Shown here in pieces: positions 1 to 64,000 of a DNA stretch of 64,000 nt. The position numbers and the translations under genes were made by a program. The stretch is taken from contig OZ320321.1 of assembly GCA_976226885.1 (NCBI GenBank), forward strand, positions 56,296,001 through 56,360,000, in the 5' to 3' direction. This DNA is from Iphione sp. A-MEVVRFRX5 (taxonomy: Eukaryota). Positions within the stretch are counted from its first letter, which is position 1. Every line of letters begins with the position of its first letter. The notes beneath the pieces were generated by a model. That model made no database searches and was not told where the DNA came from. It saw only the letters and a list, made by a program, of their open reading frames with translations.

Positions 1-2011
1 CCCTGTTTCATATACATGAACTAGGGTCATGTTGTTAGCCATAGGAGTGGATATTTATTTATTTATTTATTTATCTATTGAAATCACTCAGACACAGGGA
101 ATCAACCATAAAGGGCGATCTTCTTCCCCTACTCTTACAATACATGATAGCATTGTTTAGTCTTTGTCAAGAAGTCTTTGTTTGATAGTTTCTTTAAAAT
201 CTTCGTAGTCCATCACAGGATCTAAGCCTGGCCTTTGGTTGTTCCAACAGTCAGTAATTATATACATGCTCATTTTGGCGAATCCTTGTTTTTTTGCTAC
301 AATGGTTTGAAACTTGTAAAATTCTGATTGTCGTGTATTGACATCTACTTCTCTTCTTTGATATCTACAGTTCTCAAATCTGGTAATCTATTGTTCATCG
401 CTTTGTAACCTCTTAATAACATATTAAGCTCCAATTGTTGGTTTACCATTAAAGAATTGAATTCTCTATGCATCCTCTTGGTAGATGTATATTTGTCAAC
501 ATTGAAAAGCCTTCTCAATATTCTATTTGTAACAACCTGGATCCTTTGAGAGCTACCTTTGTTTGTTGACATCTAAATGATATCTAAAGAGCTACCTTTG
601 TTTGTTGACATCTTGTATGATATCTAAAGAAGTGTACAGAGGCACTATTAGGCTTTTATACAATAATATCTTGTATTTCTTGTTAGTACAATTAGCAATT
701 CTGAACAAGCATGAGGCTGCAGATAACATTTTCTTTGTGAGTATGCTAGTATGTTGTTTGAGGCACAGTTTTGTGTCAACTCATATTCCAAGGTACTTAT
801 AATTTTTAACTTCTTCTATATCAATACCATTTAACCTGATGTTACTATTGTCATTATCTTGTTTTCCAAAAAACCATATGTTTGGTTTTATCAATATTTA
901 ATGATCTTTTGTTATGGCATAGCCATTTGTAGACATCTTCCATTACAGCATTCATTTGTCTGGAAGCCATACATGAGTCTTTAGCCGCTACCTTTATGGC
1001 TGTATCATCAGCAAACATACATAAGTATGTAACATAAGTAGTACACTTTGTTAGATTGTTAGTTAAAACGTTTATATACAACAGGAGGAGTAACGGACCC
1101 AAAATTGAGCCTTGTGAAACTCTACAGGTTACTGGAAGAGTACTTGAGATACTTCATGCATGGTTTCTTGATGGCTAAATAGTTTGTTATTAAGTCATGC
1201 GTATCACTATTGATACCATAATGTCATAAATCATTTGATTTGACATTCCTCCTATATTGATACAAAAAAGTTCAGGGATTGTTTTTATTATTGTCAATGA
1301 GTTTGTTGATATAATTTTTCTTTGTGCATTTAATAAATGAATTGTATTTATTTCTATATTGTTTTGCAGCTGTCCAATCGATATCTTGACCACTCATCTT
1401 TGCTTTTACAACCTTTTTTTCATCTCTTATTGATAAAACATTGTTTGTGATCCATTTATGATCAGTATCAGAGTAGTGTTTTTTGTCGAAGGGGCATGAC
1501 TATTCATTGTTGACATTAGTTTATTTTCTAGTAATACTAGCATCTGTCCGCTTGTTAGAGTATTGTGCATTGCTGGGAAATCAGTTTTAAAGTCTTCAGT
1601 AAATTTTTGTACATCGATATTCCTATAATTTCTCCTGTAGACAATGGTTCTTGTACTTTTGGGTGCTTTGTTACATTTCAACTTAATATATATCCAATAA
1701 TGATAACTCATACTATTAAGAATTCTGCCATATTGGAAAATTTTGCTATTTATGTTTGTTATAAAGTGATCGATTGTTGTTGATACATTAGGTGTTACTC
1801 TTGTTGGTTTCATTTTCACCCTTTTGAAATTATTACTTCATATAAAGTCAAGAAGCGCCTTTGTTTGAGTACTATTTCTATGGTTAGTATTAATGTTGTA
1901 ATCACCCATAAATATAATTTCATCACTCTTATGCAAAACAAGTTGCAATATCTAGTTCAAGTTGGTAAAAAAGTCAGTGATATAACCTTTGGGAGGTCTG
2001 TATAGAGTTAA

Positions 2012-2946
2012 TACAGGATAACCTCTCTACAACGGACAATGTTGGGACTGCAGCCAAAGTGTCCGTTGTCGGGGGTGTCCACTGTTGCTGAGCTGTGATA
2101 GAGGGAAGGGTGGCATCAGCAGGCTGAAGGTGGGCAGTGGTAGAGGGAACATTGGCTGTGGTAGAAGGAAGGTTGGCGGTTGTAGAGGGAAGGTCGGCAT
2201 TGGAAGAGGGAAGGTAAGCAGTGGTAGAGGGAAGGAAATTTATGAAAGTTTCTGAATTCTCATCACCCCTAGACAATTGCTTATGTAATTGATGACGAGG
2301 CAAGGTCACACCTTCTCCAGGGTGTGTAGAATCATCAAAGACAGGCTGAGAGGTGTCCCTCCATGGTGACAAGCAGAGGTTGCACCTTCTCCAGAGGAAA
2401 GAGTGGCAGCGGCAGACTAAAGGGTGGGCAGGGGCAGAGGAAACAGTGGCAGCGGCAGACTGAAGGGTGGGCGGGGGCAGAGGAAAGAGCGGCAGCGGCA
2501 GACTGAAGGGTGGGCAATTAGCAAGAAGGTGACAAGAAGACCTTGCCTTCTCCAGAGAAGGTTCCTCCAGAGCATCGGGACAAGGTTGCGCCTCTCCCAG
2601 GTGTGATAGTCCATCAAAGAAGGTGTCTGAACATCTAAGGTAGACTGAAGGGCAGGCAGCGGCAGAGGGAAGAGCGGCAGCGGCATACTGAAGGGGGCCA
2701 ATGGCGGAGGGAAGTACAGCATCAGCAGAATGAAGGGTGGGTGTCCGATGTACACTCTGTAAAATGAGTGTTTGGGACTAAATAAGAAGTGTCCAAAGGT
2801 GGGGTGTCTGCTGTCTCTGAGTGTCCGTTGTGTCCAGGCGAGAATGAACATGATATAGAGGGTTTTTGGTTGGGACTGTACTGAAGGTGTCCATTGTAGG
2901 GGGTGTCCGCTGTGTCCGGGCATCCGTAGAGAGGGGTTATACTGTA
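2012..2946. mobile_element. TA-flanked MITE (pogo/Tigger/Tc1-like TIR) carrying GC-rich tandem repeats
   Basis: Left end tacaggataacctctctac (2012-2030); right end gtagagaggggttatactgta (2926-2946, reverse complement tacagtataacccctctctac). TA at both ends; the LINE APE frame resumes on either side. Confidence 0.75.
2095..2720. repeat. Composite minisatellites: 21-bp units (~2095-2235) and ~39-bp units (~2400-2700)
   Basis: Repeated ggtagagggaagg units (translate as PSTTANL heptads on minus) and repeated ggcagcggcagactgaagggtgggc units. Confidence 0.8.
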
Positions 2947-3887
2947 TATGCATAACCTTGTGTTTGGGTATAGATATGATATTATAGATACATTCCAAGC
3001 TCGCATCTAAATGTGCGAAAACCGTTTTGACATAGCTGGTCAATGTATATGACACTCAAAGTACTACACCTCCATGTTGGCCAAAACACTCTGTCATTTC
3101 TAAACCACGAGTAACCAGGTATAGATATTTCATTGTCTGTAACGCCTTTGTTTAACCATGTTTCTGTTATGCCAAAACACTTTCTATTTTTCTGTTTGAA
3201 AATTTCACATTGTAATTCTGATATTCTATTTCTAACACTGCAAGCATATAGATGGACTACAGTAAAACCTTTATTAGATAATTTACAAATCTCGTCAAAA
3301 TCTTGGTGCATATTATAGTTTACTAGGCTTTGTGATAACAACGATACCAGAAATTATATTATTTGGAACCATCAAAAATGTCCACGCAATATGGTGGACA
3401 AGTGTAAAGATGCAAAAAATTAAGGAACGGGGCTATATTACATTATAGCAATACAGTAAGGGAATATGTAATCCTATCAGTCACATGACATTGTATGATA
3501 CAATGTCATTGTAATACAGTTGAAACATGGAGAAAAATATGTACACAGTTGTTTGAATTAATTGGATAAGTAACAATAAAGTAACAGTAATGGGTCTTGA
3601 GTAGACTGAGTTCTTTAATACCATTAAATAGTAATAAGTGTAATCTTATCTATTTAGTTAGTGATACCACTTGTTGACAGCCAGTTGTCTGTCTTTGCTA
3701 AGTAACGACCCAAAACATCATGACGTCATGATACGTAACTGCGTGGTATGATGTAACAAGTGTATACTTACTCACAGTCTCCGTTACATTTACTGTAAAA
3801 TAAAAATATTTGTTTGGCCAATTGTTAGCTTTGTTAGGGAGTGGTTTTTTTTGTCTCTCAATTTGTCATTGCTAGTATCACTACTAG

Positions 3888-4311
3888 TATGTGGAAACAC
3901 TTGGATGTCCAGCCCACAATTCAAGAACAAGAAATAGATCAAGTCTATAGGATCGGTGTACCTACACCCTTTCATCAAACATTGTGGGTGGGGAAGTGAT
4001 GGAAGCTTTCGTGTAAACCAGTCCATTGTAGGTCCAGGCCGAATGGAGTTTGCCCTCCTTGATCATTTTTCTTGCCTTGAAAAATAGGTTCCTGATACTC
4101 TCGGACAGATCCTCATTTATATAAATGTTCTTTTGGAATTTTCTGAGGTTAGCTCTCTTGATGTAAAGGTATGTGCTTTGTGGACTGATTGACAAAGGTA
4201 ACCACAAGTGGCCTAATTTCTCTCTGGTAGGGTGTAGGTACACCGATCCTATAGACTTGATCTATTTCTTGTTCTTGAATTGTGGGCTGGACATGCAAGT
4301 GTTTCCACATA
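3888..4311. repeat. 83-bp inverted repeat (3888-3970 vs 4229-4311)
   Basis: 3888-3970 is the reverse complement of 4229-4311 with one mismatch (ttggatgtcc vs ttgcatgtcc). Confidence 0.95.
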
Positions 4312-4811
4312 TTCAAAACTCTGTTTAAGCCAGGCTCGTTGATCTCTTTAAGACCTACAATGCATACAGTTCTTGATTAGACAGCAGTATCTAATATTGT
4401 AGATATTCTTTCCTGACGTGATAAACGTGTATCCAGTTCGTCAAGTCTTGTGCTTGTTTCTTGATTAATAGCTTCTATTTCAGCTTGCATTTCTGTAAAT
4501 TTGCTGTTGTTATTTTCGACGAATTGACTCATTGCCTCTTCTATAGTAGGTTTGACAACTTCGCTGACAGCTTGTTTGACAATATCTGTAAGCTCTTGTT
4601 TATCAGTAACCATGTCATTGTCTCGGGAAGCGCTAGGCAAATTCTTATCGTCGTTAGCTGGTGTTCCGTCCTTGGTAACATCAGCAATATCACCCTTTTC
4701 ACCGATTTCTTTGTCAGGCACATCATTATCTTCCTCTTTCTTATTTCTTCCCCTCTTGTTCTTGTCTACTTTGTCATTAACGTTGGATTTGGATTTAAAA
4801 ATCATAGACAT
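3962..4811 (-). pseudogene. Frameshifted LINE ORF1 (coiled coil plus C-terminal IYINEDLS...WTYNG block)
   Basis: Coiled-coil-like 4377-4811; EIDQVYRIG at ~4240-4290; IYINEDLSESIRNLFFKARKMIKEGKLHSAWTYNGLVY in 3962-4243, typical of invertebrate CR1/L2 ORF1 proteins. Confidence 0.7.
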
Positions 4812-5296
4812 TGTTGTAGAAAGAGCTCAGTGTCAGCTTGGGGTAGCCACTCACCTCGTTTGAGTATGTCACTGCTCTGGCAAGGTTCCTTGCTATTATT
4901 GATTTAAAAAATTGTACTTGCCAAAAATCGGTATTCAGTAATGATCCACCAATATTCTTGTGTATTCTTGCCAATTTTCAGATCACTTGGACCTCTTGAT
5001 CCTTTTGTATGAGTTAGATTAAGCCCCTCCACGTCAAAAGAGCATCTAACGCATCTGAGTCACGTGACCCAGATGACACTAGCTAACATCAAAAAGCCTC
5101 TGAAATACCTTGCATAGGACTTCATTATTAGTGCCTCAACCATACTTCCGTACACTTCCTTGATATCGAGACCTTTTCTTCCTTCGCTTAGTTCTGATGT
5201 AATGAATCATGTGTATATAATTTAGGAAAACACGAAGTATATAGTGACTATAAATGTCTCAATCGCAGTGTGGTCTGTGGATGCTGAGTTTTAAAA

Positions 5297-5472
5297 TACA
5301 GTCAACTCTCGCTTAAAGGACAACCTCTGGGACTGGTTAAGTGTGGTCTCTGCTGCGGTCTAGTCTCCTCTGGGGTCCCTTTCTGTATCGAAAGTTCTGC
5401 ACTATGACAGTCTGGTCTCTGGTGAGGTCTAATATCAACTATGAGCTGGTCTTTACGTGAGATTTGACTGTA
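5297..5472. mobile_element. Short TA-flanked MITE
   Basis: Left end tacagtcaactctcgcttaaag; right end ctttacgtgagatttgactgta (reverse complement tacagtcaaatctcacgtaaag); TA termini. Confidence 0.7.
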
Positions 5473-6949
5473 AATGGGATTATTAATGTGAACGGGACAT
5501 TGGACAGAGCAAAAGTTAGATCTACCAGTCTACTACATTGACAAACGGCTAATTTAATCAACACGACACTGATACGTCTACGCTAAACCACCTGTTCCTT
5601 GCATGCCAGGCGAGCTTTCACTAAGCATGCACTGACTGTTCAATCTTTTGCTTTCGTCGGGCACGAATCGAGATGAAGATTAACGAACCCAAAGATAGGC
5701 CTCTTTTATCTTTGTCAGAGCATCTGCGATTTCGGAGCTCAATTAATTTGCCAAACAAATGTTTGTCCTCCGTGCCCTCCAATCTGCTCCTCTGAGCGAG
5801 TGGGCTTCAGCGAGAGCAACTCCTAGCCGCGATTTCATGTTTTAGAAACTAGTTTTCTGCGGGAAGCTAGTTTGTTTAGAAGGAATAACATCACAGTAAT
5901 GTAATAGAGGGTTAATTCCTCTCACTAGATTTCCACGCTACACAATGAATGTAAACGAATATCACGTAACGATAGTTAACGGTTCGAAGGTGGAAGTGAC
6001 GAAAGCCAAGGCCAAATTTCATCTGGATGATTCAGTATCCAATAGACTGCAGGTACGACCTCTTTCCAGGACATACATTTCAATATCATTATCCGGATAA
6101 TTGTAGTCGTCAAAATAAGAAAGCTTGACCCTCCTTTTTACTTCTTCTAACGAATACACCGCAATACAGCACATTTAACTTCCTGTTTTCGGTACCCGTT
6201 GTTTCTTTTACCTATTCAGAGAGCTGTAAAACTGAGCTTAAAGTAACGGTATGTAAATATTTTTCACTTTCGTAAGGTATGATTTCTGGATGATAAAAAA
6301 GTTAAAGAAACTTGGCATATGAGCTGAAATATGGATGATGAAGTACACAAATTTGACTGTTATATTGCAAGTGATGTTAATTTTAGCATTAATCACTTAG
6401 TGATGCTTACCAAATCTGACAATTCAGGGTTAATTCGCATGCTATGCATGGATTTTCCATGAGTTGAGTCTAGTCTGTATTTATTTTGTTACCTGCTGGC
6501 ATGTACATGTTCGGCACCATGGCTATTGATTTTGGCTTTTGATTTGATAAGCTGGATACTTGTAGCCTGAGATCGATGGATTAATAACATAGCTTGGTAA
6601 GGGAATATAGAGTTTCTATAATCTCCCCCTACGTCACAGCGGGCGAATACTCTAATCCAAACGTTGCCGATTACCTTGCTGAATGCAGAATGATATAATT
6701 ATACGGGAATTACCTTACTAATTCACAAACAAAACTACGTTTTCTTTGTATACACATACATTGAACTCGAAGGGCCTTGAACTTGTCATTCCAAGAAGTA
6801 CGATACTACTGATACAGTTGCCCTCTCAGGCTTGAAATGTGGAATTGGTTACAATAATAGGAATACACATATAGATTAATGCATGTTTTGTTATTTGTTA
6901 TATATGTCTGCAATGGGAATAACACAGGCCTTTATTAAGAGTAATTATG

Positions 6950-8800
6950 AAAGTTAATATCAAAAGATCATGAGTCGTTATGGAATACATGACGTCCTGA
7001 GTTACTTCGAAACCACCAACAGACTAAGAATTGTCCATTATGACATATACTAATATAAATTATGTTTCATATATGTCTCCATTAGCAATTCTAACACAGG
7101 AATGGGAATAGCACAGGCCCAAACTCGCACAGAAACAAGAAGGAACACTCGATTCACATTACAGGAGGTTATCGAACCTCTAATCAACGTTTCAATATAC
7201 ACAAACAATGCCAATCCCCTCTGTCTTTAACCACAGACAAGTTAATGCAACTCCCAGCAATGAAGGTAGTACCACCTCTCCTAAAACCATGAGAAGAAAT
7301 TCTATGACCATCAGGCACAAAATCACTCAACTTTTACATGAAATCCACAGATTAAACATACAGACAATCCTACTCATACAATAAGATAGAATTAATTGTT
7401 CAGGTTTAACAAAATACTTGACCTTTCATAATTTCACCCATATAACAGCACACATTTTGAAGAAACTTTTATTGAAAATTCGGATGGGAGAGCCATCCAC
7501 AGAAAACACATCATTCTTTCCCTTGTTAATATTAATAACTGCTCCAAAATCGGTGAAAAAAACATCTTCTCACTTCAACCCCTTTGAGGAAGTAAAAAGG
7601 TTTGTTTTTTTTACATAAATAGACACCTGAAGGCAAGAATACAGGCTAAAAGGACATCTGATCACACCCTTAGAATAATTCAATCTATCGTAGATCACAT
7701 ATATCTCAGACAAAGAAAATAGGACAGTCTCTTACTCTTCTCAGTCCTATAAGTATCGAGTCATATTGAATTCACTATAATCGGTTGGACACCCTAGTTA
7801 CCTTGCACCAGTAAACTAGACCTGATAAGTAGTTCCTAATGCATCTAAAGCACATGGCCCTACTAAGGTATGCCAAATGAACAGAAGGTTGACAATTCGA
7901 ACAAGGGAAGCACTCGAAGCCAAATTCCTCACAAAACTTTATTTTTCCCACTGCTTTTACCTACATTCCTTGGTGCTGGTCGACGCGGCTGGTTGACAAG
8001 GCCTCTTCCTTCGGGTCCTCCATTTCCTCCTGTAAACAGAATTAATTTCATCTCTACAACCTGCGTTTACCAGCCAAAGATATCTTAGGACTATATCCAT
8101 ACAGGAAATAGCATACGTTCTTGAGAAGGCACCAGCAATGTAATTATCATTCATATTGATATACTCTACTCTAAACAAAATGTTCATAAAACACACCACA
8201 AAAATATCTCATACAGGCTTTTTTTATGGCAGCGCCCCAAATTCAACAATGTACATTACTAAGATGATGTCGACCCTATCAAAATCATTTTCTTCATTAG
8301 ACGATATCGCCGCCTCTTCAATGCAGCTAGAATGACCGACAGCTCATAGACGTTAATATTTCCATCAAAACTATCACATGAAGGTGAGGACTCCACATGA
8401 TGATCACATCCATCTAAGGGCCAGGGTTCTTCTGTCCATTTACCGTAGAACCAGTCGTGTCCCATTAAACCACCGAAACCTTTCAATGAGAAGTCCGTTT
8501 TCACTACACATTCAAACTTCACAGTCTTAATGATTGTCTTCCTACATGTTGAACATGTCGATGATATTTAGCCACCACCTGAAATCCCTCTTTACAATTA
8601 TATCCAATTTGACTTTTGACCTAGCTGTCTTCAACATCTTTACTGCATCTTAAAAATTTCTGGTAAAAGTCCTGCCACCCTTCACAACAGAAGCACTATG
8701 CTAGAGCGAACCAGTGAGACATTCCAATTCCCTCTTACTCAACTTCTCTTCGTTTAATTCTTTCTTTCACTGACAACACCTTCTCAACTGAAAGAGTTCC
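6950..8800 (-). pseudogene. Heavily decayed LINE ORF2 remnant
   Basis: Weak, stop-riddled resemblance to an RT QGxxLSP-region and a C-terminal CCHC-like motif (~7030-7110) in the expected order; no clean motif. Confidence 0.3.
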
Positions 8801-9049
8801 ATGTTAACAGAATCGACCAGTAGGCCAAGGAATTTTACATTGCCTTTTTGGCTCCACACACTTTTCATGGCACACTTCAAAACCAGTGTTACTAGTCACA
8901 TCCTTCAGAGTAACTTAAAAGTCTTGACATTCTTTTTCGGATGATCCCAACACAATAAAATAATCTAAGTAGTTGATTATTTTTCCACCACACCTATACA
9001 CAGATTAAGAGACACTAAGCTCAGATAGGCAGTTAGGCACTATCCCCAT

Positions 9050-11280
9050 GCGGGCAAACAATCCGGACCCACCAGTTTGCATGTAGATGACAGGAGGACC
9101 AACCCAGTGTATTAAAATAGAAATATCCTCATGTGCACGAGCTACCTGCACATGCCACCAGGCACATGCAAGTCAATCAGGGATGGTCCAGCCTGTCCAG
9201 ACGATGCTACCTTGTGTGGGCTGGAAAAAGACATTTAACATATGTATAAGTATGTTAAAGGCTTTATCATATGTTATGTTCTTTAAAATTTGTTACTAAT
9301 TTACATAGCAGTTACATAAAAAGCCACAAAGGTTGCACCAATATGCTTCACTTTCACCAAAAAGCGACAAAATTTCCACCAATTTGTCTCACTTTTAACA
9401 AAAAGGTTATTTTCTATATTTTATGTAAAGGTATGCAAAATAGTAACAAAATTAAGAACTAACATGTTTTACATTGGAATAGCATCTAAAAGATATAAGG
9501 CATGCATTTCAGGCCCAGGCAAAATGAGTTGTCGACAGAGTATTTCTTTGACTTGTTATCCAGACTCCAACTAAAACCTCCGTACCCGCTATGCTTGGGT
9601 GAACCAGTGCTGAATGATATGCATTCTTGATGTCACAAGTGGACATCCATTCACCCTCCTCGAACATGTTACACACCTCGTATACAGAGTTGAATGCATA
9701 TTCTTAATGGGTGCTACTCATGTAATTAGTTATTGATTTTTAGGAGGCATTGAGCAATTCGTCACTGGATGGAGCTTGCCCTTAACTCTTCGGTATACCA
9801 CCCAGAGCACTAACACAAAGTGGATGACTGTCACATTCTGTAATAAACCCTTGTTCAGGTTCAGACAGAATTTTCTCGTCCATCTGGGATTTGAAGTCTT
9901 CCTTCAAGATGGACTCCTAGTTCTCACAGGAGTAAGCAGTATTACAATCATCGTCTACATTTCTGAATCCTTTCGTAATCCCTTTCCACAATTTGACAAT
10001 GTGGCATCACTCATCTTTGAGTCAGAGAGATAGACTAAACATCTACACATTTTCAGTGGACTCACAATACTACGTATGCCATGAACACAGTCACATTTGC
10101 CTCTAACACAAGAAGTACATGTTAGAGACTGAGCTACCATTGTGGCTACTCACACACAAGTCTCCATCCTCCGAGATCTCCCCATCGATGACAACATCTT
10201 TCAACACAGCGAGGACATTGAAATCTCTCGCTCCGCAATGTCAGTTACGTCATTAACAATATCACTCATATGCAACATCATTACCATTGTTCGAACCATG
10301 AATGATTTTCCCTCCTGCATCATCTTCACTGTCACGATCTAGTCAATCCCTTTTTGAAATAGATTTTGAAAAAAAAATTGAAATAGATTTTGACTTGGCA
10401 TTTCTGTAGTTGCCACCTGTGGATTTAGAGGTGAAACAATCTTATGATCTGTGCCCTGTCTGTAGATTATTTTGGTAAATGTGCTTGAACCAACAGTTCA
10501 GCTCATTACAATCCCCATTTTTGTGCTTAAAGCATATTCTCTTGGATTTCTTTAACTTCTTGTTAGACTCCTTTGCCTTGGCCACATCAATCATTGCATC
10601 CAGACTACCGGTATCGCCGTGACAGAAGCTTTGGGCACCCTCCTCCTGAGGCCTTGTTTCACATCTGTTTATCGTACTCAATCAAAGAGGCATTCGTATA
10701 GATCTTAAAAATACATTCTTAGACAATGTTGTACAATGTAATCAGAAAATTAGTGCACTTTTGACTTCCAATCGCACTGGATTGATTACTCACTGTGGGG
10801 CCACCTGAGAATCTATCAAGTTTATTTTGTGTAAGTTCAGAAGCCACCCAGAATAAGGATCTTCAACATCACCTGGCAATTGTGCTCTCATCCGCAAGGT
10901 GCCCTGCTATCTGAATCGGTTATAGCAAAAAATACCCTATCCATTAGGACTAGCAAGACCTTTGCTAGTTAAGTTGCCGATAGGACGAACTGTTACTCCA
11001 TAAATGTAAGAGATGTACTGCCGAGAACACAATTGATTTACACCACTTTGTTGTGTGCCCATTGCCAAACCAGGATGACACTGGTGCAACCGTCGCCAAG
11101 CCACGTAAACCACTGGTACGGAGGGCAGTTTCCATGTGGACATCCAAGAGGTCCATCATTAGTGCAAGTTATCGTTGTAAGCAGTGGGAGCCTCCAGCAG
11201 GGTGTAGACAGATGCCCCAGGCAGCAATCGTGACGGCAGCTAACAGGTCGTAACCCCCCGCTATTTACAATTGGTTGTGA
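9050..11280 (-). mobile_element. Decayed tyrosine-recombinase retrotransposon (DIRS/Ngaro-like): gag and RT remnants
   Basis: RT: GGIPKS...WMSTCDIKNAYH...GFSW...FCLGLKC at ~9500-9800. gag: IEYDKQ (~10670-10690) and CCCH-type finger ICFKHKNGDCNELNCWFKH in ORF 10442-10681. No recombinase domain recognised. Confidence 0.65.
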
Positions 11281-14200
11281 ATGGCCACTGTAGACCATGT
11301 GGCAGCTGACCAGACATTATATAATTCCGAGTTCTTCCTCCATCCAACTCTTGACTCGCAGGCACTCTCATCTGATTGAGAGGCCAAGGGTTTTGCTTTC
11401 AGTTTCTGTTTGAAACAAAGGATATATGTAGCATTTCATTCTGCTCGCATTTTATTTGCTTGAAGGATAATGCAAGTACACAGCATAGCGTAATTTATAT
11501 GCTGGTCCTATTATTTTTTCTAGTTCCATCATATATTGTGAGAGTCAGTCAGACTGCTTTGGTGGTGGGTGATCTCTGCCTCGAGCCACTCAGGTAACTG
11601 TCAACCACTCCGTGTAAGGCCATGTTCACATACATCCTGACAAAAAATCTGTCCCCCACTGTTTCCTGATTTTAATTGCCAGCATATGGTCTGCACTTGT
11701 CCCTTCAACATTGCGTTCTATAGGAATCCACGTCTGGGTTCAGACAAAACCCATCCCAGATGGTTTGACATCTGCACCTGTGTGCGGACACGGAAATATC
11801 TGTATATATGTGAATGCTTCTAGCGGTAGAAGCAGGTTGGTTACAAATCCGTCCCCATGTCCAGATGCAGAACAGAAAAATCAGGCAGCATGTGAACAGG
11901 CCCTTAGTCTGCAACCTCCCTTATGCTCATCTTTTGTTTGTTACATGTCAAATACACAAAGAGGGAATGGCCAAAGTTGTAGAGTGGCTCCGAGGTACTG
12001 ATGTTCTACAGAGTGCTGGATGATACAATGAGAAATTGCGGACTTGATGACCATCAATGCATATTGTGAATACTGAAGCATGAGTAACACTTATAAGTTT
12101 AAACTCCCTAATGCAACGATTAGAGGGACCAGCTATTTCTGTCCTTAAGGGAGAGTTTCCTTTGTTATTGTCTCTTATAGTATATGGTGCTGATACTGGA
12201 AGAATTGCCCTTAATCCCACAATTTCCCCTCCGAGTTGAGCTGCCCGCAGGACGAGTTGCTACTGTATATTTACATGGTACTTACTAAGGTATGAAGCAC
12301 AAAGTGCGAATCACTTCAACGTTGTTAAATAGATTACACTAAACCGTCCCCCACTTTGGATATCTCTTGGCACGTTTCATATACTTTTCGCTATAAATAC
12401 TCGCAACCCATCTCTTATACATCAATTGTAGTGAGCGCGAAGAATATATAAGAAGCAAATTGTTTTTATATCAATGCATTAAGCAGATAGGGATGCAAGT
12501 ATCACCAAACTGGATTTGGACTTTATCGATCGTTCATTGCATATTTGTTCGTACAAGTTACTTTATTTATAGAGGCAAAAGGCCTTCCAGGGAATGCGAG
12601 TTTAGGAAAAACTCTGTTTGATTCTGACACCAAAACAAAAAACCCTTGTATGTTTCCTATAGTCGCCATGCAGCGGCGATGGGATTCTTTCCAGTCCAAA
12701 ACCAGCAGGCTGGAATGGAACAAAATGACATTATGATATTACGGATAATGCGAAAATGAGAACAAGAAACTGAACACCTACCTTTGTCCCTTTCAACGAT
12801 GTTTCGACAAGGCAACCACAGGCTATAATCCACATAGGTGTTATTGACGGTGACGAAGGCGACGGCAAAGATCGTAGTATACATTTATTTTGGATGAAGT
12901 GAGAGTATTTGATGAAACGGAAAGTTTCATTTATATGACATTATCGACCGACAAATATCAAATACTATAAATCTGTTAAGCACGGATGTATCTCGTCCTA
13001 CCCATTCCCGAACCATAAATATTTGATACCCTGGGAGGGACAAGATAAGCTGTTAATGATGCTTCACCATCGACATGACATTTGAAAACAATTGCACTTT
13101 AAATCAGCCACGGTCTAGGATATCTGTGGTGGCACTCGCTCTGACATCATCAGCCATCACAGTGTCCTTTTTTTTTCTTTGGTAATAACCGACTACGTTC
13201 ACGAAACTTCACATTTACGTCATGAAGTTTCGTCAGAACACTTTTATTCGTTCCGACAGTATATACGGAATGGGCCATTGATGAAAGTAACGAAAGGTGC
13301 CCCGAGGGCCTCACTACATTTATAAATGCCACTGTCCTTTGTTGCACGGCCTCTAGCCGATTATTGTTTGCCCATATGGTGTGTTCCTAACCAACTGCTA
13401 CGGTTACTCACCAGGAGGCGTCGACAATGCTAGTGGCGTTGCGGCTCAGAAAAGCCTCTGTTTGGGGGGAGATTGCGGGAGTAATACTTTTCAGGCGCCC
13501 GGTAGACTTAAGTAAGTGATAGATGAAAGTATCATCAAGGATATAACTATGTCGATTGCCTGTGGGTAATAAAGCGGACGGAACCTTGAGGGCCATAAGG
13601 CTGGCAAAGGATCGCCACAAGAAGAAGATGCGTATAGCTCAGACGACTTAAGCAGGTGGATTAATGGACGTTCCATCTCCATACGGCACTCAGTCTGTCA
13701 TACTTTTTTCACAGGTCAGTCTGGCCATATCATTCATGCCTTCCACTAAACCAATCCATAATAGTTTTGCTGATTTAATGCGACTGCTCTTACGAGAAAC
13801 AGCTCGCCCTAAAAATAGGGCCCATTGTTCTAGGGTTGCTTTTACACGAACATCGTTACACACTCAGACCGAAAATCCCTGGAAGCCATGACAGATGATG
13901 TGTATTTAGAACTTCATAGCCGCACCAGGTGACATATAATTAAATGAAAGGTTTGTACATTCAAGACTGAGCGGAAGTGTGCCTCTAGGATGTTTTTGTA
14001 TAACATATCAACAGCTGTGGAAAGCATGAGCTACTCGTGAAGTCCTGTCATAGTTAAACACACACACACATTGAAGCAGACAAATCTATTGCTGTCTGTC
14101 AATCTTGAGTATATCACTTCATCAAACCACCTTTTTCGCCGGCGTTCTTTACCAGTCTTCGGTTAATCACCCTTTGGGATAATTAATCACGAATTAATCG

Positions 14201-17200
14201 CAAATAAATCAGATTAGCTTCATGCAATCCGATGAGCAGATCATTTGCGATTTTAATCTGTTTTCATCGACCCATCAACCCCTTCTTCCGAGGTCATGTC
14301 AGCAGTCTCCAAATTTAATCCAAAGCCATTTTGCAAATCTCGGATAACTTCTGCCACCCTCTGGCAGCAGACATGAAACGTCTTTCACGGGTACCGAAGA
14401 CGACGTGCACGAAAACTGAGTAACAATGTAACGGGGAATCCCTTAAATACAACGTGCCCTTCATCTTTCAGGCGATCTTTCTGCCTAAACAAGCACAACG
14501 CTCATTCATTCGTCAAGAATAGCTCTACTTGTGGAAGAGAAAACAAAATCGATCCCTCGTGTCAATGCAGTGCTTGCAGTCACAGTCCTCCTCCAGCCAC
14601 TCGCTTCTATACTTGCTGACACATCCTAATTACTTTCGCAAAGTTTCCAGCAAGCATACCCCCGGCAATCATACCACAGTGAACTCTACATTCTAAAATT
14701 ACGCAAATGCAGTGAAGCTGTAGTCAAACATTCAATTCAGTCGCTCTCCCATCAGGCACTGACGGGGGAGGTTCTACTAATACGGACCTTTCATGCGCTT
14801 ACATCACGAGTTCGACATGTCAACACAATGATGGTCCGACGACAGTGCTCTTGGGAGAGGTTCATTTGAATTGGCCGGTGCTTAGGCGCCGATATTAGTC
14901 CTCGGAGGTCGATGTGCCGTTTCTACCACAATAAGGGACCGCAGAGACGAGTCTTCAGCAGGCAGGGGTCCCCCAGGCCACTTCGAGGCCCGGGCTCGGC
15001 CGGGGAAGCCCACTCGTGGGGACGATGATGTCACCAATCGGACCGGTCCTGGATTGAAGCACCTGGTTCGAGAGAGGTCAAGACCGGAACGGGGGTGGGG
15101 AGGGGGCATTCCACTTCTGAATGGCATGTGTAATTTGCAATCCCTGTTGCCGGCGAGTCAGTTGACTTGTATTTATTCATTTTTTATGGACGGCAGAGAA
15201 TGCAATCAACACATTACTGTTTGATACCTTTAAAAAAAGAATTCCGTAACAAGTCTATGCACTGCTGAGTGGTACAAGGGGTCCCATGAACAAGGCTGGT
15301 TGCACATGTATCCATACGAAAGTTATGCTGATGTATCTGAAGGTGTAGCTACTGCCTATGGATTGCGTCACTTTCATATGTTTAACAGATGTTTTTTTTT
15401 CACTACTTTGGAAGTCTTTGAGCTATGTTTCAATTTGTATTGAAAACCTGTACCAGACCAATTTAGAGAAACGCAACTTTACAAATCTGTTTGCATAGCC
15501 ACATGCACATGTGAAAAGCTAATTGAATAATAGAGAAACTGATTCAAAGTTTGTCATATGCATTTGCAAAGCATTTTATGGACACGTGAAACCAGCCTAA
15601 CTTAGAGTATTTACACTGCAGTAGTAATGAAAACATCAGCCATTAGATGGTGAAATATTTAATGGTATGACCGCTTAGTCCGGTCTCCTCTGTTACATCC
15701 ATATGATGAAGAACTCAGCGGCGAGGATGAGCTTGACATTCTTTCCGTTCCTGATGGTTTGTTACAGATCAGGTACCACAGCGTATGGTGTTTCTTAATG
15801 ACGTTACCAACTTCTTATAACGATATCTACTTCAATATAAGCAGGCCCACAAATTTCGACCTAACGTACCGCTTCCAAACTTTTATTTACGACTTCCTCC
15901 ACCACCTCCAACTCACAGGCAATTTCCATTAGGTGATGGAGAATGTGTTTCAGCGCTCTAAACGGAATTCTTCCCGACCGGGGGAGGGCGCTCTCAGAGA
16001 GGGAAACAGTGATGAAATACCCGCCGGTGGGGCAAGCATATTTCAGCAGAATATTTTCAAACATGGAATAGATGAATACATTTTCTTTGTAACACCTTTT
16101 CACATGCATTATTGGGCAGGCGTGTATTATAACGTTATATTATCCTTCAAGCATTGGTACTGATAAAAGCAGTGCTCTATAGAATTCCTTTATTAACCGA
16201 ACCTTGCAGTGATAGAATTGCCGCTGACGCCTGCAAAATAATCAAGCCAATGTACTTTCAGTACATCCTCTGTTGCCTTATAGATAAGTACAAAGTCTTC
16301 GCAAGAATCTGCCATAAATTCCAACACAATAAATTCTCAAATCACAGTATTATATGTAGCATCAAAATACATTTTATTATGCCTGTGATCAGATGTTTTA
16401 TAAGATTTTCACTGTCAGAAAGTAACCAGACTCGGACTAATTACCAGTGCTGTTGGAAGCAACTGAGCGCTCTAAATCCTGACAGGGAAGTGTAATTGAG
16501 ATTCACTGAACGGACGAGTGATAACAAGAGCGAGGTGCAGGCATACGTTAGACAGATGAATTGTCGTTTCCGGGTAGTGCTTTAACGTTCTGGGAAGTAC
16601 TCCGAATGTAGGTTGGGTTCGCACTTCGTGATACCAGGATTTTTTTGTACGTACCTGTATGTACATATGCATAAATCTTCACGGGGCATTCAACATTTCC
16701 ATCTTTATATTAATCCTCATACTAAATATAGATTATATCAAGTGACAATTCATTTCTCTAGAGCTATTGACTATCGGGCGACTTCTCATTTCCTACTTAT
16801 ACAATCGCTATTTAAGAGAAAAATCACCATCCAATATTGTATCTTTTATTTGACCCTGGCAAATGTGTCATGTTGTGCGGTAACGGAAATGGTCAGGACA
16901 CAGCGGGAGATCATTGCAAAAAAACTTTGCAATAAACACGGTCTTCCGAATGATATGGAAAGTTTCGTTGATTCGCTATCTGATAAAATAGAATTTGCAC
17001 CTTACTTAAAGAAGATCTAATAGAAGTGTGTGTCACAATAATAGTAGTTCTTCCGAACTTCATCCAATATCGAATATTACTCAGATAAATTTTTTACAGA
17101 ACTTTCAATTATCTAAAATCATTGCTGTATAGAAAACTAACATGAGCTTAAGAAGCAAAAGGAAATTAGCTGAAAATTATAGATGGAAATAGTAACTGCA

Positions 17201-19053
17201 GAACAGGCTGTACAGGTTAATGTGTGAGGCATTATTAGTTAGATCTGTATTTTTATCATTTATATTTCAAATAAAACCGTTTATTTGGATATTGATATGG
17301 AAACGTAACGATGTATTCCACTTACCTTGCCAACAGGGTGACGCGTTGGTAACCCTCTGTATATTATGGAACTATTTGGGTACGTCCTTCATTCAACTTG
17401 AAATTTTTCTTTTGAATAAAGCTAAAATTGTGAAATAACCTCCCAAGTTACTGTCTTTGTGAGTTTGTCTAATACACCCATATGTATTATCATATTCACA
17501 CTTACTCAGCTCACTTGACAGTGCTGGAATTCAAGTGGTAGCACGACTCATAACAATATAGGCTAAGAAAACATACGAAACGGTGTAAGTTAGATCTTTA
17601 TGCCCGTGGTTTATACACCATTAATCACATTTTGACTCGCCCAGCTCACTGCCGTATAGTATCGTATATATTATGTTTAAAGTATCGACTTGCTCGACAA
17701 AACACATCAAAAAGGAAAGAAGGCGAGAACGATTTGTTTTGCTCGTGATGAAGATGCTCATGTCCACATCTGGCTCGGTGTTGTGACCCCAGAAGCTGGA
17801 CCTCCAGCCACGTACTTCCGTTATCAATCACGTGACCCATGTCAGCTGTACGACAAGGTCGGACCAAGGCAGGTCCCATCGCGGACCACGAGGTCTGGCT
17901 CGTCGAGGCTGACGCTGACCTTAAGGTTAAAGCTGAACCTTTTTTTTCTCGTACGATTCCTAGGCAGATCAAAGCTATTTGGCAACATAATATTGAAGAC
18001 TAAAGGAAGTTCCCTTTCAACATCCACCAGAAAAATATATTTATACATATATATATATGCTGAAAAGATCACATTTACGTTGTACCAGTGCTGTCAGTAT
18101 CTTGTGGAAGGTAGGGCACAGCTTCCCTAAAAAGGTTTGCCCTTAGCTTGCTTCATGAGGAAATGCCGCAATTCGTGCGTCTTAGGCGGAGCCGGGGGAT
18201 CAGGCCAGCCGATCGGCTCAAGCTCGCCCGGAGATGGTAATATACGAAACTATAAGCTACTGCAGCGGCATTATCTCCTCTACTGCAGTCGGGCACCTTC
18301 AGGAATACCAAACTCAGGCGTAGACTTGCCTAAAGCAGGGTGGAATCAGATGAGGTAATTAAAAAGAAAGAAAGCGCGTCTTTTTTATCGTATGATCCCC
18401 AAGTAGAGCTGGATGGGTTGGTCTTGAAAGGTCTGAGTGCATTGGATGTCGGATGTACGTGGCACAGGAAATTTGGTGCAAGGTGGGTTCGGGGCTGTAT
18501 ATGGAGCGATGGCAGTCAAGAAGAAGAAGTAAGTGCTGTCGCATGCTCCCGCCGCGAGAAGATGGAAGGCTGTTGTGCTCGGACATGAGGAAGATGTTAT
18601 TGGTCTCGTCTGTTTTCATTTTGACGAAGGAGACTCCTCTCACACGGGCGAACACAGGTGTCCGTCCAATCTAATCTCACTTTATAGATAGGAATGAGAC
18701 ATAGGTGACTAAAGGGAACAGAACAGGGTTTGGAAGCAATTTAAGTCCACGTATAAATCAAAACGTATGGCGAAAAACATTACAAAAAACAAGTCGAAAG
18801 TACTCGGCGCATGCATGTATTAGAGTACATGTACATGTAGAAACATCGCTTTTCTCGAGGAAGGCTCTACGTGTGACCCTTTCTACTGCTCCCAATGTTT
18901 TCAAAATTAGAATCCATTGAGCTGGATATCATTTTAGCTGCGGAACTTCGCATTAAATTATGAATAGTCTGTCACATTACACGCCCGAGAACAGACACAT
19001 TCTCATCACCGGCGGTCCTTCTTCCCGAAGGCCACATGGAGAAATGTGACAAA

Positions 19054-19203
19054 ATGGCCGACGCGACGAACGCGGATTGGAATGAGAATGTCAATCTTGC
19101 CACCGGAGCGGGTTTAGGAATGGGTCGAGCAGTAGCCTCCTTTGGATGAACAGGTCGACGTGGCCATCAATCCACTCAATCCGATAAAGTGTTGGCCGTG
19201 AGT
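19054..19203 (+). pseudogene. Possible disrupted first exon of a short-chain dehydrogenase/reductase (SDR)
   Basis: ATG 19054 in aaaATGgccgac context gives MADATNADWNENVNLATGAGLGMGRAVASFG* containing TGxxxGxG. A shifted frame then gives DVAIN; a GTGAGT donor lies at 19198-19203. Confidence 0.4.
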
Positions 19204-22200
19204 AGACAGCAGCGGGGGCCGATGGCGGTATTGGTGGTAGTGGCGGTAAGAGAGGGCCCGCCCATTTGAATCATTCGTCATCTTCACCGGTTCACTGACA
19301 TCAAGAGTGACTTTCCATTCGGGGCCTCTTCACCTCACAAAGAATGGATAAAGAGTTAAATTGGAGTTGGATGGGTGGGGGAGGTTTTAAAAATTACTAT
19401 TCTCCCGTAAGTAAGTGCGGTTGATAACGTTTCACACAACTAGGCTCCCCCCCGCCTCACCCACCATCTCGGGAGTCGCTCGAGGTTCCCAAGTGGAGGC
19501 TTTGTGTACGGTAAAACTTTCAACACAGTGGCTTTCACCCTCACACAATAGGCTAGTATCTGAGAATCATATGGCGTCACGTAACACTGTTCAGACAAAT
19601 GAAAAGCATTTATTTAAAACCTAATTTCGTTTTATTCACGTTCTCAAGTCACCAAGCAATGTTCTCGTTTAAAATACACGACCAGTTGATATGACCACTG
19701 CATGAATATGAGTACCCATTTTTCAAATATTGGTACACAGAGCGCGAAATCCACATCTACGATATTAATAGCTACATTTTATTCAGTTTTTATTTGTCAG
19801 TTTGTATCTGGAATCATTTAAGCAGCTAGAGGGACCAGGAAAGAAGGTTCACATCGATCTGGCCATTTCGAAGGAAGATCTGTCGCCTTTTAGAGCATTT
19901 CTATTTATGTGCGGACCTGATTAGATTTTACTCTTATCGGCCATGTTGCAATTTTCAACACAGAATGATTTACTATTAAAAGAAGGCCCATAACTGATAC
20001 AACATTGTAGAATGGGAATATTACAAAAGTGATATTATCCATAAGTGAAAAAGAATATTTAATACGCACATTATTTGTATCACTGTATGGTCGATGCTTC
20101 AGGGGAACTTGGATATTGGCATATTATTCAGAGCAATAAAATGATGAGCGACTTTTCGGTGTTTGAGATTGGGTGCGTTCATATGAAATTGATATTTTTA
20201 GCAAACTATCGAACAATATGTGAGATTGAAACTATACCATTTCTTATAATTTTCTCTCTCAATAAAACCTGCATGAGATAAATTTAGTGGATATTGAAAA
20301 GGCTGCATGACTTACTGTGGATAGGAACAGCTCCATTTCACTGTCTTTATTGTGAAGGTGAACAGAAGACTAGCTGGTTCTGTTTCACTTGTAAAAGAAA
20401 TAATTCTTAATGTAATATGTTACGAAACAGCTGTAAAACACCTGCGGTGTGTGGATTATGTCCTATTGGGCAGACTGAGAGGCTCGCCCCATTGACACTC
20501 ATGAACAGGGAAATCATTCCCACTATGAAATCGGTACGAAGTGAACGTTTGTCATATCATATAATATAGAATTCTCCACATATTCATATGGACAAGAATT
20601 CATTTGTGGAGGTCCAAACAACGAAGGTAATCTTTATCTGTGAACGAATAATGTCTGAGAGAGTTGTTCGTCTGAATATTGCCTTAGTAAATTTGGGGGA
20701 GGGTAGTTGGTTGTGCCGCTGTAAGTTTAGGTCCATGCTCTTACTGATACTGTTATAATTGGGAACACCGAGGTCTTAGACGTAAGAGAATATCATATGA
20801 AAACACATAGTGGTCCTGGATTGCAGCGTTGCAACTGAAGTGTAGCCGTTTTGTCATGCAATATGCATAGATTTTGGCCATTCCAGATCAATTCCTACAA
20901 AGTGTCTGGAATGGAACAAAACTGCATTTTTAGAGCTGCTGGAAAAAAATGCATGTATATGCAGGCAAAATCTCACTGGATCCGGAACGTCCCATGCTGA
21001 CACATGTATTATTGTGTAGATGTGGACGTTTTGGACGGAGTATTACTCTATGGATTTATTATCACAGACAGCCCCTCACAGGCACGTATGTGTAGAATAT
21101 CACATGTAAACTATAGCTAAAGCAGACAGGATACCTTGGTGGAACTTAAAATGCGTTGTATTTAACAGGGGCACGGATCTATAGGCGTCGTTTGGCATCG
21201 CTATTATATCGCTGAACAGATACTGCATATCACACAGAAATGTGCCTTACAGGCCTATTCATGAATGATTGTTGAAATGTGTTTTTCTGTCACACTCAAA
21301 TAGATTCACTCAAGTTCATTCGTTCAACTCACTGCAGAGAGAAGAAATACTTTGCCTCAGTTAAGGAGGTCAGTTTTGACGATATGCAGAAAATAATGCG
21401 GTCAATTTATGTAAGAAAGACGAGCCAATCCTAGATGGCGTGAAATCTCTTGCCTGGGGTGGTGATGGAGCGATATCTTGTATAGTTACATTCATATAAT
21501 AAAGTATGCGTGGTTCCAACTGATGATGGCCAGCATTACATACTGGAGACAAGGGGTCGCAGTGTTTCATATAATCATCACTGGAGACGCCATTACACAA
21601 GTCCCTTTTGCGGTTTAATTGCTACTAAGTGCTTCATTCAATCTAAGTGCGTCATTTTTTTTCTTCACGCGACTAATTATAGACGTTATTATATACGTGT
21701 ATTGATATTCATCCCATGTCTTTGCAGCCTGTCAGTAAGAGGATCTAACATTCATCTCTGGAAATTCAAACATTTGGAAAGAAGACACCTGCCTTGTCAC
21801 AAAGGAGACATAAAAATGATCGATATGAATGGATAAAAAGCAAATGAAAAGATTCTGCTGCTTCAAAAAAAGAGAGGACAAAACCGCACGCAAGTGCCAC
21901 CCACAATACATGTATAATGTTACAGGTGCTCCAGATCTATATTGTTTCGCATTTGGCTTCACATGGAGCAAATGAAACACGGCTCTATTTTTCGACAGTG
22001 GGTGTTCCTCATGCATATCAGTTTACTTTATGTTGTTGTATAGGCCGACTTGATGCTGTTGGAAAGGTGGTGTAATGACCTTGCTTTATTGATTCCAATT
22101 ACAGCATCGTCTCGTTCTCTCACACACATATATAAACACCGTCAGATACATTTTGAGAGAACGGCAGGCGCTGTGGAATTTAGGAGAAAACCCCAAACAT

Positions 22201-22859
22201 TTTCTTTTTAAATAAGAAAAAAGAATTAGTGGGGTTAGGATTTATATAGATTATATATATAGAAAAGTTATGATACGTAAATGGAAACCTTTCATAAATA
22301 GTGCCGGACGGGGAGCGCAACTGGCATGATAAATCGACCGTGTACGCATACCGCATGCCAAACCTACGGTACCCTCATTCATCCTCAATAAACCTTCTCA
22401 TTATCTTTGCAGGATGGAAGTTTCCATCCATCTATGTCAGACGAGGTACGACGATGTATCGTCTTTTTTTCTTTGTTTCGCTAACTCCTGTTTCCCGCTC
22501 TTCCAAACTCGCCTCTCCTTACTAACCCCGTCCCCGGGGGTCGGTCGTGGGAATCTGGAATCGGACCGTCCTCTGCTCTCTCCCAACAATTAGTTCGGTG
22601 GGTCACGTGGGATAGGGTTCCGTCCTCCATTTTTTCATAGTGTACATTGTACGCTTATCTGTCGTTGATTAATTATGGCCTGTTTGGAGAAGTGTGCCGA
22701 GAGTTTCCGTCGGGATCCGCGCTTTAGAGAGACCATGATTCACTAGATGCCATTCGAGAAAAAAAACCCAACAGACTTAGAAAATATAAAGTCCCTTTTA
22801 TTTGAAACAGCCACGTGAACTCACATGTATACTTCTGGATCAAACATCTCAGGACACTT

Positions 22860-24300
22860 TAATTTAAAATAGCTGACCAAAATAACTATCAAAATTAGTG
22901 GAAAAACTTGTCTATAATAGGCTAGTTAAATATCTTGAAGAAACGCATTTTTTCTCACATGCTCAACACGTATTTAGATCTGGAAGAGGTACAAACACTG
23001 CCGTGGCCACCTTCCTCCAACATGCGTATGAAGCCCTGGATGAAGGGAAACATTTTGGCCTGGTGCTGTTTGACCTATCCAAGGCCTTCGATATGATTAA
23101 TCACAATATTGTCTTGCAGTGTCTGGAGAGCTGTGGCCTTGGGACCCAAGCAATGAGGTGGTTTCGTTCGTATTTAAATAGAAGGCAACAATATGTTAAG
23201 TGCAGTGGGATTCGTTCGTCTTTGCTTGATGTGGACATCGGTGTTCTGCAAGGTAGCCATCTCGGCCCTGTGCTCTTCTCTCTCGTTGTGAATTCTGCCC
23301 CATCCGCCTTAGTCATAGCAGAATCAATAGTATATGCTGATGACATCTCTGTCTTCTGATCTGCCAGTAATATTGCTGCTTTAAGAGTGAAGCTCACTAG
23401 AAGCAGAAAGGACGTGGTTGAGTGGGTGGGAGCACAGGGCCTGGTATTGAATGCACAAAAGACTCAATACATACTCTTTGGGAAATCAAGATCCTTCGAA
23501 CTTGACTTGGAGGTATTGGGTAACCGCATAGAGAAGAAATCAGCAGTGACATTGTTAGGCTTTACTATTGATGAGGTGCTGTCTTGGGTCCCTATGGCCA
23601 ATAATGTAAAACGGAGGGCCAGGCAGAGAGCTTGGGCTCTTTCAAAGGTCAAGGGAGTCATGAGATTTAAAGAGAGAGTCCTCATGTTTAAATCCTTCAT
23701 CTTGCCAATCTTTGATTATGGGCTTTTTTGCTCGTATGGCAGCACAAAAAAGGTGTAAGATAGCCTGCAGGTTGAGTTCAACAAGTGTCTACGTCTTGTC
23801 TTAAATAAGAGACCAGGTGGTCCCTCAGCGGTCTCCCTAAGACGACGAGTGGGCTTGGAGTCCCTTAGGACCAGAGGACTAAGACAAATTCTGACACTGG
23901 TTCCAAGACTATTGGACCAGGGCCTTCTCAAAGAGAATGGTGGTAAACGTGCCACTAGGCATAGTCTAGGTAGAACACTAAGAGTAAAGAAGCCAAAAAC
24001 ATCCAGGTATGCTAGATCATTTGTCTATTGTGGTGTAACTTGTTGGAACAAGCTGCCTGTGCACCTGAGGTCGGAAACGTCATTAAAAAGCATGATATGG
24101 ATGATTAAGAAAGTCTCACTAGATGGAGATTAATGTTGACATACTGTGTTAGACTTTTCGCCCATTATGTTGTCTTATTGTCCACTTATATGTCATCTGT
24201 TGTCAAATTCTTACCTTACATGACCAAACTACTGTCTTATTAATATGTATTTTCCCCAACATAACCAAATTACTGTCTTATTATTATGTATTTTTCTCTG
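22860..24300 (+). mobile_element. 5'-truncated CR1/L2-type LINE (RT plus C-terminus) with two nonsense mutations
   Basis: ORFs 22898-23359, 23387-23758 and 23849-24133 share one frame: FDLSKAFD, QGSHLGP, YADD, CWNKLP. AT-rich 3' UTR has a ~33-bp direct repeat (~24224-24297). Confidence 0.9.
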
Positions 24301-24328
24301 AATTAACTGAGCACCTTCCTTCTGTTAC

Positions 24329-24627
24329 CTGCACATGTTCCCTGGAAGATCTTCTAATGTATTGTCATTACAACTGAAGATGTGAATAAAAGAATTCAAA
24401 AAATCATCATCTTCAGTTAAGGCCTGAATACATATGGCATTCTGTCCATCTAAAGCCCACAAGGGGATGCCATCGTCCGTGGGCAGTCTGGTAAAGTAAG
24501 ACGATCCACCTCCCTTACCGTCTCCATACGCCTGGCTGGTAACAATACTGCACCCAGCCTCAACCTCTGCGCACTTCTCAACATACACTAGCTGTCGTGC
24601 TAGGAACGAGTCCAAGAGATTGGACAC
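24329..24627 (-). other. Candidate isolated coding exon of unknown product
   Basis: Open frame of 299 nt bounded by ctgtcag (acceptor) and AG|GTAAC (donor); protein-like composition but no recognised family. Confidence 0.3.
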
Positions 24628-26018
24628 CTGACAGTTCCTGCCCCAAGAGCCAAACCATGGAGGGACGGGCTAGCTGACATGAACGAAGAAGCCTTTATAC
24701 ATTGTTATTACACTAGCTATATAAAATGTTGCCTGACCATAGGCAGGAGGACTCACACCGGGAAATTATTTTTCAAAATTACTTAGGTATCCAGTGCAAA
24801 TATTGCAAAAGAATAAGAATGCTATGCAATTTATATTGATTATAATAACTTTAAGTAGAAACAGAATGTGCCACTACACATTGGAAGTAAAGAAACCGCT
24901 TCAAGTAGTAGTTCCAATTGCAAGGCATGGTGACAACAACCCACATGTCATGACACCAAATAGTTAAACGCTGTTATGATAAGAGTGTGTGAAATATGGA
25001 ACCTTACAGTGCAAATGTAGTCCTACAGTTAATAAAGTGTTTTTGTGCACATTTTGACCAAGGATGGCTTACAAACAGGTCTGCACTCCTCTGACGTTAG
25101 AAAAGAAAGTCTGAGCTTCGTTGGGGGGGGGGATGATAGGAAAATATATTAGTTGGGGGGCAGCGGAAGTTTGAGCTACTATAGTCGGGGGGTTTAGACA
25201 CGAATTGGCGCCGAAAACGCTTGTCCTATGGAGACAGTAGGAGGCTTGAAGCAACAGTAGCTATGGGAGTCATTAAAATTACTGTTATCCCAAAAAAAGA
25301 TAGTAATTATTTTATTGTTCTTATGTGCGTAATATAACGTACTAACATAACATCTTGATAAGTGTTTAAGTATCTGAATAACCGATGCTAAATATAATTT
25401 ACTAAACTTACCCTGGCGGCCCAGGATAATTATTCTGTTCTCTGTCTGTGTATAATGGTGCCCTTGGTGTAAGTGACTTGAGAAGAACGCAGCTTGATTC
25501 CCTCTTCAGTGAATCCCCGGAGCTATTAAGCCAGGACACGTTAGCAGGTGTATCCTCATTTTTCAATAAAATGAAACTCCTTCAGAAGGAGGGCGTGTGC
25601 AAAGTAAAGGCAGGTGAGGCTCTCACTGCCACCCTTCCATGGACGAGTATCACCCACTACCATCTACTTACTGAGAGGTAAAATAAGAATTGCGATTCCA
25701 ATCCAGAAACTTACGAATTACAGAACCTTTCCATTAGAAAGACATTTACTTCATAATAGTGTATGCATGGTCATCGGTTTTTAATTAAAGATTTAGTGTA
25801 GACGTGGCAAACGTATGTGGCGTGGTGCAACCGTGTCAAGTGTGTCTCTAGTGTTGGAGACAGTTGGGATAGAACCCAGTTGTCAGGGAGAGGAGAATTG
25901 TTGGCATGGGTTGTTTAGGAAACGCATCCATGTCCATTGTGATGTCAGTAAAAACAATCAAGGATTTGTTTTTAGATTGACTATTTTTTGTCCAGACATA
26001 TGAGAAGGGACATTATAT

Positions 26019-26056
26019 TACGGTTTCGACCTTGTGGTCTCGTCAGGCACCAAAAA
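26019..26056 (-). ncRNA. Minimal type I hammerhead ribozyme core (3' half truncated)
   Basis: Minus strand reads CTGACGA-GACC-acaa-GGTC-GAAA-CCGTA: conserved CUGANGA, 4-bp stem II, GAAA; the stem I partner is absent downstream. Confidence 0.75.
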
Positions 26057-26407
26057 TAATGACTTTTAAATATGACAGTTGGGCACGGTGTCAGTCTTGG
26101 TGGCTGATCTTTACAGACCTTAATGAGAGGCCACTTATGGGCTAAGTGGGGCCTCTGCATGCCAATAATGTGGTATTGGGGGGTCTGAGGGGGTCTAGGT
26201 GAACCATTAAGCGGGCATGGGTGCCTCATATCCATGAACACCGGGAGTTTTGTGTTCCCCTGGTGATCATGGTCCAACTGCCTCTCACCATTTGGTGAGA
26301 CTCCCTGGAGTGCCAATAATGTCCAGTAGGGAACAACTACCGGAGGTAATCGGTCAATTTTTATTTATGTGGCAATGTCCGGTGTTGTCCCTGGTCTGGT
26401 GAGGCAC

Positions 26408-29125
26408 TCAGAATGTTGCAGAGTCCATGACATTTAGGCCTGTCGGGGACACTGTGTGTAGGCGGTGTATCCAGTTGTACTCAACTAGATCCCGTAATCT
26501 TTTTGCTCTCACGCTGTCTGGGGTGGCGTGGATGAAATCCACTATGTGGATTTCTATATCGGAAATGCCCTGGTGGTTCTCGGAGTTGAAGTGTTCTCCG
26601 ATGATAGAGTTGGCGGTTTTCCGTTTGATATTGCCGAAGTGACCTTGGAATCGGTCCATCAGTCTGTTTTTGGTTTGGCCCACATATTGTAGGCCACATC
26701 TAGTGCATGTGATGCAGTAGATGATGTTTGAGCTTTTGCAGCTCACGTTCATTTTGGAGGCATACAAGCGCTTGCTATAGCTACTCTTAATGGCTCCTGT
26801 TTTGTTAATCTTTGGGCAGTATCTGCACGTCCGGATGGTGCATGTATTGAGGGTGTGTCCTGCTGTGGCATTCTCTGGTAACGGTTCCAGTTTGGCTCGT
26901 ACTAGGAGGTCTCGGAGGTTTTTGGGTCTTCTCAGACCACATGTAAAGCCCATTTTGTAAGTGTCCCTTGTGGCGCATGATTTGCCCAATAGGTCCCAGT
27001 TGTCTTTGACACTACGTTTGAGACCGTCGTATGCTGGGTGGAATGTTGTAACTAATACGTTGGTCTCATCATTTGTTTTCTGGTGAGTATCCTGGGTCAG
27101 GAGTGTGTCCCGTGATTGTTTGCATACTTCATTGTATGCCGTGGTCACCAGGTCCAGTGGGTAGCCTTTGCTGATGAAGGCTCGGCCTAGTTTGACTGCT
27201 GAGTTTACAAAGTCTGTGTCTCTGCTGCTTATCCTGCGAGCTCGTAGGAGTTGGCCATAAGGGATGGCCTTTTTGCAATGTTGGGGGTGGCTTGATGAGT
27301 AGTGCAGGTAGTTAAAGCCATCAGTGGGTTTGTGGTAGACCCTGGTCTGTAACTCACCACTACTTGTGGTGAACACTGTCGTGTCCAGGAAGTTGATCTC
27401 CCTGGTCGACTTTTCAAGTGTGAACTTGATACTTTCATGGCAGTTATTGAGGTGGTCTACGAACCTATCTAGTTCAGGTTCGCCATGTGTCCACACAGCA
27501 AATATGTCGTCAATGTATCTGTACCATACCACAGGTTGGTGTCGGTAGGTATACACATGCTTCTCCTCTAGATGTGACATGAAGAGATTAGCGTATGTGG
27601 GAGCCACCCGGGTTCCCATGGCTGTTCCAGATATCTGCAGGTAGTGGTCACCGTAGAATCTGAAGTTGTTCATACGTAGGACCATGCTGAGTAGCTGGCA
27701 GATGGTTTCGGTCTTCAGGCTGCCTCGGTGTTGGGTCGGGGCATCATGCAGTAGTTCTTTTATTGCGGTGATTCCTCCCTTATGAGGGATGTTTGTGTAT
27801 AGGGACGTGACGTCCAATGTGCACAGAATGGTGTCCCGCGGTAGGGCGGTTATAGAGTTTATCTTTTGGAGGAAATCCGTGGTGTCCCTCACATAAGATT
27901 TTATTCCCCTTATGAGTGGTTGTAGTAGGATGTCGACCAGGGCTGAGATTTTCTCAGTGGGGCAGCCATTCGCTGAGACTATTGGTCGTCCCGGCGGCGG
28001 GTTGATACCTTTGTGGATTTTAGGGAGCAGATAGAACTCTGCTGTCCTGGGTTCTTTCGTTAACAGCTTCGGTAGTAGCTGTTCTGGGATTTCTCCCGAT
28101 GTGACTAGGGCGGACAGGAAAGTGTTGATCTTCCCAGTGTGTTCCTCAGTCAAATCATGGTCTACTTTTTTGTAAAAGCGGGTGTCGGACAGTAGTTTGA
28201 GTCCCTCGTTGATGTAATCCGATCGATTCAAGATTACAGTTTTTCCCCCTTTATCTGCCGGCTTTATGACTATTTCTTTTCGACCCTTTAGTGTCTTAAT
28301 GGCAGTAAATTCCCCCTTAGCTAGGTTTTTGTACTTGGGTGCATGTGGTATGGTTTTACTCACCTATAGCTCTGTCGCGTTGATGAAGGATTCCAACGCG
28401 ATGGGACCTGGTGGTGGGTTCCAGGTTCGCTCGGGGCGGAGTACCTTGGATTTCCGTACCTCTTTGGACCACGACGGTGTGGGTTCTGCATGCAAGGTTG
28501 TGGTAGACTGGCTGGCACTTACCTTGTGTGTTGTATCGGGTTTGCTAAAAAACGCCCTGATGCGGAGTGATCTCGCAAATTTATCTAAATCTTGCCCAAT
28601 GTCACCTAGGTGGGGTTCACCAGGTGTGGGGCAGAATTTTAACCCTCTTTCTAGCAATTTTGTTTCTTCGACACTTAAGATTTGGTTGGACAGATTCAAC
28701 ACAGTGGACTCAAGCGGAAACGGTTCGGTAATTTTATTTCTGAATTCTTCACAATCAATCAAATCTGGATATGATATAGGTGAAGTGCTCCTGGTTATAC
28801 CCTTCGGGATGGGTGGGGCGTGGGTGCCCATCGGTGGGGTGGGTTGGGAGCCTACGGTGAGACGGTCCCCATGGGGGTCACCAGTGGGGGGTGGTGGGGG
28901 GACTGGTGGTTGGGGATTGTCAGTCTGCCCAATGGTGTTCGTCGGGCGGGTGTATTTTACTGCGGGTCTTGTTGTCGGAAGGCTTTTATCAGTTCCTTCT
29001 CGCGTCTGGTAAGTGTCCACCCGTCGCGTGTCTGCCGTCGGTTCGGGGCATTGCGGCGGTTGGGGTTGGTGGTGTTGTTGGTCCTGGGTTGTCTGCGTCC
29101 CCGTGCCTGTCTTTGGGCCCCCCAT
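26408..29125 (-). pseudogene. Penelope RT/GIY-YIG ORF split by one in-frame TAG (28366-28364)
   Basis: ORFs 28364-29125 and 26408-28363 are contiguous in one frame: ...FINATEL*VSKTIPH... Confidence 0.85.
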
Positions 29126-29725
29126 GCCTGGGCATTGGTGCTGTTGGTGTGGGAGGCAGCCTGAAAACCCCCTTGTACCCGTCGGCCTGGGGCGGCATCG
29201 TTACGGTTTGGGTGGGGGCGTATCTGGTCGGGGCGACCTTGTGGGCCTTCTGTCGCAGGTGGTCGGTTCATGGCATTTAAAGTGGGCCAGACATTGTTTG
29301 CTGCTGTCGTGGGCATCAGGGATGGTGGCGGTGGGGGAGGGGGTTGGAGTTGGGCCGGTTGCATCATGGGTGGTGCTAGGAGGGCTTGTGGGGCGGTTGT
29401 GGTTGGGGGATACTGTGGGGGTTGGGAGGAGGCATCTAATATCTTCGAATAGGGCAGGGTCGGGCTGGCGTTGGATGAGAAAGTCAGTGCGTTTCTCGAG
29501 TTGCGCCTGAAGGGTAGCCCTCTCCCGTTCAACCTGTTCATAGAGTCTTTCCTTGCTTAGCTCGAAGTATGGGCAACCGGCTTCTCGCATCAGGTTGCCC
29601 ACGGTTTCAAGCACTCTGAGAGCTCCCTCTCGGTCGATGGCCGCTCTCTGGATCAGCCCATCCGCGACACAGTGTTGAACGCCATACGCGGATCGCTGTC
29701 GGTTGTAGCCGATGTCTCTCAGCAT
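28957..29725 (-). CDS. Putative Penelope upstream ORF1 (helical N-terminus, Pro/Arg/Asn-rich body) spread over two frames
   Basis: ORF 29201-29725 has a helical-looking start; overlapping ORF 28957-29541 ends WTLTRREKELIKAFRQQDPQ; both lie directly upstream of the RT ORF. Confidence 0.5.
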
Positions 29726-30249
29726 GTCGGGGTCTCTCGCGTAAAAATTTAATTAAAGATTTACATTACTTCCTGTTACAGTGAATATCCTATTTCACAC
29801 TCCAAGAAGGCCTATCCAGAAATGGTAGATATCTATCCTGAATATCCGTAACCCTGTCTATGTACCTAACTTAGGTCAAATAAATCTGAGTGTATATATA
29901 TACATGTACTTCACCATTGATTCCGTTTCATGATGGTGTACAGATGTCTTGTCCCTCAGATTTGGCACCCCTAAAATTGAGAGGTTCAGTGTTTGCATCA
30001 TTTTGAAAGGAATTGAATAGAAATTTATTTTATTTGCTTCTCATTGAGGTACACAATAAGTTCTTCCAGCGAATACAACATGATGAAATAAGTATAGGGA
30101 CAAAGTAATGAAGGTAAAGAAAAAATGAATATACTGAATACGAATTTACATTTAAACTAGACAACGAGATTAAATGTCATGTTAGACAGTTAGGTACGAC
30201 ATTATACAGTAAGACAAGTTAGTATGACGTGAGTCAATATTAGCTAATA

Positions 30250-30840
30250 CAACATACACTTTTTCTTTAGATACGATTTCAAGGTGGTTAGTTTGGGGGC
30301 TGACCTCATCCCTACAGGCAAACTCCACATAACCAGAAGTTTGATGTGTCTAGTGATTTGTTCCCTTTCTTCCGGCTGATAAGGGGAGTAACGCCCTTCC
30401 TTGGTTGTATATGTTGTCATTTAATGGGACACAGTCCTGTGATAATAGCCTGTGAATCAGAGATAGTAGTTGGTGCCTACTTCTGGTTTCAAATAGGAGA
30501 ATGTTAAGGGTCCATCTCAACGATAATGCTGACCTATTTGCTTCTGGGTCCCCATGATGAATAATTTCATTTGCTAGTTAAATTCTATTTGGATTTCGTC
30601 TAGTATTTTCTTACTCTTGTTGACTATGAGTGGAACCCATAATAGAATAATAGGATGATAAATACCTTAAAGACCCTCATCCTGTCTTTAAAATCCAGAG
30701 ACCCCAGCAGCTTGGGGATGGTATACCCCCTTTGCCTGGCCTGCTGTTTTGTTTCTGCTAAGATAAGAAAATACTTATTTCTGACTGTCGCCTCAAAGAG
30801 GCCGTTTTCACAGTGCAGATACAATATTGTCAAAAAGTTA
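30250..30840 (-). pseudogene. 3' fragment of a CR1/L2-type LINE
   Basis: IPKLLGSLDFKDRMRVFKVFIILLFYYG resembles LSKVKGVMRFKERVLMFKSFILPIFDYG of the LINE at 23387. Confidence 0.6.
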
Positions 30841-30899
30841 GGAATTGATTAATGGCAATGAATAAAAAATAAAAAGAAACAAAAGAAAAATATGATGAG

Positions 30900-33410
30900 T
30901 CTTTTACATATAATAGTCAAGGTATACAGTGCAATGGAATTTGATCAGATAAACATTCAGTAAGATGTTAAGAAGCATAAAACAAACATTATGATTTAAA
31001 ATATTACAAATATTTCATTATTTACAATGATACTTCAGATGCTATAATGTGTTGGTATCAGGCCCACCCTGATATAGATTTATTTTCAGAGAGGAGATAA
31101 CCTTTTCCCTGTCACTCATATTTCTGAGAATAGGATTCAGGTTATTCCACAACCTAGGCCCTGAATAAGCAATTGGGTTTACAACTTTATTACAGTTTGT
31201 GATGAACAGGGCAAGCCTGGGACCTTCTGTGGTGCTTGTCCTAGGTTTCTTACTATTAATAGATTTTATATGATATGCTGTAAACATTAGAGTTGCAATA
31301 ATCATATTTCTTCTGATTTGAATGGTTTGAAGTTCATATCTTAGTGAAATCATTGAAGGATCTCTTTTCTCTGTGGTTCTCTTGTCTTTTATCTATTAAA
31401 GAGAATGTTCGATTTAGAATTTTAACATTTTATCGAATAACTTTTTGGTGCTGTCACAACAAAGGCATTCTAAGTTACCAAATGTTTGATTTTTGCAAGC
31501 ATGTAAATTCTGTTGCTAGCTATCTGCACGATAGGTCCTGATCTAATTTATACCCTAAGAATGAGCAATTCCCGCCCTTGCTTTTTGGTTTTCATGTCTA
31601 AGGCAAAAACCCATCGACCCAGCACCATGTAGTTTGTCTTCTCTGAATTTGGATTTAGACCATTCAAGTTGCTACACCTCAACATGTTCTTGATTCCTCT
31701 CTGGAGTTTAGGTCTGAGCACTATGATGTAACTGGTACTGGCGTACATGTATGTATCATCCACATAGATGGTTGCCTTTGTAACCATTAGTTCCTTAGGA
31801 AGTCCATTAATGACCACAGAGAAGAGGAGGGGGTGCCATTATACTTCCTTGTGGGAGGCCGATCTCCATTACTCTCCGATCTAATGCGTAACCATTGCCT
31901 TCTACGTGATGTTTCCTCATGTTTAGTATGAAAAAAGCCTCCTTATTCTCCCATATTCAACGCCGCGTCATAATTATTAATGTCGAAAGCTTTTGTTATG
32001 TCGAATAAAATCAGGTCAAAATGTCTATCTTCATCTATACTAGTGTGGCATTTCTCAAGTAACATTGAGAGGGCTGAGCTTGTTCCACTACCCCTCCAGA
32101 AGCCATGTTATTCTTCCGCAAAGAACCCCACTGATTCAAGGTATGATAACATCTGTGAGTGTGCAATTTTCCCAACTATCTTTCCTATTACAGGAATTCG
32201 TATTATCATTGGCCTATAACTGTTTTTCTCAGTGGTTACTAAGGGTTTCCTAATGATTGGTATTACCATACAGATCTTCCAGGCATCTAGGAATTAATAC
32301 TCTGTCTGCTAACGATGTGTTTCTGAGCTTACATATCGGTTCTAACAGTACTGGTAGGACATCTCAGAATACTCATGTCGGTATACCGGTCAGACCTGAT
32401 GGCTTTCTTGCCTTAAGCAATACGATTTCTTTTCTTAATTGATCCTCTGTTACTCCTCTTTGCTCCAAGGAGGACTTCCGCTGTGACTTAACATTTCTCT
32501 CTTCTACGTTTGGTGAGGTATCCTTGGACAGATTCGGAGCCTGGTCTATGATGTGATCGTTCAGGATTGGGGGTTTACTACTCTTATCTACCCAGATACC
32601 TGTCTCCGTTAATCTTATTACCGGTCTGTCAAAGTTTTGTTGAGAACTAGTTGATTGAGTTCCCTCCAGTAATCCTGGAGGTTGGAACATGAACTAAGCC
32701 TACAAGAGATAATTCCTTCTTTGCTTTTGTTAAAAGTGTTCTTACCACCCTGTGAAATACATGTACTGATTTTCTCTACAATTGGGCATAGCTGGTCACA
32801 TACTACTCTAATGCTGTTTTCAATCTTGCCCCAAGTTTGCTCCATGGTAGCTTGTTTGCTAGCCATTAATTCAGTTTGCGTTGGCTCTAAATATGGATTA
32901 GGATTGTCGGATTTTAATTCACATAAGATCTTGATTCATAGACGATGGGAGCCTTGCTATTTCTGATTTTCTTATTTCGGATGAAAACTGGGGTATAGTC
33001 ACTTACAAATAGTTCAATCACACCTGCCTCAACTATATGATTTATGTTACTAAACGTCAAGTCCATGCAAGCCGTGCTCGACTTACGGATGATGGTAGTT
33101 TCCGTAGTGAACTGGGACAAATTAAATCTCCTTAGGGGCCCTTTGAGTACTATTCTAATTCTATTGTTCTGTTTCCAGTCTAGGTTGAAGTCCCCATCTA
33201 CCAGTATGTCAGACCCACTTTCAATTTCGCCCGAGCACTTTCTCCAGTTGAATATTGTATCTCTATCTCGCCTCACCTTGTGTTCCAATCACTCATCTCC
33301 TGTACATGAGCTAACGCTGATACAAAGGTCCCAAGCCCCATCCCCCACTCTTCTTGATTTAGTAGTGTCCACTATGTTTTGTCTGTCTTTTACTAATAAT
33401 AGTCGTTGAT
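30900..33410 (-). mobile_element. Decayed CR1/L2-type LINE ORF2
   Basis: APE GDFNLDW and MDLTFSN (32914-33288); KPSGLTGIP (32373-32690); RT IYVDD (31548-31817); C-terminal GPRLWNNL (31042-31353). Confidence 0.85.
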
Positions 33411-34676
33411 CAAAACAACATATGTTTATATGTGCTCAAATACGTGTGTTATCCGTTGACAGGCACCATAGATGTCGAAGAGTATGTAAATGCAATAAAC
33501 ATACAGTTATGATTATTGTCATATTCACATTGTAAAGGTCGCTGCCTCGTGGCGAGGCCGATTGTATGTCTCCTACTTCATGCACGTTAGCTGTCCTTGG
33601 CAGTGTAGTAGTACAGATAGCTGTATTTTTTCAAACTCAAAGCAATGCAAGTGTATAGCTGGTTATTTATCAAAAATTTGTCAATGTATTTTACTGCATT
33701 TCTGTATCAATTTTGGGGGATACGTGTTGCTATTAAGAGAGACTCAGGTAATAATGGTGCATTTACAATCGCCAACAATAAAAAATCTAAATGAGTTGAT
33801 ACATAATTGCATCTTTTATGTTTAAAATATCCTCAGTTGGTGACACTTGCTCTAGTCGCATTTGGCCATGACCATGATAAACAAATGATCAGTTGTAAAT
33901 TATGAGTAAATTATTTTAAAGTATAGAAGTCAAGACTGTATAACCCATTGTTCAGATGAAAATAAGCAACTTCTGGGTTTTTCCGGTAAGTTTAGTGTAA
34001 CTTTGGTCTGAATATAGCTTTCATTCATGACAAATGAAATGCACCATGACCCTTTTCAAAGTACTTCATACTCTTGTTAGTATCCCATCACTCACATAAT
34101 AAGGGATCTTGTTCAGTCTCTGAACATCCTCTATGCTACCTTATCATATCTGACGTATACAAGTATCATTACTTATTCTTTTCAGTATCATTGTTACTAT
34201 ACATGCATTCTTTTATTTCGTTTCATGCATATCAGAAGCATCGACGAGAGCACGTCAATAAACTGGACTCAAATATACTTAATGTAAATATTCTGATCGA
34301 AATGAATTTACCAAAAACGTTTATGATGCCAGTTATATATGTGCGACATATATACATATAATAATATTATATTTCATATATCACGGTCCAGAGGTGGCCC
34401 TTTTAATTTCTTCAATAACCTTCTAGACCCCCCAGGCGTCGATTTGCGTTCGGCGTCTCTGTATTTCTGGGTATTCATGCGCTGTCACTGCACTTTCCAC
34501 ACGTATATTATCACCAGATTCTCCACTCCGATCTCTCTGCTGAATCCTTGAGCCATACACTTTCATTCAGAGACAAGGAATCTAAGGTTCAGGGAAACAA
34601 CGCGGTGGGATATGCGCTGCCATTCCCCCCTTGTCATCACCCAAAATGATCCACATCCTTTTTTTTTTCCTTTTAG

Positions 34677-34971
34677 AGTTTTGGACTTTACAACTAACGA
34701 GGAATTGCAGGTAATATCAGAGAGCGATAACGAGTGCGATGCTGGCGTGCTCCCCGTGGCGGCCGTCGGCGCCACCCCCTCCCTCCCTCCCACCTTCGAG
34801 GGACACCCCGTCCTTGGCGCGCCCCGATGGGACCCGCTGCCCCCACCCCACCCTCTCCTCGTCCTCCTCCTCCTGCCGCGTGTCCGTCGCCCACGCTCCA
34901 CAGTAAAAACGCGGCACCCGCCTCGCTACCTCCGGGACGCGTGCCCAGCTCTAATTGGTGATGCCCAATAA
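34677..34971 (+). other. GC-rich island with a candidate terminal exon of unknown product
   Basis: Strong acceptor (T-run...ccttttag at 34658-34676) followed by an open frame to TAA at 34971. Confidence 0.25.
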
Positions 34972-36686
34972 GGTTAATCAGATGTATAGTCCTGTAAATT
35001 TAGAACACCGCATGGAAGTCCGTATTTATAGCGGGATCGTGTGAAAATCCGCAAGCTGCTTTTCTTTCTCCTCGGCAATTGGCTTTTCTTTGCCAAAGGC
35101 CGCCCATAACTCAGCTGGCTAAGTAGGTGAGACTTCTTAGGACGTAGGTGGCTTGTCAGGAAGTCTGCGCATATGTGTGAATGACCGTGTTCCGAGGGTG
35201 TAAAAGGTTGGCGATTTCCTGTTCAACATTAGAAGGGACAGCGATGCTGCTGTCATAACATTTGTTATCATGACGTCCGCTCGTTATTATAAAAAAAACA
35301 CGCCAAAAAAAATGACACCTGCGATCATAGAACAATGCCTTTGTCTCCATCTGATACTGAACGGCGCTACTGTTACTACAAATTATGACGTAAGTCACTC
35401 TAACCGCATACCTCCCGTTAGAGCTCAGTTATTTCCACGAGGTACAGAATCATCACGACATAATTCCCATATTTTCATGGAAGCCTCTGACCGAGGAGGA
35501 CATGTTACGTGTTAGTTCTAGTTGGGACAAATAGTTGAATAGAATAGTTGAATGAAATCTTAACATATGAAAATACAAAAGTTTCACTTCAAAATAATTA
35601 GAGAAACGCTGCATAGATCCCGCATATTATGGTCTCAAAATTCTCAATAATAGATGGTAGTATGCTACCCCAGACGGATATTGAAGAGCCCTGTCCTGAT
35701 GATAGGTGAATATATATTCCTGGTTAAAGATACAATGATGTGAAATGAAAATTCAACCTTCGTGCTTGTCCAATATCACTTATTTAATCGCAACAAATTA
35801 TATTAAGTACATGTACTTTCGAATTTGCAGCAGGCATTGTTTACACTGTATCCAATGATTATAATGTCCTTATTCCTCGCCTAAGACAGTGAGATTATGA
35901 TAATCATTTTTATCATCGTAATGATCAACAGGTGGAAAGGACTTAACAGTACAAGGTTAATGAGGTGAAAGGTCCTATTCGTGGGGTTTAATCAAGACAG
36001 ATTCTGATGGTAAGATTTGTTCCTTCCAAGAGCAACCGTATGTCATTTAGTAATTGGTCCTGGTTCACCAACTTAATAGGAGGGACTGGGAGTAAGTACA
36101 TGGACGTACCCGTCAATATACCACCTCTGCTTGGTCAAATACAAGGCAAGTAAAAGTGTCTTTTCATAGTACTTCAGAGGCTACCGGCAATTAGTGAACC
36201 ACATGCAGTGATACACACTTAAATACCTTTTCGAAACTACATGTATGAGTGTCAAGTGTCATAAGGGTCATAAGGAGCATATTGCACTCCACGCTGCTAT
36301 TTAAAAAATATAAGTAATCTACAGGTTTAATTACTGATGTATAGTCGATCCCTTTAGCTTGCAGGCACATGTACAGATATTCCTATTTCCCAACAATTAG
36401 GGAAATTATTGATCATGTAAGGGTTACATATAAAAAAAACCCAAAGTTAAACGTACGAGCGGTGATTTTTCATTGTTCACCTAGGAAGTCTCAAATCCGA
36501 CATGCCATTGATCATTTGTCAATTTCTTTGCTCGTTTCAGCGAATGCTATCTCTGAAGGATATCCAAAATACATGCTTTCACCATTGGCTCATTAGAAAA
36601 GCCAACTGAACTCTGAGATAAGTGTCTATTACAGCAAAGCTTATTCTAGATAGATCATGCAATTGCATGTGATACACCTTTTATAT

Positions 36687-36996
36687 TGTTGGAGCCACTG
36701 CGTGGCTGCGGCACCGCGGCACGCCAGAGGTGCTGCGGCACAGTGGACCGGACAGGCGGGGTGCAGCGGCACGCCCCCGTGCGGCACTCGAAGGGGTGCT
36801 GCGGAGTTTGAGGGGACGGTACCCGGATGCTGAAGAGACTGGGGGTGGGTATATAAGGGAGTTGGCCCACCTGGGCAGTTCAGATTACCTTTGGTACTCA
36901 CGGTTGGTGCTTACTGCTTGTGCCTTTATCGTTCTTATCGAATAAACCTCTTTATCTTAACTGGAGTCATGTCTTACTTACGGAGCGGACGCTACA
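36687..36996 (+). repeat. 5' LTR (310 bp)
   Basis: Matches 46649-46958 except A36980/G46942; TATATAA at 36850-36856; AATAAA at 36941-36946. Confidence 0.98.
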
Positions 36997-38414
36997 TTGG
37001 TGGCAGCGGTGGGATGGAGGAATTACCCACAGGTGCGCCGCGACCGCGAGGACGAGGGACGCGCCCTGCTCCCCGGGGAGGACGCATGGGACGTACCATT
37101 CCCCATGAGCGGTCCCCCACGAGAGGAGACTCCAGCACTGAGGACGAGGAGGTGCGGCTCGGGGCGCATCGTGTGCCGCGGGGCCGCAGCACCCCCCTGC
37201 GCCGCGGCACCCGACCGTGCCGCAGCACCCCATCGTGCCGCAGCGGCACAGCATTGTCCGACGAGGACCATTCGTCGAGCCGCAGCAGCAGTGAGGATTC
37301 TTCTGTGCCCAGCAGGGTCGGCTCGCCCCGTGGGAGGGGCAGTGATGACGCCACACCTGGAACCCCCACCGGGGTAGGAGGACAGGCAGGTGGGACGGCG
37401 AACCCCCGCGACCCCGCTACCCCGGCCCCCCCGCCGCCAGCGGCCCCGCCAGCCGGCCCTTCCCCGCCCAACCCGAGCCCGGCCGGGGGCGGACAAGGAA
37501 ATGCTGTACAGCTGATGCGGGGACTGATGGATGAGATCCAGTCCGCTCTCCGGCCCGCCCCCCCGGCGCCCCCGACGCGCCGGTTCCATGTTAAGCCGGA
37601 ACCCTTCAGTGGAGGAGTCCCCCTTGCAGAGTATCTGCATCACTTCTCCCTGGTGGCCCGGGCCAACCGATGGGATGAAGCGGAACAGGCGCTGCAACTC
37701 AGCGTGTGCCTCAGGGGCTCGGCGCAGTCCGCCCTCCGCTCAGCCAATGTGGATGTGTCCGCGGAGGGGGCGTTCTCGACCATTGTCGAAACCCTGCGAC
37801 AGAGGTTCCAGTCGGAGGATCGGGCCCAGTATTATGAGCAGGAATTAAAACAGCGTCGCCAGAAGAAGGACGAGGACGTCCAGAAATTAGCCGAGGAAAT
37901 CGAGAGGCTGGTACGGCAGGCCTACCCCGAGGCCGAGGGCTCCTGGCTGGATCGAATGTGCAAGGACGCCTTCGTCTCGGCCCTCTGCGAAGAGCGTTGC
38001 CGGAGGTGGGTCGTGCAAGCTAAAGCTCGGTCCTTTCAGGCAGCCATCTCGGAGGCGCTCTTGGCCGAGTCGTACCACCGCGCCGAGAAGGAGCGCAGCC
38101 CGGGGGCTGGGGCGACGCGGGTCCATGCGGCACAGGCTGAATCTCAAGAGGTGGCGGCCGCCAGCCATGACGCCAAGACGACAACCGGATTGGAGCGCAT
38201 TGAGCAACTCCTGGCCAAGCTACTAGAACAGCCCGCGACCGCCGCTTCCCCCGTTAGGCGGGGCGGAAAGCGCGCGAGCAACGAAGGATGCTTTTATTGC
38301 AAGGAGCCCGGGCACTTCAAGCGGGACTGCCCGGTGCGGAAGGCGGCCGAGAGTGTCGCTGAAGTTGCTCCGTCGCAGCCGGAAAACGAGAAGCCGCCCG
38401 CCCCGGCTCAGTAG
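36969..38414 (+). CDS. gag: Gag (capsid domain plus CCHC zinc knuckle)
   Basis: KPEPFSG...YLHHF...ANRW...LRGSA capsid-like region; CFYCKEPGHFKRDC knuckle. First ATG after the TATA box is 36969; an alternative in-frame ATG is at 37014. Confidence 0.9.
   Translation: MSYLRSGRYIGGSGGMEELPTGAPRPRGRGTRPAPRGGRMGRTIPHERSPTRGDSSTEDEEVRLGAHRVPRGRSTPLRRGTRPCRSTPSCRSGTALSDEDHSSSRSSSEDSSVPSRVGSPRGRGSDDATPGTPTGVGGQAGGTANPRDPATPAPPPPAAPPAGPSPPNPSPAGGGQGNAVQLMRGLMDEIQSALRPAPPAPPTRRFHVKPEPFSGGVPLAEYLHHFSLVARANRWDEAEQALQLSVCLRGSAQSALRSANVDVSAEGAFSTIVETLRQRFQSEDRAQYYEQELKQRRQKKDEDVQKLAEEIERLVRQAYPEAEGSWLDRMCKDAFVSALCEERCRRWVVQAKARSFQAAISEALLAESYHRAEKERSPGAGATRVHAAQAESQEVAAASHDAKTTTGLERIEQLLAKLLEQPATAASPVRRGGKRASNEGCFYCKEPGHFKRDCPVRKAAESVAEVAPSQPENEKPPAPAQ
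36998..37015 (+). promoter_or_regulatory. Primer-binding site, tRNA-Leu
   Basis: TGGTGGCAGCGGTGGGAT, 1 nt after the LTR, is complementary to the 3' end (AUCCCACCGCUGCCA-CCA) of animal tRNA-Leu(AAG/UAG). Confidence 0.9.
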
Positions 38415-39346
38415 GGCGGGCGGCGTCCGATTCCGTACCCTCCGGCCTGGGACCCCCCTTGGAGGCGATGGTCGCCGCCATCGAGGGGGAGACCAGGAGG
38501 GTACTGCAAGGAAGGAGGAGGACGGGGTGCCGGGGAGTACTGTTAGAAGGAGAAGTTGGCGGACAGGTGGTGGACTGGCTGGTGGACACAGCGGCCTCCG
38601 CTTCCCTCCTCTCGGCACGGTCCTACCGAGAACTACAGGGGGTGTCGTTGAACCCGGCGGGGGCACAAGTCTTCGGGGTGGACGGCAGCGCCCTACAAGT
38701 GTTGGGGCTGGTGGATTGCGAAGTTCGGTTCGCAGGGGCCACTCTACGGGTGGTGGCTATCGTGGTAGAGATGGAGATACCGGGCCTACTTGGTTTGGAC
38801 TGGCTGGATCGGTGGGCGGCCACAGTGGATACGAGGGAAGCCACAGTCACTGTTTGTCCCGGCCACCGCGAATGGGCGGCCACCCTGCGAGCCAGCGGCA
38901 GCCAAGAGATTCCTGCAGGAGGAATAGGCTGGGTTCAAGCGAAGGCGTGTCAAGGAGGGGTCGACTCTTTGGAAGGGTTGACAGAGGCTAACGCCCAGTT
39001 CGAGTCACGCTCGGGACTACGAGTGGCGCGCGCGCTGGTACGACCCCAGGAGGGGAGGGTGTGGGTTCCAGTGTGGAATCCCGGCCCCCAGGTGACACGA
39101 GTCTTCGAGGGAACCCGGCTGGCCGAGCTCAGCCGGGTCGCCGCAGTGCTTGGACCACCCGAGGCCCCCCGGGAGCAGGTAGAGGCAGAACAAGAGCAAG
39201 CGGTAGAATACTTGCTAGGGCAATTGCCGGTAGAGACCACCGACTCAGAGCGGCAGCAGATAGCGGCCATGCTACGGTGCCATCGCGAGGTCTTCCAGAC
39301 AGCCAGTGGCCCGCTCGGGCGTACCCCGGAAGTCCGACATCGCTAG
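38363..39346 (+). CDS. Aspartic protease plus dUTPase-like spacer domain (5' part of pol)
   Basis: WLVDTAAS (DTG-like site, D at 38585); GLLGLDWL; then a beta-rich V-W-N-P-G...GT-R-LA-E-L region; ends GRTPEVRHR*. Confidence 0.85.
   Translation, partial: SCSVAAGKREAARPGSVGRAASDSVPSGLGPPLEAMVAAIEGETRRVLQGRRRTGCRGVLLEGEVGGQVVDWLVDTAASASLLSARSYRELQGVSLNPAGAQVFGVDGSALQVLGLVDCEVRFAGATLRVVAIVVEMEIPGLLGLDWLDRWAATVDTREATVTVCPGHREWAATLRASGSQEIPAGGIGWVQAKACQGGVDSLEGLTEANAQFESRSGLRVARALVRPQEGRVWVPVWNPGPQVTRVFEGTRLAELSRVAAVLGPPEAPREQVEAEQEQAVEYLLGQLPVETTDSERQQIAAMLRCHREVFQTASGPLGRTPEVRHR
38381..38424 (+). promoter_or_regulatory. Putative -1 ribosomal frameshift signal (G_GAA_AAC plus GC stem-loop)
   Basis: Heptamer at 38381-38387; 5-nt spacer; perfect 11-bp stem 38393-38403/38414-38424. 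The pro frame is -1 to gag and open from 38363. Confidence 0.75.
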
Positions 39347-41930
39347 GCGCCTCCCCCCTCACAAGAGGGAGGCAGTTCGCGCGGAGGTAGACAAGATGGT
39401 GCAGAAGGGGGTGCTGGAGCCCTCCACAAGCCCGTGGGCATCCCCGCTGGTGCTCGTACAGAAGAAGGATGGGGGACTGCGGTTTTGTATCGACTATCGC
39501 AAACTCAACGCCATCACCAAGAAAGATGCGTTCCCCCTCCCTCGGATAGACGACACCCTCGATGCTCTACAGGGCAGCCAGTACTTTTCCGCGATCGACC
39601 TGGCCAGCGGCTACTGGCAGGTCGAGATGGAGCCGGCGGACGCGGAGAAGACGGCGGTGTGCACCCCGAACGGCCTTTACCAGTTCCGGGTAATGCCGTT
39701 CGGCCTCTGTAACGCGCCCTCCACCTTTGAGCGGCTTATGGAGTCCGTGCTGCGGGGCCTCGTGGGCACCGAGTGCTTAGTGTATCTCGACGACGTGATC
39801 GTCCTGGGCCGCTCGGTGGAGGAGATGTGCACTCGACTAGGCACGGTATTCCAGAGGCTGAGGGAGGCTGGACTCCGCGTCAAAGCATCCAAGTGCCAAC
39901 TATTCCAACGAGAGGTGGCATACCTGGGCCATCGGGTTTCGGCGGAAGGAGTGGGAGTCGACCCAGAGAAGATCAGGGCCGTCTCGCGATGGCCCCGCCC
40001 CCGGTGCGTAGCAGAACTTCGAAGCTTTCTAGGACTCTGCTCGTACTACCGCAGCTTTGTGGAGGGGTTTGCCACCCTGGCGGCACCCCTGCATGCCCTG
40101 GCTGGAGCGGAACAGGAGTTTCGGTGGTCCCCCGCCTGTCAAGAAGCCTTCGAGCAACTGAAGGCCCGGCTGTCCACTACCCCCATCCTGGGTTACCCGA
40201 CACCCGTGGGACAGCTGCTCCTGGATACCGATGCTTCGGACACCGGCATCGGTGCGGTGTTGTCCCAGTTGCAGGAGGGGCGCGAGCGGGTGCTGGCCTA
40301 CGCCAGTCGCACACTGACTCGCCCAGAACGGAACTATTGCGTTACGAGGAAAGAACTCCTGGCGGTGGTGTTCGCCCTCCGGAAGTTTAGATGCTATGTG
40401 GGGGGGAGAGCCATTGACATCCGCACCGACCACGATTCCTTGCGCTGGCTGTGCAACTTCCACGAACCACAGGGTCAGCTGGCCAGGTGGCTGGAGGAGA
40501 TCTTCTGTCACGACCTTCGGATCACGCACCGGCCAGGGAAGCGCCATGGTAACGCCGACGGACTATCACGGCAAGAATGCAAGCAGTGCGGCCGGCGAGA
40601 TCTGGAGTCCGAGAGTGCGGCGGCGGTAGGCATCGCCGGAGTAGAGGGCGGCCCCGACGTGTGCCAGATGCAGAGGATGGAACCGGCAACAGCCGAGCTC
40701 ATCCAAGCGCTAGAGGGAGGGGGGCCCCCCCCTGGGCTGCGGGCTGGACTGACCTGGGAGGAAAGACAGCTCAGAGCGGAAGGCCCGAGACTCGAGCTCC
40801 GATCGGGAGCACTGGTGCGCCTCTGGGAAGAGGAAGACCGGCAGAGGCTCCCCCAGACCTACGTCCCCCGGGCCATACGGAAGAGCCTCTGGCAGGAGAC
40901 CCATGCAGGCCCAGTGGGTGGCCACCTTGGTCCGGAGAAGACTGGAGCAGCGCTGCGCCGGCGCTGGTTCTGGCCCGGGATGTCGCGCGACGTCGCACGC
41001 TGGTCACAGTGCTGTCAGGCATGCCAACAAAGGAAAGGGCCAGGGAGGCGCCACCGGGCCCACCTGCAAGGACGCCCTGTGTCGGAGCCGTGGGAAGTGC
41101 TGGCGGCCGACATTTTGGGGCCACTGCCTGTGACGGAGAGAGGAAACAGGTATATCCTGGTAGTGGCCGACCACTTCTCGAAGTGGACAGAGGCGTTCCC
41201 TTTGGAGGAGGCCACCGCGGCGGCCACCGCCGACATCATCGTTAGGGAAGTGGTCTGCCGTTTCGGACCTCCACGGGTACTCCATTCGGACCAGGGCCGT
41301 AACTTCGAGGCGGCACTGTTCGTGGAAGTACTACGACTCCTCGGGATAGAGAAATCCCGAACCACCCCTTACCACCCTCAGAGTGATGGGGTGGTCGAGC
41401 AATTTAATCGCACCTTGGGGAACATGCTGGGCACGCTGGCTGAGGAGCGTCGGAAGGACTGGGACCAAGCCCTGCCGTTCGTGATGGCCGCCTACCGGGC
41501 CACCCCCCACAACGCTACGGGGGAATCACCGAACCAGACGCTGCTGCATCGAGAGGTGACACTGCTGGTGGAACTACGCTATGGTGGCCCGGCCCCACCC
41601 CTGGTGGATCGTGGGGAGTACGCAAACCGGATAGCGGAAGAGGTCCGCCGAGCGCATGAGAAGGTGGCGGAGAAATTGAGTCGTGTGGCCGAACAGCAGA
41701 AGGACTGGTATAACCGAGGGGTGAGACACCAACGGTACGCCGAGGGTGACCGAGTCTGGCTTTTCACCCCGGCTCGCAAGAAAGGGATCTCCCCGAAGCT
41801 GCAGAGCTGGTGGGAGGGGCCTTGGACCGTGGTAAAGGCGTTGTCCGAAGTGGTGTACCGAGTTAGTCGGGGACATCGGCAGAGAGTGGTCCATGCTGAT
41901 CGCCTGAAGATCGCCCATCTCGACCCCCAG
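39339..41930 (+). CDS. pol: Pol: reverse transcriptase, RNase H, integrase (part of ORF 39306-46475)
   Basis: SPWASPLVLVQKKDGGLRFCIDYRKLN; YLDD (39783-39794); DTDAS; HHCC finger; DILGP, HSDQG and GVVE core; WEGPW motif. Confidence 0.97.
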
Positions 41931-44900
41931 GTGACGTGCGGCGTTCAAGGAGCCGCAGCGGCACAGGACGAGGGGCAGCGGATTCGAGAAGAAGCCGCAG
42001 GGCCGCTCGGCCTTACCATGACGATAGAGGGCGCCGCAGCCGCATCTCTGCATATAAGAGGCAGCGCGCTGGGGCCCGTCCCGCCGACCGCAATACCGCG
42101 TGATTCGACCGCTAGTCTCCAGGCGGCGCCAGGGGAGCCGCAGGAAGTTGCACCCGAGCGACACCACACGATCCACAGCGTCGTGATCTACGCCACACGT
42201 GTCGAGCGCCAGCCGGACGCACTTACACCCGCTAACCAGAAAATATCGACCCAGGGCCGCTGCGACAAGGAGGAAGCCGCTGCCACTCAGCGTCTGTTTT
42301 CAACGAGGGACTCGCCGCAGCAGCACGAGGTGAGGAATCCACCATTGGTAGCCGCACATATGGGCGATAACCGGGGTAACGGGAGAAAGCCGCGTTGGGT
42401 GAGCGGCGAAGGTCGTGATGCACCCTTGTTTTTCGATGAAGTGTGTGATAAACCTGTCGCCGCTGCGGAGGGAACTACCTGGAACCGTTACTCTCACGGG
42501 TACCTTTCTTCCGCAGCTCGACTGGCGTGCCGCGCAGGGGTGGACTGTAGCCGCACCATTCCCCTCCGACGCAGTGGCCGCAGGCTCGCCCGCTCCAGTG
42601 GGGTTGACGTGCCCCTGCCGCTGTGCGGCAATCTGACGGACGCAGCGCCGCGGCCCGGGTGCCGGGACGCTGCCGCGGCATCACCAGGCGACACCCAGCA
42701 ACAAGAGGATCGCCGCAGTACCGCGCCCAGCCACCCACGCGGGGAGATCCACGACGCCGCAGAGGCCGACCTTGCCGCGCCAGGGCCGATCCAGACCCGC
42801 AGTGCCGCTGCGGCCCTCGCTGTTCCGCCACCGGGCGGCCGTGCGGATCGCGCCTCGCCAGGGCCGCATCGCCGCAGCGACGACATGGCAGATGTACCTG
42901 AGGACGTCCCCCCGCCCAGCGCTGAGAGCAACGACTCAGAGTCTTCTGGCGAAGAGGAGCCAAGTGCCCCAGAGGAACGCCGTCACCGTTGCTCTCGTTG
43001 TGCGTCTACCTTCGCACAGCCATCCAACCTGCGCCGCCACCTGAAAGACGTGCATGCGCCGGAGGGGTTGGGCTGGTTGTGCCCCGACCCCGAGTGTGAG
43101 CAGCAAGCCTTCCACCGGCGCACCGACTGGAAGCGACACCTGAACGGGGTGCACGAGCCCAACGACTGGGCCCTGACGGTGGATCTCCAGTACTTGCGGT
43201 TCTGGGGCCTCAACCCCACCTACGGGGAACCGCGGCTCTGCCCGGCCGACAAGATGGAGATGTTGCAGCGAGCCCGGGCCCGGGAAAAGAAGAGCCGGGA
43301 GAAGGAGGTGCGCCGGGCAGCGGGCCGACTTCCGACGCAGAGGGGGGCCTCCAAGCGGGGTGGTAAGAAAAGAGGGCGCTCCGCTACGCCGGAGGAAGGC
43401 AGCGACAGCCGAGCAGAGGGACCGCCCGCGACGACCCCAGGGGCTGCAACCCAGCTGCAGCAGGAGCCCGACGCCGGTCAGTCAGCCGAGCAGCCAGAGG
43501 ACCAAGCAGGGCCTCCACCAGTGCAGCCGTCGACGTCTACTGGCACGTCGACCCCGTCGGGCCCCCGAGCCATCGGGGGGACGCGGAGGGCCCGACGGCG
43601 ACGGGGAGCGTCCACCCGTCAGAGGAGAGATCCCCCTCCCAGTTCGTCGGAGGAAAGTGCTCTACTGTCCGCTCGGGCGCCAGGGGTGGTATCCCGGACG
43701 GTGTCGTCGGGCCCGCCGGGTGAGGAGGAGACCATGGCCGGGGATGCCGATCAGAGTGGGAGTAGCTGCGCCGGACCCCCCCCACCGCCCGCAACCACCA
43801 GAGCGCCGGAACCGGATAGGGGGGCACCGCCGCGCCCTCCGGGCGCTGAGGGTGCCACTGTTGCCCTGGAGGGGCGAGGGACTGACCTCCCCGCGGGTGC
43901 CCCACACCGAGGACCGCAAACCCCACCGGGTCCCCCGCCTAGTAGTAGTTCGGGCCGGGACTCTTCCACCGACGAGGCGCGGCGCTTGGTGAAGGAGTGG
44001 GCTGCCAGCGCCCTGCGCGGAGAAGGGGCTGACCGTCGCGCCCCGGGGCCTCCAGCGTCGACTATGCCCGATCTTCCGCCAGACAGTGAGAGAGGAGGGT
44101 CCGACGTCTCCGGTCAGACGTCAGACCGCGGCACGGGGACTCCCGACGAGGCGGGGGATGGTGACACTCCTTCCACGGCCGAGCCCTCGCCCCAGGAAGC
44201 ACTAGGCCAGTGCACTGGCTCTACGGGAGCCGCGACAGGAGACAGCCAGGGCAGTGGAGGATCGGGACCACCGCCCCGCCTAGACCAGCGGCTGGCGACT
44301 CGCACGTATGCGAGGTCGCACCGCCCTCCCCCCCAGGAAGAAGGAGGACGGGACGCCCCCCCACCGCAGCCAGAGGTAGCCACGCCCGACACTATAGACC
44401 TGCCTGCAGGGGCGTTGCACTACAAGGGACGCAGGCTGTTCCTGGACTCGGCCAGCCAGACGTCAACGGATGAACCTCCCCCGCAGCTGCGGGTGGTCCT
44501 CCCCCGGGCGTCGACCGTGGAGCCGAGGAGCGAGGGACTGCCCGGACTCGCCGGTGCGGCGGGGACTCGCCAGGTGGGAGTACGGGCGACGTTTAGGGCC
44601 TCCCCCGCGGCTCGGTCGGCCGGATTGTCACCCCCCTGTCGCCTCCCTGGCATGGGCAGGGGTGCCCCCGGCCGCCGAGGAGAGCCCAGGCCGGGAACCC
44701 CGATGGGAGCGCCATCGTGGGAGGAAGAGGAGAGTCGGCTGGACGAACGCCTAGGCGTAGGTTGGGAACGGCCGGTGGAGGGCGACGTGGTGGACCTTGT
44801 GACACCGCCCGGGTCCGTTGCGCCATCGCCGGCCAAGAGGCCGAGATTGAAGGGAGCCGCGGGGGCCGACCCAGCTGGGGAGCCCTTGACCGCGGGCCCG

Positions 44901-46475
44901 GCCGGGGCACACGGGTCCTCGAGTGAAGGACAGACCCTCGGCGATGACGGTGAAGAGGACCAGGAGCTGGCGACTCTCTTCGAAGAGGAATCCTCGGAAG
45001 AGGAGCCGGAACCTCCCCCCGACGACATGGCCTCGCGCCCGCGCGGCTCACCTGCGCCTGACACCGCTCCCAGGGGTCCTCAGCCGGCCATGCCCACCGA
45101 ACCGAGGGCTCCTCCGGGGCCCAACGGCGCAGACGCAGCCGGAACCGCAGCAAGATCTCCGAAGAGCCTGTCGCCGGCAGCGGTCCCAACGTCAGTAGCG
45201 CGAAAGGAGGCAGAGACGGAGAAGGGTCCAGATGGCGGCGTGAGACCCAACCCTACTGCCGCCGAGGGGGCCGGCCCGACGTCCGACCCCACGACCAGTT
45301 CAGCCGCCGAGCCAACCGTCGCAGAGACGCCAGCGGAGAGCCCGCGGGGCATGCCCACCACCCTGGGGCGGGGAGGCGAGGAGGCGACGTCGGGCCCAGG
45401 GCGGGCACACGAACCCAGCGGGCCGACGGGGGACGAGGTGGCCACAACGGGGGAGGTTGAGTTAGCCACCAGCCCCGCCGCCAACCCCACCGCAGACCCG
45501 ACCCCCGGGGGATTACCGACTGAAGGGCGACGAGAAGACGCTACCGAGGGGACGACGAGTCCAGAGCGGCCTGGAGAGCCGAGGGACCCGGCGGAGGGGG
45601 GGCATCGCCCCCCTCCACTTCATCTCCAGCTGTTGCCGCAGCCCTCGCGAGGGAGAGGGAACTGGTCCGCAGGACGGACGCGGGGCAAAAGCATGTCCCC
45701 AGTGCCAGGGACAACTCGACCAGAAGGGCCCCGCCGGAAGCAGGGCGGAGCCGGCGTGCCTGTGACGGCTGGAGGGGGCACGGAGGGCCGCGGTCGAGGG
45801 CCCCTTTTCGCGTCCACCCCAAGAACCCCCGGAGGCGAGGGAAGAGCGAGCCCTCGCGGAGTGGCCCCCGTCAGACCTTGGGAGGACCCGACAACAACAG
45901 CTGTGCCAGGAGGGCGTCCGCGCGGGCCGACACCGGGCCCTGGCCGCGGAGCACGCCCCCCGTCGGGCCCCTCCCTGGTGCTGGGACCACCGGCGCTCCC
46001 CGGTCCAGAGGGGTGGGGGACACGGCCACGCTTCCCCCCGGGCCCGTCCGCTCCTCCCAGCGTACCTTGGCCGGGCCGGCCAACCCCCGGAACAGGAGCA
46101 CCATTACAGGATGTGTCGGGTTCGTCGGGAGCGGAAGAGGAGGTTCCGGCCGCCGTATACGTCTGGGCGGCATCACGCTTGGTGTCGCCTGAGTCTACCC
46201 TACCACCCGGGTGGATGATTATCTCCAACTCCTCGGCACTGGACGTGCAGGTGCTTACCGCCGGACAGGTGAAAGTCGTCCTCCGGCAGACCGTCACGTT
46301 CCGACGGCTCGGGGTGCCGGTCCCAGGCAGCGAGCTGGCCACGTGGTATGCCAACTACGGGACGGTGCTAACTCGGGGCCGTCCAGTGCGGCTCCTGTCC
46401 ACGTGGCGGGAGGAGCCCACCGCCGGGGGTAATGTGGAAGTTCACATCCACGAGTCATGGACAGTTTATCTGTGA
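41931..46475 (+). CDS. Uncharacterised ORF3 fused in frame to integrase: 2x C2H2 zinc finger, long disordered region, unknown C-terminal domain
   Basis: 1514 codons without a stop after integrase. CSRC...HLKDVH and CPDPEC...HLNGVH at 42990-43154; strong-context ATG at 42885; no signal peptide or TM helix visible. Confidence 0.85.
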   Translation: MTCGVQGAAAAQDEGQRIREEAAGPLGLTMTIEGAAAASLHIRGSALGPVPPTAIPRDSTASLQAAPGEPQEVAPERHHTIHSVVIYATRVERQPDALTPANQKISTQGRCDKEEAAATQRLFSTRDSPQQHEVRNPPLVAAHMGDNRGNGRKPRWVSGEGRDAPLFFDEVCDKPVAAAEGTTWNRYSHGYLSSAARLACRAGVDCSRTIPLRRSGRRLARSSGVDVPLPLCGNLTDAAPRPGCRDAAAASPGDTQQQEDRRSTAPSHPRGEIHDAAEADLAAPGPIQTRSAAAALAVPPPGGRADRASPGPHRRSDDMADVPEDVPPPSAESNDSESSGEEEPSAPEERRHRCSRCASTFAQPSNLRRHLKDVHAPEGLGWLCPDPECEQQAFHRRTDWKRHLNGVHEPNDWALTVDLQYLRFWGLNPTYGEPRLCPADKMEMLQRARAREKKSREKEVRRAAGRLPTQRGASKRGGKKRGRSATPEEGSDSRAEGPPATTPGAATQLQQEPDAGQSAEQPEDQAGPPPVQPSTSTGTSTPSGPRAIGGTRRARRRRGASTRQRRDPPPSSSEESALLSARAPGVVSRTVSSGPPGEEETMAGDADQSGSSCAGPPPPPATTRAPEPDRGAPPRPPGAEGATVALEGRGTDLPAGAPHRGPQTPPGPPPSSSSGRDSSTDEARRLVKEWAASALRGEGADRRAPGPPASTMPDLPPDSERGGSDVSGQTSDRGTGTPDEAGDGDTPSTAEPSPQEALGQCTGSTGAATGDSQGSGGSGPPPRLDQRLATRTYARSHRPPPQEEGGRDAPPPQPEVATPDTIDLPAGALHYKGRRLFLDSASQTSTDEPPPQLRVVLPRASTVEPRSEGLPGLAGAAGTRQVGVRATFRASPAARSAGLSPPCRLPGMGRGAPGRRGEPRPGTPMGAPSWEEEESRLDERLGVGWERPVEGDVVDLVTPPGSVAPSPAKRPRLKGAAGADPAGEPLTAGPAGAHGSSSEGQTLGDDGEEDQELATLFEEESSEEEPEPPPDDMASRPRGSPAPDTAPRGPQPAMPTEPRAPPGPNGADAAGTAARSPKSLSPAAVPTSVARKEAETEKGPDGGVRPNPTAAEGAGPTSDPTTSSAAEPTVAETPAESPRGMPTTLGRGGEEATSGPGRAHEPSGPTGDEVATTGEVELATSPAANPTADPTPGGLPTEGRREDATEGTTSPERPGEPRDPAEGGHRPPPLHLQLLPQPSRGRGNWSAGRTRGKSMSPVPGTTRPEGPRRKQGGAGVPVTAGGGTEGRGRGPLFASTPRTPGGEGRASPRGVAPVRPWEDPTTTAVPGGRPRGPTPGPGRGARPPSGPSLVLGPPALPGPEGWGTRPRFPPGPSAPPSVPWPGRPTPGTGAPLQDVSGSSGAEEEVPAAVYVWAASRLVSPESTLPPGWMIISNSSALDVQVLTAGQVKVVLRQTVTFRRLGVPVPGSELATWYANYGTVLTRGRPVRLLSTWREEPTAGGNVEVHIHESWTVYL

Positions 46476-46635
46476 TCCTGAGAAGCGGATATAGCTGACG
46501 ATCGGACTGTCCCTGGATTCGCGACATTACGTGATTGTGTCACCGGACTTGAACGCAGACCGCCCCCGGACTCGAGCATGTTGTCTAGTTACAGTTACGG
46601 TTGGGGAGTGAGTTGCTTGGGGACAAGCAACCTCT

Positions 46636-46645
46636 AAGGGGAGGG
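46636..46645 (+). promoter_or_regulatory. Polypurine tract
   Basis: AAGGGGAGGG, 3 nt before the 3' LTR. Confidence 0.85.
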
Positions 46646-46648
46646 TAA

Positions 46649-46958
46649 TGTTGGAGCCACTGCGTGGCTGCGGCACCGCGGCACGCCAGAGGTGCTGCGG
46701 CACAGTGGACCGGACAGGCGGGGTGCAGCGGCACGCCCCCGTGCGGCACTCGAAGGGGTGCTGCGGAGTTTGAGGGGACGGTACCCGGATGCTGAAGAGA
46801 CTGGGGGTGGGTATATAAGGGAGTTGGCCCACCTGGGCAGTTCAGATTACCTTTGGTACTCACGGTTGGTGCTTACTGCTTGTGCCTTTATCGTTCTTAT
46901 CGAATAAACCTCTTTATCTTAACTGGAGTCATGTCTTACTTGCGGAGCGGACGCTACA
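46649..46958 (+). repeat. 3' LTR (310 bp)
   Basis: Direct repeat of the 5' LTR; TG...CA termini. Confidence 0.98.
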
Positions 46959-47279
46959 ATATCAATCCATGGCCATCGGTAGAGTCATATCAAGTAATAT
47001 GCAAATAGCAGAAAATGTTCGAGACAGCTAATTTGTGTGTTGTAATAATTTCGGCCGACGAATAAATGCAAGTACAATATCATAACTTGCGATGAATTAG
47101 GTAGAATTAAACAGATGTATGGACAATGAAATGTACCTAAATTCCTCTGCAGGAGAAAAAAAATAACCATGTCATCGCAATGCTGTCAAATTACACACAA
47201 AACACGTCTAGCTTGAAAACATTTCCCTTTCTTCCTCTCTCTCTTCAAACATATAAGACATATCTTAGGAATACAACAA

Positions 47280-48130
47280 ATTATTTATTCAGTTTTTCAT
47301 GACAATAATTATAGCAGCCACATTTCCCTTTGGTGTTCCGACCCCATACTGTTCCTTTCCTTGATTTTTGTTGACCTCCACGGGCTGCCTTGCCTCCTTT
47401 TGCTCCTCCCCTAGGCTTGAACTGTTTTTTCTGTCTTGCTAACATCTTATATTCTTCTTTTAGAGCATTCATCTGGTCAGCGACTGCTCTACTGTCTGAG
47501 TTGCCCTAATTTCCTTCTCATTTGCATAACGCTCTTCCATTCCAATGACTCAGATCTGCTGTTTCAGTGTTTTCATGTCATTTTACATTTAGTTGAGCTC
47601 CACCTTGTCCCCTAGTGCTGACTGGAAGATTGCCACACTGAAAGTGTCTCTGATCTTGTGATCCCCATCCAGATATGCCCAATGCATCAATCATCAGACC
47701 TTATCTAGTTTCTTAGAACTTTTATCCTTGGTTTGGTGAAGCGTGGCTGGCTTTTGTACTGCTCAGACTTCTCCCTGCTTCAGTTGCACCTGTCCAGTGC
47801 CAAGATGCACTTCTAGGATGTAGAAGTCTCTGCTGACATTAAGTCTCTGAAGAATGACCAGGCCACGCCGGATAGGGACAAAACTAGCTTGCCTTCCTTA
47901 ATTGGTCTCTTCATCCAACTCGCTCACTCTGGTCCATTCCTCAAACTGAGAATGCCATCCTCCCAAGCTACCTTTCCATCATAGCATTCTGACGTGATTA
48001 GTCCTAAATGAGCAGTTGGTTTCAGTTCTGGTGTGATAAACATTCCCTGTGAACTGATGGTTTCTTCTGAGGTACCCTCAGTCTGGGTAGCGATCTCCCT
48101 TATCATCACCCTTCACGAAACTCACCAAGA
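47280..48130 (-). pseudogene. Decayed Ty3/Gypsy gag remnant
   Basis: YDGKVAWED capsid-like start, EQYKSQ and WAY blocks across frameshifts, basic linker and KCGCYNYC knuckle-like end. Confidence 0.6.
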
Positions 48131-48585
48131 CCCTCCCATATTGCATCCAAGTCAGAGTGCTTGACTTCCCAAACCAGTCTCTTGTACGTTCAGACATTGA
48201 TGTGATGATGACAAGGTGTAGGGGTCCCTGGCAGATTCAGGTTGAGAGGGGGAGGTTTGACTGGATTTAGAATCACAGGGGATGTTTGTGATGAATTCTG
48301 TGTCAAATTCTCTGTCACATGAGAGAGAAAGTTACAGAAGACACTCGGCAATCTTTAGCAACATTAAACCTAAAATAGTAGATTTTCTTCCAAAAGCTAT
48401 CTCGCAGGAAATATCCGAATCAGTTTCAACATTATTCAAAGACATACAATGTACTATGTTCTTAATATTTCACAATGTTATAATACAGTTACATAATTTC
48501 TGAGTCAGAAATTTTTCAGAGTGGGGCAGAACCTATCCCAACTATACTATTTTATTTTCCATTGATCTTGCATAACCATCTATAT

Positions 48586-48587
<2 letters not shown>

Positions 48588-48619
<32 letters not shown>
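48588..48619. repeat. (TA)n microsatellite
   Basis: ~16 TA units. Confidence 0.95.
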
Positions 48620-48622
<3 letters not shown>

Positions 48623-49273
48623 GTGCAGTCTCCACACCCACTCACTGAAAAGATATCTGAGAAATTTAGCAAAACATTCTCACTTTTATATTGATTTATC
48701 ATGCACCAAACTATGATTGAAATTGTGGATATTTGCATGATGATAACAATCCCAGGCGTTCAATATGAACTCCCGTATCCATTTGGTTCATTTTTAGTGA
48801 ACATACGTAAGAATGCTCTGTCCAACTCATATCAAATTTTGGAATTAACACTCAGTAACCATGGAGAGCCAGTCACATGACCTGTAAAATCCTCAACAAT
48901 GGGCATGTTCACATATGATTTAGACATATGACTACAAATATGTCCTAAATATTTAAATAACTAATGAATTACTTTTATTTTACCAAAGTCGTTTCCACTA
49001 TCCGAGGGTTTTTTCCCTACAGCTTATCACAAGTGTTCAACGAATCATTAGTGGGAACAATATTGAAAGTATGTCATTTGATGTCCTATAACCATGTTTA
49101 TCAAGGCTTTAAATTAGAGGCAGTTCTTACATATTATTTTCTGTTTACTATTCAACTCTCCAAAGTGTAAACATCCATTGTTCTTCCCAAACTGTCCTGA
49201 TTTCGGATGTGTCTGCTGTCTAGATCATGAGCAGCATGATTATGATAAGTGAGTAGACTTATGACAGGCTACA

Positions 49274-49400
49274 ATCCTAAAAGTGCTGAATTTGATGAGT
49301 AAAAATCCTAAAAGGCTGAATTTGACAAGTAACAGTCGTAAAAGTTCTGAATTTGATGAGTAAAAGTCTGAAAGAACTGAATTTGATGAGGAAAAGTGCC
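49274..49400. repeat. ~30-bp tandem repeat, 4 copies
   Basis: ctgaatttga at 49286, 49316, 49347 and 49377. Confidence 0.9.
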
Positions 49401-50649
49401 TAACGTGCTTAAAATCCTCCCTGCTACCCCAAATTTGTGTAACAACATGCGATAAATGTTCTTTTTAGAGTGGAGTGGCCTTTGAGCTTGGACATCTAAA
49501 GGTCCTAACAACTGCAGCAGTCTACAACCACCTTTTAGCAATCTAAAGCCACGTTTTGCAGTCTAAACCCACCTTTTTCTGGTACGGTTCACGGTATAAA
49601 CCTGTCTGTATTGGAAAATAGAAACATCTCCTAATAATGGTTAACTATAGGAAGTAAGTCAGTTCTTTTTCGAATCGTCCGCATTTGGATGTGTCCACTT
49701 TGTAGAAATATCCATGGGGGAAGAGTGCACTGCATATATAGCTTTTATTTTATAAAGATTGTTTTTTTCATAAATTTCTTTCATTAAGATAATGCAAAAA
49801 TTCATAGCTAGTCATTTTAAGCAGTGTTTTTATGTCCATTTTTTATATATCCCATGAGTCATCAAACCTGTATCAGTGATGCCAATGCATATGGTGATGT
49901 GCTTTTTTCTACCAAAATATGTATACTTACAAGTCATAGAAAATGAGTTTAAGATTTACATCTTAATGCAGGTCCTACTTGGTGCATCTTTACCTGATAG
50001 AATGTATAATAGGAAATTGGAACTCTTTAACCTGATTCAATCAGACTCTATAAAAATAATCCTCTCTTGATATTCATGATTCATTATCAGGATCTCATTC
50101 AGACGGAGGGATCTAGTGTCCTTACTGAAATAAACCAAAGACTCAAGACATCCTTAGGGAGACAGTAACAATGTCGTGCTTGACATGTTTAACCAGGACT
50201 TATGAACGTCAGACATGTAATGAACATTTAGATGTTATACCCATTATCCTAAGCATTATACATGTATACACTGCAATCCGCTGAGACGATATATATAAAT
50301 ATTGTTCGCCCCTAGTAAAGAGACATGCTTGTGAAGATGAAGATGTTCCAGTGAGTTCTGCCAAAACGATCTTCTCCAGCAGGGCCCCGCTCACATTATA
50401 TTCATTTACTTATATAAACAAATATACAAACTAAACACAGACCTACAAAATGGACAGTATACGACTTCTATCTTATTCAAAATACATATGTAGTACACAT
50501 TCTTTTCACTGGTGCTATTGGCAAAATAAAACACGTATCTGCTGGAGGTGCAGCATGTCTCAGGTGAATTCTCTTAAAGGGGCCGCAGTGCTCTACCAAC
50601 TAGGTAGCACTATTCGCAAGTTTTGGGTTGACTGCCTCTGCATATAGTG

Positions 50650-51700
50650 GTGTAAGTACAGTGACTCCTGATCACAAGAATAACTCTGTGTCGGAATTTC
50701 ACCCGCCCTAAACTTGTGCAAGGAGAGTCCCTCTTGGAGGAGTCATGGCTAGTTAGGCCTCCTCACATGATGACATATCACCATGTACTACCTCATCTTG
50801 TACCTAGCTTGGTAGAACCTACAGCATAGCCCGTCCATCCACTCAAAGACGTATCCAGCATGACCCCTAGAGGCAATTAGAGCATTCTGTCATGTAACAC
50901 ATCGTACTGGAGGGGTCGGGTGAGCATGGCAGCAATAAAGATTCTAGAGAATAGCTATTCAGATAGGCCCTCCACTAGAGGAATAATTCCAGCATTGTAG
51001 AAGACATCACCATGTCATCTCTGATCTGGGACGCCAATCATGATGCAGTCTTACAGCTGAATTCTCAGGCGAGGTTTTTGGGGTTGCCTTTCCTTACGTA
51101 CACCCCTGATTTGCCCAACCAATGCTCCTGTAGACAGTGTATGAATGCCACAAGCTCCCACAGTCAACACCGTTTGGTCACAGGATCTCAACATGCTCCA
51201 ACATGATCCATAGGTAGTGTGGAGAATCCCCTGCTATTGCCAAACTTCCAGAAACAAGGGTGATGAGTCCTCTTTTGTCCACAAATGGCTCATCACTGTG
51301 CATAGGATTTCAACATACTCTGTCTTGCTTGTAGGTCGAGGGAATTCTCCATGGCCAGTAGAACAGCTTCTAATGCCTTGAGTCTTTTTTATATGTCACC
51401 AGCCTTGCTCGAGTTTCAGGACTTTGTCATTTGCCTGAGCATTGCTCTGCTGTCAGAATCCTCCTCCCAAAGTCTAGTGCCGCCACTACTCTGCGTGGAA
51501 ACTTCAGTGTCGCTGACCAATCTAACACGTTTCTATAGTCTGTATCACAGGCACGGGGTGGCTACTTGGCTAGGCAGGCCTTGCCTTGGCGCAGGTAGCT
51601 CACAATTATGTGGGGCCATTTGGCTACCGGCCACTCGTAATTATATTAGCTTATCTCGCCAAGCATTCGGCCAGTTCTAAGACACCTTGGTCGAAGATAA
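50650..51700 (-). pseudogene. Possible decayed DIRS1-type RNase H region
   Basis: Across frameshifts, QCSG...KALEAVLLAM resembles the DIRS SGxW...HIN-LEL-AV motif; weak. Confidence 0.35.
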
Positions 51701-52134
51701 ATAACATCCGACGAAGATCTGAGGTCTTTATATATGCTCCAGTGTGTTTTACTACATTTGAAATCATCATTACACTGATTGTAAGGAATTTGATACAGAA
51801 ACGTGGTTAGATACCTGTATCTTTGAGAAGAATGCGACAATATTTTATCGTAAATGTAAGCCATGTTTGTTGTTGATCCAGAAAAGAATCACGTTATATA
51901 CTTTGTGAATATATGTATGAGCACAAATGTATATTTGTACGCGTTGATGTTTACAACTAAAAACGAATGACCTTTAGTCGACACTTTCCAATGTAGTCAT
52001 GTGAAATGTAGAAGGTGCGAGCTGGGCCTACTACAACAGTGGAGAGGTCCGAGATAAAGATAAATGTGGTCCCTACACATCATTGAACTGGTGCACCAAA
52101 CAGTCGCAACCTAAAGCCGTCCATTTCTTTTTTC

Positions 52135-52420
52135 ATGGAAGAGGCCTGTTTGCTCCCTGGGGGCGTCGTTACTGGTCATCGGAAAAAGAAACATCCAATA
52201 CAAATATACCTGATTCACTTCAAGAGCACAGAGGAAGCACAGACTCTTGTAGAAAACGGCAGAGATATAGATATTCAGCGATTCCTGGTTGATCTTTTCC
52301 ATCTTTACCCGTACAATTCTCCCGGGAGTCAGAAAATGGACACCTGTACAGGGCCATGGTGACAGCAGCTCTGTGCCACAGAGGACGCCTCGAACGCTTC
52401 TCACGCGAGATCAGCGTCCA
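52135..52420 (+). pseudogene. Possible I/Jockey-type LINE ORF1 fragment
   Basis: KKHPIQIYLIHFKSTEEAQTLVENG resembles pre-knuckle regions of LINE gag-like proteins; no diagnostic motif. Confidence 0.3.
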
Positions 52421-54599
52421 TCCTCGTCCACAGATCGGGTTCCACGTAATGCCTGACACTCCCACCACCGTTTTTAACGGCCGGGGTGTTGTTCATATAT
52501 TACTTAAATAGAAGCGTATCTCAATGGGGGTGTTGTAGACACGGACTGTCGCCCCCAGGGAAACCATGCCTCGTGCATGGAAGTTGGGAATAATTTTAGC
52601 AATTGTCACAGGAAGCGATGTCCCAATATTTCATTACATTTACAGACCTATTAAAACACGGACTTTTCGTTTCAATACGAACTGGATTACGCACATTTTT
52701 TTGTCTTATCCCGCCATTATAGAGGATGGGGCGATACGGAAGGTGTATGCCGAAGGAGTAATATGTGGCAGGGAAAAAACGCGAAACTGAAGGTAACTGA
52801 AGATCCAGGCAGTTGCATCAAAAGAAAAGCGGTTTCATCTGAAGATAGTACTTTTTAAAATGTGGTAATGCATGTAGTAATGACCAAAGATAAACCCAGA
52901 AATAAATAATATCATCAACGCTTGCAAGTAATTCCTTAATCTTCCTCGTAGTTATCAATGCCATATGGACAGAAAAACACGAAATATGGAGTCATAGTTG
53001 AAAGCCTCTTGGGGCAAGAGAGTTGAAAAAAATTTTAAAAAGAAGCAAATCACCTTCTGAAATGTCCTAGACTAAGTACTGCAGAATATTGTGCAACACA
53101 TGATTTATGTGGATCATGGCAAATAACACTCAGGCATAATTTCCATGTGCGCATGTCTTTGTGGGTATGATGACTTCCAGCATGTTTTTTAACTACTCTT
53201 ATCAGCAGGAGTGTCTTCATGTACTTATGTACCATGCAGTGTGCAGTATGTCCATAATTATATAGCACGTTTTTGGATTGGGAAGCTTCACAATTTTCAC
53301 AGGCATGGCAGCATATTTCTATACTTATGTATAAGGGCGATACAAGGATTCACACAGTTTCCATTGCTATATGACTGAAATATATAGTGTACGTTTCACA
53401 GCATCCCAGTTGTGAAAACACGCTACATGTGCACTTGGAAATTAAGCCTTAAGCTGCAATAGTCCTGTCGCTTCTCTGACGTTTGGGTCCATTATCACTG
53501 CATGCCTCATCGTTAGTTCCCGACAAGAGATCAGCAAGAGACGGCATGTGGTAGTGACCGCTACCTTTTAATGTCATTTAGCAGCTAGGCTCATGTCACG
53601 CTATACCACCCGTCGACGTTTATATGACGCAACGGGTGCGTGAGTCCATCAGCCTGATGTATGGCGCACTTGGAGGTCGGACCGGCCGGAGGTAAAAAAA
53701 AAATGGCCAGGATAGCGCTTAAACCGCCGCTGCTGTAAAGCATAGTCCTCCAAGAGAGGCCGGCAGAACCGGACGGCACTGTCCGCAAGGTCGGATGGAG
53801 CCATTTCCTCGGAGATTACCGGAGCCTTCCTTGAGGCACGCCACAAGACGATCGACTGCACGTGGGCTGTGATTTCACATCGCATACAGGAAAAGTGATA
53901 GCGCAATAGGGCCACCGATGCCTGACCGAGTCCCGGAAACCATAATCCTAGCAATCTGCAGAGGTCTCGCGACAATGATCTCGGAGCGCCCAGCAGGTCG
54001 GAAACCTAAGTCGGCGTTAAATGGCTGCAGCTACATACACGAGGATTGTTGAGGATTGATGCTCATATTTTTCACGATTTAACTGAGGTGGTTTCACACC
54101 TTGATGCAGCCGTCCATTGGTGCAGTAAATAAGACATGAAATATTGGAGAGGTAACAACTTGCATGGCAGAAGTTGGCTATATTAAGGAGGTCAATTGAA
54201 ATACCACTGAATTTTAGAATTAGATCGGAGCTGTGATGGAGTTTTTCTTATAAAGCAATCAAGTCGCATTATAAATGACATGTTTCTAGAATGATTCTTA
54301 CTTGCCCCAGTTTGATGCAGGCTGTTGAGGAACATATGTACATGTATGTAATTTTTCTTTCTAAGCCCCCAGATCATCTCTTGCTGATATCCACTAGCTA
54401 AAGTCTACATATGTACACAGTTCCTTTTTTGCTTCTTCGGTCTGCTAATGGTTCGCTACTTCAAGTCCCAACGTACACTGATATGACTCTCAACAGAGGC
54501 GCACAGTGGTGTAAAATGACACCCCAAACCCAGTTCACATTGTTACGTCCGTGAATGCAACAATCATATCGGGTGTATCCTATCAATAACGATTGCTGG

Positions 54600-54760
54600 A
54601 GTATGCGTATTTTCGTTTCTTTGTTTCACAGACCACACCCGAAACCATTAGCGAAATCTGGTCCGAAGCACGTGTATGTGTGGAACGCATTGCCTCATAA
54701 TATAGTGACTATACTTGCTGAAACTAGAAAGGCATGTTCAGTTTAAGCGGCTGGAAAAAG
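54600..54760 (+). pseudogene. Short LINE 3' fragment
   Basis: VWNALPHNIVT is typical of LINE ORF2 C-termini. Confidence 0.45.
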
Positions 54761-55229
54761 CAAAGTCCCTTGCGGGAATACTTGTGCTCTTTTGTAAGCA
54801 TCATTAGCAAAGAGCTCAATTACCTGCTGTTTCTAAAAGAATTGCCTGTCACTCAGAGTGGTTCAGCGTAACTAATTGCGGATACCGTCTCCGATATATT
54901 TGGTGTCCTCTCTTCCTCTCTGAAAGCATCTCGAGAATCCCAGATCTAACTGGGAATTGCTACTTTTTGAAGCATGGAAAAGCGAATGTAATGTTAACTT
55001 TATCGAATCAAACGTTGATTCATCATTTTACCACATATAGACTATAGTATGATTCAACATGGAAATGGAAATGTAAACGCTTCACCATGTTTAATTTCCT
55101 ACAAAGGCTTCATTGGAATGGACAAAAAGGGATGCATCCATTAATGACTAGGATAAAGTGTATCCAGGCTCGACGCAATCGGGCAATGTACATAGTGCTG
55201 TCTGTCATGAACAAAAACAAAAATATGAC

Positions 55230-55253
55230 GAGAGAGAGAGAAAGAGAGAGAGA

Positions 55254-55299
<46 letters not shown>
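55230..55299. repeat. (GA)n microsatellite
   Basis: ~35 GA units with two interruptions. Confidence 0.95.
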
Positions 55300-55306
<7 letters not shown>

Positions 55307-55786
55307 TATCCTAATGATTTTATCATTAAAACTATAGTGGTGGAAACTTAGATGTTTTTTGAACAGTGTGGAAAAAACATAGACCGTTTAGAAGAAAACT
55401 GGATGATTGTCATGAAATAGGGGAATTGCCGATGAACCACAATAATATGGAATGTACGAGTTTAGCTCAGATGGCAGGAGCGTGGCTTGCCTAATCCATG
55501 TGCATGGCGTTTGAACCTTTGGAACAGCTGAGCAAAACACACCAAAGGATACATCCAACTCCAAACCAGCTTGCCTGAGGCTATGGCCAGCATATGATCC
55601 TGTTCTCTTGCACAACAGACCTACTAAGAAGTAAGAGTAGAGGCCGACCCTGGAGTCTCATCAACAGTAGACGAGTATACTATCCAACGATAACATGGGA
55701 GAGCAGCTTGGAGAGAGCCGAAAGTTCGAGGGAGGCTGGTGTATTTTTTTTTGAATTGAACATGTTTATTCTGGAACTTATACATA

Positions 55787-56401
55787 TTGGGTTGGCCAAT
55801 ACGTGTTAATTATTATCCTGGCGCAACAATTAACACTCTTACAGAAGAAATATTGGCGCAGAATTTGTCACCAACACCCTCTATTATAGTTATCTTGATT
55901 GGAGGAAATGACTTGACGCAGAAACACATGTCGAAAAGGAATGATGGCAGTTATGTACGGTATATACTCCCCAACTATTTGTCTGACAGTGACGCTGTCG
56001 AGGATATAGGCAGAAAACTACGTGTGATGCGCTATCATGTCCAGGAGAAATTTCCTGCCAGTTCTGTAATGCTGTGTACTATATTTGCCAGAAGCTACAA
56101 TGAAATGAATTGGAGGATGAATGGGAGTGACCCAAACACCGAGCTGGGTGGACGTATCGAAAGGATGATTATATCGGCAGTGCACAGTATAAATCAAGTA
56201 ATTACCAACATTAACTTGATACATGGGATACCGACTCCGAGAGTACATACTGTGTTACATTCGAGATTCCGTGGTCGTTGGAGAGACAGATTGACACGTT
56301 TGAGGGATGGCTGTCATCTCAGAACGAAATGGAAGTCCTACTTGGTGCGATATGTGATTGATGGTATACGGCGTCTTTATAGACAGTTGTATAATGTGTA
56401 G
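55787..56401 (+). CDS. SGNH/GDSL esterase-like domain (LINE ORF1), block I disrupted
   Basis: Block II YPGAT, block III IGGNDL, block V RDGCH; the expected DS block position coincides with an in-frame TGA at 55757. Confidence 0.75.
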   Translation: MGWPIRVNYYPGATINTLTEEILAQNLSPTPSIIVILIGGNDLTQKHMSKRNDGSYVRYILPNYLSDSDAVEDIGRKLRVMRYHVQEKFPASSVMLCTIFARSYNEMNWRMNGSDPNTELGGRIERMIISAVHSINQVITNINLIHGIPTPRVHTVLHSRFRGRWRDRLTRLRDGCHLRTKWKSYLVRYVIDGIRRLYRQLYNV

Positions 56402-57126
56402 ATGAAGAATTACTCCTGAAGACCTGAGGAGTCGTATGATGATGGTCCTGTGGTGAGTGATGGTGACAAGAACTGGACTCATTATAATTGGCTATATAGG
56501 TGTCACATTGCATTTGAAGGTCCTTGACCTTTAAGTGGTGATGTATATGGATTAGGGGTCAGGATTTGCCTATAATCCTAATTCTATACAGGTCTTTGAC
56601 CTGTTAGGCATTATTGACACTGATAGTAATCGCTGTGTTTAAGTTGCTGTACCAGTCCTATTTGTACCGGTGTGAGCACTTTTCATTTTATGAATATGTA
56701 CTTGTTTAGGTCCTTGACCTGCAGGTGTGTATGTAATGTAAATATTATATACATTGAAGATTGGTATGTTGACTTTCGTAATTAAGAAGTAGATACATCT
56801 TTAACATAAGGAGTTCGACTAGTATGTAGCCAAGTAGAGTAAATTTAAGGTAATATTGAATACACATAAATTTGTATTAATGTGTAATATGTGGCTTGTT
56901 AAAACTGGTATGTACTATAATGAAGATTAACTCCTCTTGTTTCTCGTTGAATGATCCAAATTGTTCGTCTTTTTGATGCCATTAACATTAGCCGCGGGCT
57001 TAGGATACCTAGGCTCGTTGCTTTTCATATTTTTCATTAATTTAGGAACTCTGAAGGGAAAGTATGGACGTGGCACTGACTGTTTACGATATGGAGAAGA
57101 GATTAATTATAAGGTAATGTAGGTAA

Positions 57127-60100
57127 ATGATATCCCTGTATTATTTAAATGTTTGTTCGATACAGAGGAAGTTGGACGAAATTTCAGTTATGATGAGTCG
57201 TTATAAGATGGACTGTTTAATCCTGTCTGAAACTTGGTTGCATGACAGATACCCCGATACGCTATTGGCAAAACGAGGATATAACTTTTATAGGTAGGAC
57301 AGACACTATGGTAGGGGGGGAGGTATTTTATTCTACTTTGCTAGTAACCTAACTGGAGTATTTACTGTAATGGAGGATCTGAAAGTAGTAAACAGAGATA
57401 TTGAACTTATCTGGTTGAAGATAAATATAAGAAATAGAGTGACAATTATGGTATGCTCTCTATACAGACCCCCACATGGGAATCTTGAAGCAGCTTTAGA
57501 TATATTATCGGAGCATATGGATAGAATTCGCAATAGACATCCGAAATGTAAGTTGATGTTGGTAGGGGATTTTAATGTGAATTGGCTAGTGCATAACAGG
57601 GAAAGAGATACATTAATGGATCTGGCTGTACGCTATGATCTGTATCAACTGGTAAAGGCGAGCACTAGAATTACTGCCAGATCAGAAACAATGATTGATC
57701 TAGTGTTATCTGATTTAAATAATAGTGATATTCTTGTAGATGTAATTGGCTATACAGTTAGTGATCACAATTTGTTAGAAATGATATTGTCATTTGACAA
57801 TGTAAAAAGATATACCAAAGTGAGATATCGGGATTGGAAAAGGGTTACGTTAGAGAATCTAAGGGTAGAGCTGGGCAAGTTTAACTGGACTAGTATAGCT
57901 TGGATAAATAATATACAGGGCAAGTGGGACTTAGTGGAACAGGTATTTTCTGAAGTGATAAATCGTATCTCACCGCTGAAAGAAAAAAAGTGTGTTGCAA
58001 AGTCTCCATGTTGGATGACAGGGAAAGTGAATCAGTTAGTTGAAGAAAGAGATCGAGCTCTCCGTAGGTATAGGAAAAGTGGAGGTGAATATGATAAGCT
58101 AATTCTGAGATTGGCTAAATATAAAGTTAGGAAGGAACTTAGAAAATCAAGGAGGGACTACATAGAAAGAGCTGCCTTACTAAATGCAGATAATCCTAGT
58201 CGGTATTGGAGATTTTTACCGTTAGAATTAGGAATGAAGGCGCAAGGGTCAAACCCACAACTAGTAAATGAGGTGGGTGATGTTTTGTCAGATCAGGAGA
58301 TGGCAAGTAAAATGAATAAATACTATGTCACCATTGTTAGGGATATGATATCAGGGATTCAGGACTGCCAAGTGGCCTTTCCACTGGAGGAATTGGTTGA
58401 GAATAGGGATCAATTGGCATTAGAGCAGTTTACAGTAGAAGAATGGTGTACGGCCATTGCCGACCTGAAAGGTAATAAGGCTTCTAAATTCTTAGACATG
58501 CCGATAAAGCTATTCAAAGATGTATTTGTAGATCTGACTCTAGAGCTATTACCTATTTATAATGAAAGTTTACTAACAGGTGAACTACCAAGGCAGTGGA
58601 AATCAGCTACCATTGTGCCGATACATAAAGGAGGAAGTATAAATGACATGAAGAATTTCAGACCTGTGAGTTTGTTACCTGCGACAGTAAAAATAATGGA
58701 GAAGATGATAAATAAACGTATACATGATTATCTTGAAGGCAAGGAACTTAGAAAATCAAGGAGGGACTACATAGAAAGAGCTGCCTTACTAAATGCAGAT
58801 AATCCTAGTCGGTATTGGAGATTTTTACCGTTAGAATTAGGAATGAAGGCGCAAGGGTCAAACCCACAACTAGTAAATGAGGTGGGTGATGTTTTGTCAG
58901 ATCAGGAGATGGCAAGTAAAATGAATAAATACTATGTCACCATTGTTAGGGATATGATATCAGGGATTCAGGACTGCCAAGTGGCCTTTCCACTGGAGGA
59001 ATTGGTTGAGAATAGGGATCAATTGGCATTAGAGCAGTTTACAGTAGAAGAATGGTGTACGGCCATTGCCGACCTGAAAGGTAATAAGGCTTCTAAATTC
59101 TTAGACATGCCGATAAAGCTATTCAAAGATGTATTTGTAGATCTGACTCTAGAGCTATTACCTATTTATAATGAAAGTTTACTAACAGGTGAACTACCAA
59201 GGCAGTGGAAATCAGCTACCATTGTGCCGATACATAAAGGAGGAAGTATAAATGACATGAAGAATTTCAGACCTGTGAGTTTGTTACCTGCGACAGTAAA
59301 AATAATGGAGAAGATGATAAATAAACGTATACATGATTATCTTGAAGATAATGAGCTCTTTTGTAATGAACAATATGGTTTTCGGAGGGGGCGGGGTACA
59401 GAGATGGCCTGCGGTAAGTTACTAGACTATATGAATGGCTATTTGAATGATAAATACTATGTTGCATTATGTTTCATAGATTTTTCAAAAGCCTTTGATT
59501 CGGTAGATCATTTAATTTTGCTGCAGAAGATGAGTTGTATTGGGTTGAAAAATTTAACATATTGGATGAAAGCCTATTTGGCTAATAGGAGTCAGCAGGT
59601 AAATATTGGTGATAGTTACTCGGATTTTGAAACACTGTTAACCGGGGTACCACAAGGCTCAATCTTGGGCCCTACTTTGTTTTTGATTTACATTAATGAC
59701 TTCCCCAGAATCATGAATGATGTCGATTGTTTGATCTACGCAGATGATATTGTACTTATAGCACATGATAAAGATGGAGAAGCGGTGAAGAAAAAGTTGG
59801 AGTGCACTATGAAAAGTGTGATGCTATGGTCCCAGCAAAATAAGATCCTACTGAATGTGAATAAGACGAAGATTATGCTACCGACTTACCATGAAATGCA
59901 ACCATGTACGTCAATGAAGGTAGGAGATGTTAAGTTTGATGTTGTCACCAAGTATAAATATTTAGGGGTAACCATTGATGCAAGATTAACCTGGGTACCG
60001 TTTATGAAGGAAATAATAAGGAAAGGATACCACAAGTATGGTCTATTATGTAGAGTAAAACCATACGTTAATACCCGAATTATGAAGAAATTGGTATTAA

Positions 60101-60558
60101 CAATGGTATTACCAATGATTGAGTATGGTTGTTTCGTGATTCCGCCATTGAAAGGACAGGTACCACAAAAGATAGTGACACTGAGGAGACGATTGTACTC
60201 GCTGTTTCTGGGTAGAGGCTCTTTGGAACGTGAGGATATTGCGGAGGAATTACAGGGGATTGCAACTGTGGCGAGGCTACGAATATTGTATTTAAATACT
60301 ATAGTGCCCGCGTCACGAGATCTACCAAATGTTACTTGTGTGGGTAGGTTAGAATATAAAGAAACAAGAATTCGAATTATTCCAAATAGACCTAATTATG
60401 AGAAGTTCAGAAGGTCATGTTATTACTTAGGATGCCTAAGTTGGATGAAACTAACAGGGGAGATAACTAAACTGAACTTATCTGGTTTTAAACTGTATCT
60501 GAAGAAAAGAAGGAGAGATGTTAGAATTGTATTGTATGATGACGATATAAATGGGTAA
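57127..60558 (+). pseudogene. LINE ORF2 (APE endonuclease + RT) with one nonsense codon (TAG 57295-57297) and an internal duplication
   Basis: YLNVCS, LSETWL, LYRPP, VGDFN, SDHN; FIDFSKAFD, QGSILGP, YADD; ATG 57127 is in frame with ORF 57370-60558. Confidence 0.93.
58132..59347 (+). repeat. 609-bp-period in-frame tandem duplication inside ORF2
   Basis: 58132-58738 equals 58741-59347 by eye with no mismatch seen; 2-nt junction gc; 203 aa repeated. Confidence 0.97.
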
Positions 60559-61299
60559 TGCAGTAGAATTGTCCAGGTCCTTGACATGGAAATTCGTTGC
60601 TGCTTTAAACACATGACTCACTAGTAAGTAGGGTCCTTGACCCGACTGAAACAGGCTAAGGTCCTTGACCTTACAGTAAAAGGCTGCTCCGTAGTGTTTT
60701 TGTATAGAATAATAATATGACTCACTGCTCTTAACCATAATGATATATGACAAGGTCCTTGACCTTGACATAGGATGTTTCTATGTAATGTCTTTTAATT
60801 TAAATTGTTAATTGTGGGATAATATGTCATGGTATAACTTCAGCAATGAGGGAGGGATTGTGCATTATTTTAGCTCAATACATTGCAAGCTAGTTATGTG
60901 AAGTTACAACAGTACAGTGCCTGTCCATACTGGTCTATATCGGTTTATTGGTTTAGCATTAACTACATTATTACCATCTAAGTGTTGTATTGTACATATC
61001 ATCTTTCTGAACGCTATGTACCTACCCAAAAGTGTATAAGCTCAGAATAAATCATCTGTTAAATCAAAAATATTAAATAGTATTTTTGTCCAGGGTGATA
61101 AATATGAAATGTGACAATTGATGATATGTTTGATAGTAGTATAGCTAAGTATGTTAATAACACTAAAGATAGTTTTGGATGATATCCAATCTATCTTTAC
61201 TTCTTTATATATAGCGGTGCCATCAGTTTATTTTCCACTTTTCCGACTGACGTAGCCTCTTCTCTTCATTCATGGTTTCCAATATAATCTGTAAATCTG

Positions 61300-62915
61300 G
61301 TATTTAATTTTGGGTCTAGGGCGATGCCCTGTCCTCATTTTTATATTCTTTTTCTTACAACAAGTAACGCCAAGGTTTAGGGTGACACCCTATCCAGGTA
61401 TGAACTATGCTTACACTGCCCATTTAATTTTTCCTGATTGTTTCTTCTTCCGTAGCATGGCTTTGAATCTTTTAGGGTCTAACATTGTCAGATCAGAATC
61501 AATCATAGCCCATATTTCTCTTCTACAATATAACACACTCTGTTTAAACTTTTCTCTTCTCGGCCTAGGTATTTTCATTCTTATCCTCTTTTGGGCGTTT
61601 GCTCGTGTGTTGGGATATTTCTCTACTTCTATGTTATTTATCCTATTTCTAGGGGCCTCCAAATAACATAATCTTAGCATTGTAACTTCTCGATTTGTAA
61701 TTAATTCTCTTAGGATTTCATCTCTCTTAACCGGTTTAACTAATCCATATATTTTCCTTCTTAGACTTACTAGTCGATTATATAATGGTTGTTTCCCATT
61801 TGTTACAACAAACATCCCATAGTCTATTACCGGTACAATCATGGTGGTAATTATCTTCTTCATAATGTTCTTATTTACAAACTTCCTTATATATAGTAGC
61901 ATTCGATACTTATTGTATCCCTTACTTAGTAGTGTTCTCATATATGGACGCCAGGTTAGCCTTGAGTCCATAGTAACACCTAGGTACTTGAATGTGTTTA
62001 CCTGCTCAATTTCATTATCGCCAACATATATAGATTTCATCAGAGACATTCCACCATATGTGAATTTCATAACTTTTGTCTTATTAGCATTTAATCGTAT
62101 CTTATTTATGTTAGACCATCTTATTACTTTTGTCAATGCCTGCTGTAGTTTCACTCTACACTCCTGATCTGTTTCTGCACTTATGACCAAAGCTATGTCA
62201 TCTGCATACAAAAGACTGACCACATCTCCTATATAATTCGGCAGATCATTAATATACATACTAAATAAGGTGGGACCCAAAATGGATCCTTGTGGTACCC
62301 CTGTTTTAATTAATTGGTAATTTGATAATTCCTTTCCCACTTTGACACACTGCTGTCTATTTTCCAGATAATTCGACAACAGGGGTCTATACTGCGACAG
62401 GCCAAACCAATCTAACTTTTTTATCATTATGTCATGATTTACACTGTCAAAAGCTTTAGCAAAATCGATAAAGCATACATATAAAGATTTACCATCATTT
62501 AAACTTCTGTGTATGTGGTCTTGTAATTCAGTTATTGCTAGTTCAGTTCCTCGCCCCTTACGAAAACCAAACTGCATCGGATCTAATAGGCCATTTTCTT
62601 CTAAGTGTTTGTGAAACCTCACATTTAGCATCCTTTCCATTATCTTTACTGGTGCGGGTAATAAACTAATTGGCCTGTAGTTTTTACATTCATTTCGATT
62701 TGTTTTCCTCCTTTATAAACAGGTATGACAGTGGCAGATTTCCATTGTTGCGGCATACAGGACTCAAAAAGACATCTATTATAAAATTCTAAAAGAGTGT
62801 GACTCATAGTAATGAAAAGTTTTTTAAATAAGCTCGCCGGAAAGTCTTGAAAGCATGTCGCCTTATTATTTGCTAAGCTATTTACTGCATATGACAGCTA
62901 TTTACTGCATATGAC
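61300..62915 (-). mobile_element. 5'-truncated CR1/L2-type LINE, tail-to-tail with and related to the LINE at 57-60 kb
   Basis: ORF 61411-62640 has FIDFAKAFD, QGSILGP, YADD. A frameshifted upstream part (QQWKSATVIP...NYRPISLL) reaches ~62900, where there is a 20-bp tandem duplication (62876-62915). Confidence 0.93.
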
Positions 62916-62929
62916 GATTATAGATTACA

Positions 62930-63560
62930 ATTATGACACCGAGAATTTCACACCTATAATGTAAAAAACTCAAGTCGATAGTAAACTTCGTGCCTGTTCT
63001 AACCTTGATGAAATCACATGTAGAGTGTATTTCAAGAAAGTTGTCTACACAACTGTATATTCTCTCCAAGGTTTTAGATCCCTTGGCTGAATTTGCTGCA
63101 ATTACAATTTATAAGTCACTTATGTTAGCAGTGATTGACTATTGCAATGCCTTTATAACGTGTACTCCATTAGCATATGAAGATTGTTTATAAAAGGTGC
63201 AGAGTGGAACACTAAGCTTCATTTATAGAACATTTCATAAAGGAAGAGCACAATATTAAATGAATTACATCAATATTTCAATATTAGTAAATATAAAATT
63301 TCTCTCACTGACCTAATGTTTACAGGTATTCCACTAAATATAGTTGCAAAGAGAGATGCAGTAACTTGCCTATCAGACTGGATGATGGACCAGCTTTCCA
63401 ACTACCTCTTCCAAAAACTAAAACAATACAGAAGTGAATTGCATTCCTTGGCCCCAAAACATGGAATGATCTTGATGCCATAGTTAGGAATATCTCAGGA
63501 AAAATCTCTTGCCTATTAGTAAAATTCTAGTTAACTACTAACAAACCATATCATTAACAT
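62930..63560 (+). pseudogene. Decayed LINE 3' fragment
   Basis: ITIYKSLMLAVIDYCN in ORF 62990-63193 and a WNDL-like motif near 63460. Confidence 0.6.
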
Positions 63561-64000
63561 ATCATTTAACAAAACTCCTGTAATCTCATTGTTAATCAGC
63601 CCATCCATACATAAGTAGTCAGTGTGGATAGAGTCGTCTGGTCCCTTTCTGTGAAACTGCCATTATAATGATGACAGAGGGAAAATAAATTGTTTTTAAA
63701 TCAAATCAAGAAAAGAATTTTGATATACATTAAATTTTGATCTAAACCATTGTTCTCCATATTAAATAATCATTTCATGTTATCTAATGTATCCCTCAAA
63801 TTTTCCTGGAAAAAATAAAAGAACACACGTTTTCACCTTCCAAGGTTTAACAATACCAGCATTTTTATGCAGAGAAATAAGTCGCGTGACATTATCTTAC
63901 CACAGCACCCTAATACTATTAGAATGGTTATAACTCCGCCAAGTAATGACCTCCGTCTGGAACCTCCCAGCGTTTTTGCCCGCCCCCCCCAAGGGTAAAG

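Follow-up and report, generated by a model that had tools for sequence, protein, structure and literature searches.

Organization of the element

The window (the whole stretch of 64,000 nt analysed) contained on its forward (+) strand, to which all features below belong, an element bounded by a 5' LTR at 36687..36996 (310 nt, TG...CA) and a paired 3' LTR at 46649..46958, which differed by 1 mismatch; the target-site duplication ATAT was present at both element ends. A TATA box was located at about 36851 within the 5' LTR, the U3 of which contained GC(A/T)GCGG motifs. The primer-binding site (PBS), which we take to be tRNA-Leu-like, was situated at 36998..37015 and the polypurine tract (PPT) at 46636..46645. 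The gag gene (36969..38414) encoded a Retrotrans_gag/PNMA-like capsid region and a zf-CCHC; its frame likely starts at an ATG in U5 and reads across the LTR end and the PBS, that ATG (36969) being kept in 40/40 covered copies, with a homologous ATG in 17/17 sister loci. The 5' part of pol (38363..39346), in the -1 frame relative to gag, encoded the aspartyl protease, and a single open frame (39264..46475) encoded RT, RNase H, integrase, a linker, and a third coding region, ORF3, in frame with Pol, forming a Pol-ORF3 polyprotein frame. This open frame comprised 2403 codons in the window copy and 2715-2742 in unbroken copies. Comparison with other copies indicated that a short private deletion had broken Pol of the window copy, changing the frame and producing a stop (39344-39346).

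The Pfam domains gave the Ty3/gypsy order, gag followed by pol as protease-RT-RNase H-integrase. With its LTRs (TG...CA), target-site duplication, PBS, PPT, and gene order, the element is a Ty3/gypsy LTR retrotransposon (Metaviridae); the RT homologues in the list of matches shared 29-61% identity. At least eight families of the element were present in this one genome, and at least 150 genomic places encoded the ORF3 finger pair described below. Family A, which is young, consisted of the window copy and 44 other copies, with 0-14 differences per ~310 sites between paired LTRs. Comparisons across families were based on 19 loci (the window and 18 sisters, excluding the degenerate L157) from eight diverged families, the zinc fingers of the sister families being 46-58% identical.

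The ORF3 protein

ORF3 as a predicted stand-alone protein (42885..46475, 1196 aa) had an acidic N-terminus, two C2H2 zinc fingers, basic clusters, a Pro/Gly/Ala-rich region of ~900 aa, and a folded C-terminal domain. Its start is likely the conserved ATG at 42885, which was kept in all 12 context variants listed. The fingers (42990..43154), which were under purifying selection, possessed Q, S, N, R and R, T, D, R at helix positions -1, 2, 3, and 6. The C-terminal alpha/beta domain (46128..46472; pLDDT 88), to which no family was assigned, was conserved in sister families and also under purifying selection. The ORF3 product had no envelope features: neither a signal nor a transmembrane segment was predicted, and the best 19-residue hydropathy was 0.91.

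No homologues of ORF3 were found among proteins of 725-2309 aa, and the profile of the C-terminal domain detected none among proteins of 213-2000 aa, which is weak evidence; the 150 matches listed were generic C2H2 proteins only, none with an RT. For the C-terminal fold, Foldseek returned no match at E <=0.001 and the Atlas hits were all below 0.9. The highest-scoring structural resemblance (Z 7.7; 103 residues at rmsd 4.3), which was to a phage neck/tail-completion chain, was rejected as lying within the common-fold range.

A conserved predicted intron in the linker

A splice donor, GAG/GTGAGG, was identified in the linker at 42327..42335 (cut 42329/42330); relative to the Pol frame it is in phase 0. 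It had the top score among 506 GT sites, its mean score exceeded that of every other conserved GT in 36880-42500, its GT was present in 41/41 family A copies, and a homologous linker donor was observed in all sister families. The splice and TATA matrices used here were not trained on the host. Together with the acceptor downstream, this donor delimits a predicted intron of 187 nt (3n+1; 42330..42516), containing a branch-like CTCAY at 42493-42497, a pyrimidine tract, the acceptor AG at 42515-42516, and ATGs at 42360, 42418, and 42436. The acceptor, proposed in the earlier note on the basis of CTCAC at 42493-42497 followed by TACCTTTCTTCCGCAG ending at 42516 (boundary 42516/42517), was read as described and proved to be the best AG of the linker, with CAG in 43/43 copies. 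Diversity at fourfold sites was 0.008 in the acceptor region (12 sites) versus 0.175 in RT-IN (417 sites). The acceptor at 42516 is therefore likely used, and its partner is likely the local donor at 42329/30. In 19/19 loci the best linker donor was in phase 0 and lay 148-442 nt upstream of the best acceptor, in phase 1, while a comparable pair was found in 0/168 overlapping control windows (pol/gag and ORF3 body) with thresholds set from the observed minima. Because families share descent, 19/19 amounts to about eight lineages, and the donor and acceptor phases follow from the Pol frame being open.

A predicted hairpin (42462..42517) pairs the pyrimidine tract and the acceptor. It was significant in family A only (z -6.3 over 80 nt; z between -1.3 and +1.0 in sister loci), where it could account partly for the invariance of the acceptor; an RNA structure conserved across families was accordingly rejected. 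The whole intron folded no better than shuffles (z -0.9), and the region gave no Rfam hit. Part of the intron was under coding constraint, with 12 synonymous versus 6 non-synonymous variants. Two further candidates were rejected: a cassette exon (42123-42329) in another frame, as the alternative frames carried shared stops, and a second coding frame past the acceptor, which contained stops and showed no synonymous excess. No spliced retrocopies were found among matches to the start of exon 2 (42 with CAG, 41 without CAG), and in families G, B, and D none of the candidates scored (at most 40 for each family, by match positions only) showed matches to the two exons side by side. One extra match in the retrocopy search was an unrelated sequence. 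Since every examined copy has the intron, genomic RNA driven by the LTR must retain it.

Predicted internal promoter and leader

Downstream of the integrase, a TATA box was predicted at 42051..42060 (TATAAGAG at 42053), which outscored all other TATA-like 8-mers of the internal region. TATAA was present in 40/42 family A copies, though the flanking amino acids varied. Spacing from this box placed a start site at ~42082, giving a predicted non-coding exon 1 (42082..42329) that had no ATG in the window copy; an out-of-frame ATG occurred within it in 8/42 family A copies. Across families, TATAA was located 187-331 nt upstream of the donor in 12/19 loci; 17 loci were scored, and in 9 of the 10 among them that had such a TATAA it ranked first of the internal TATA-like 8-mers. 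Families C and D had in common, at identical spacing, the TATA and a further block (+23 to +37), with a diverged spacer in between. Families G and L156 (5 loci) had no convincing TATA, and family E had only a distant TACATAAA as a candidate. With one locus taken per TATA-bearing family, the predicted exon 1 contained 1 ATG in 1145 nt, the intron 17 in 1107 nt, and the upstream stretch 6 in 1250 nt; the scarcity of ATGs in exon 1 was clear against the intron and weak against the upstream stretch alone (1 vs 6). The first ATG past the acceptor was in frame in 18/19 loci, lying only 2-12 nt past the acceptor in families F, G, and L156. As the earlier note had stated, the sole ATG within 42517-42890 of the window copy was that at 42885 (context GACATGG).

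The GC(A/T)GCGG motif

The GC(A/T)GCGG motif occurred in both the LTR and the internal promoter. The five most enriched linker 7-mers all belonged to it and occurred in 8/8 families; sites were present in 15/17 LTRs, and repeats clustered in U3, the 5' end of gag, and the internal promoter, often coinciding with Ala-Ala codons. The finger code predicts GCG-GAA as the target of the ORF3 finger pair, whereas the base following GCGG in linker sites was C in 58% and A in 26%, which counts against binding of the motif by the fingers. The presence of the motif in both the LTR and the internal promoter hints at a self-regulation like that of foamy viruses.

Proposed expression of ORF3 and alternative explanations

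The arrangement is best explained, with a probability of roughly 0.6, by an internal promoter and a 187-nt 5'-UTR intron that together would express the C2H2 protein from the ATG at 42885, beside the Pol-ORF3 polyprotein. The predicted promoter downstream of the integrase would start a short transcript at ~42082, from which the 5'-UTR intron 42330-42516 would be spliced out together with three upstream ATGs (two out of frame); translation would then begin at 42885, while ORF3 would also be made fused in frame to Pol. In family A, the hairpin over the acceptor may damp splicing. If RNA driven by the LTR were spliced, the frame shift due to the 3n+1 intron would terminate Pol after another 39 codons, giving Pol without ORF3. 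The internal promoter lies downstream of the pol break of the window copy, so that this copy could still make ORF3; the claim of the earlier note that ORF3 can be expressed independently of Pol even in this broken copy is thus likely, although by a different route.

An intron acting as a switch on LTR-driven RNA only, with unspliced RNA giving Pol-ORF3, spliced RNA giving Pol without ORF3, and no internal promoter, appears unlikely as the whole explanation, though such a switch can coexist with the internal promoter. It would fit the intron length of 3n+1 in 19/19 loci, the shifted frame running for 1-39 codons before a stop (a single codon in families F and G, where the stop overlaps the ORF3 ATG), and the main frame being kept open, with 1 shared stop variant (41910-42884) versus 22 and 24 in the other forward frames. 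However, it leaves the TATA box, the ATG-poor leader, and the in-frame first ATG past the acceptor unexplained, and the spliced RNA would retain PBS and PPT, yet no intronless copies were seen. This last observation, the open frame, the coding constraint in part of the intron, and the strong hairpin of family A would all be expected if there were no functional splicing, ORF3 being released from the polyprotein by the protease and the conserved block being an RNA structure or a protein-binding element. That explanation is the least probable of those considered, as eight lineages whose linkers can hardly be aligned retain a canonical donor, a branch-like motif, and an acceptor, and only one family has a significant hairpin.

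Two further explanations join the same acceptor to a donor near the start of gag, as in env splicing. In the earlier note, the partner was the donor CAG/GTGCGC at 37032/37033, 19 nt into the frame from ATG 37014 and in phase 1 (37014..37038). These sites and phases exist as described in the window copy, the join 37032 to 42517 is in frame (exons total 3978 nt, i.e. 1325 aa and a stop), and CAG/GTGCGC was present in 14/40 copies, including those nearest to the window copy. Such an mRNA making a 1325-aa ORF3 is nevertheless very unlikely: while the acceptor stood, neither the donor nor the start ATG was conserved in family A. The donor ranked 8 of 506 GT sites, and GT at 37033 was found in only 17/40 copies, the 39 other aligned copies having GT in 16, GC in 12, GG in 6, and GA in 5, because T occupies the wobble position of a Gag Gly codon; in two young copies carrying GG, the LTR pairs differed at 1/288 sites and the frames were uninterrupted. 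ATG 37014 was present in 28/39 other copies (ATT, ATC, or ATA in the remaining 11/39) and in 0/17 sister-family loci, the conserved ATG being the in-frame one upstream. Since Gag Gly GGT codons all give a phase-1 GT that joins the acceptor in frame, the in-frame join carries little weight. Cryptic use of this donor, limited to the youngest subfamily, might still occur. No strong conserved donor near the gag start was found across sister families. The weak donor-like site in the PBS, GCG/GTGGGA at 37008/37009, would join a Gag peptide initiated in U5 to the acceptor, and it has more in its favour: its GT was present in 40/40 copies and in every sister PBS, its phase 1 from ATG 36969 fits that of the acceptor, the U5 ATG was conserved in 17/17 sister loci, and in errantiviruses env is joined by splicing to a short peptide, either upstream or Gag-derived (10.1101/2023.08.03.551782). 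It is still rather improbable, because it scored only ~4.4 bits whereas the linker donor reached 9.4-10.5, tRNA priming already accounts for the invariance of the PBS site and gag for that of the U5 ATG, and the linker donor, TATA, and leader would be left unexplained.

Under the preferred explanation, an internal promoter with a 5'-UTR intron, ORF3 may regulate the transcription of its own element; more speculatively, it would be a nuclear DNA-binding regulator of the GC(A/T)GCGG repeats. Gypsy elements are usually seen as simple and driven by host factors, with an envelope spliced from the LTR as the third gene, if any. To judge from its genomic sequences, the radiation described here appears to use the logic of complex retroviruses, adding to the LTR promoter a second one, together with a regulated intron and a DNA-binding protein encoded by the element itself; if so, pol-broken copies such as that in the window could supply the regulator in trans.

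Comparison with known systems

Like the errantiviruses with env (gypsy, ZAM, Idefix, springer; 10.1101/2023.08.03.551782), the element has a Ty3/gypsy backbone and a third coding region behind a post-integrase acceptor, but its ORF3 encodes C2H2 fingers instead of a membrane envelope glycoprotein and is fused to pol, and the proposed 5' donor is not conserved. In Oikopleura Tor3b/Tor4b (PMC4402516), the third ORF is expressed from an internal promoter (Penv), situated inside pol in Tor3b, and not by splicing from the LTR; the product is a transmembrane Env, and the RACE products are described there without evidence of splicing. The present element resembles this in having a third ORF behind an internal promoter, here a predicted one, whereas its product is a soluble zinc-finger protein, not a transmembrane Env, and a 5'-UTR intron is predicted. 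In Caenorhabditis elegans Cer1 (PMC10309623), CERV is a nuclear regulator of Cer1 RNA encoded by a non-envelope 3' ORF in the polyprotein frame and also made separately via splicing, from an mRNA of five exons, the first ones in the gag frame. Here too, a non-env 3' ORF lies in the polyprotein frame, but no conserved strong donor was found on the gag side, and the prediction is of an internal promoter. Searches of the open-access literature turned up no description of a gypsy element that combines a Pol-C2H2 fusion and an internal promoter.

A similar protein exists in another dataset. P0239 (ENA), matched by profile at E 3.6e-12, possesses protease-RT-RNase H-integrase followed by a linker; a Met immediately precedes its two C2H2 fingers, which are linked by the same GW-L-CP motif, and low complexity follows. 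It differs in the finger recognition residues, and its C-terminus did not match the profile of the ORF3 C-terminal domain.

In foamy viruses (Spumaretrovirinae), Tas acts on two promoters of its virus. The predicted internal TATA, small intron, and motif of both promoters would resemble this arrangement, whereas the element here is a Ty3/gypsy element without env and the candidate regulator is a C2H2 protein encoded also as an in-frame fusion with Pol. We tentatively suggest that an envelope-less gypsy clade might have convergently evolved a foamy-virus-like two-promoter circuit, in which its own C2H2 factor would bind GC(A/T)GCGG at the internal promoter and the LTR to activate the element; carried along as a Pol tail, this domain could also tether integrase to DNA.

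The element and its copies

ORF3 and both proposed splice sites lie in a Ty3/gypsy LTR retrotransposon of 10.3 kb (36687–46958) with LTRs of 310 nt each, a single mismatch between them, a flanking ATAT target-site duplication, a PBS and a PPT. Its gag carries a CCHC knuckle and its pol has the domain order PR-RT-RNase H-integrase, after which the open frame extends about 1500 codons, covering in turn a linker, a pair of C2H2 fingers, a stretch of low complexity and a folded domain at the C terminus; the zinc-finger region fused in frame after Pol is ORF3. In the window copy, pol is disrupted near 39344 by a private deletion. The genome of 1.18 Gb holds at least 44 further copies of this family (family A), 39 found by DNA search (82–98% identity over the query) and 5 by pattern search, as well as at least seven sister families with Pol-ORF3 frames of 2366–2740 aa. 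In the window, gag and pol overlap at 38363–38422 in the -1 frame, and a low-diversity block inside the overlap (38393–38422) may stimulate frameshifting.

The proposed env-like splice

The earlier note had proposed that a donor at 37032/37033, in the frame of ATG 37014, is joined to an acceptor at 42516/42517 as in env expression. Inspection of the sequence confirmed the coordinates and phase of both sites, the 1325-aa length of the joined ORF3 frame, and that 42517–42884 is devoid of ATG. The acceptor was conserved, with CAG in 43/43 copies. The donor was not: in 39 other aligned copies the dinucleotide, which ends a Gag Gly codon and varies at the wobble base, was GT in 16, GC in 12, GG in 6 and GA in 5. 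The proposed start fared similarly, since ATG 37014, the AT of which is the end of the PBS, was ATT, ATC or ATA in 11/39 copies and was absent from all 17 sister loci covering the region; an in-frame U5 ATG (36969) was kept in 17/17 of these. GG stood at the donor site in two young copies whose frames are unbroken and whose paired LTRs differ at 1/288 sites, indicating that the family-A lineage has transposed without it. The env-like splice is thus not supported by the copies compared. Gag appears to start at the ATG within U5, with a frame running across the LTR end and the PBS (36969–37016); this frame, like the ATG, is shared by the 17 sister loci.

The acceptor and its likely donor in the linker

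Across the element, variability among 30-mers was lowest at 42449–42478 and 42499–42528, and fourfold-site diversity was 0.008 around acceptor 42516 versus 0.175 in RT-IN. In family A these blocks can pair, giving a predicted hairpin over the acceptor (z -6.3; lowest z in 59 control windows, -3.6) that may account for part of its invariance there; no significant hairpin was found at the acceptor in the sister families examined.

The likely partner of this acceptor is a linker donor, GAG/GTGAGG at 42329/42330, which had the top score among 506 GT sites under general frequency matrices not trained on this host and kept its GT in 41/41 copies. In 19/19 loci (18 sister loci and the window, omitting the degenerate L157), the best linker donor was in phase 0, the best acceptor in phase 1, and the donor 148–442 nt 5′ of the acceptor, while such a pair occurred in 0/168 control windows; the 19 loci represent about eight related lineages, and the pair thresholds were set post hoc. 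About 30 nt into the predicted intron, at 42360–42375, is a GATA-containing motif (CGATAA in the window) that recurs across sister families. If internal RNA stayed unspliced, translation from ATG 42360, which is in frame and present in 40/41 copies, could yield an extended ORF3. Family E (L149 and L150) has tandem repeat expansions 5′ of the donor and 3′ of the acceptor, the latter composed of the GCAGCGG motif, with frame and splice sites intact.

A predicted internal promoter and two likely forms of ORF3

Judged from sequence, acceptor 42516 probably (about 0.6) belongs to a transcription unit driven by a predicted internal promoter. The internal region's best TATA-like site, TATAA at 42053, was kept in 40/42 copies, and the codons flanking it vary (His/Arg/Leu and Arg/Lys/Asn). 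TATAA was located 187–331 nt before the donor in 12/19 loci; the linker upstream of the donor had none in family G or in the single locus L156, and family E had TACATAAA farther from the donor than the TATAA of other families, with a stretch free of ATG after it in one of the two family-E loci. With one locus counted per TATA-bearing family, ATG occurred once in 1145 nt of predicted exon 1 (42082–42329 in the window), 17 times in 1107 nt of intron and 6 times in 1250 nt of the upstream stretch, and the first ATG past the acceptor was in the ORF3 frame in 18/19 loci. Because scanning from an LTR-started RNA presumably could not reach the predicted ORF3 start, ATG 42885, the clean leader and the kept in-frame start favour a transcript beginning in the linker, although 8/42 family-A copies carry an out-of-frame ATG in predicted exon 1, which counts against a clean leader. 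A 60-nt block in predicted exon 1 (42120–42180 in the window) is near-invariant at every codon position; a downstream promoter element, a splice enhancer and a cleavage site are candidate roles.

The main rival explanation is that LTR-driven RNA is spliced at the linker, whereupon Pol would terminate 1–39 codons past the junction; such trimming could coexist with the internal promoter. Shared variants in 41910–42884 created a single stop in the main frame but 22 and 24 in the two alternative forward frames; shared indels were frame-preserving, and linker amino acids drift almost freely. Since the main frame is kept free of stops although its residues drift, ORF3 likely exists in two forms, as a Pol tail and as a free protein. 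In families F and G (L151–L155), the spliced Pol frame would stop one codon on, at a TGA overlapping the ORF3 ATG (ATGA or TGATG), where reinitiation could occur.

The ORF3 protein and a shared motif

ORF3 has no membrane segment and contains basic clusters and acidic stretches, the role of which we infer. Ratios of synonymous to non-synonymous variants (69:12 in the fingers, 95:18 in the C-terminal domain) indicate purifying selection, and five base-contacting helix residues of the fingers were invariant in 9/9 aligned sequences. GC(A/T)GCGG was enriched in the linkers of 8/8 families (one comparison gave 50 occurrences over 8.8 kb of linker versus 23 over 40 kb taken from pol and the body of ORF3) and was found in 15/17 LTRs; variability at its sites in family A was 0.071 versus 0.152 in the surroundings, the positions not being independent. 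The finger recognition code predicts GCG-GAA, a partial match to this motif. A host factor is a possible alternative reader of the motif, and Ala-Ala codon usage possibly explains part of the sites.

Other elements in the window

An RT ORF at 26408–29752 (-), with a GIY-YIG-like C-terminus and Pro-rich frames upstream, is presumably Penelope-like, judging by its motifs. Three non-LTR RT ORFs, at 57298–60558 (+), 61411–62712 (-) and 22886–23359 (+), appear CR1/L2-like; within the first, a segment of about 200 codons is duplicated exactly, which may reflect a recent event or an assembly error. Upstream of a non-LTR RT, a 213-codon frame with a GGND motif (55760–56401, +) resembles SGNH/GDSL esterase ORF1 proteins. 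A tandem array of repeats of about 30 nt occupies 49262–49383.

Comparison with known systems

Identity as an errantivirus was rejected by comparison with 10.1101/2023.08.03.551782, ORF3 being without a membrane segment. No prior description of a gypsy Pol-C2H2 fusion with an internal promoter was found in the literature, within limited coverage, and 1/120 Pol homologues listed, P0239, had the Pol-plus-two-finger layout seen here. Other non-env third ORFs occur in rotifer elements, reportedly spliced as a rule (PMC5408684). CERV has a non-envelope in-frame 3′ ORF (PMC10309623), and ORF3 is likewise a non-envelope 3′ ORF in frame. By analogy, the predicted ORF3 unit most resembles the foamy-virus pairing of an internal promoter and Tas (PMC13220597, PMC7828637, PMC517496 and PMC4929722) together with the internal promoter that drives env in Tor3b/4b (PMC4402516).

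Follow-up and report, generated by a model that had tools for sequence, protein, structure and literature searches.

An element with an open frame beyond integrase

The window, a stretch of 64,000 nucleotides from contig OZ320321.1 of Iphione sp. A-MEVVRFRX5, contains an LTR retrotransposon with the following features:

36687..36996, + strand: 5' LTR (TG...CA), whose U3 has repeated TGCGGC(A) motifs, a TATA box and a poly(A) signal
36969..38414, + strand: gag, 481 aa, with a CCHC knuckle
36998..37015, + strand: primer binding site (PBS), identical across all families and presumably of tRNA-Leu type
38363..39346, + strand: protease part of pol; a frameshift, private to the present copy, splits it from RT
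38381..38426, + strand: predicted -1 frameshift site GGAAAAC, then a GC-rich hairpin, conserved in six families
39348..41930, + strand: RT, RNase H and integrase parts of pol, with a p58/GPY-F-type C-terminal domain (Pfam; dN/dS 0.06-0.08)
46636..46645, + strand: polypurine tract (PPT)
46649..46958, + strand: 3' LTR

The TG...CA LTRs, PBS, PPT, short target duplication and order of gag followed by PR-RT-RH-IN identify a Ty3/Gypsy (Metaviridae) LTR retrotransposon, with nearest outside proteins 56-63% identical over RT-RH in a tree of unnamed or generically named proteins. The LTRs differ by one mismatch in 310 bases and are flanked by the target duplication ATAT. The first ATG of gag lies inside the LTR and the gag frame, which has a dN/dS of 0.15, passes through the PBS.

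A single frame is open from 39264 to 46475, and its part from 41931 to 46472 comprises exactly the 1,514 codons that the first-pass annotation had counted past the integrase. Over the length of the element, the other two frames have 67 and 75 stops versus 18, and therefore the openness is not due to chance. The frame had been described as open up to the PPT; it is indeed long, but its stop codon lies ~160 nt upstream of that tract. The integrase, placed as ending near 41930, likely continues with a tail of its own for ~155 codons more. Pfam detected no chromodomain (none at E<=1), MBD or env domain, and an errantivirus-type third ORF with signal peptide and transmembrane (TM) helix was not encountered.

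Domains and conservation of the tail

The C-terminal tail of this frame encodes the following:

42885..46475, + strand: predicted accessory protein (1,196 aa) whose likely start is the first ATG past the predicted splice acceptor
42990..43304, + strand: two C2H2 fingers (helices QPSNLRRH and RRTDWKRH) with a conserved beta-hairpin and basic helix; dN/dS 0.06
44301..44441, + strand: short motifs RTYAR (12/12 tails) and RRLF (10/12), resembling PDS5-binding and cyclin-docking motifs; leads only
44739..44846, + strand: LDxRLGxxW block (11/12), SIM-like hydrophobic patch and SP-basic NLS-like motif
46110..46472, + strand: C-terminal alpha/beta domain; dN/dS 0.08, pLDDT 90.2

The earlier proposal of two C2H2 fingers holds, with finger 1 starting at 42990 and finger 2 ending at 43154. 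Pfam zf-C2H2 matches lie under the cut-off (E 2.7e-4, 172-aa piece), all eight zinc ligands are invariant in the 13 aligned copies (five families), and AlphaFold predicts two finger folds with a pLDDT of 86.8. The ligands follow the C-x2-4-C-x12-H-x3-5-H pattern of a C2H2 pair within a beta-beta-alpha fold; the loop of finger 2 is longer than classical and the inter-finger linker is not of the TGEKP type. Their closest structural neighbours are DNA-binding finger pairs, with weak scores (Z 4-4.8). A finger profile search returned seven matches, all generic multi-finger proteins, and a metagenome scan with this profile returned 0 of 185 candidates.

The globular-looking terminus noted earlier corresponds to the predicted alpha/beta domain. 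No homologue of this domain outside the lineage was found among 659 candidates of 1306-4157 aa, and a search over 1.84 billion proteins gave a single match, a spurious repeat protein; nor was the domain detectable in the outside protein P0109. A weak match to a lipase was rejected. An Atlas comparison gave an SH3-like best score of 0.86, a lead only, and the best match to a phage tail-terminator (gpU-like) fold reached Z 7.2 (rmsd 4.0, 98 aligned, 4% identity; Foldseek E>0.001). Structure-neighbour lists pointed to no clear family for either the fingers or the C-terminal domain. On these searches the tail contributes a selected domain without a known homologue.

Fingers and C-terminal domain (dN/dS 0.06 and 0.08) are by this measure constrained as strongly as RT and integrase (0.08 and 0.06). 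Among siblings of this copy, 39 retain the Pol-fused tail, as do five further families of the same genome; the 15 extra loci in this sample were picked mostly for long open frames. Between families, the tail domains are 35-61% identical, and RT and tail trees are congruent. New stops shared among copies number 0 against 8.3 expected in the linker (41931..42884) and 0 against 32.9 expected in the accessory frame (42885..46475), all three shared linker indels are in frame, and the Pol-tail frame is uninterrupted across the six families. A fragment captured from the host, carried along functionless and open through youth and high GC, would fit the low-complexity middle of the tail, where dN/dS reaches 0.65, and the GC content of ~70%, which lowers stop frequency in the region. 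However, the constraint on both domains, the purging of stops and the congruent trees refute this explanation, which we regard as extremely improbable.

These patterns indicate that the tail is maintained by long-term selection. Its description in the first-pass annotation as intact in a very young copy understates that selection, and pol in this very copy is broken by a deletion, private to it, that shifts the frame between protease and RT. The same annotation's view of an element-encoded accessory protein is supported by selection and by sharing among six families: the region stays open in sibling copies with dN/dS far below 1, is not a one-off capture, and matches no described family.

The pattern of stops and indels further indicates that read-through from Pol is itself kept by selection, alongside a probable separate protein. 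This retention would also be expected if the tail acted chiefly within the particle, extending the C-terminus of integrase and, in the manner of chromodomain or MBD fusions, tethering integration to chromatin by way of a DNA motif, nucleosome or cohesin/PDS5. The outside proteins P0109, P0125, P0120 and P0126 likewise carry Pol-zinc-finger fusions, and the motif [RKH]TY[AEG][RK], present in 12/12 tails versus 0.02 in shuffled sequences, resembles the PDS5-binding motif of haspin (PMC12264150). However, the repeat core of the LTR is not enriched in the 3' flanks of 35 copies (0.70 versus 0.77 per kb), flank GC is host-like, target sites are ordinary AT-rich 4-mers, and a tether could do without an intron, a TATA box or an ATG of its own. 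We therefore consider tethering as the main role unlikely.

As the first-pass annotation had it, the tail contains neither a signal peptide nor a TM helix, with a hydrophobicity maximum of 1.06 (19-residue Kyte-Doolittle). Its NLS-like, SIM-like and cyclin-motif-like blocks are conserved, and Arg-rich stretches accompany acidic and Pro-rich disordered tracts. The accessory protein is very probably nuclear.

Promoter-like signals, predicted splice sites and repeats

Between the integrase and the predicted accessory start codon lie:

41931..42884, + strand: dual-use linker, with the Pol frame open and promoter-like and splice signals inside
42053..42058, + strand: TATA box of a predicted internal promoter (TATAA in 35/40 family copies)
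42330..42516, + strand: predicted intron of 187 nt, with donor GAG/GTGAGG, branch-like CTCAC, pyrimidine tract and acceptor CAG/

In all 17 elements from six families, which share ancestry, the top-scoring donor (phase 0) and acceptor (phase 1) of the linker take ranks 1-3 within the whole 4.7-8.2 kb frame, on scores from generic weights that are not host-trained. The sites are intact in 36/40 (donor) and 38/40 (acceptor) copies. A TATA-like sequence lies upstream of the donor in 8/17 elements, with none in 9/17; TATAA is unique in the whole frame and within the linker in five of eight elements checked. A CTCF-like site upstream of the TATA box, present in 12-14/14 in most families, is a lead only, since control windows score equally. 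Splicing from a phase-compatible donor just inside gag may occur, but that donor is not conserved between families.

The ATG at 42885 is present in 40/40 copies. Of the 17 elements, 16 have a first ATG past the best acceptor that reads in the finger frame; an out-of-frame ATG comes first in copy L072. The ATG at 42885 is preceded by 368 nt without any ATG, although such ATG-free stretches from acceptor to start are individually weak (P 0.05-1.0 per family). A start at ATG 42360 inside the intron was rejected, being kept in four families and missing in two, and consequently the conservation at 'SDN/GDN' more likely reflects a DNA motif, CGATAA. The strongest donor and acceptor, the frequent TATA, the U3 hexamers and the in-frame ATG 42885 in the linker make a separate nuclear protein of ~1,200 residues likely. 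That such a protein is made seems to us well supported by these sequence signals, and we lean, with less assurance, toward an internal promoter in the linker. The '~1500-aa' protein described earlier therefore matches the tail frame, but the accessory protein is probably the shorter product from ATG 42885.

The predicted intron is also coding sequence: it encodes the RKPRW motif (42384-42398), which likely ends the integrase tail, and its coded part has a dN/dS of 0.11. One stretch is thus predicted to serve as integrase tail, promoter and intron. The 21 codons directly past the acceptor, which would be 5' leader in the short form, are selected as protein (dN/dS 0.08), and therefore the fused form, or a longer one, is of consequence as well.

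Intron-less copies were absent among the 40 listed of 45 candidates, which suggests that unspliced RNA is favoured. A strong predicted intron retained in genomic RNA would suit a Rev/CERV-like factor, made from the spliced message, that binds element RNA and lets unspliced genomic RNA avoid splicing and exit the nucleus. The Arg-rich stretches and the presence of repeats in transcribed parts (linker and 3' U3) fit such a factor, as does the like layout of Cer1, with pol lacking a stop, a 3' ORF and a spliced nuclear protein (PMC10309623). Against it, the finger helices have canonical DNA-contact residues and DNA-binding pairs as structural neighbours, the repeats are concentrated immediately upstream of TATA boxes, and no sequence likeness to CERV is apparent; we judge an RNA factor unlikely, on a par with a tether.

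The hexamer TGCGGC is common to U3 and the linker, with 17.2 and 8.6 per kb, respectively, versus 0.7 in pol and 1.2 in the tail. The finger recognition code (Q-1,N3,R6; R-1,D3,R6) predicts GCG-GAA, which is 5/6 bases of GCGGCA. In the sole family with an altered finger-1 helix, TGCGGC is lost from U3 (0.0) and the linker (0.7) and GTGCA is repeated instead. This co-change is a single event, and finger 2 is unchanged in that family, which counts against a simple code. The repeats could instead be sites for host factors.

A protein that binds the repeats might also repress, limiting copy number or timing activity to a cell-cycle window. The SIM-like and cyclin-docking-like motifs would go with repression or cell-cycle control no less than with activation. 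However, the disordered tracts, acidic and Pro-rich, are in keeping with an activator, and several families have many young copies, leaving repression the less probable outcome by a clear distance, below even the tether and the RNA factor.

A possible self-encoded regulator and its precedents

Our best explanation, held tentatively, is that the two-finger protein is both fused to Pol and made alone, from spliced RNA off an internal promoter, and would bind the repeats of its LTR and of the internal promoter, activating the element or keeping it unsilenced. In this model the internal transcript would start near 42080, be spliced from 42329 to 42517 and be translated from 42885. Full-length RNA would stay unspliced and yield Gag-Pol with the tail attached, carrying the regulator into the particle and on to the new insertion. 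Binding of the protein to repeats of the TGCGGC(A) type, with activation in a positive loop as with foamy-virus Tas, is plausible by analogy but falls slightly short of an even prospect. The first-pass annotation left tether, transactivator and anti-silencing factor open; a nuclear regulator expressed on its own now has the better support, ahead of a purely integrase-tethering role. More speculatively, and in our view doubtfully, the element may represent an independently evolved complex-retrovirus circuit in an invertebrate Gypsy lineage, in which an internal-promoter C2H2 transactivator, also fused to integrase, co-evolves with LTR sites and uses short motifs to dock on cohesin/PDS5, cyclins and SUMO.

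LTR retrotransposons of animals are generally considered dependent on the host's transcription factors, and C2H2 proteins have been known chiefly as a means by which hosts fight retrotransposons. If true, the model would provide a directly testable element-run transcription loop, or counter-silencing, outside retroviruses. The lineage offers a self-encoded finger protein, matching promoter repeats and a natural variant in which finger and repeat changed together.

Literature searches turned up no comparable architecture; Cer1 CERV and Oikopleura Tor come closest. Tas of foamy viruses is not known to be fused to Pol or to be a C2H2 protein. The likeness lies in predicted logic only, a promoter near the 3' end producing a nuclear protein that acts on the LTR and internal promoter (PMC7828637); unlike the present element, foamy viruses belong to Retroviridae and have env. 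Chromoviruses and CopiaMBD also have a chromatin- or DNA-reading domain within the Pol polyprotein, but these domains are small, single and for targeting, without their own promoter, intron or start codon (PMC12440569, PMC6673714).

Errantiviruses, env-carrying Ty3/Gypsy elements that include annelid ones, have a third coding unit at the same position with a splice acceptor before it (PMC13524379). Their Env features are absent here, and 'zinc' and 'C2H2' do not occur in the main text of that paper. Oikopleura Tor3b/4b are likewise Gypsy-type, and an internal promoter, located within pol or after it, drives their third gene; that gene encodes a membrane Env, whereas the present protein is nuclear-type and without a TM helix (PMC4402516). 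Cer1 of C. elegans, also Ty3/Gypsy, is similar in having a large non-env ORF, CERV, that follows pol, precedes the 3' LTR and belongs to the polyprotein frame, and the present 3' ORF is also in frame with pol without a stop. CERV is in addition made from spliced mRNA, is nuclear and regulates Cer1; it has 517 aa, gag-frame exons and a C4-type Cys loop, and exports RNA (PMC10309623). The present tail is set apart from CERV by two C2H2 fingers, a new C-terminal fold, a length of ~1,200 aa and a predicted internal promoter.

The window element and its open frame

The element under study and the parts of its tail (the open frame behind integrase) lie at the following window coordinates.

36687-46958: full-length LTR retrotransposon, Gypsy-type; 310-nt LTRs with 1 mismatch, TSD ATAT, PBS and PPT present
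41931-46475: tail
41931-42884: linker, the first 318 tail codons, with a predicted intron at 42330-42516
42885: ATG of the predicted accessory protein
42990-43154: two C2H2 fingers (conserved finger domain to 43304)
46110-46472: C-terminal domain, separated from the fingers by a disordered middle

Pfam domains follow the Gypsy order, with gag and its CCHC knuckle, protease, RT, RNase H, and integrase, whose C-terminal domain is p58-type, and a slippery site and hairpin at the gag/pol border predict -1 frameshifting. As the first-pass annotation had claimed, the frame continues past integrase for 1,514 further codons without a stop; domain search places two C2H2 fingers in this tail, and no hydrophobic segment was found there, in agreement with the claimed lack of a signal peptide or TM helix. 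The accessory protein had also been called intact in a very young copy, and the tail is indeed open, but a deletion private to this copy shifts the frame between protease and RT. A single frame of 2,715-2,742 codons from protease to tail end is preserved in 5 of 39 siblings (same-family copies elsewhere in the Iphione genome). The first ATG of gag lies inside the LTR, with its frame running out of the LTR and across the primer binding site (36969-37015), and the gag start MS[YWF]..RxG[RK]xYIGGSGG is conserved in all six elements shown (the window element, L066, L068, L070, L074 and L077). Locus L040 has a doubled 3' LTR, while L032 and L054 have internal deletions, yet retain both LTRs and the finger region.

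Elsewhere in the window, RT and GIY-YIG-like frames broken by stops (26408-29752, minus strand) belong to what we take to be a Penelope-like element. The interval 55760-62712 holds LINE-type RT frames at 57298-60558, with a 609-nt tandem duplication inside, and at 61411-62712, preceded on the 5' side by an esterase-like ORF (55760-56401). Inverted repeats of 83 nt, 99% complementary and 258 nt apart, form a MITE-like feature at 3888-4311, and minisatellite-like repeats occur at 2092-2713 and 49262-49383 (units of 21/43 nt and 30 nt). In the host genome, short cox1-like pieces at G000:C4:89642397-89642808 are likely a nuclear mitochondrial insertion, the mitochondrial gene order is nad3-nad2-cox1-cox2-cox3 on a single strand, and the telomere repeat is TTAGGG. 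Gene order and telomere repeat together point to an annelid as the likely host.

Selection on the tail and its inheritance

A DNA search of the genome gave 40 matches listed among 79 candidates, and all 39 besides the window copy were fetched. From variants common to at least two copies (36-40 copies per region), dN/dS is far below 1 in the tail domains, at 0.06 for the fingers and 0.08 for the last 114 codons; it is 0.08 for RT-RH and 0.06 for integrase. The disordered middle lies at 0.24-0.65 and the first 318 tail codons at 0.49-0.68. Private variants gave values closer to 1. Stops and indels were counted in 30 copies, after removal of 10 of the 40 that have large deletions or insertions. 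In the first 318 tail codons, where 8.3 shared new stops would be expected, none was seen; the other two frames have 8 and 13, and all three shared indels are in frame. Beyond them, shared new stops again number 0, against 32.9 expected, and four of seven shared indel calls are single-base, two of these being an adjacent insertion-deletion pair. Siblings do not generally stop just after integrase: among the 34 with a recognised integrase end, the frame is open to the fingers in 25 and to the end in 9, and L022 is an additional sibling open to the end. In-frame tandem repeat expansions lengthen the linker or tail by up to 280 codons in L070-L072, L068 and L060, with the frame unbroken.

Queries of the genome with the C-terminal domain and, separately, integrase (150 candidates scored in each) were followed by retrieval of 35 additional loci, picked mainly for long open frames. 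In a set of 15 of these loci, all matched the finger profile and 14 the C-terminal profile (frames of at least 300 aa). Twelve representatives fall into six families, with between-family identities of 81-84% in RT-RH and 35-61% in the two tail domains. Their RT-RH and tail trees have identical groups and an identical deep split, which indicates that tail and RT were inherited together from a common ancestor; the presence of the tail in six families with congruent trees argues against a one-off captured host fragment. The finding is real, lineage-wide and strongly selected.

The linker, the fingers and a predicted regulatory circuit

The linker appears from its sequence to combine three roles, as coding region, predicted intron and predicted promoter. 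The only parts alignable across families before the fingers fall on a splice donor, a branch-like site, a pyrimidine tract and an acceptor. Of 40 copies in the window family, 36 have an intact donor, 38 an intact acceptor and all 40 the ATG at 42885. Scored with generic weights that may not be the host's, the top donor of the linker is in phase 0 and its top acceptor in phase 1 in each of 17 elements, and both rank 1-3 of the whole frame in 17/17. In 16 elements the first ATG past that acceptor shares the frame of the fingers, and the 17th conforms once the homologous acceptor is taken; in L072, outside this set, the first ATG is out of frame. All predicted introns have a length of 1 modulo 3, so that a spliced full-length RNA would terminate Pol within 1-39 codons, but the open frame dictates this constancy, which is hence no independent evidence.

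In 35 of 40 window-family copies, a TATA box is found 280 nt 5' of the donor; across elements, TATA-like sequence is present in 8 of 17 and absent in 9. The hexamer TGCGGC occurs 17.2 times per kb in U3 and 8.6 in the linker, against 0.7 for pol and 1.2 for the tail, and a second count gave similar densities. For the intron-coded part dN/dS is 0.11, and for the 21 codons 3' of the acceptor it is 0.08. The first 133 linker codons, which are promoter-like, are indistinguishable from neutral (0.74-0.82), yet lack stops. By eye, RKPRW in the predicted intron resembles the basic R-x-P-x-W/R motif that terminates integrase in tail-less relatives, and therefore integrase's own tail likely extends to it, with the ancestral stop lost. 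Near the intron start, a GATA-like CGATAA (42363-42369 and homologous sites) is kept in nearly all families, even those without the adjacent ATG. In several families a CTCF-like 14-mer (42021-42034) sits ~30 nt 5' of the internal TATA box; it is no more than a lead, as control windows score no lower.

AlphaFold predicts folded fingers with an extra hairpin and basic helix (pLDDT 86.8), whose structural neighbours, all weak, are DNA-binding finger pairs. The R-x-x-D-x-x-R of finger 2 is kept in nearly all copies, and the C2H2 recognition code, as we assume it, predicts the site GCG-GAA, matching 5/6 bases of the U3 repeat. One family has an acidic finger 1 helix, and its U3 lacks TGCGGC and repeats GTGCA instead (37.5 per kb against 6.3). 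This apparent match between finger and repeat changes is only suggestive because finger 2 is unchanged in that family.

Two forms are most likely made. A short message would start at the internal promoter and be spliced to encode a nuclear protein of 1,196 aa, and Gag-Pol carrying the tail would come from genomic RNA left unspliced. The protein is predicted to bind repeats common to the LTR and internal promoter, raising transcription. That the tail serves integration targeting only seems improbable, since 35 insertion flanks have no enrichment of the repeat. By analogy with CERV, the nuclear 3' protein of the Cer1 element, the tail could instead act in RNA export, a less likely option that we retain because the 40 copies listed include none without the intron. 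The regulatory model for this accessory gene is specific and testable.

Comparison with known proteins and elements

In the disordered middle, the motif [RKH]TY[AEG][RK] occurs in 12/12 tails (0.02 in shuffles), LDxRLGxxW in 11 (0), an RxLF-type motif in 10 (0.55) and a strict SIM pattern in 6 (2.1). Cyclin, SIM and NLS are tentative labels for short motifs there. The terminal domain, previously described as globular-looking, has a confident AlphaFold fold (pLDDT 90.2); sequence searches found no homologue, and its fold is weakly like phage tail terminators (Z 7.2, rmsd 4.0, 98 aligned).

Among the papers listed in literature searches, none describes a Gypsy element whose integrase is followed by a C2H2 accessory protein; Repbase, Dfam, GyDB, supplements and subscription journals may hold unremarked examples. 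The word 'zinc' was not found in the accessible text of two annelid LTR surveys (PMC8556966, PMC8220671) or of an errantivirus survey (PMC13524379). The architecture, not recognised as a described one in the first-pass annotation, likewise has no match among the papers listed, and a Gypsy accessory gene of this type is apparently undescribed. [RKH]TY[AEG][RK] is similar to motifs through which haspin, Wapl and ATRX bind PDS5 (PMC12264150).

Outside this genome, we compared 120 listed of 2,348 long Pol proteins (at least 1,493 aa, a length favouring fusions). P0109, among those listed, has a tail of 1,186 aa, and the finger profile matches the finger pair in it (E 2.5e-12); P0125 (11 members) looks similar in layout by eye. 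In P0120 and P0126, a shorter finger tail directly follows the integrase end motif, the protein running on past this motif into M-x-K-T-T-P-R and a Cys/His finger pair; close relatives end at the motif, and fused and unfused states may coexist in this clade. Neither the C-terminal domain nor the short motifs were found in these four proteins. Where measured, outside RTs are 58-63% identical, and a single origin for the outside fusions and the Iphione lineage is possible.
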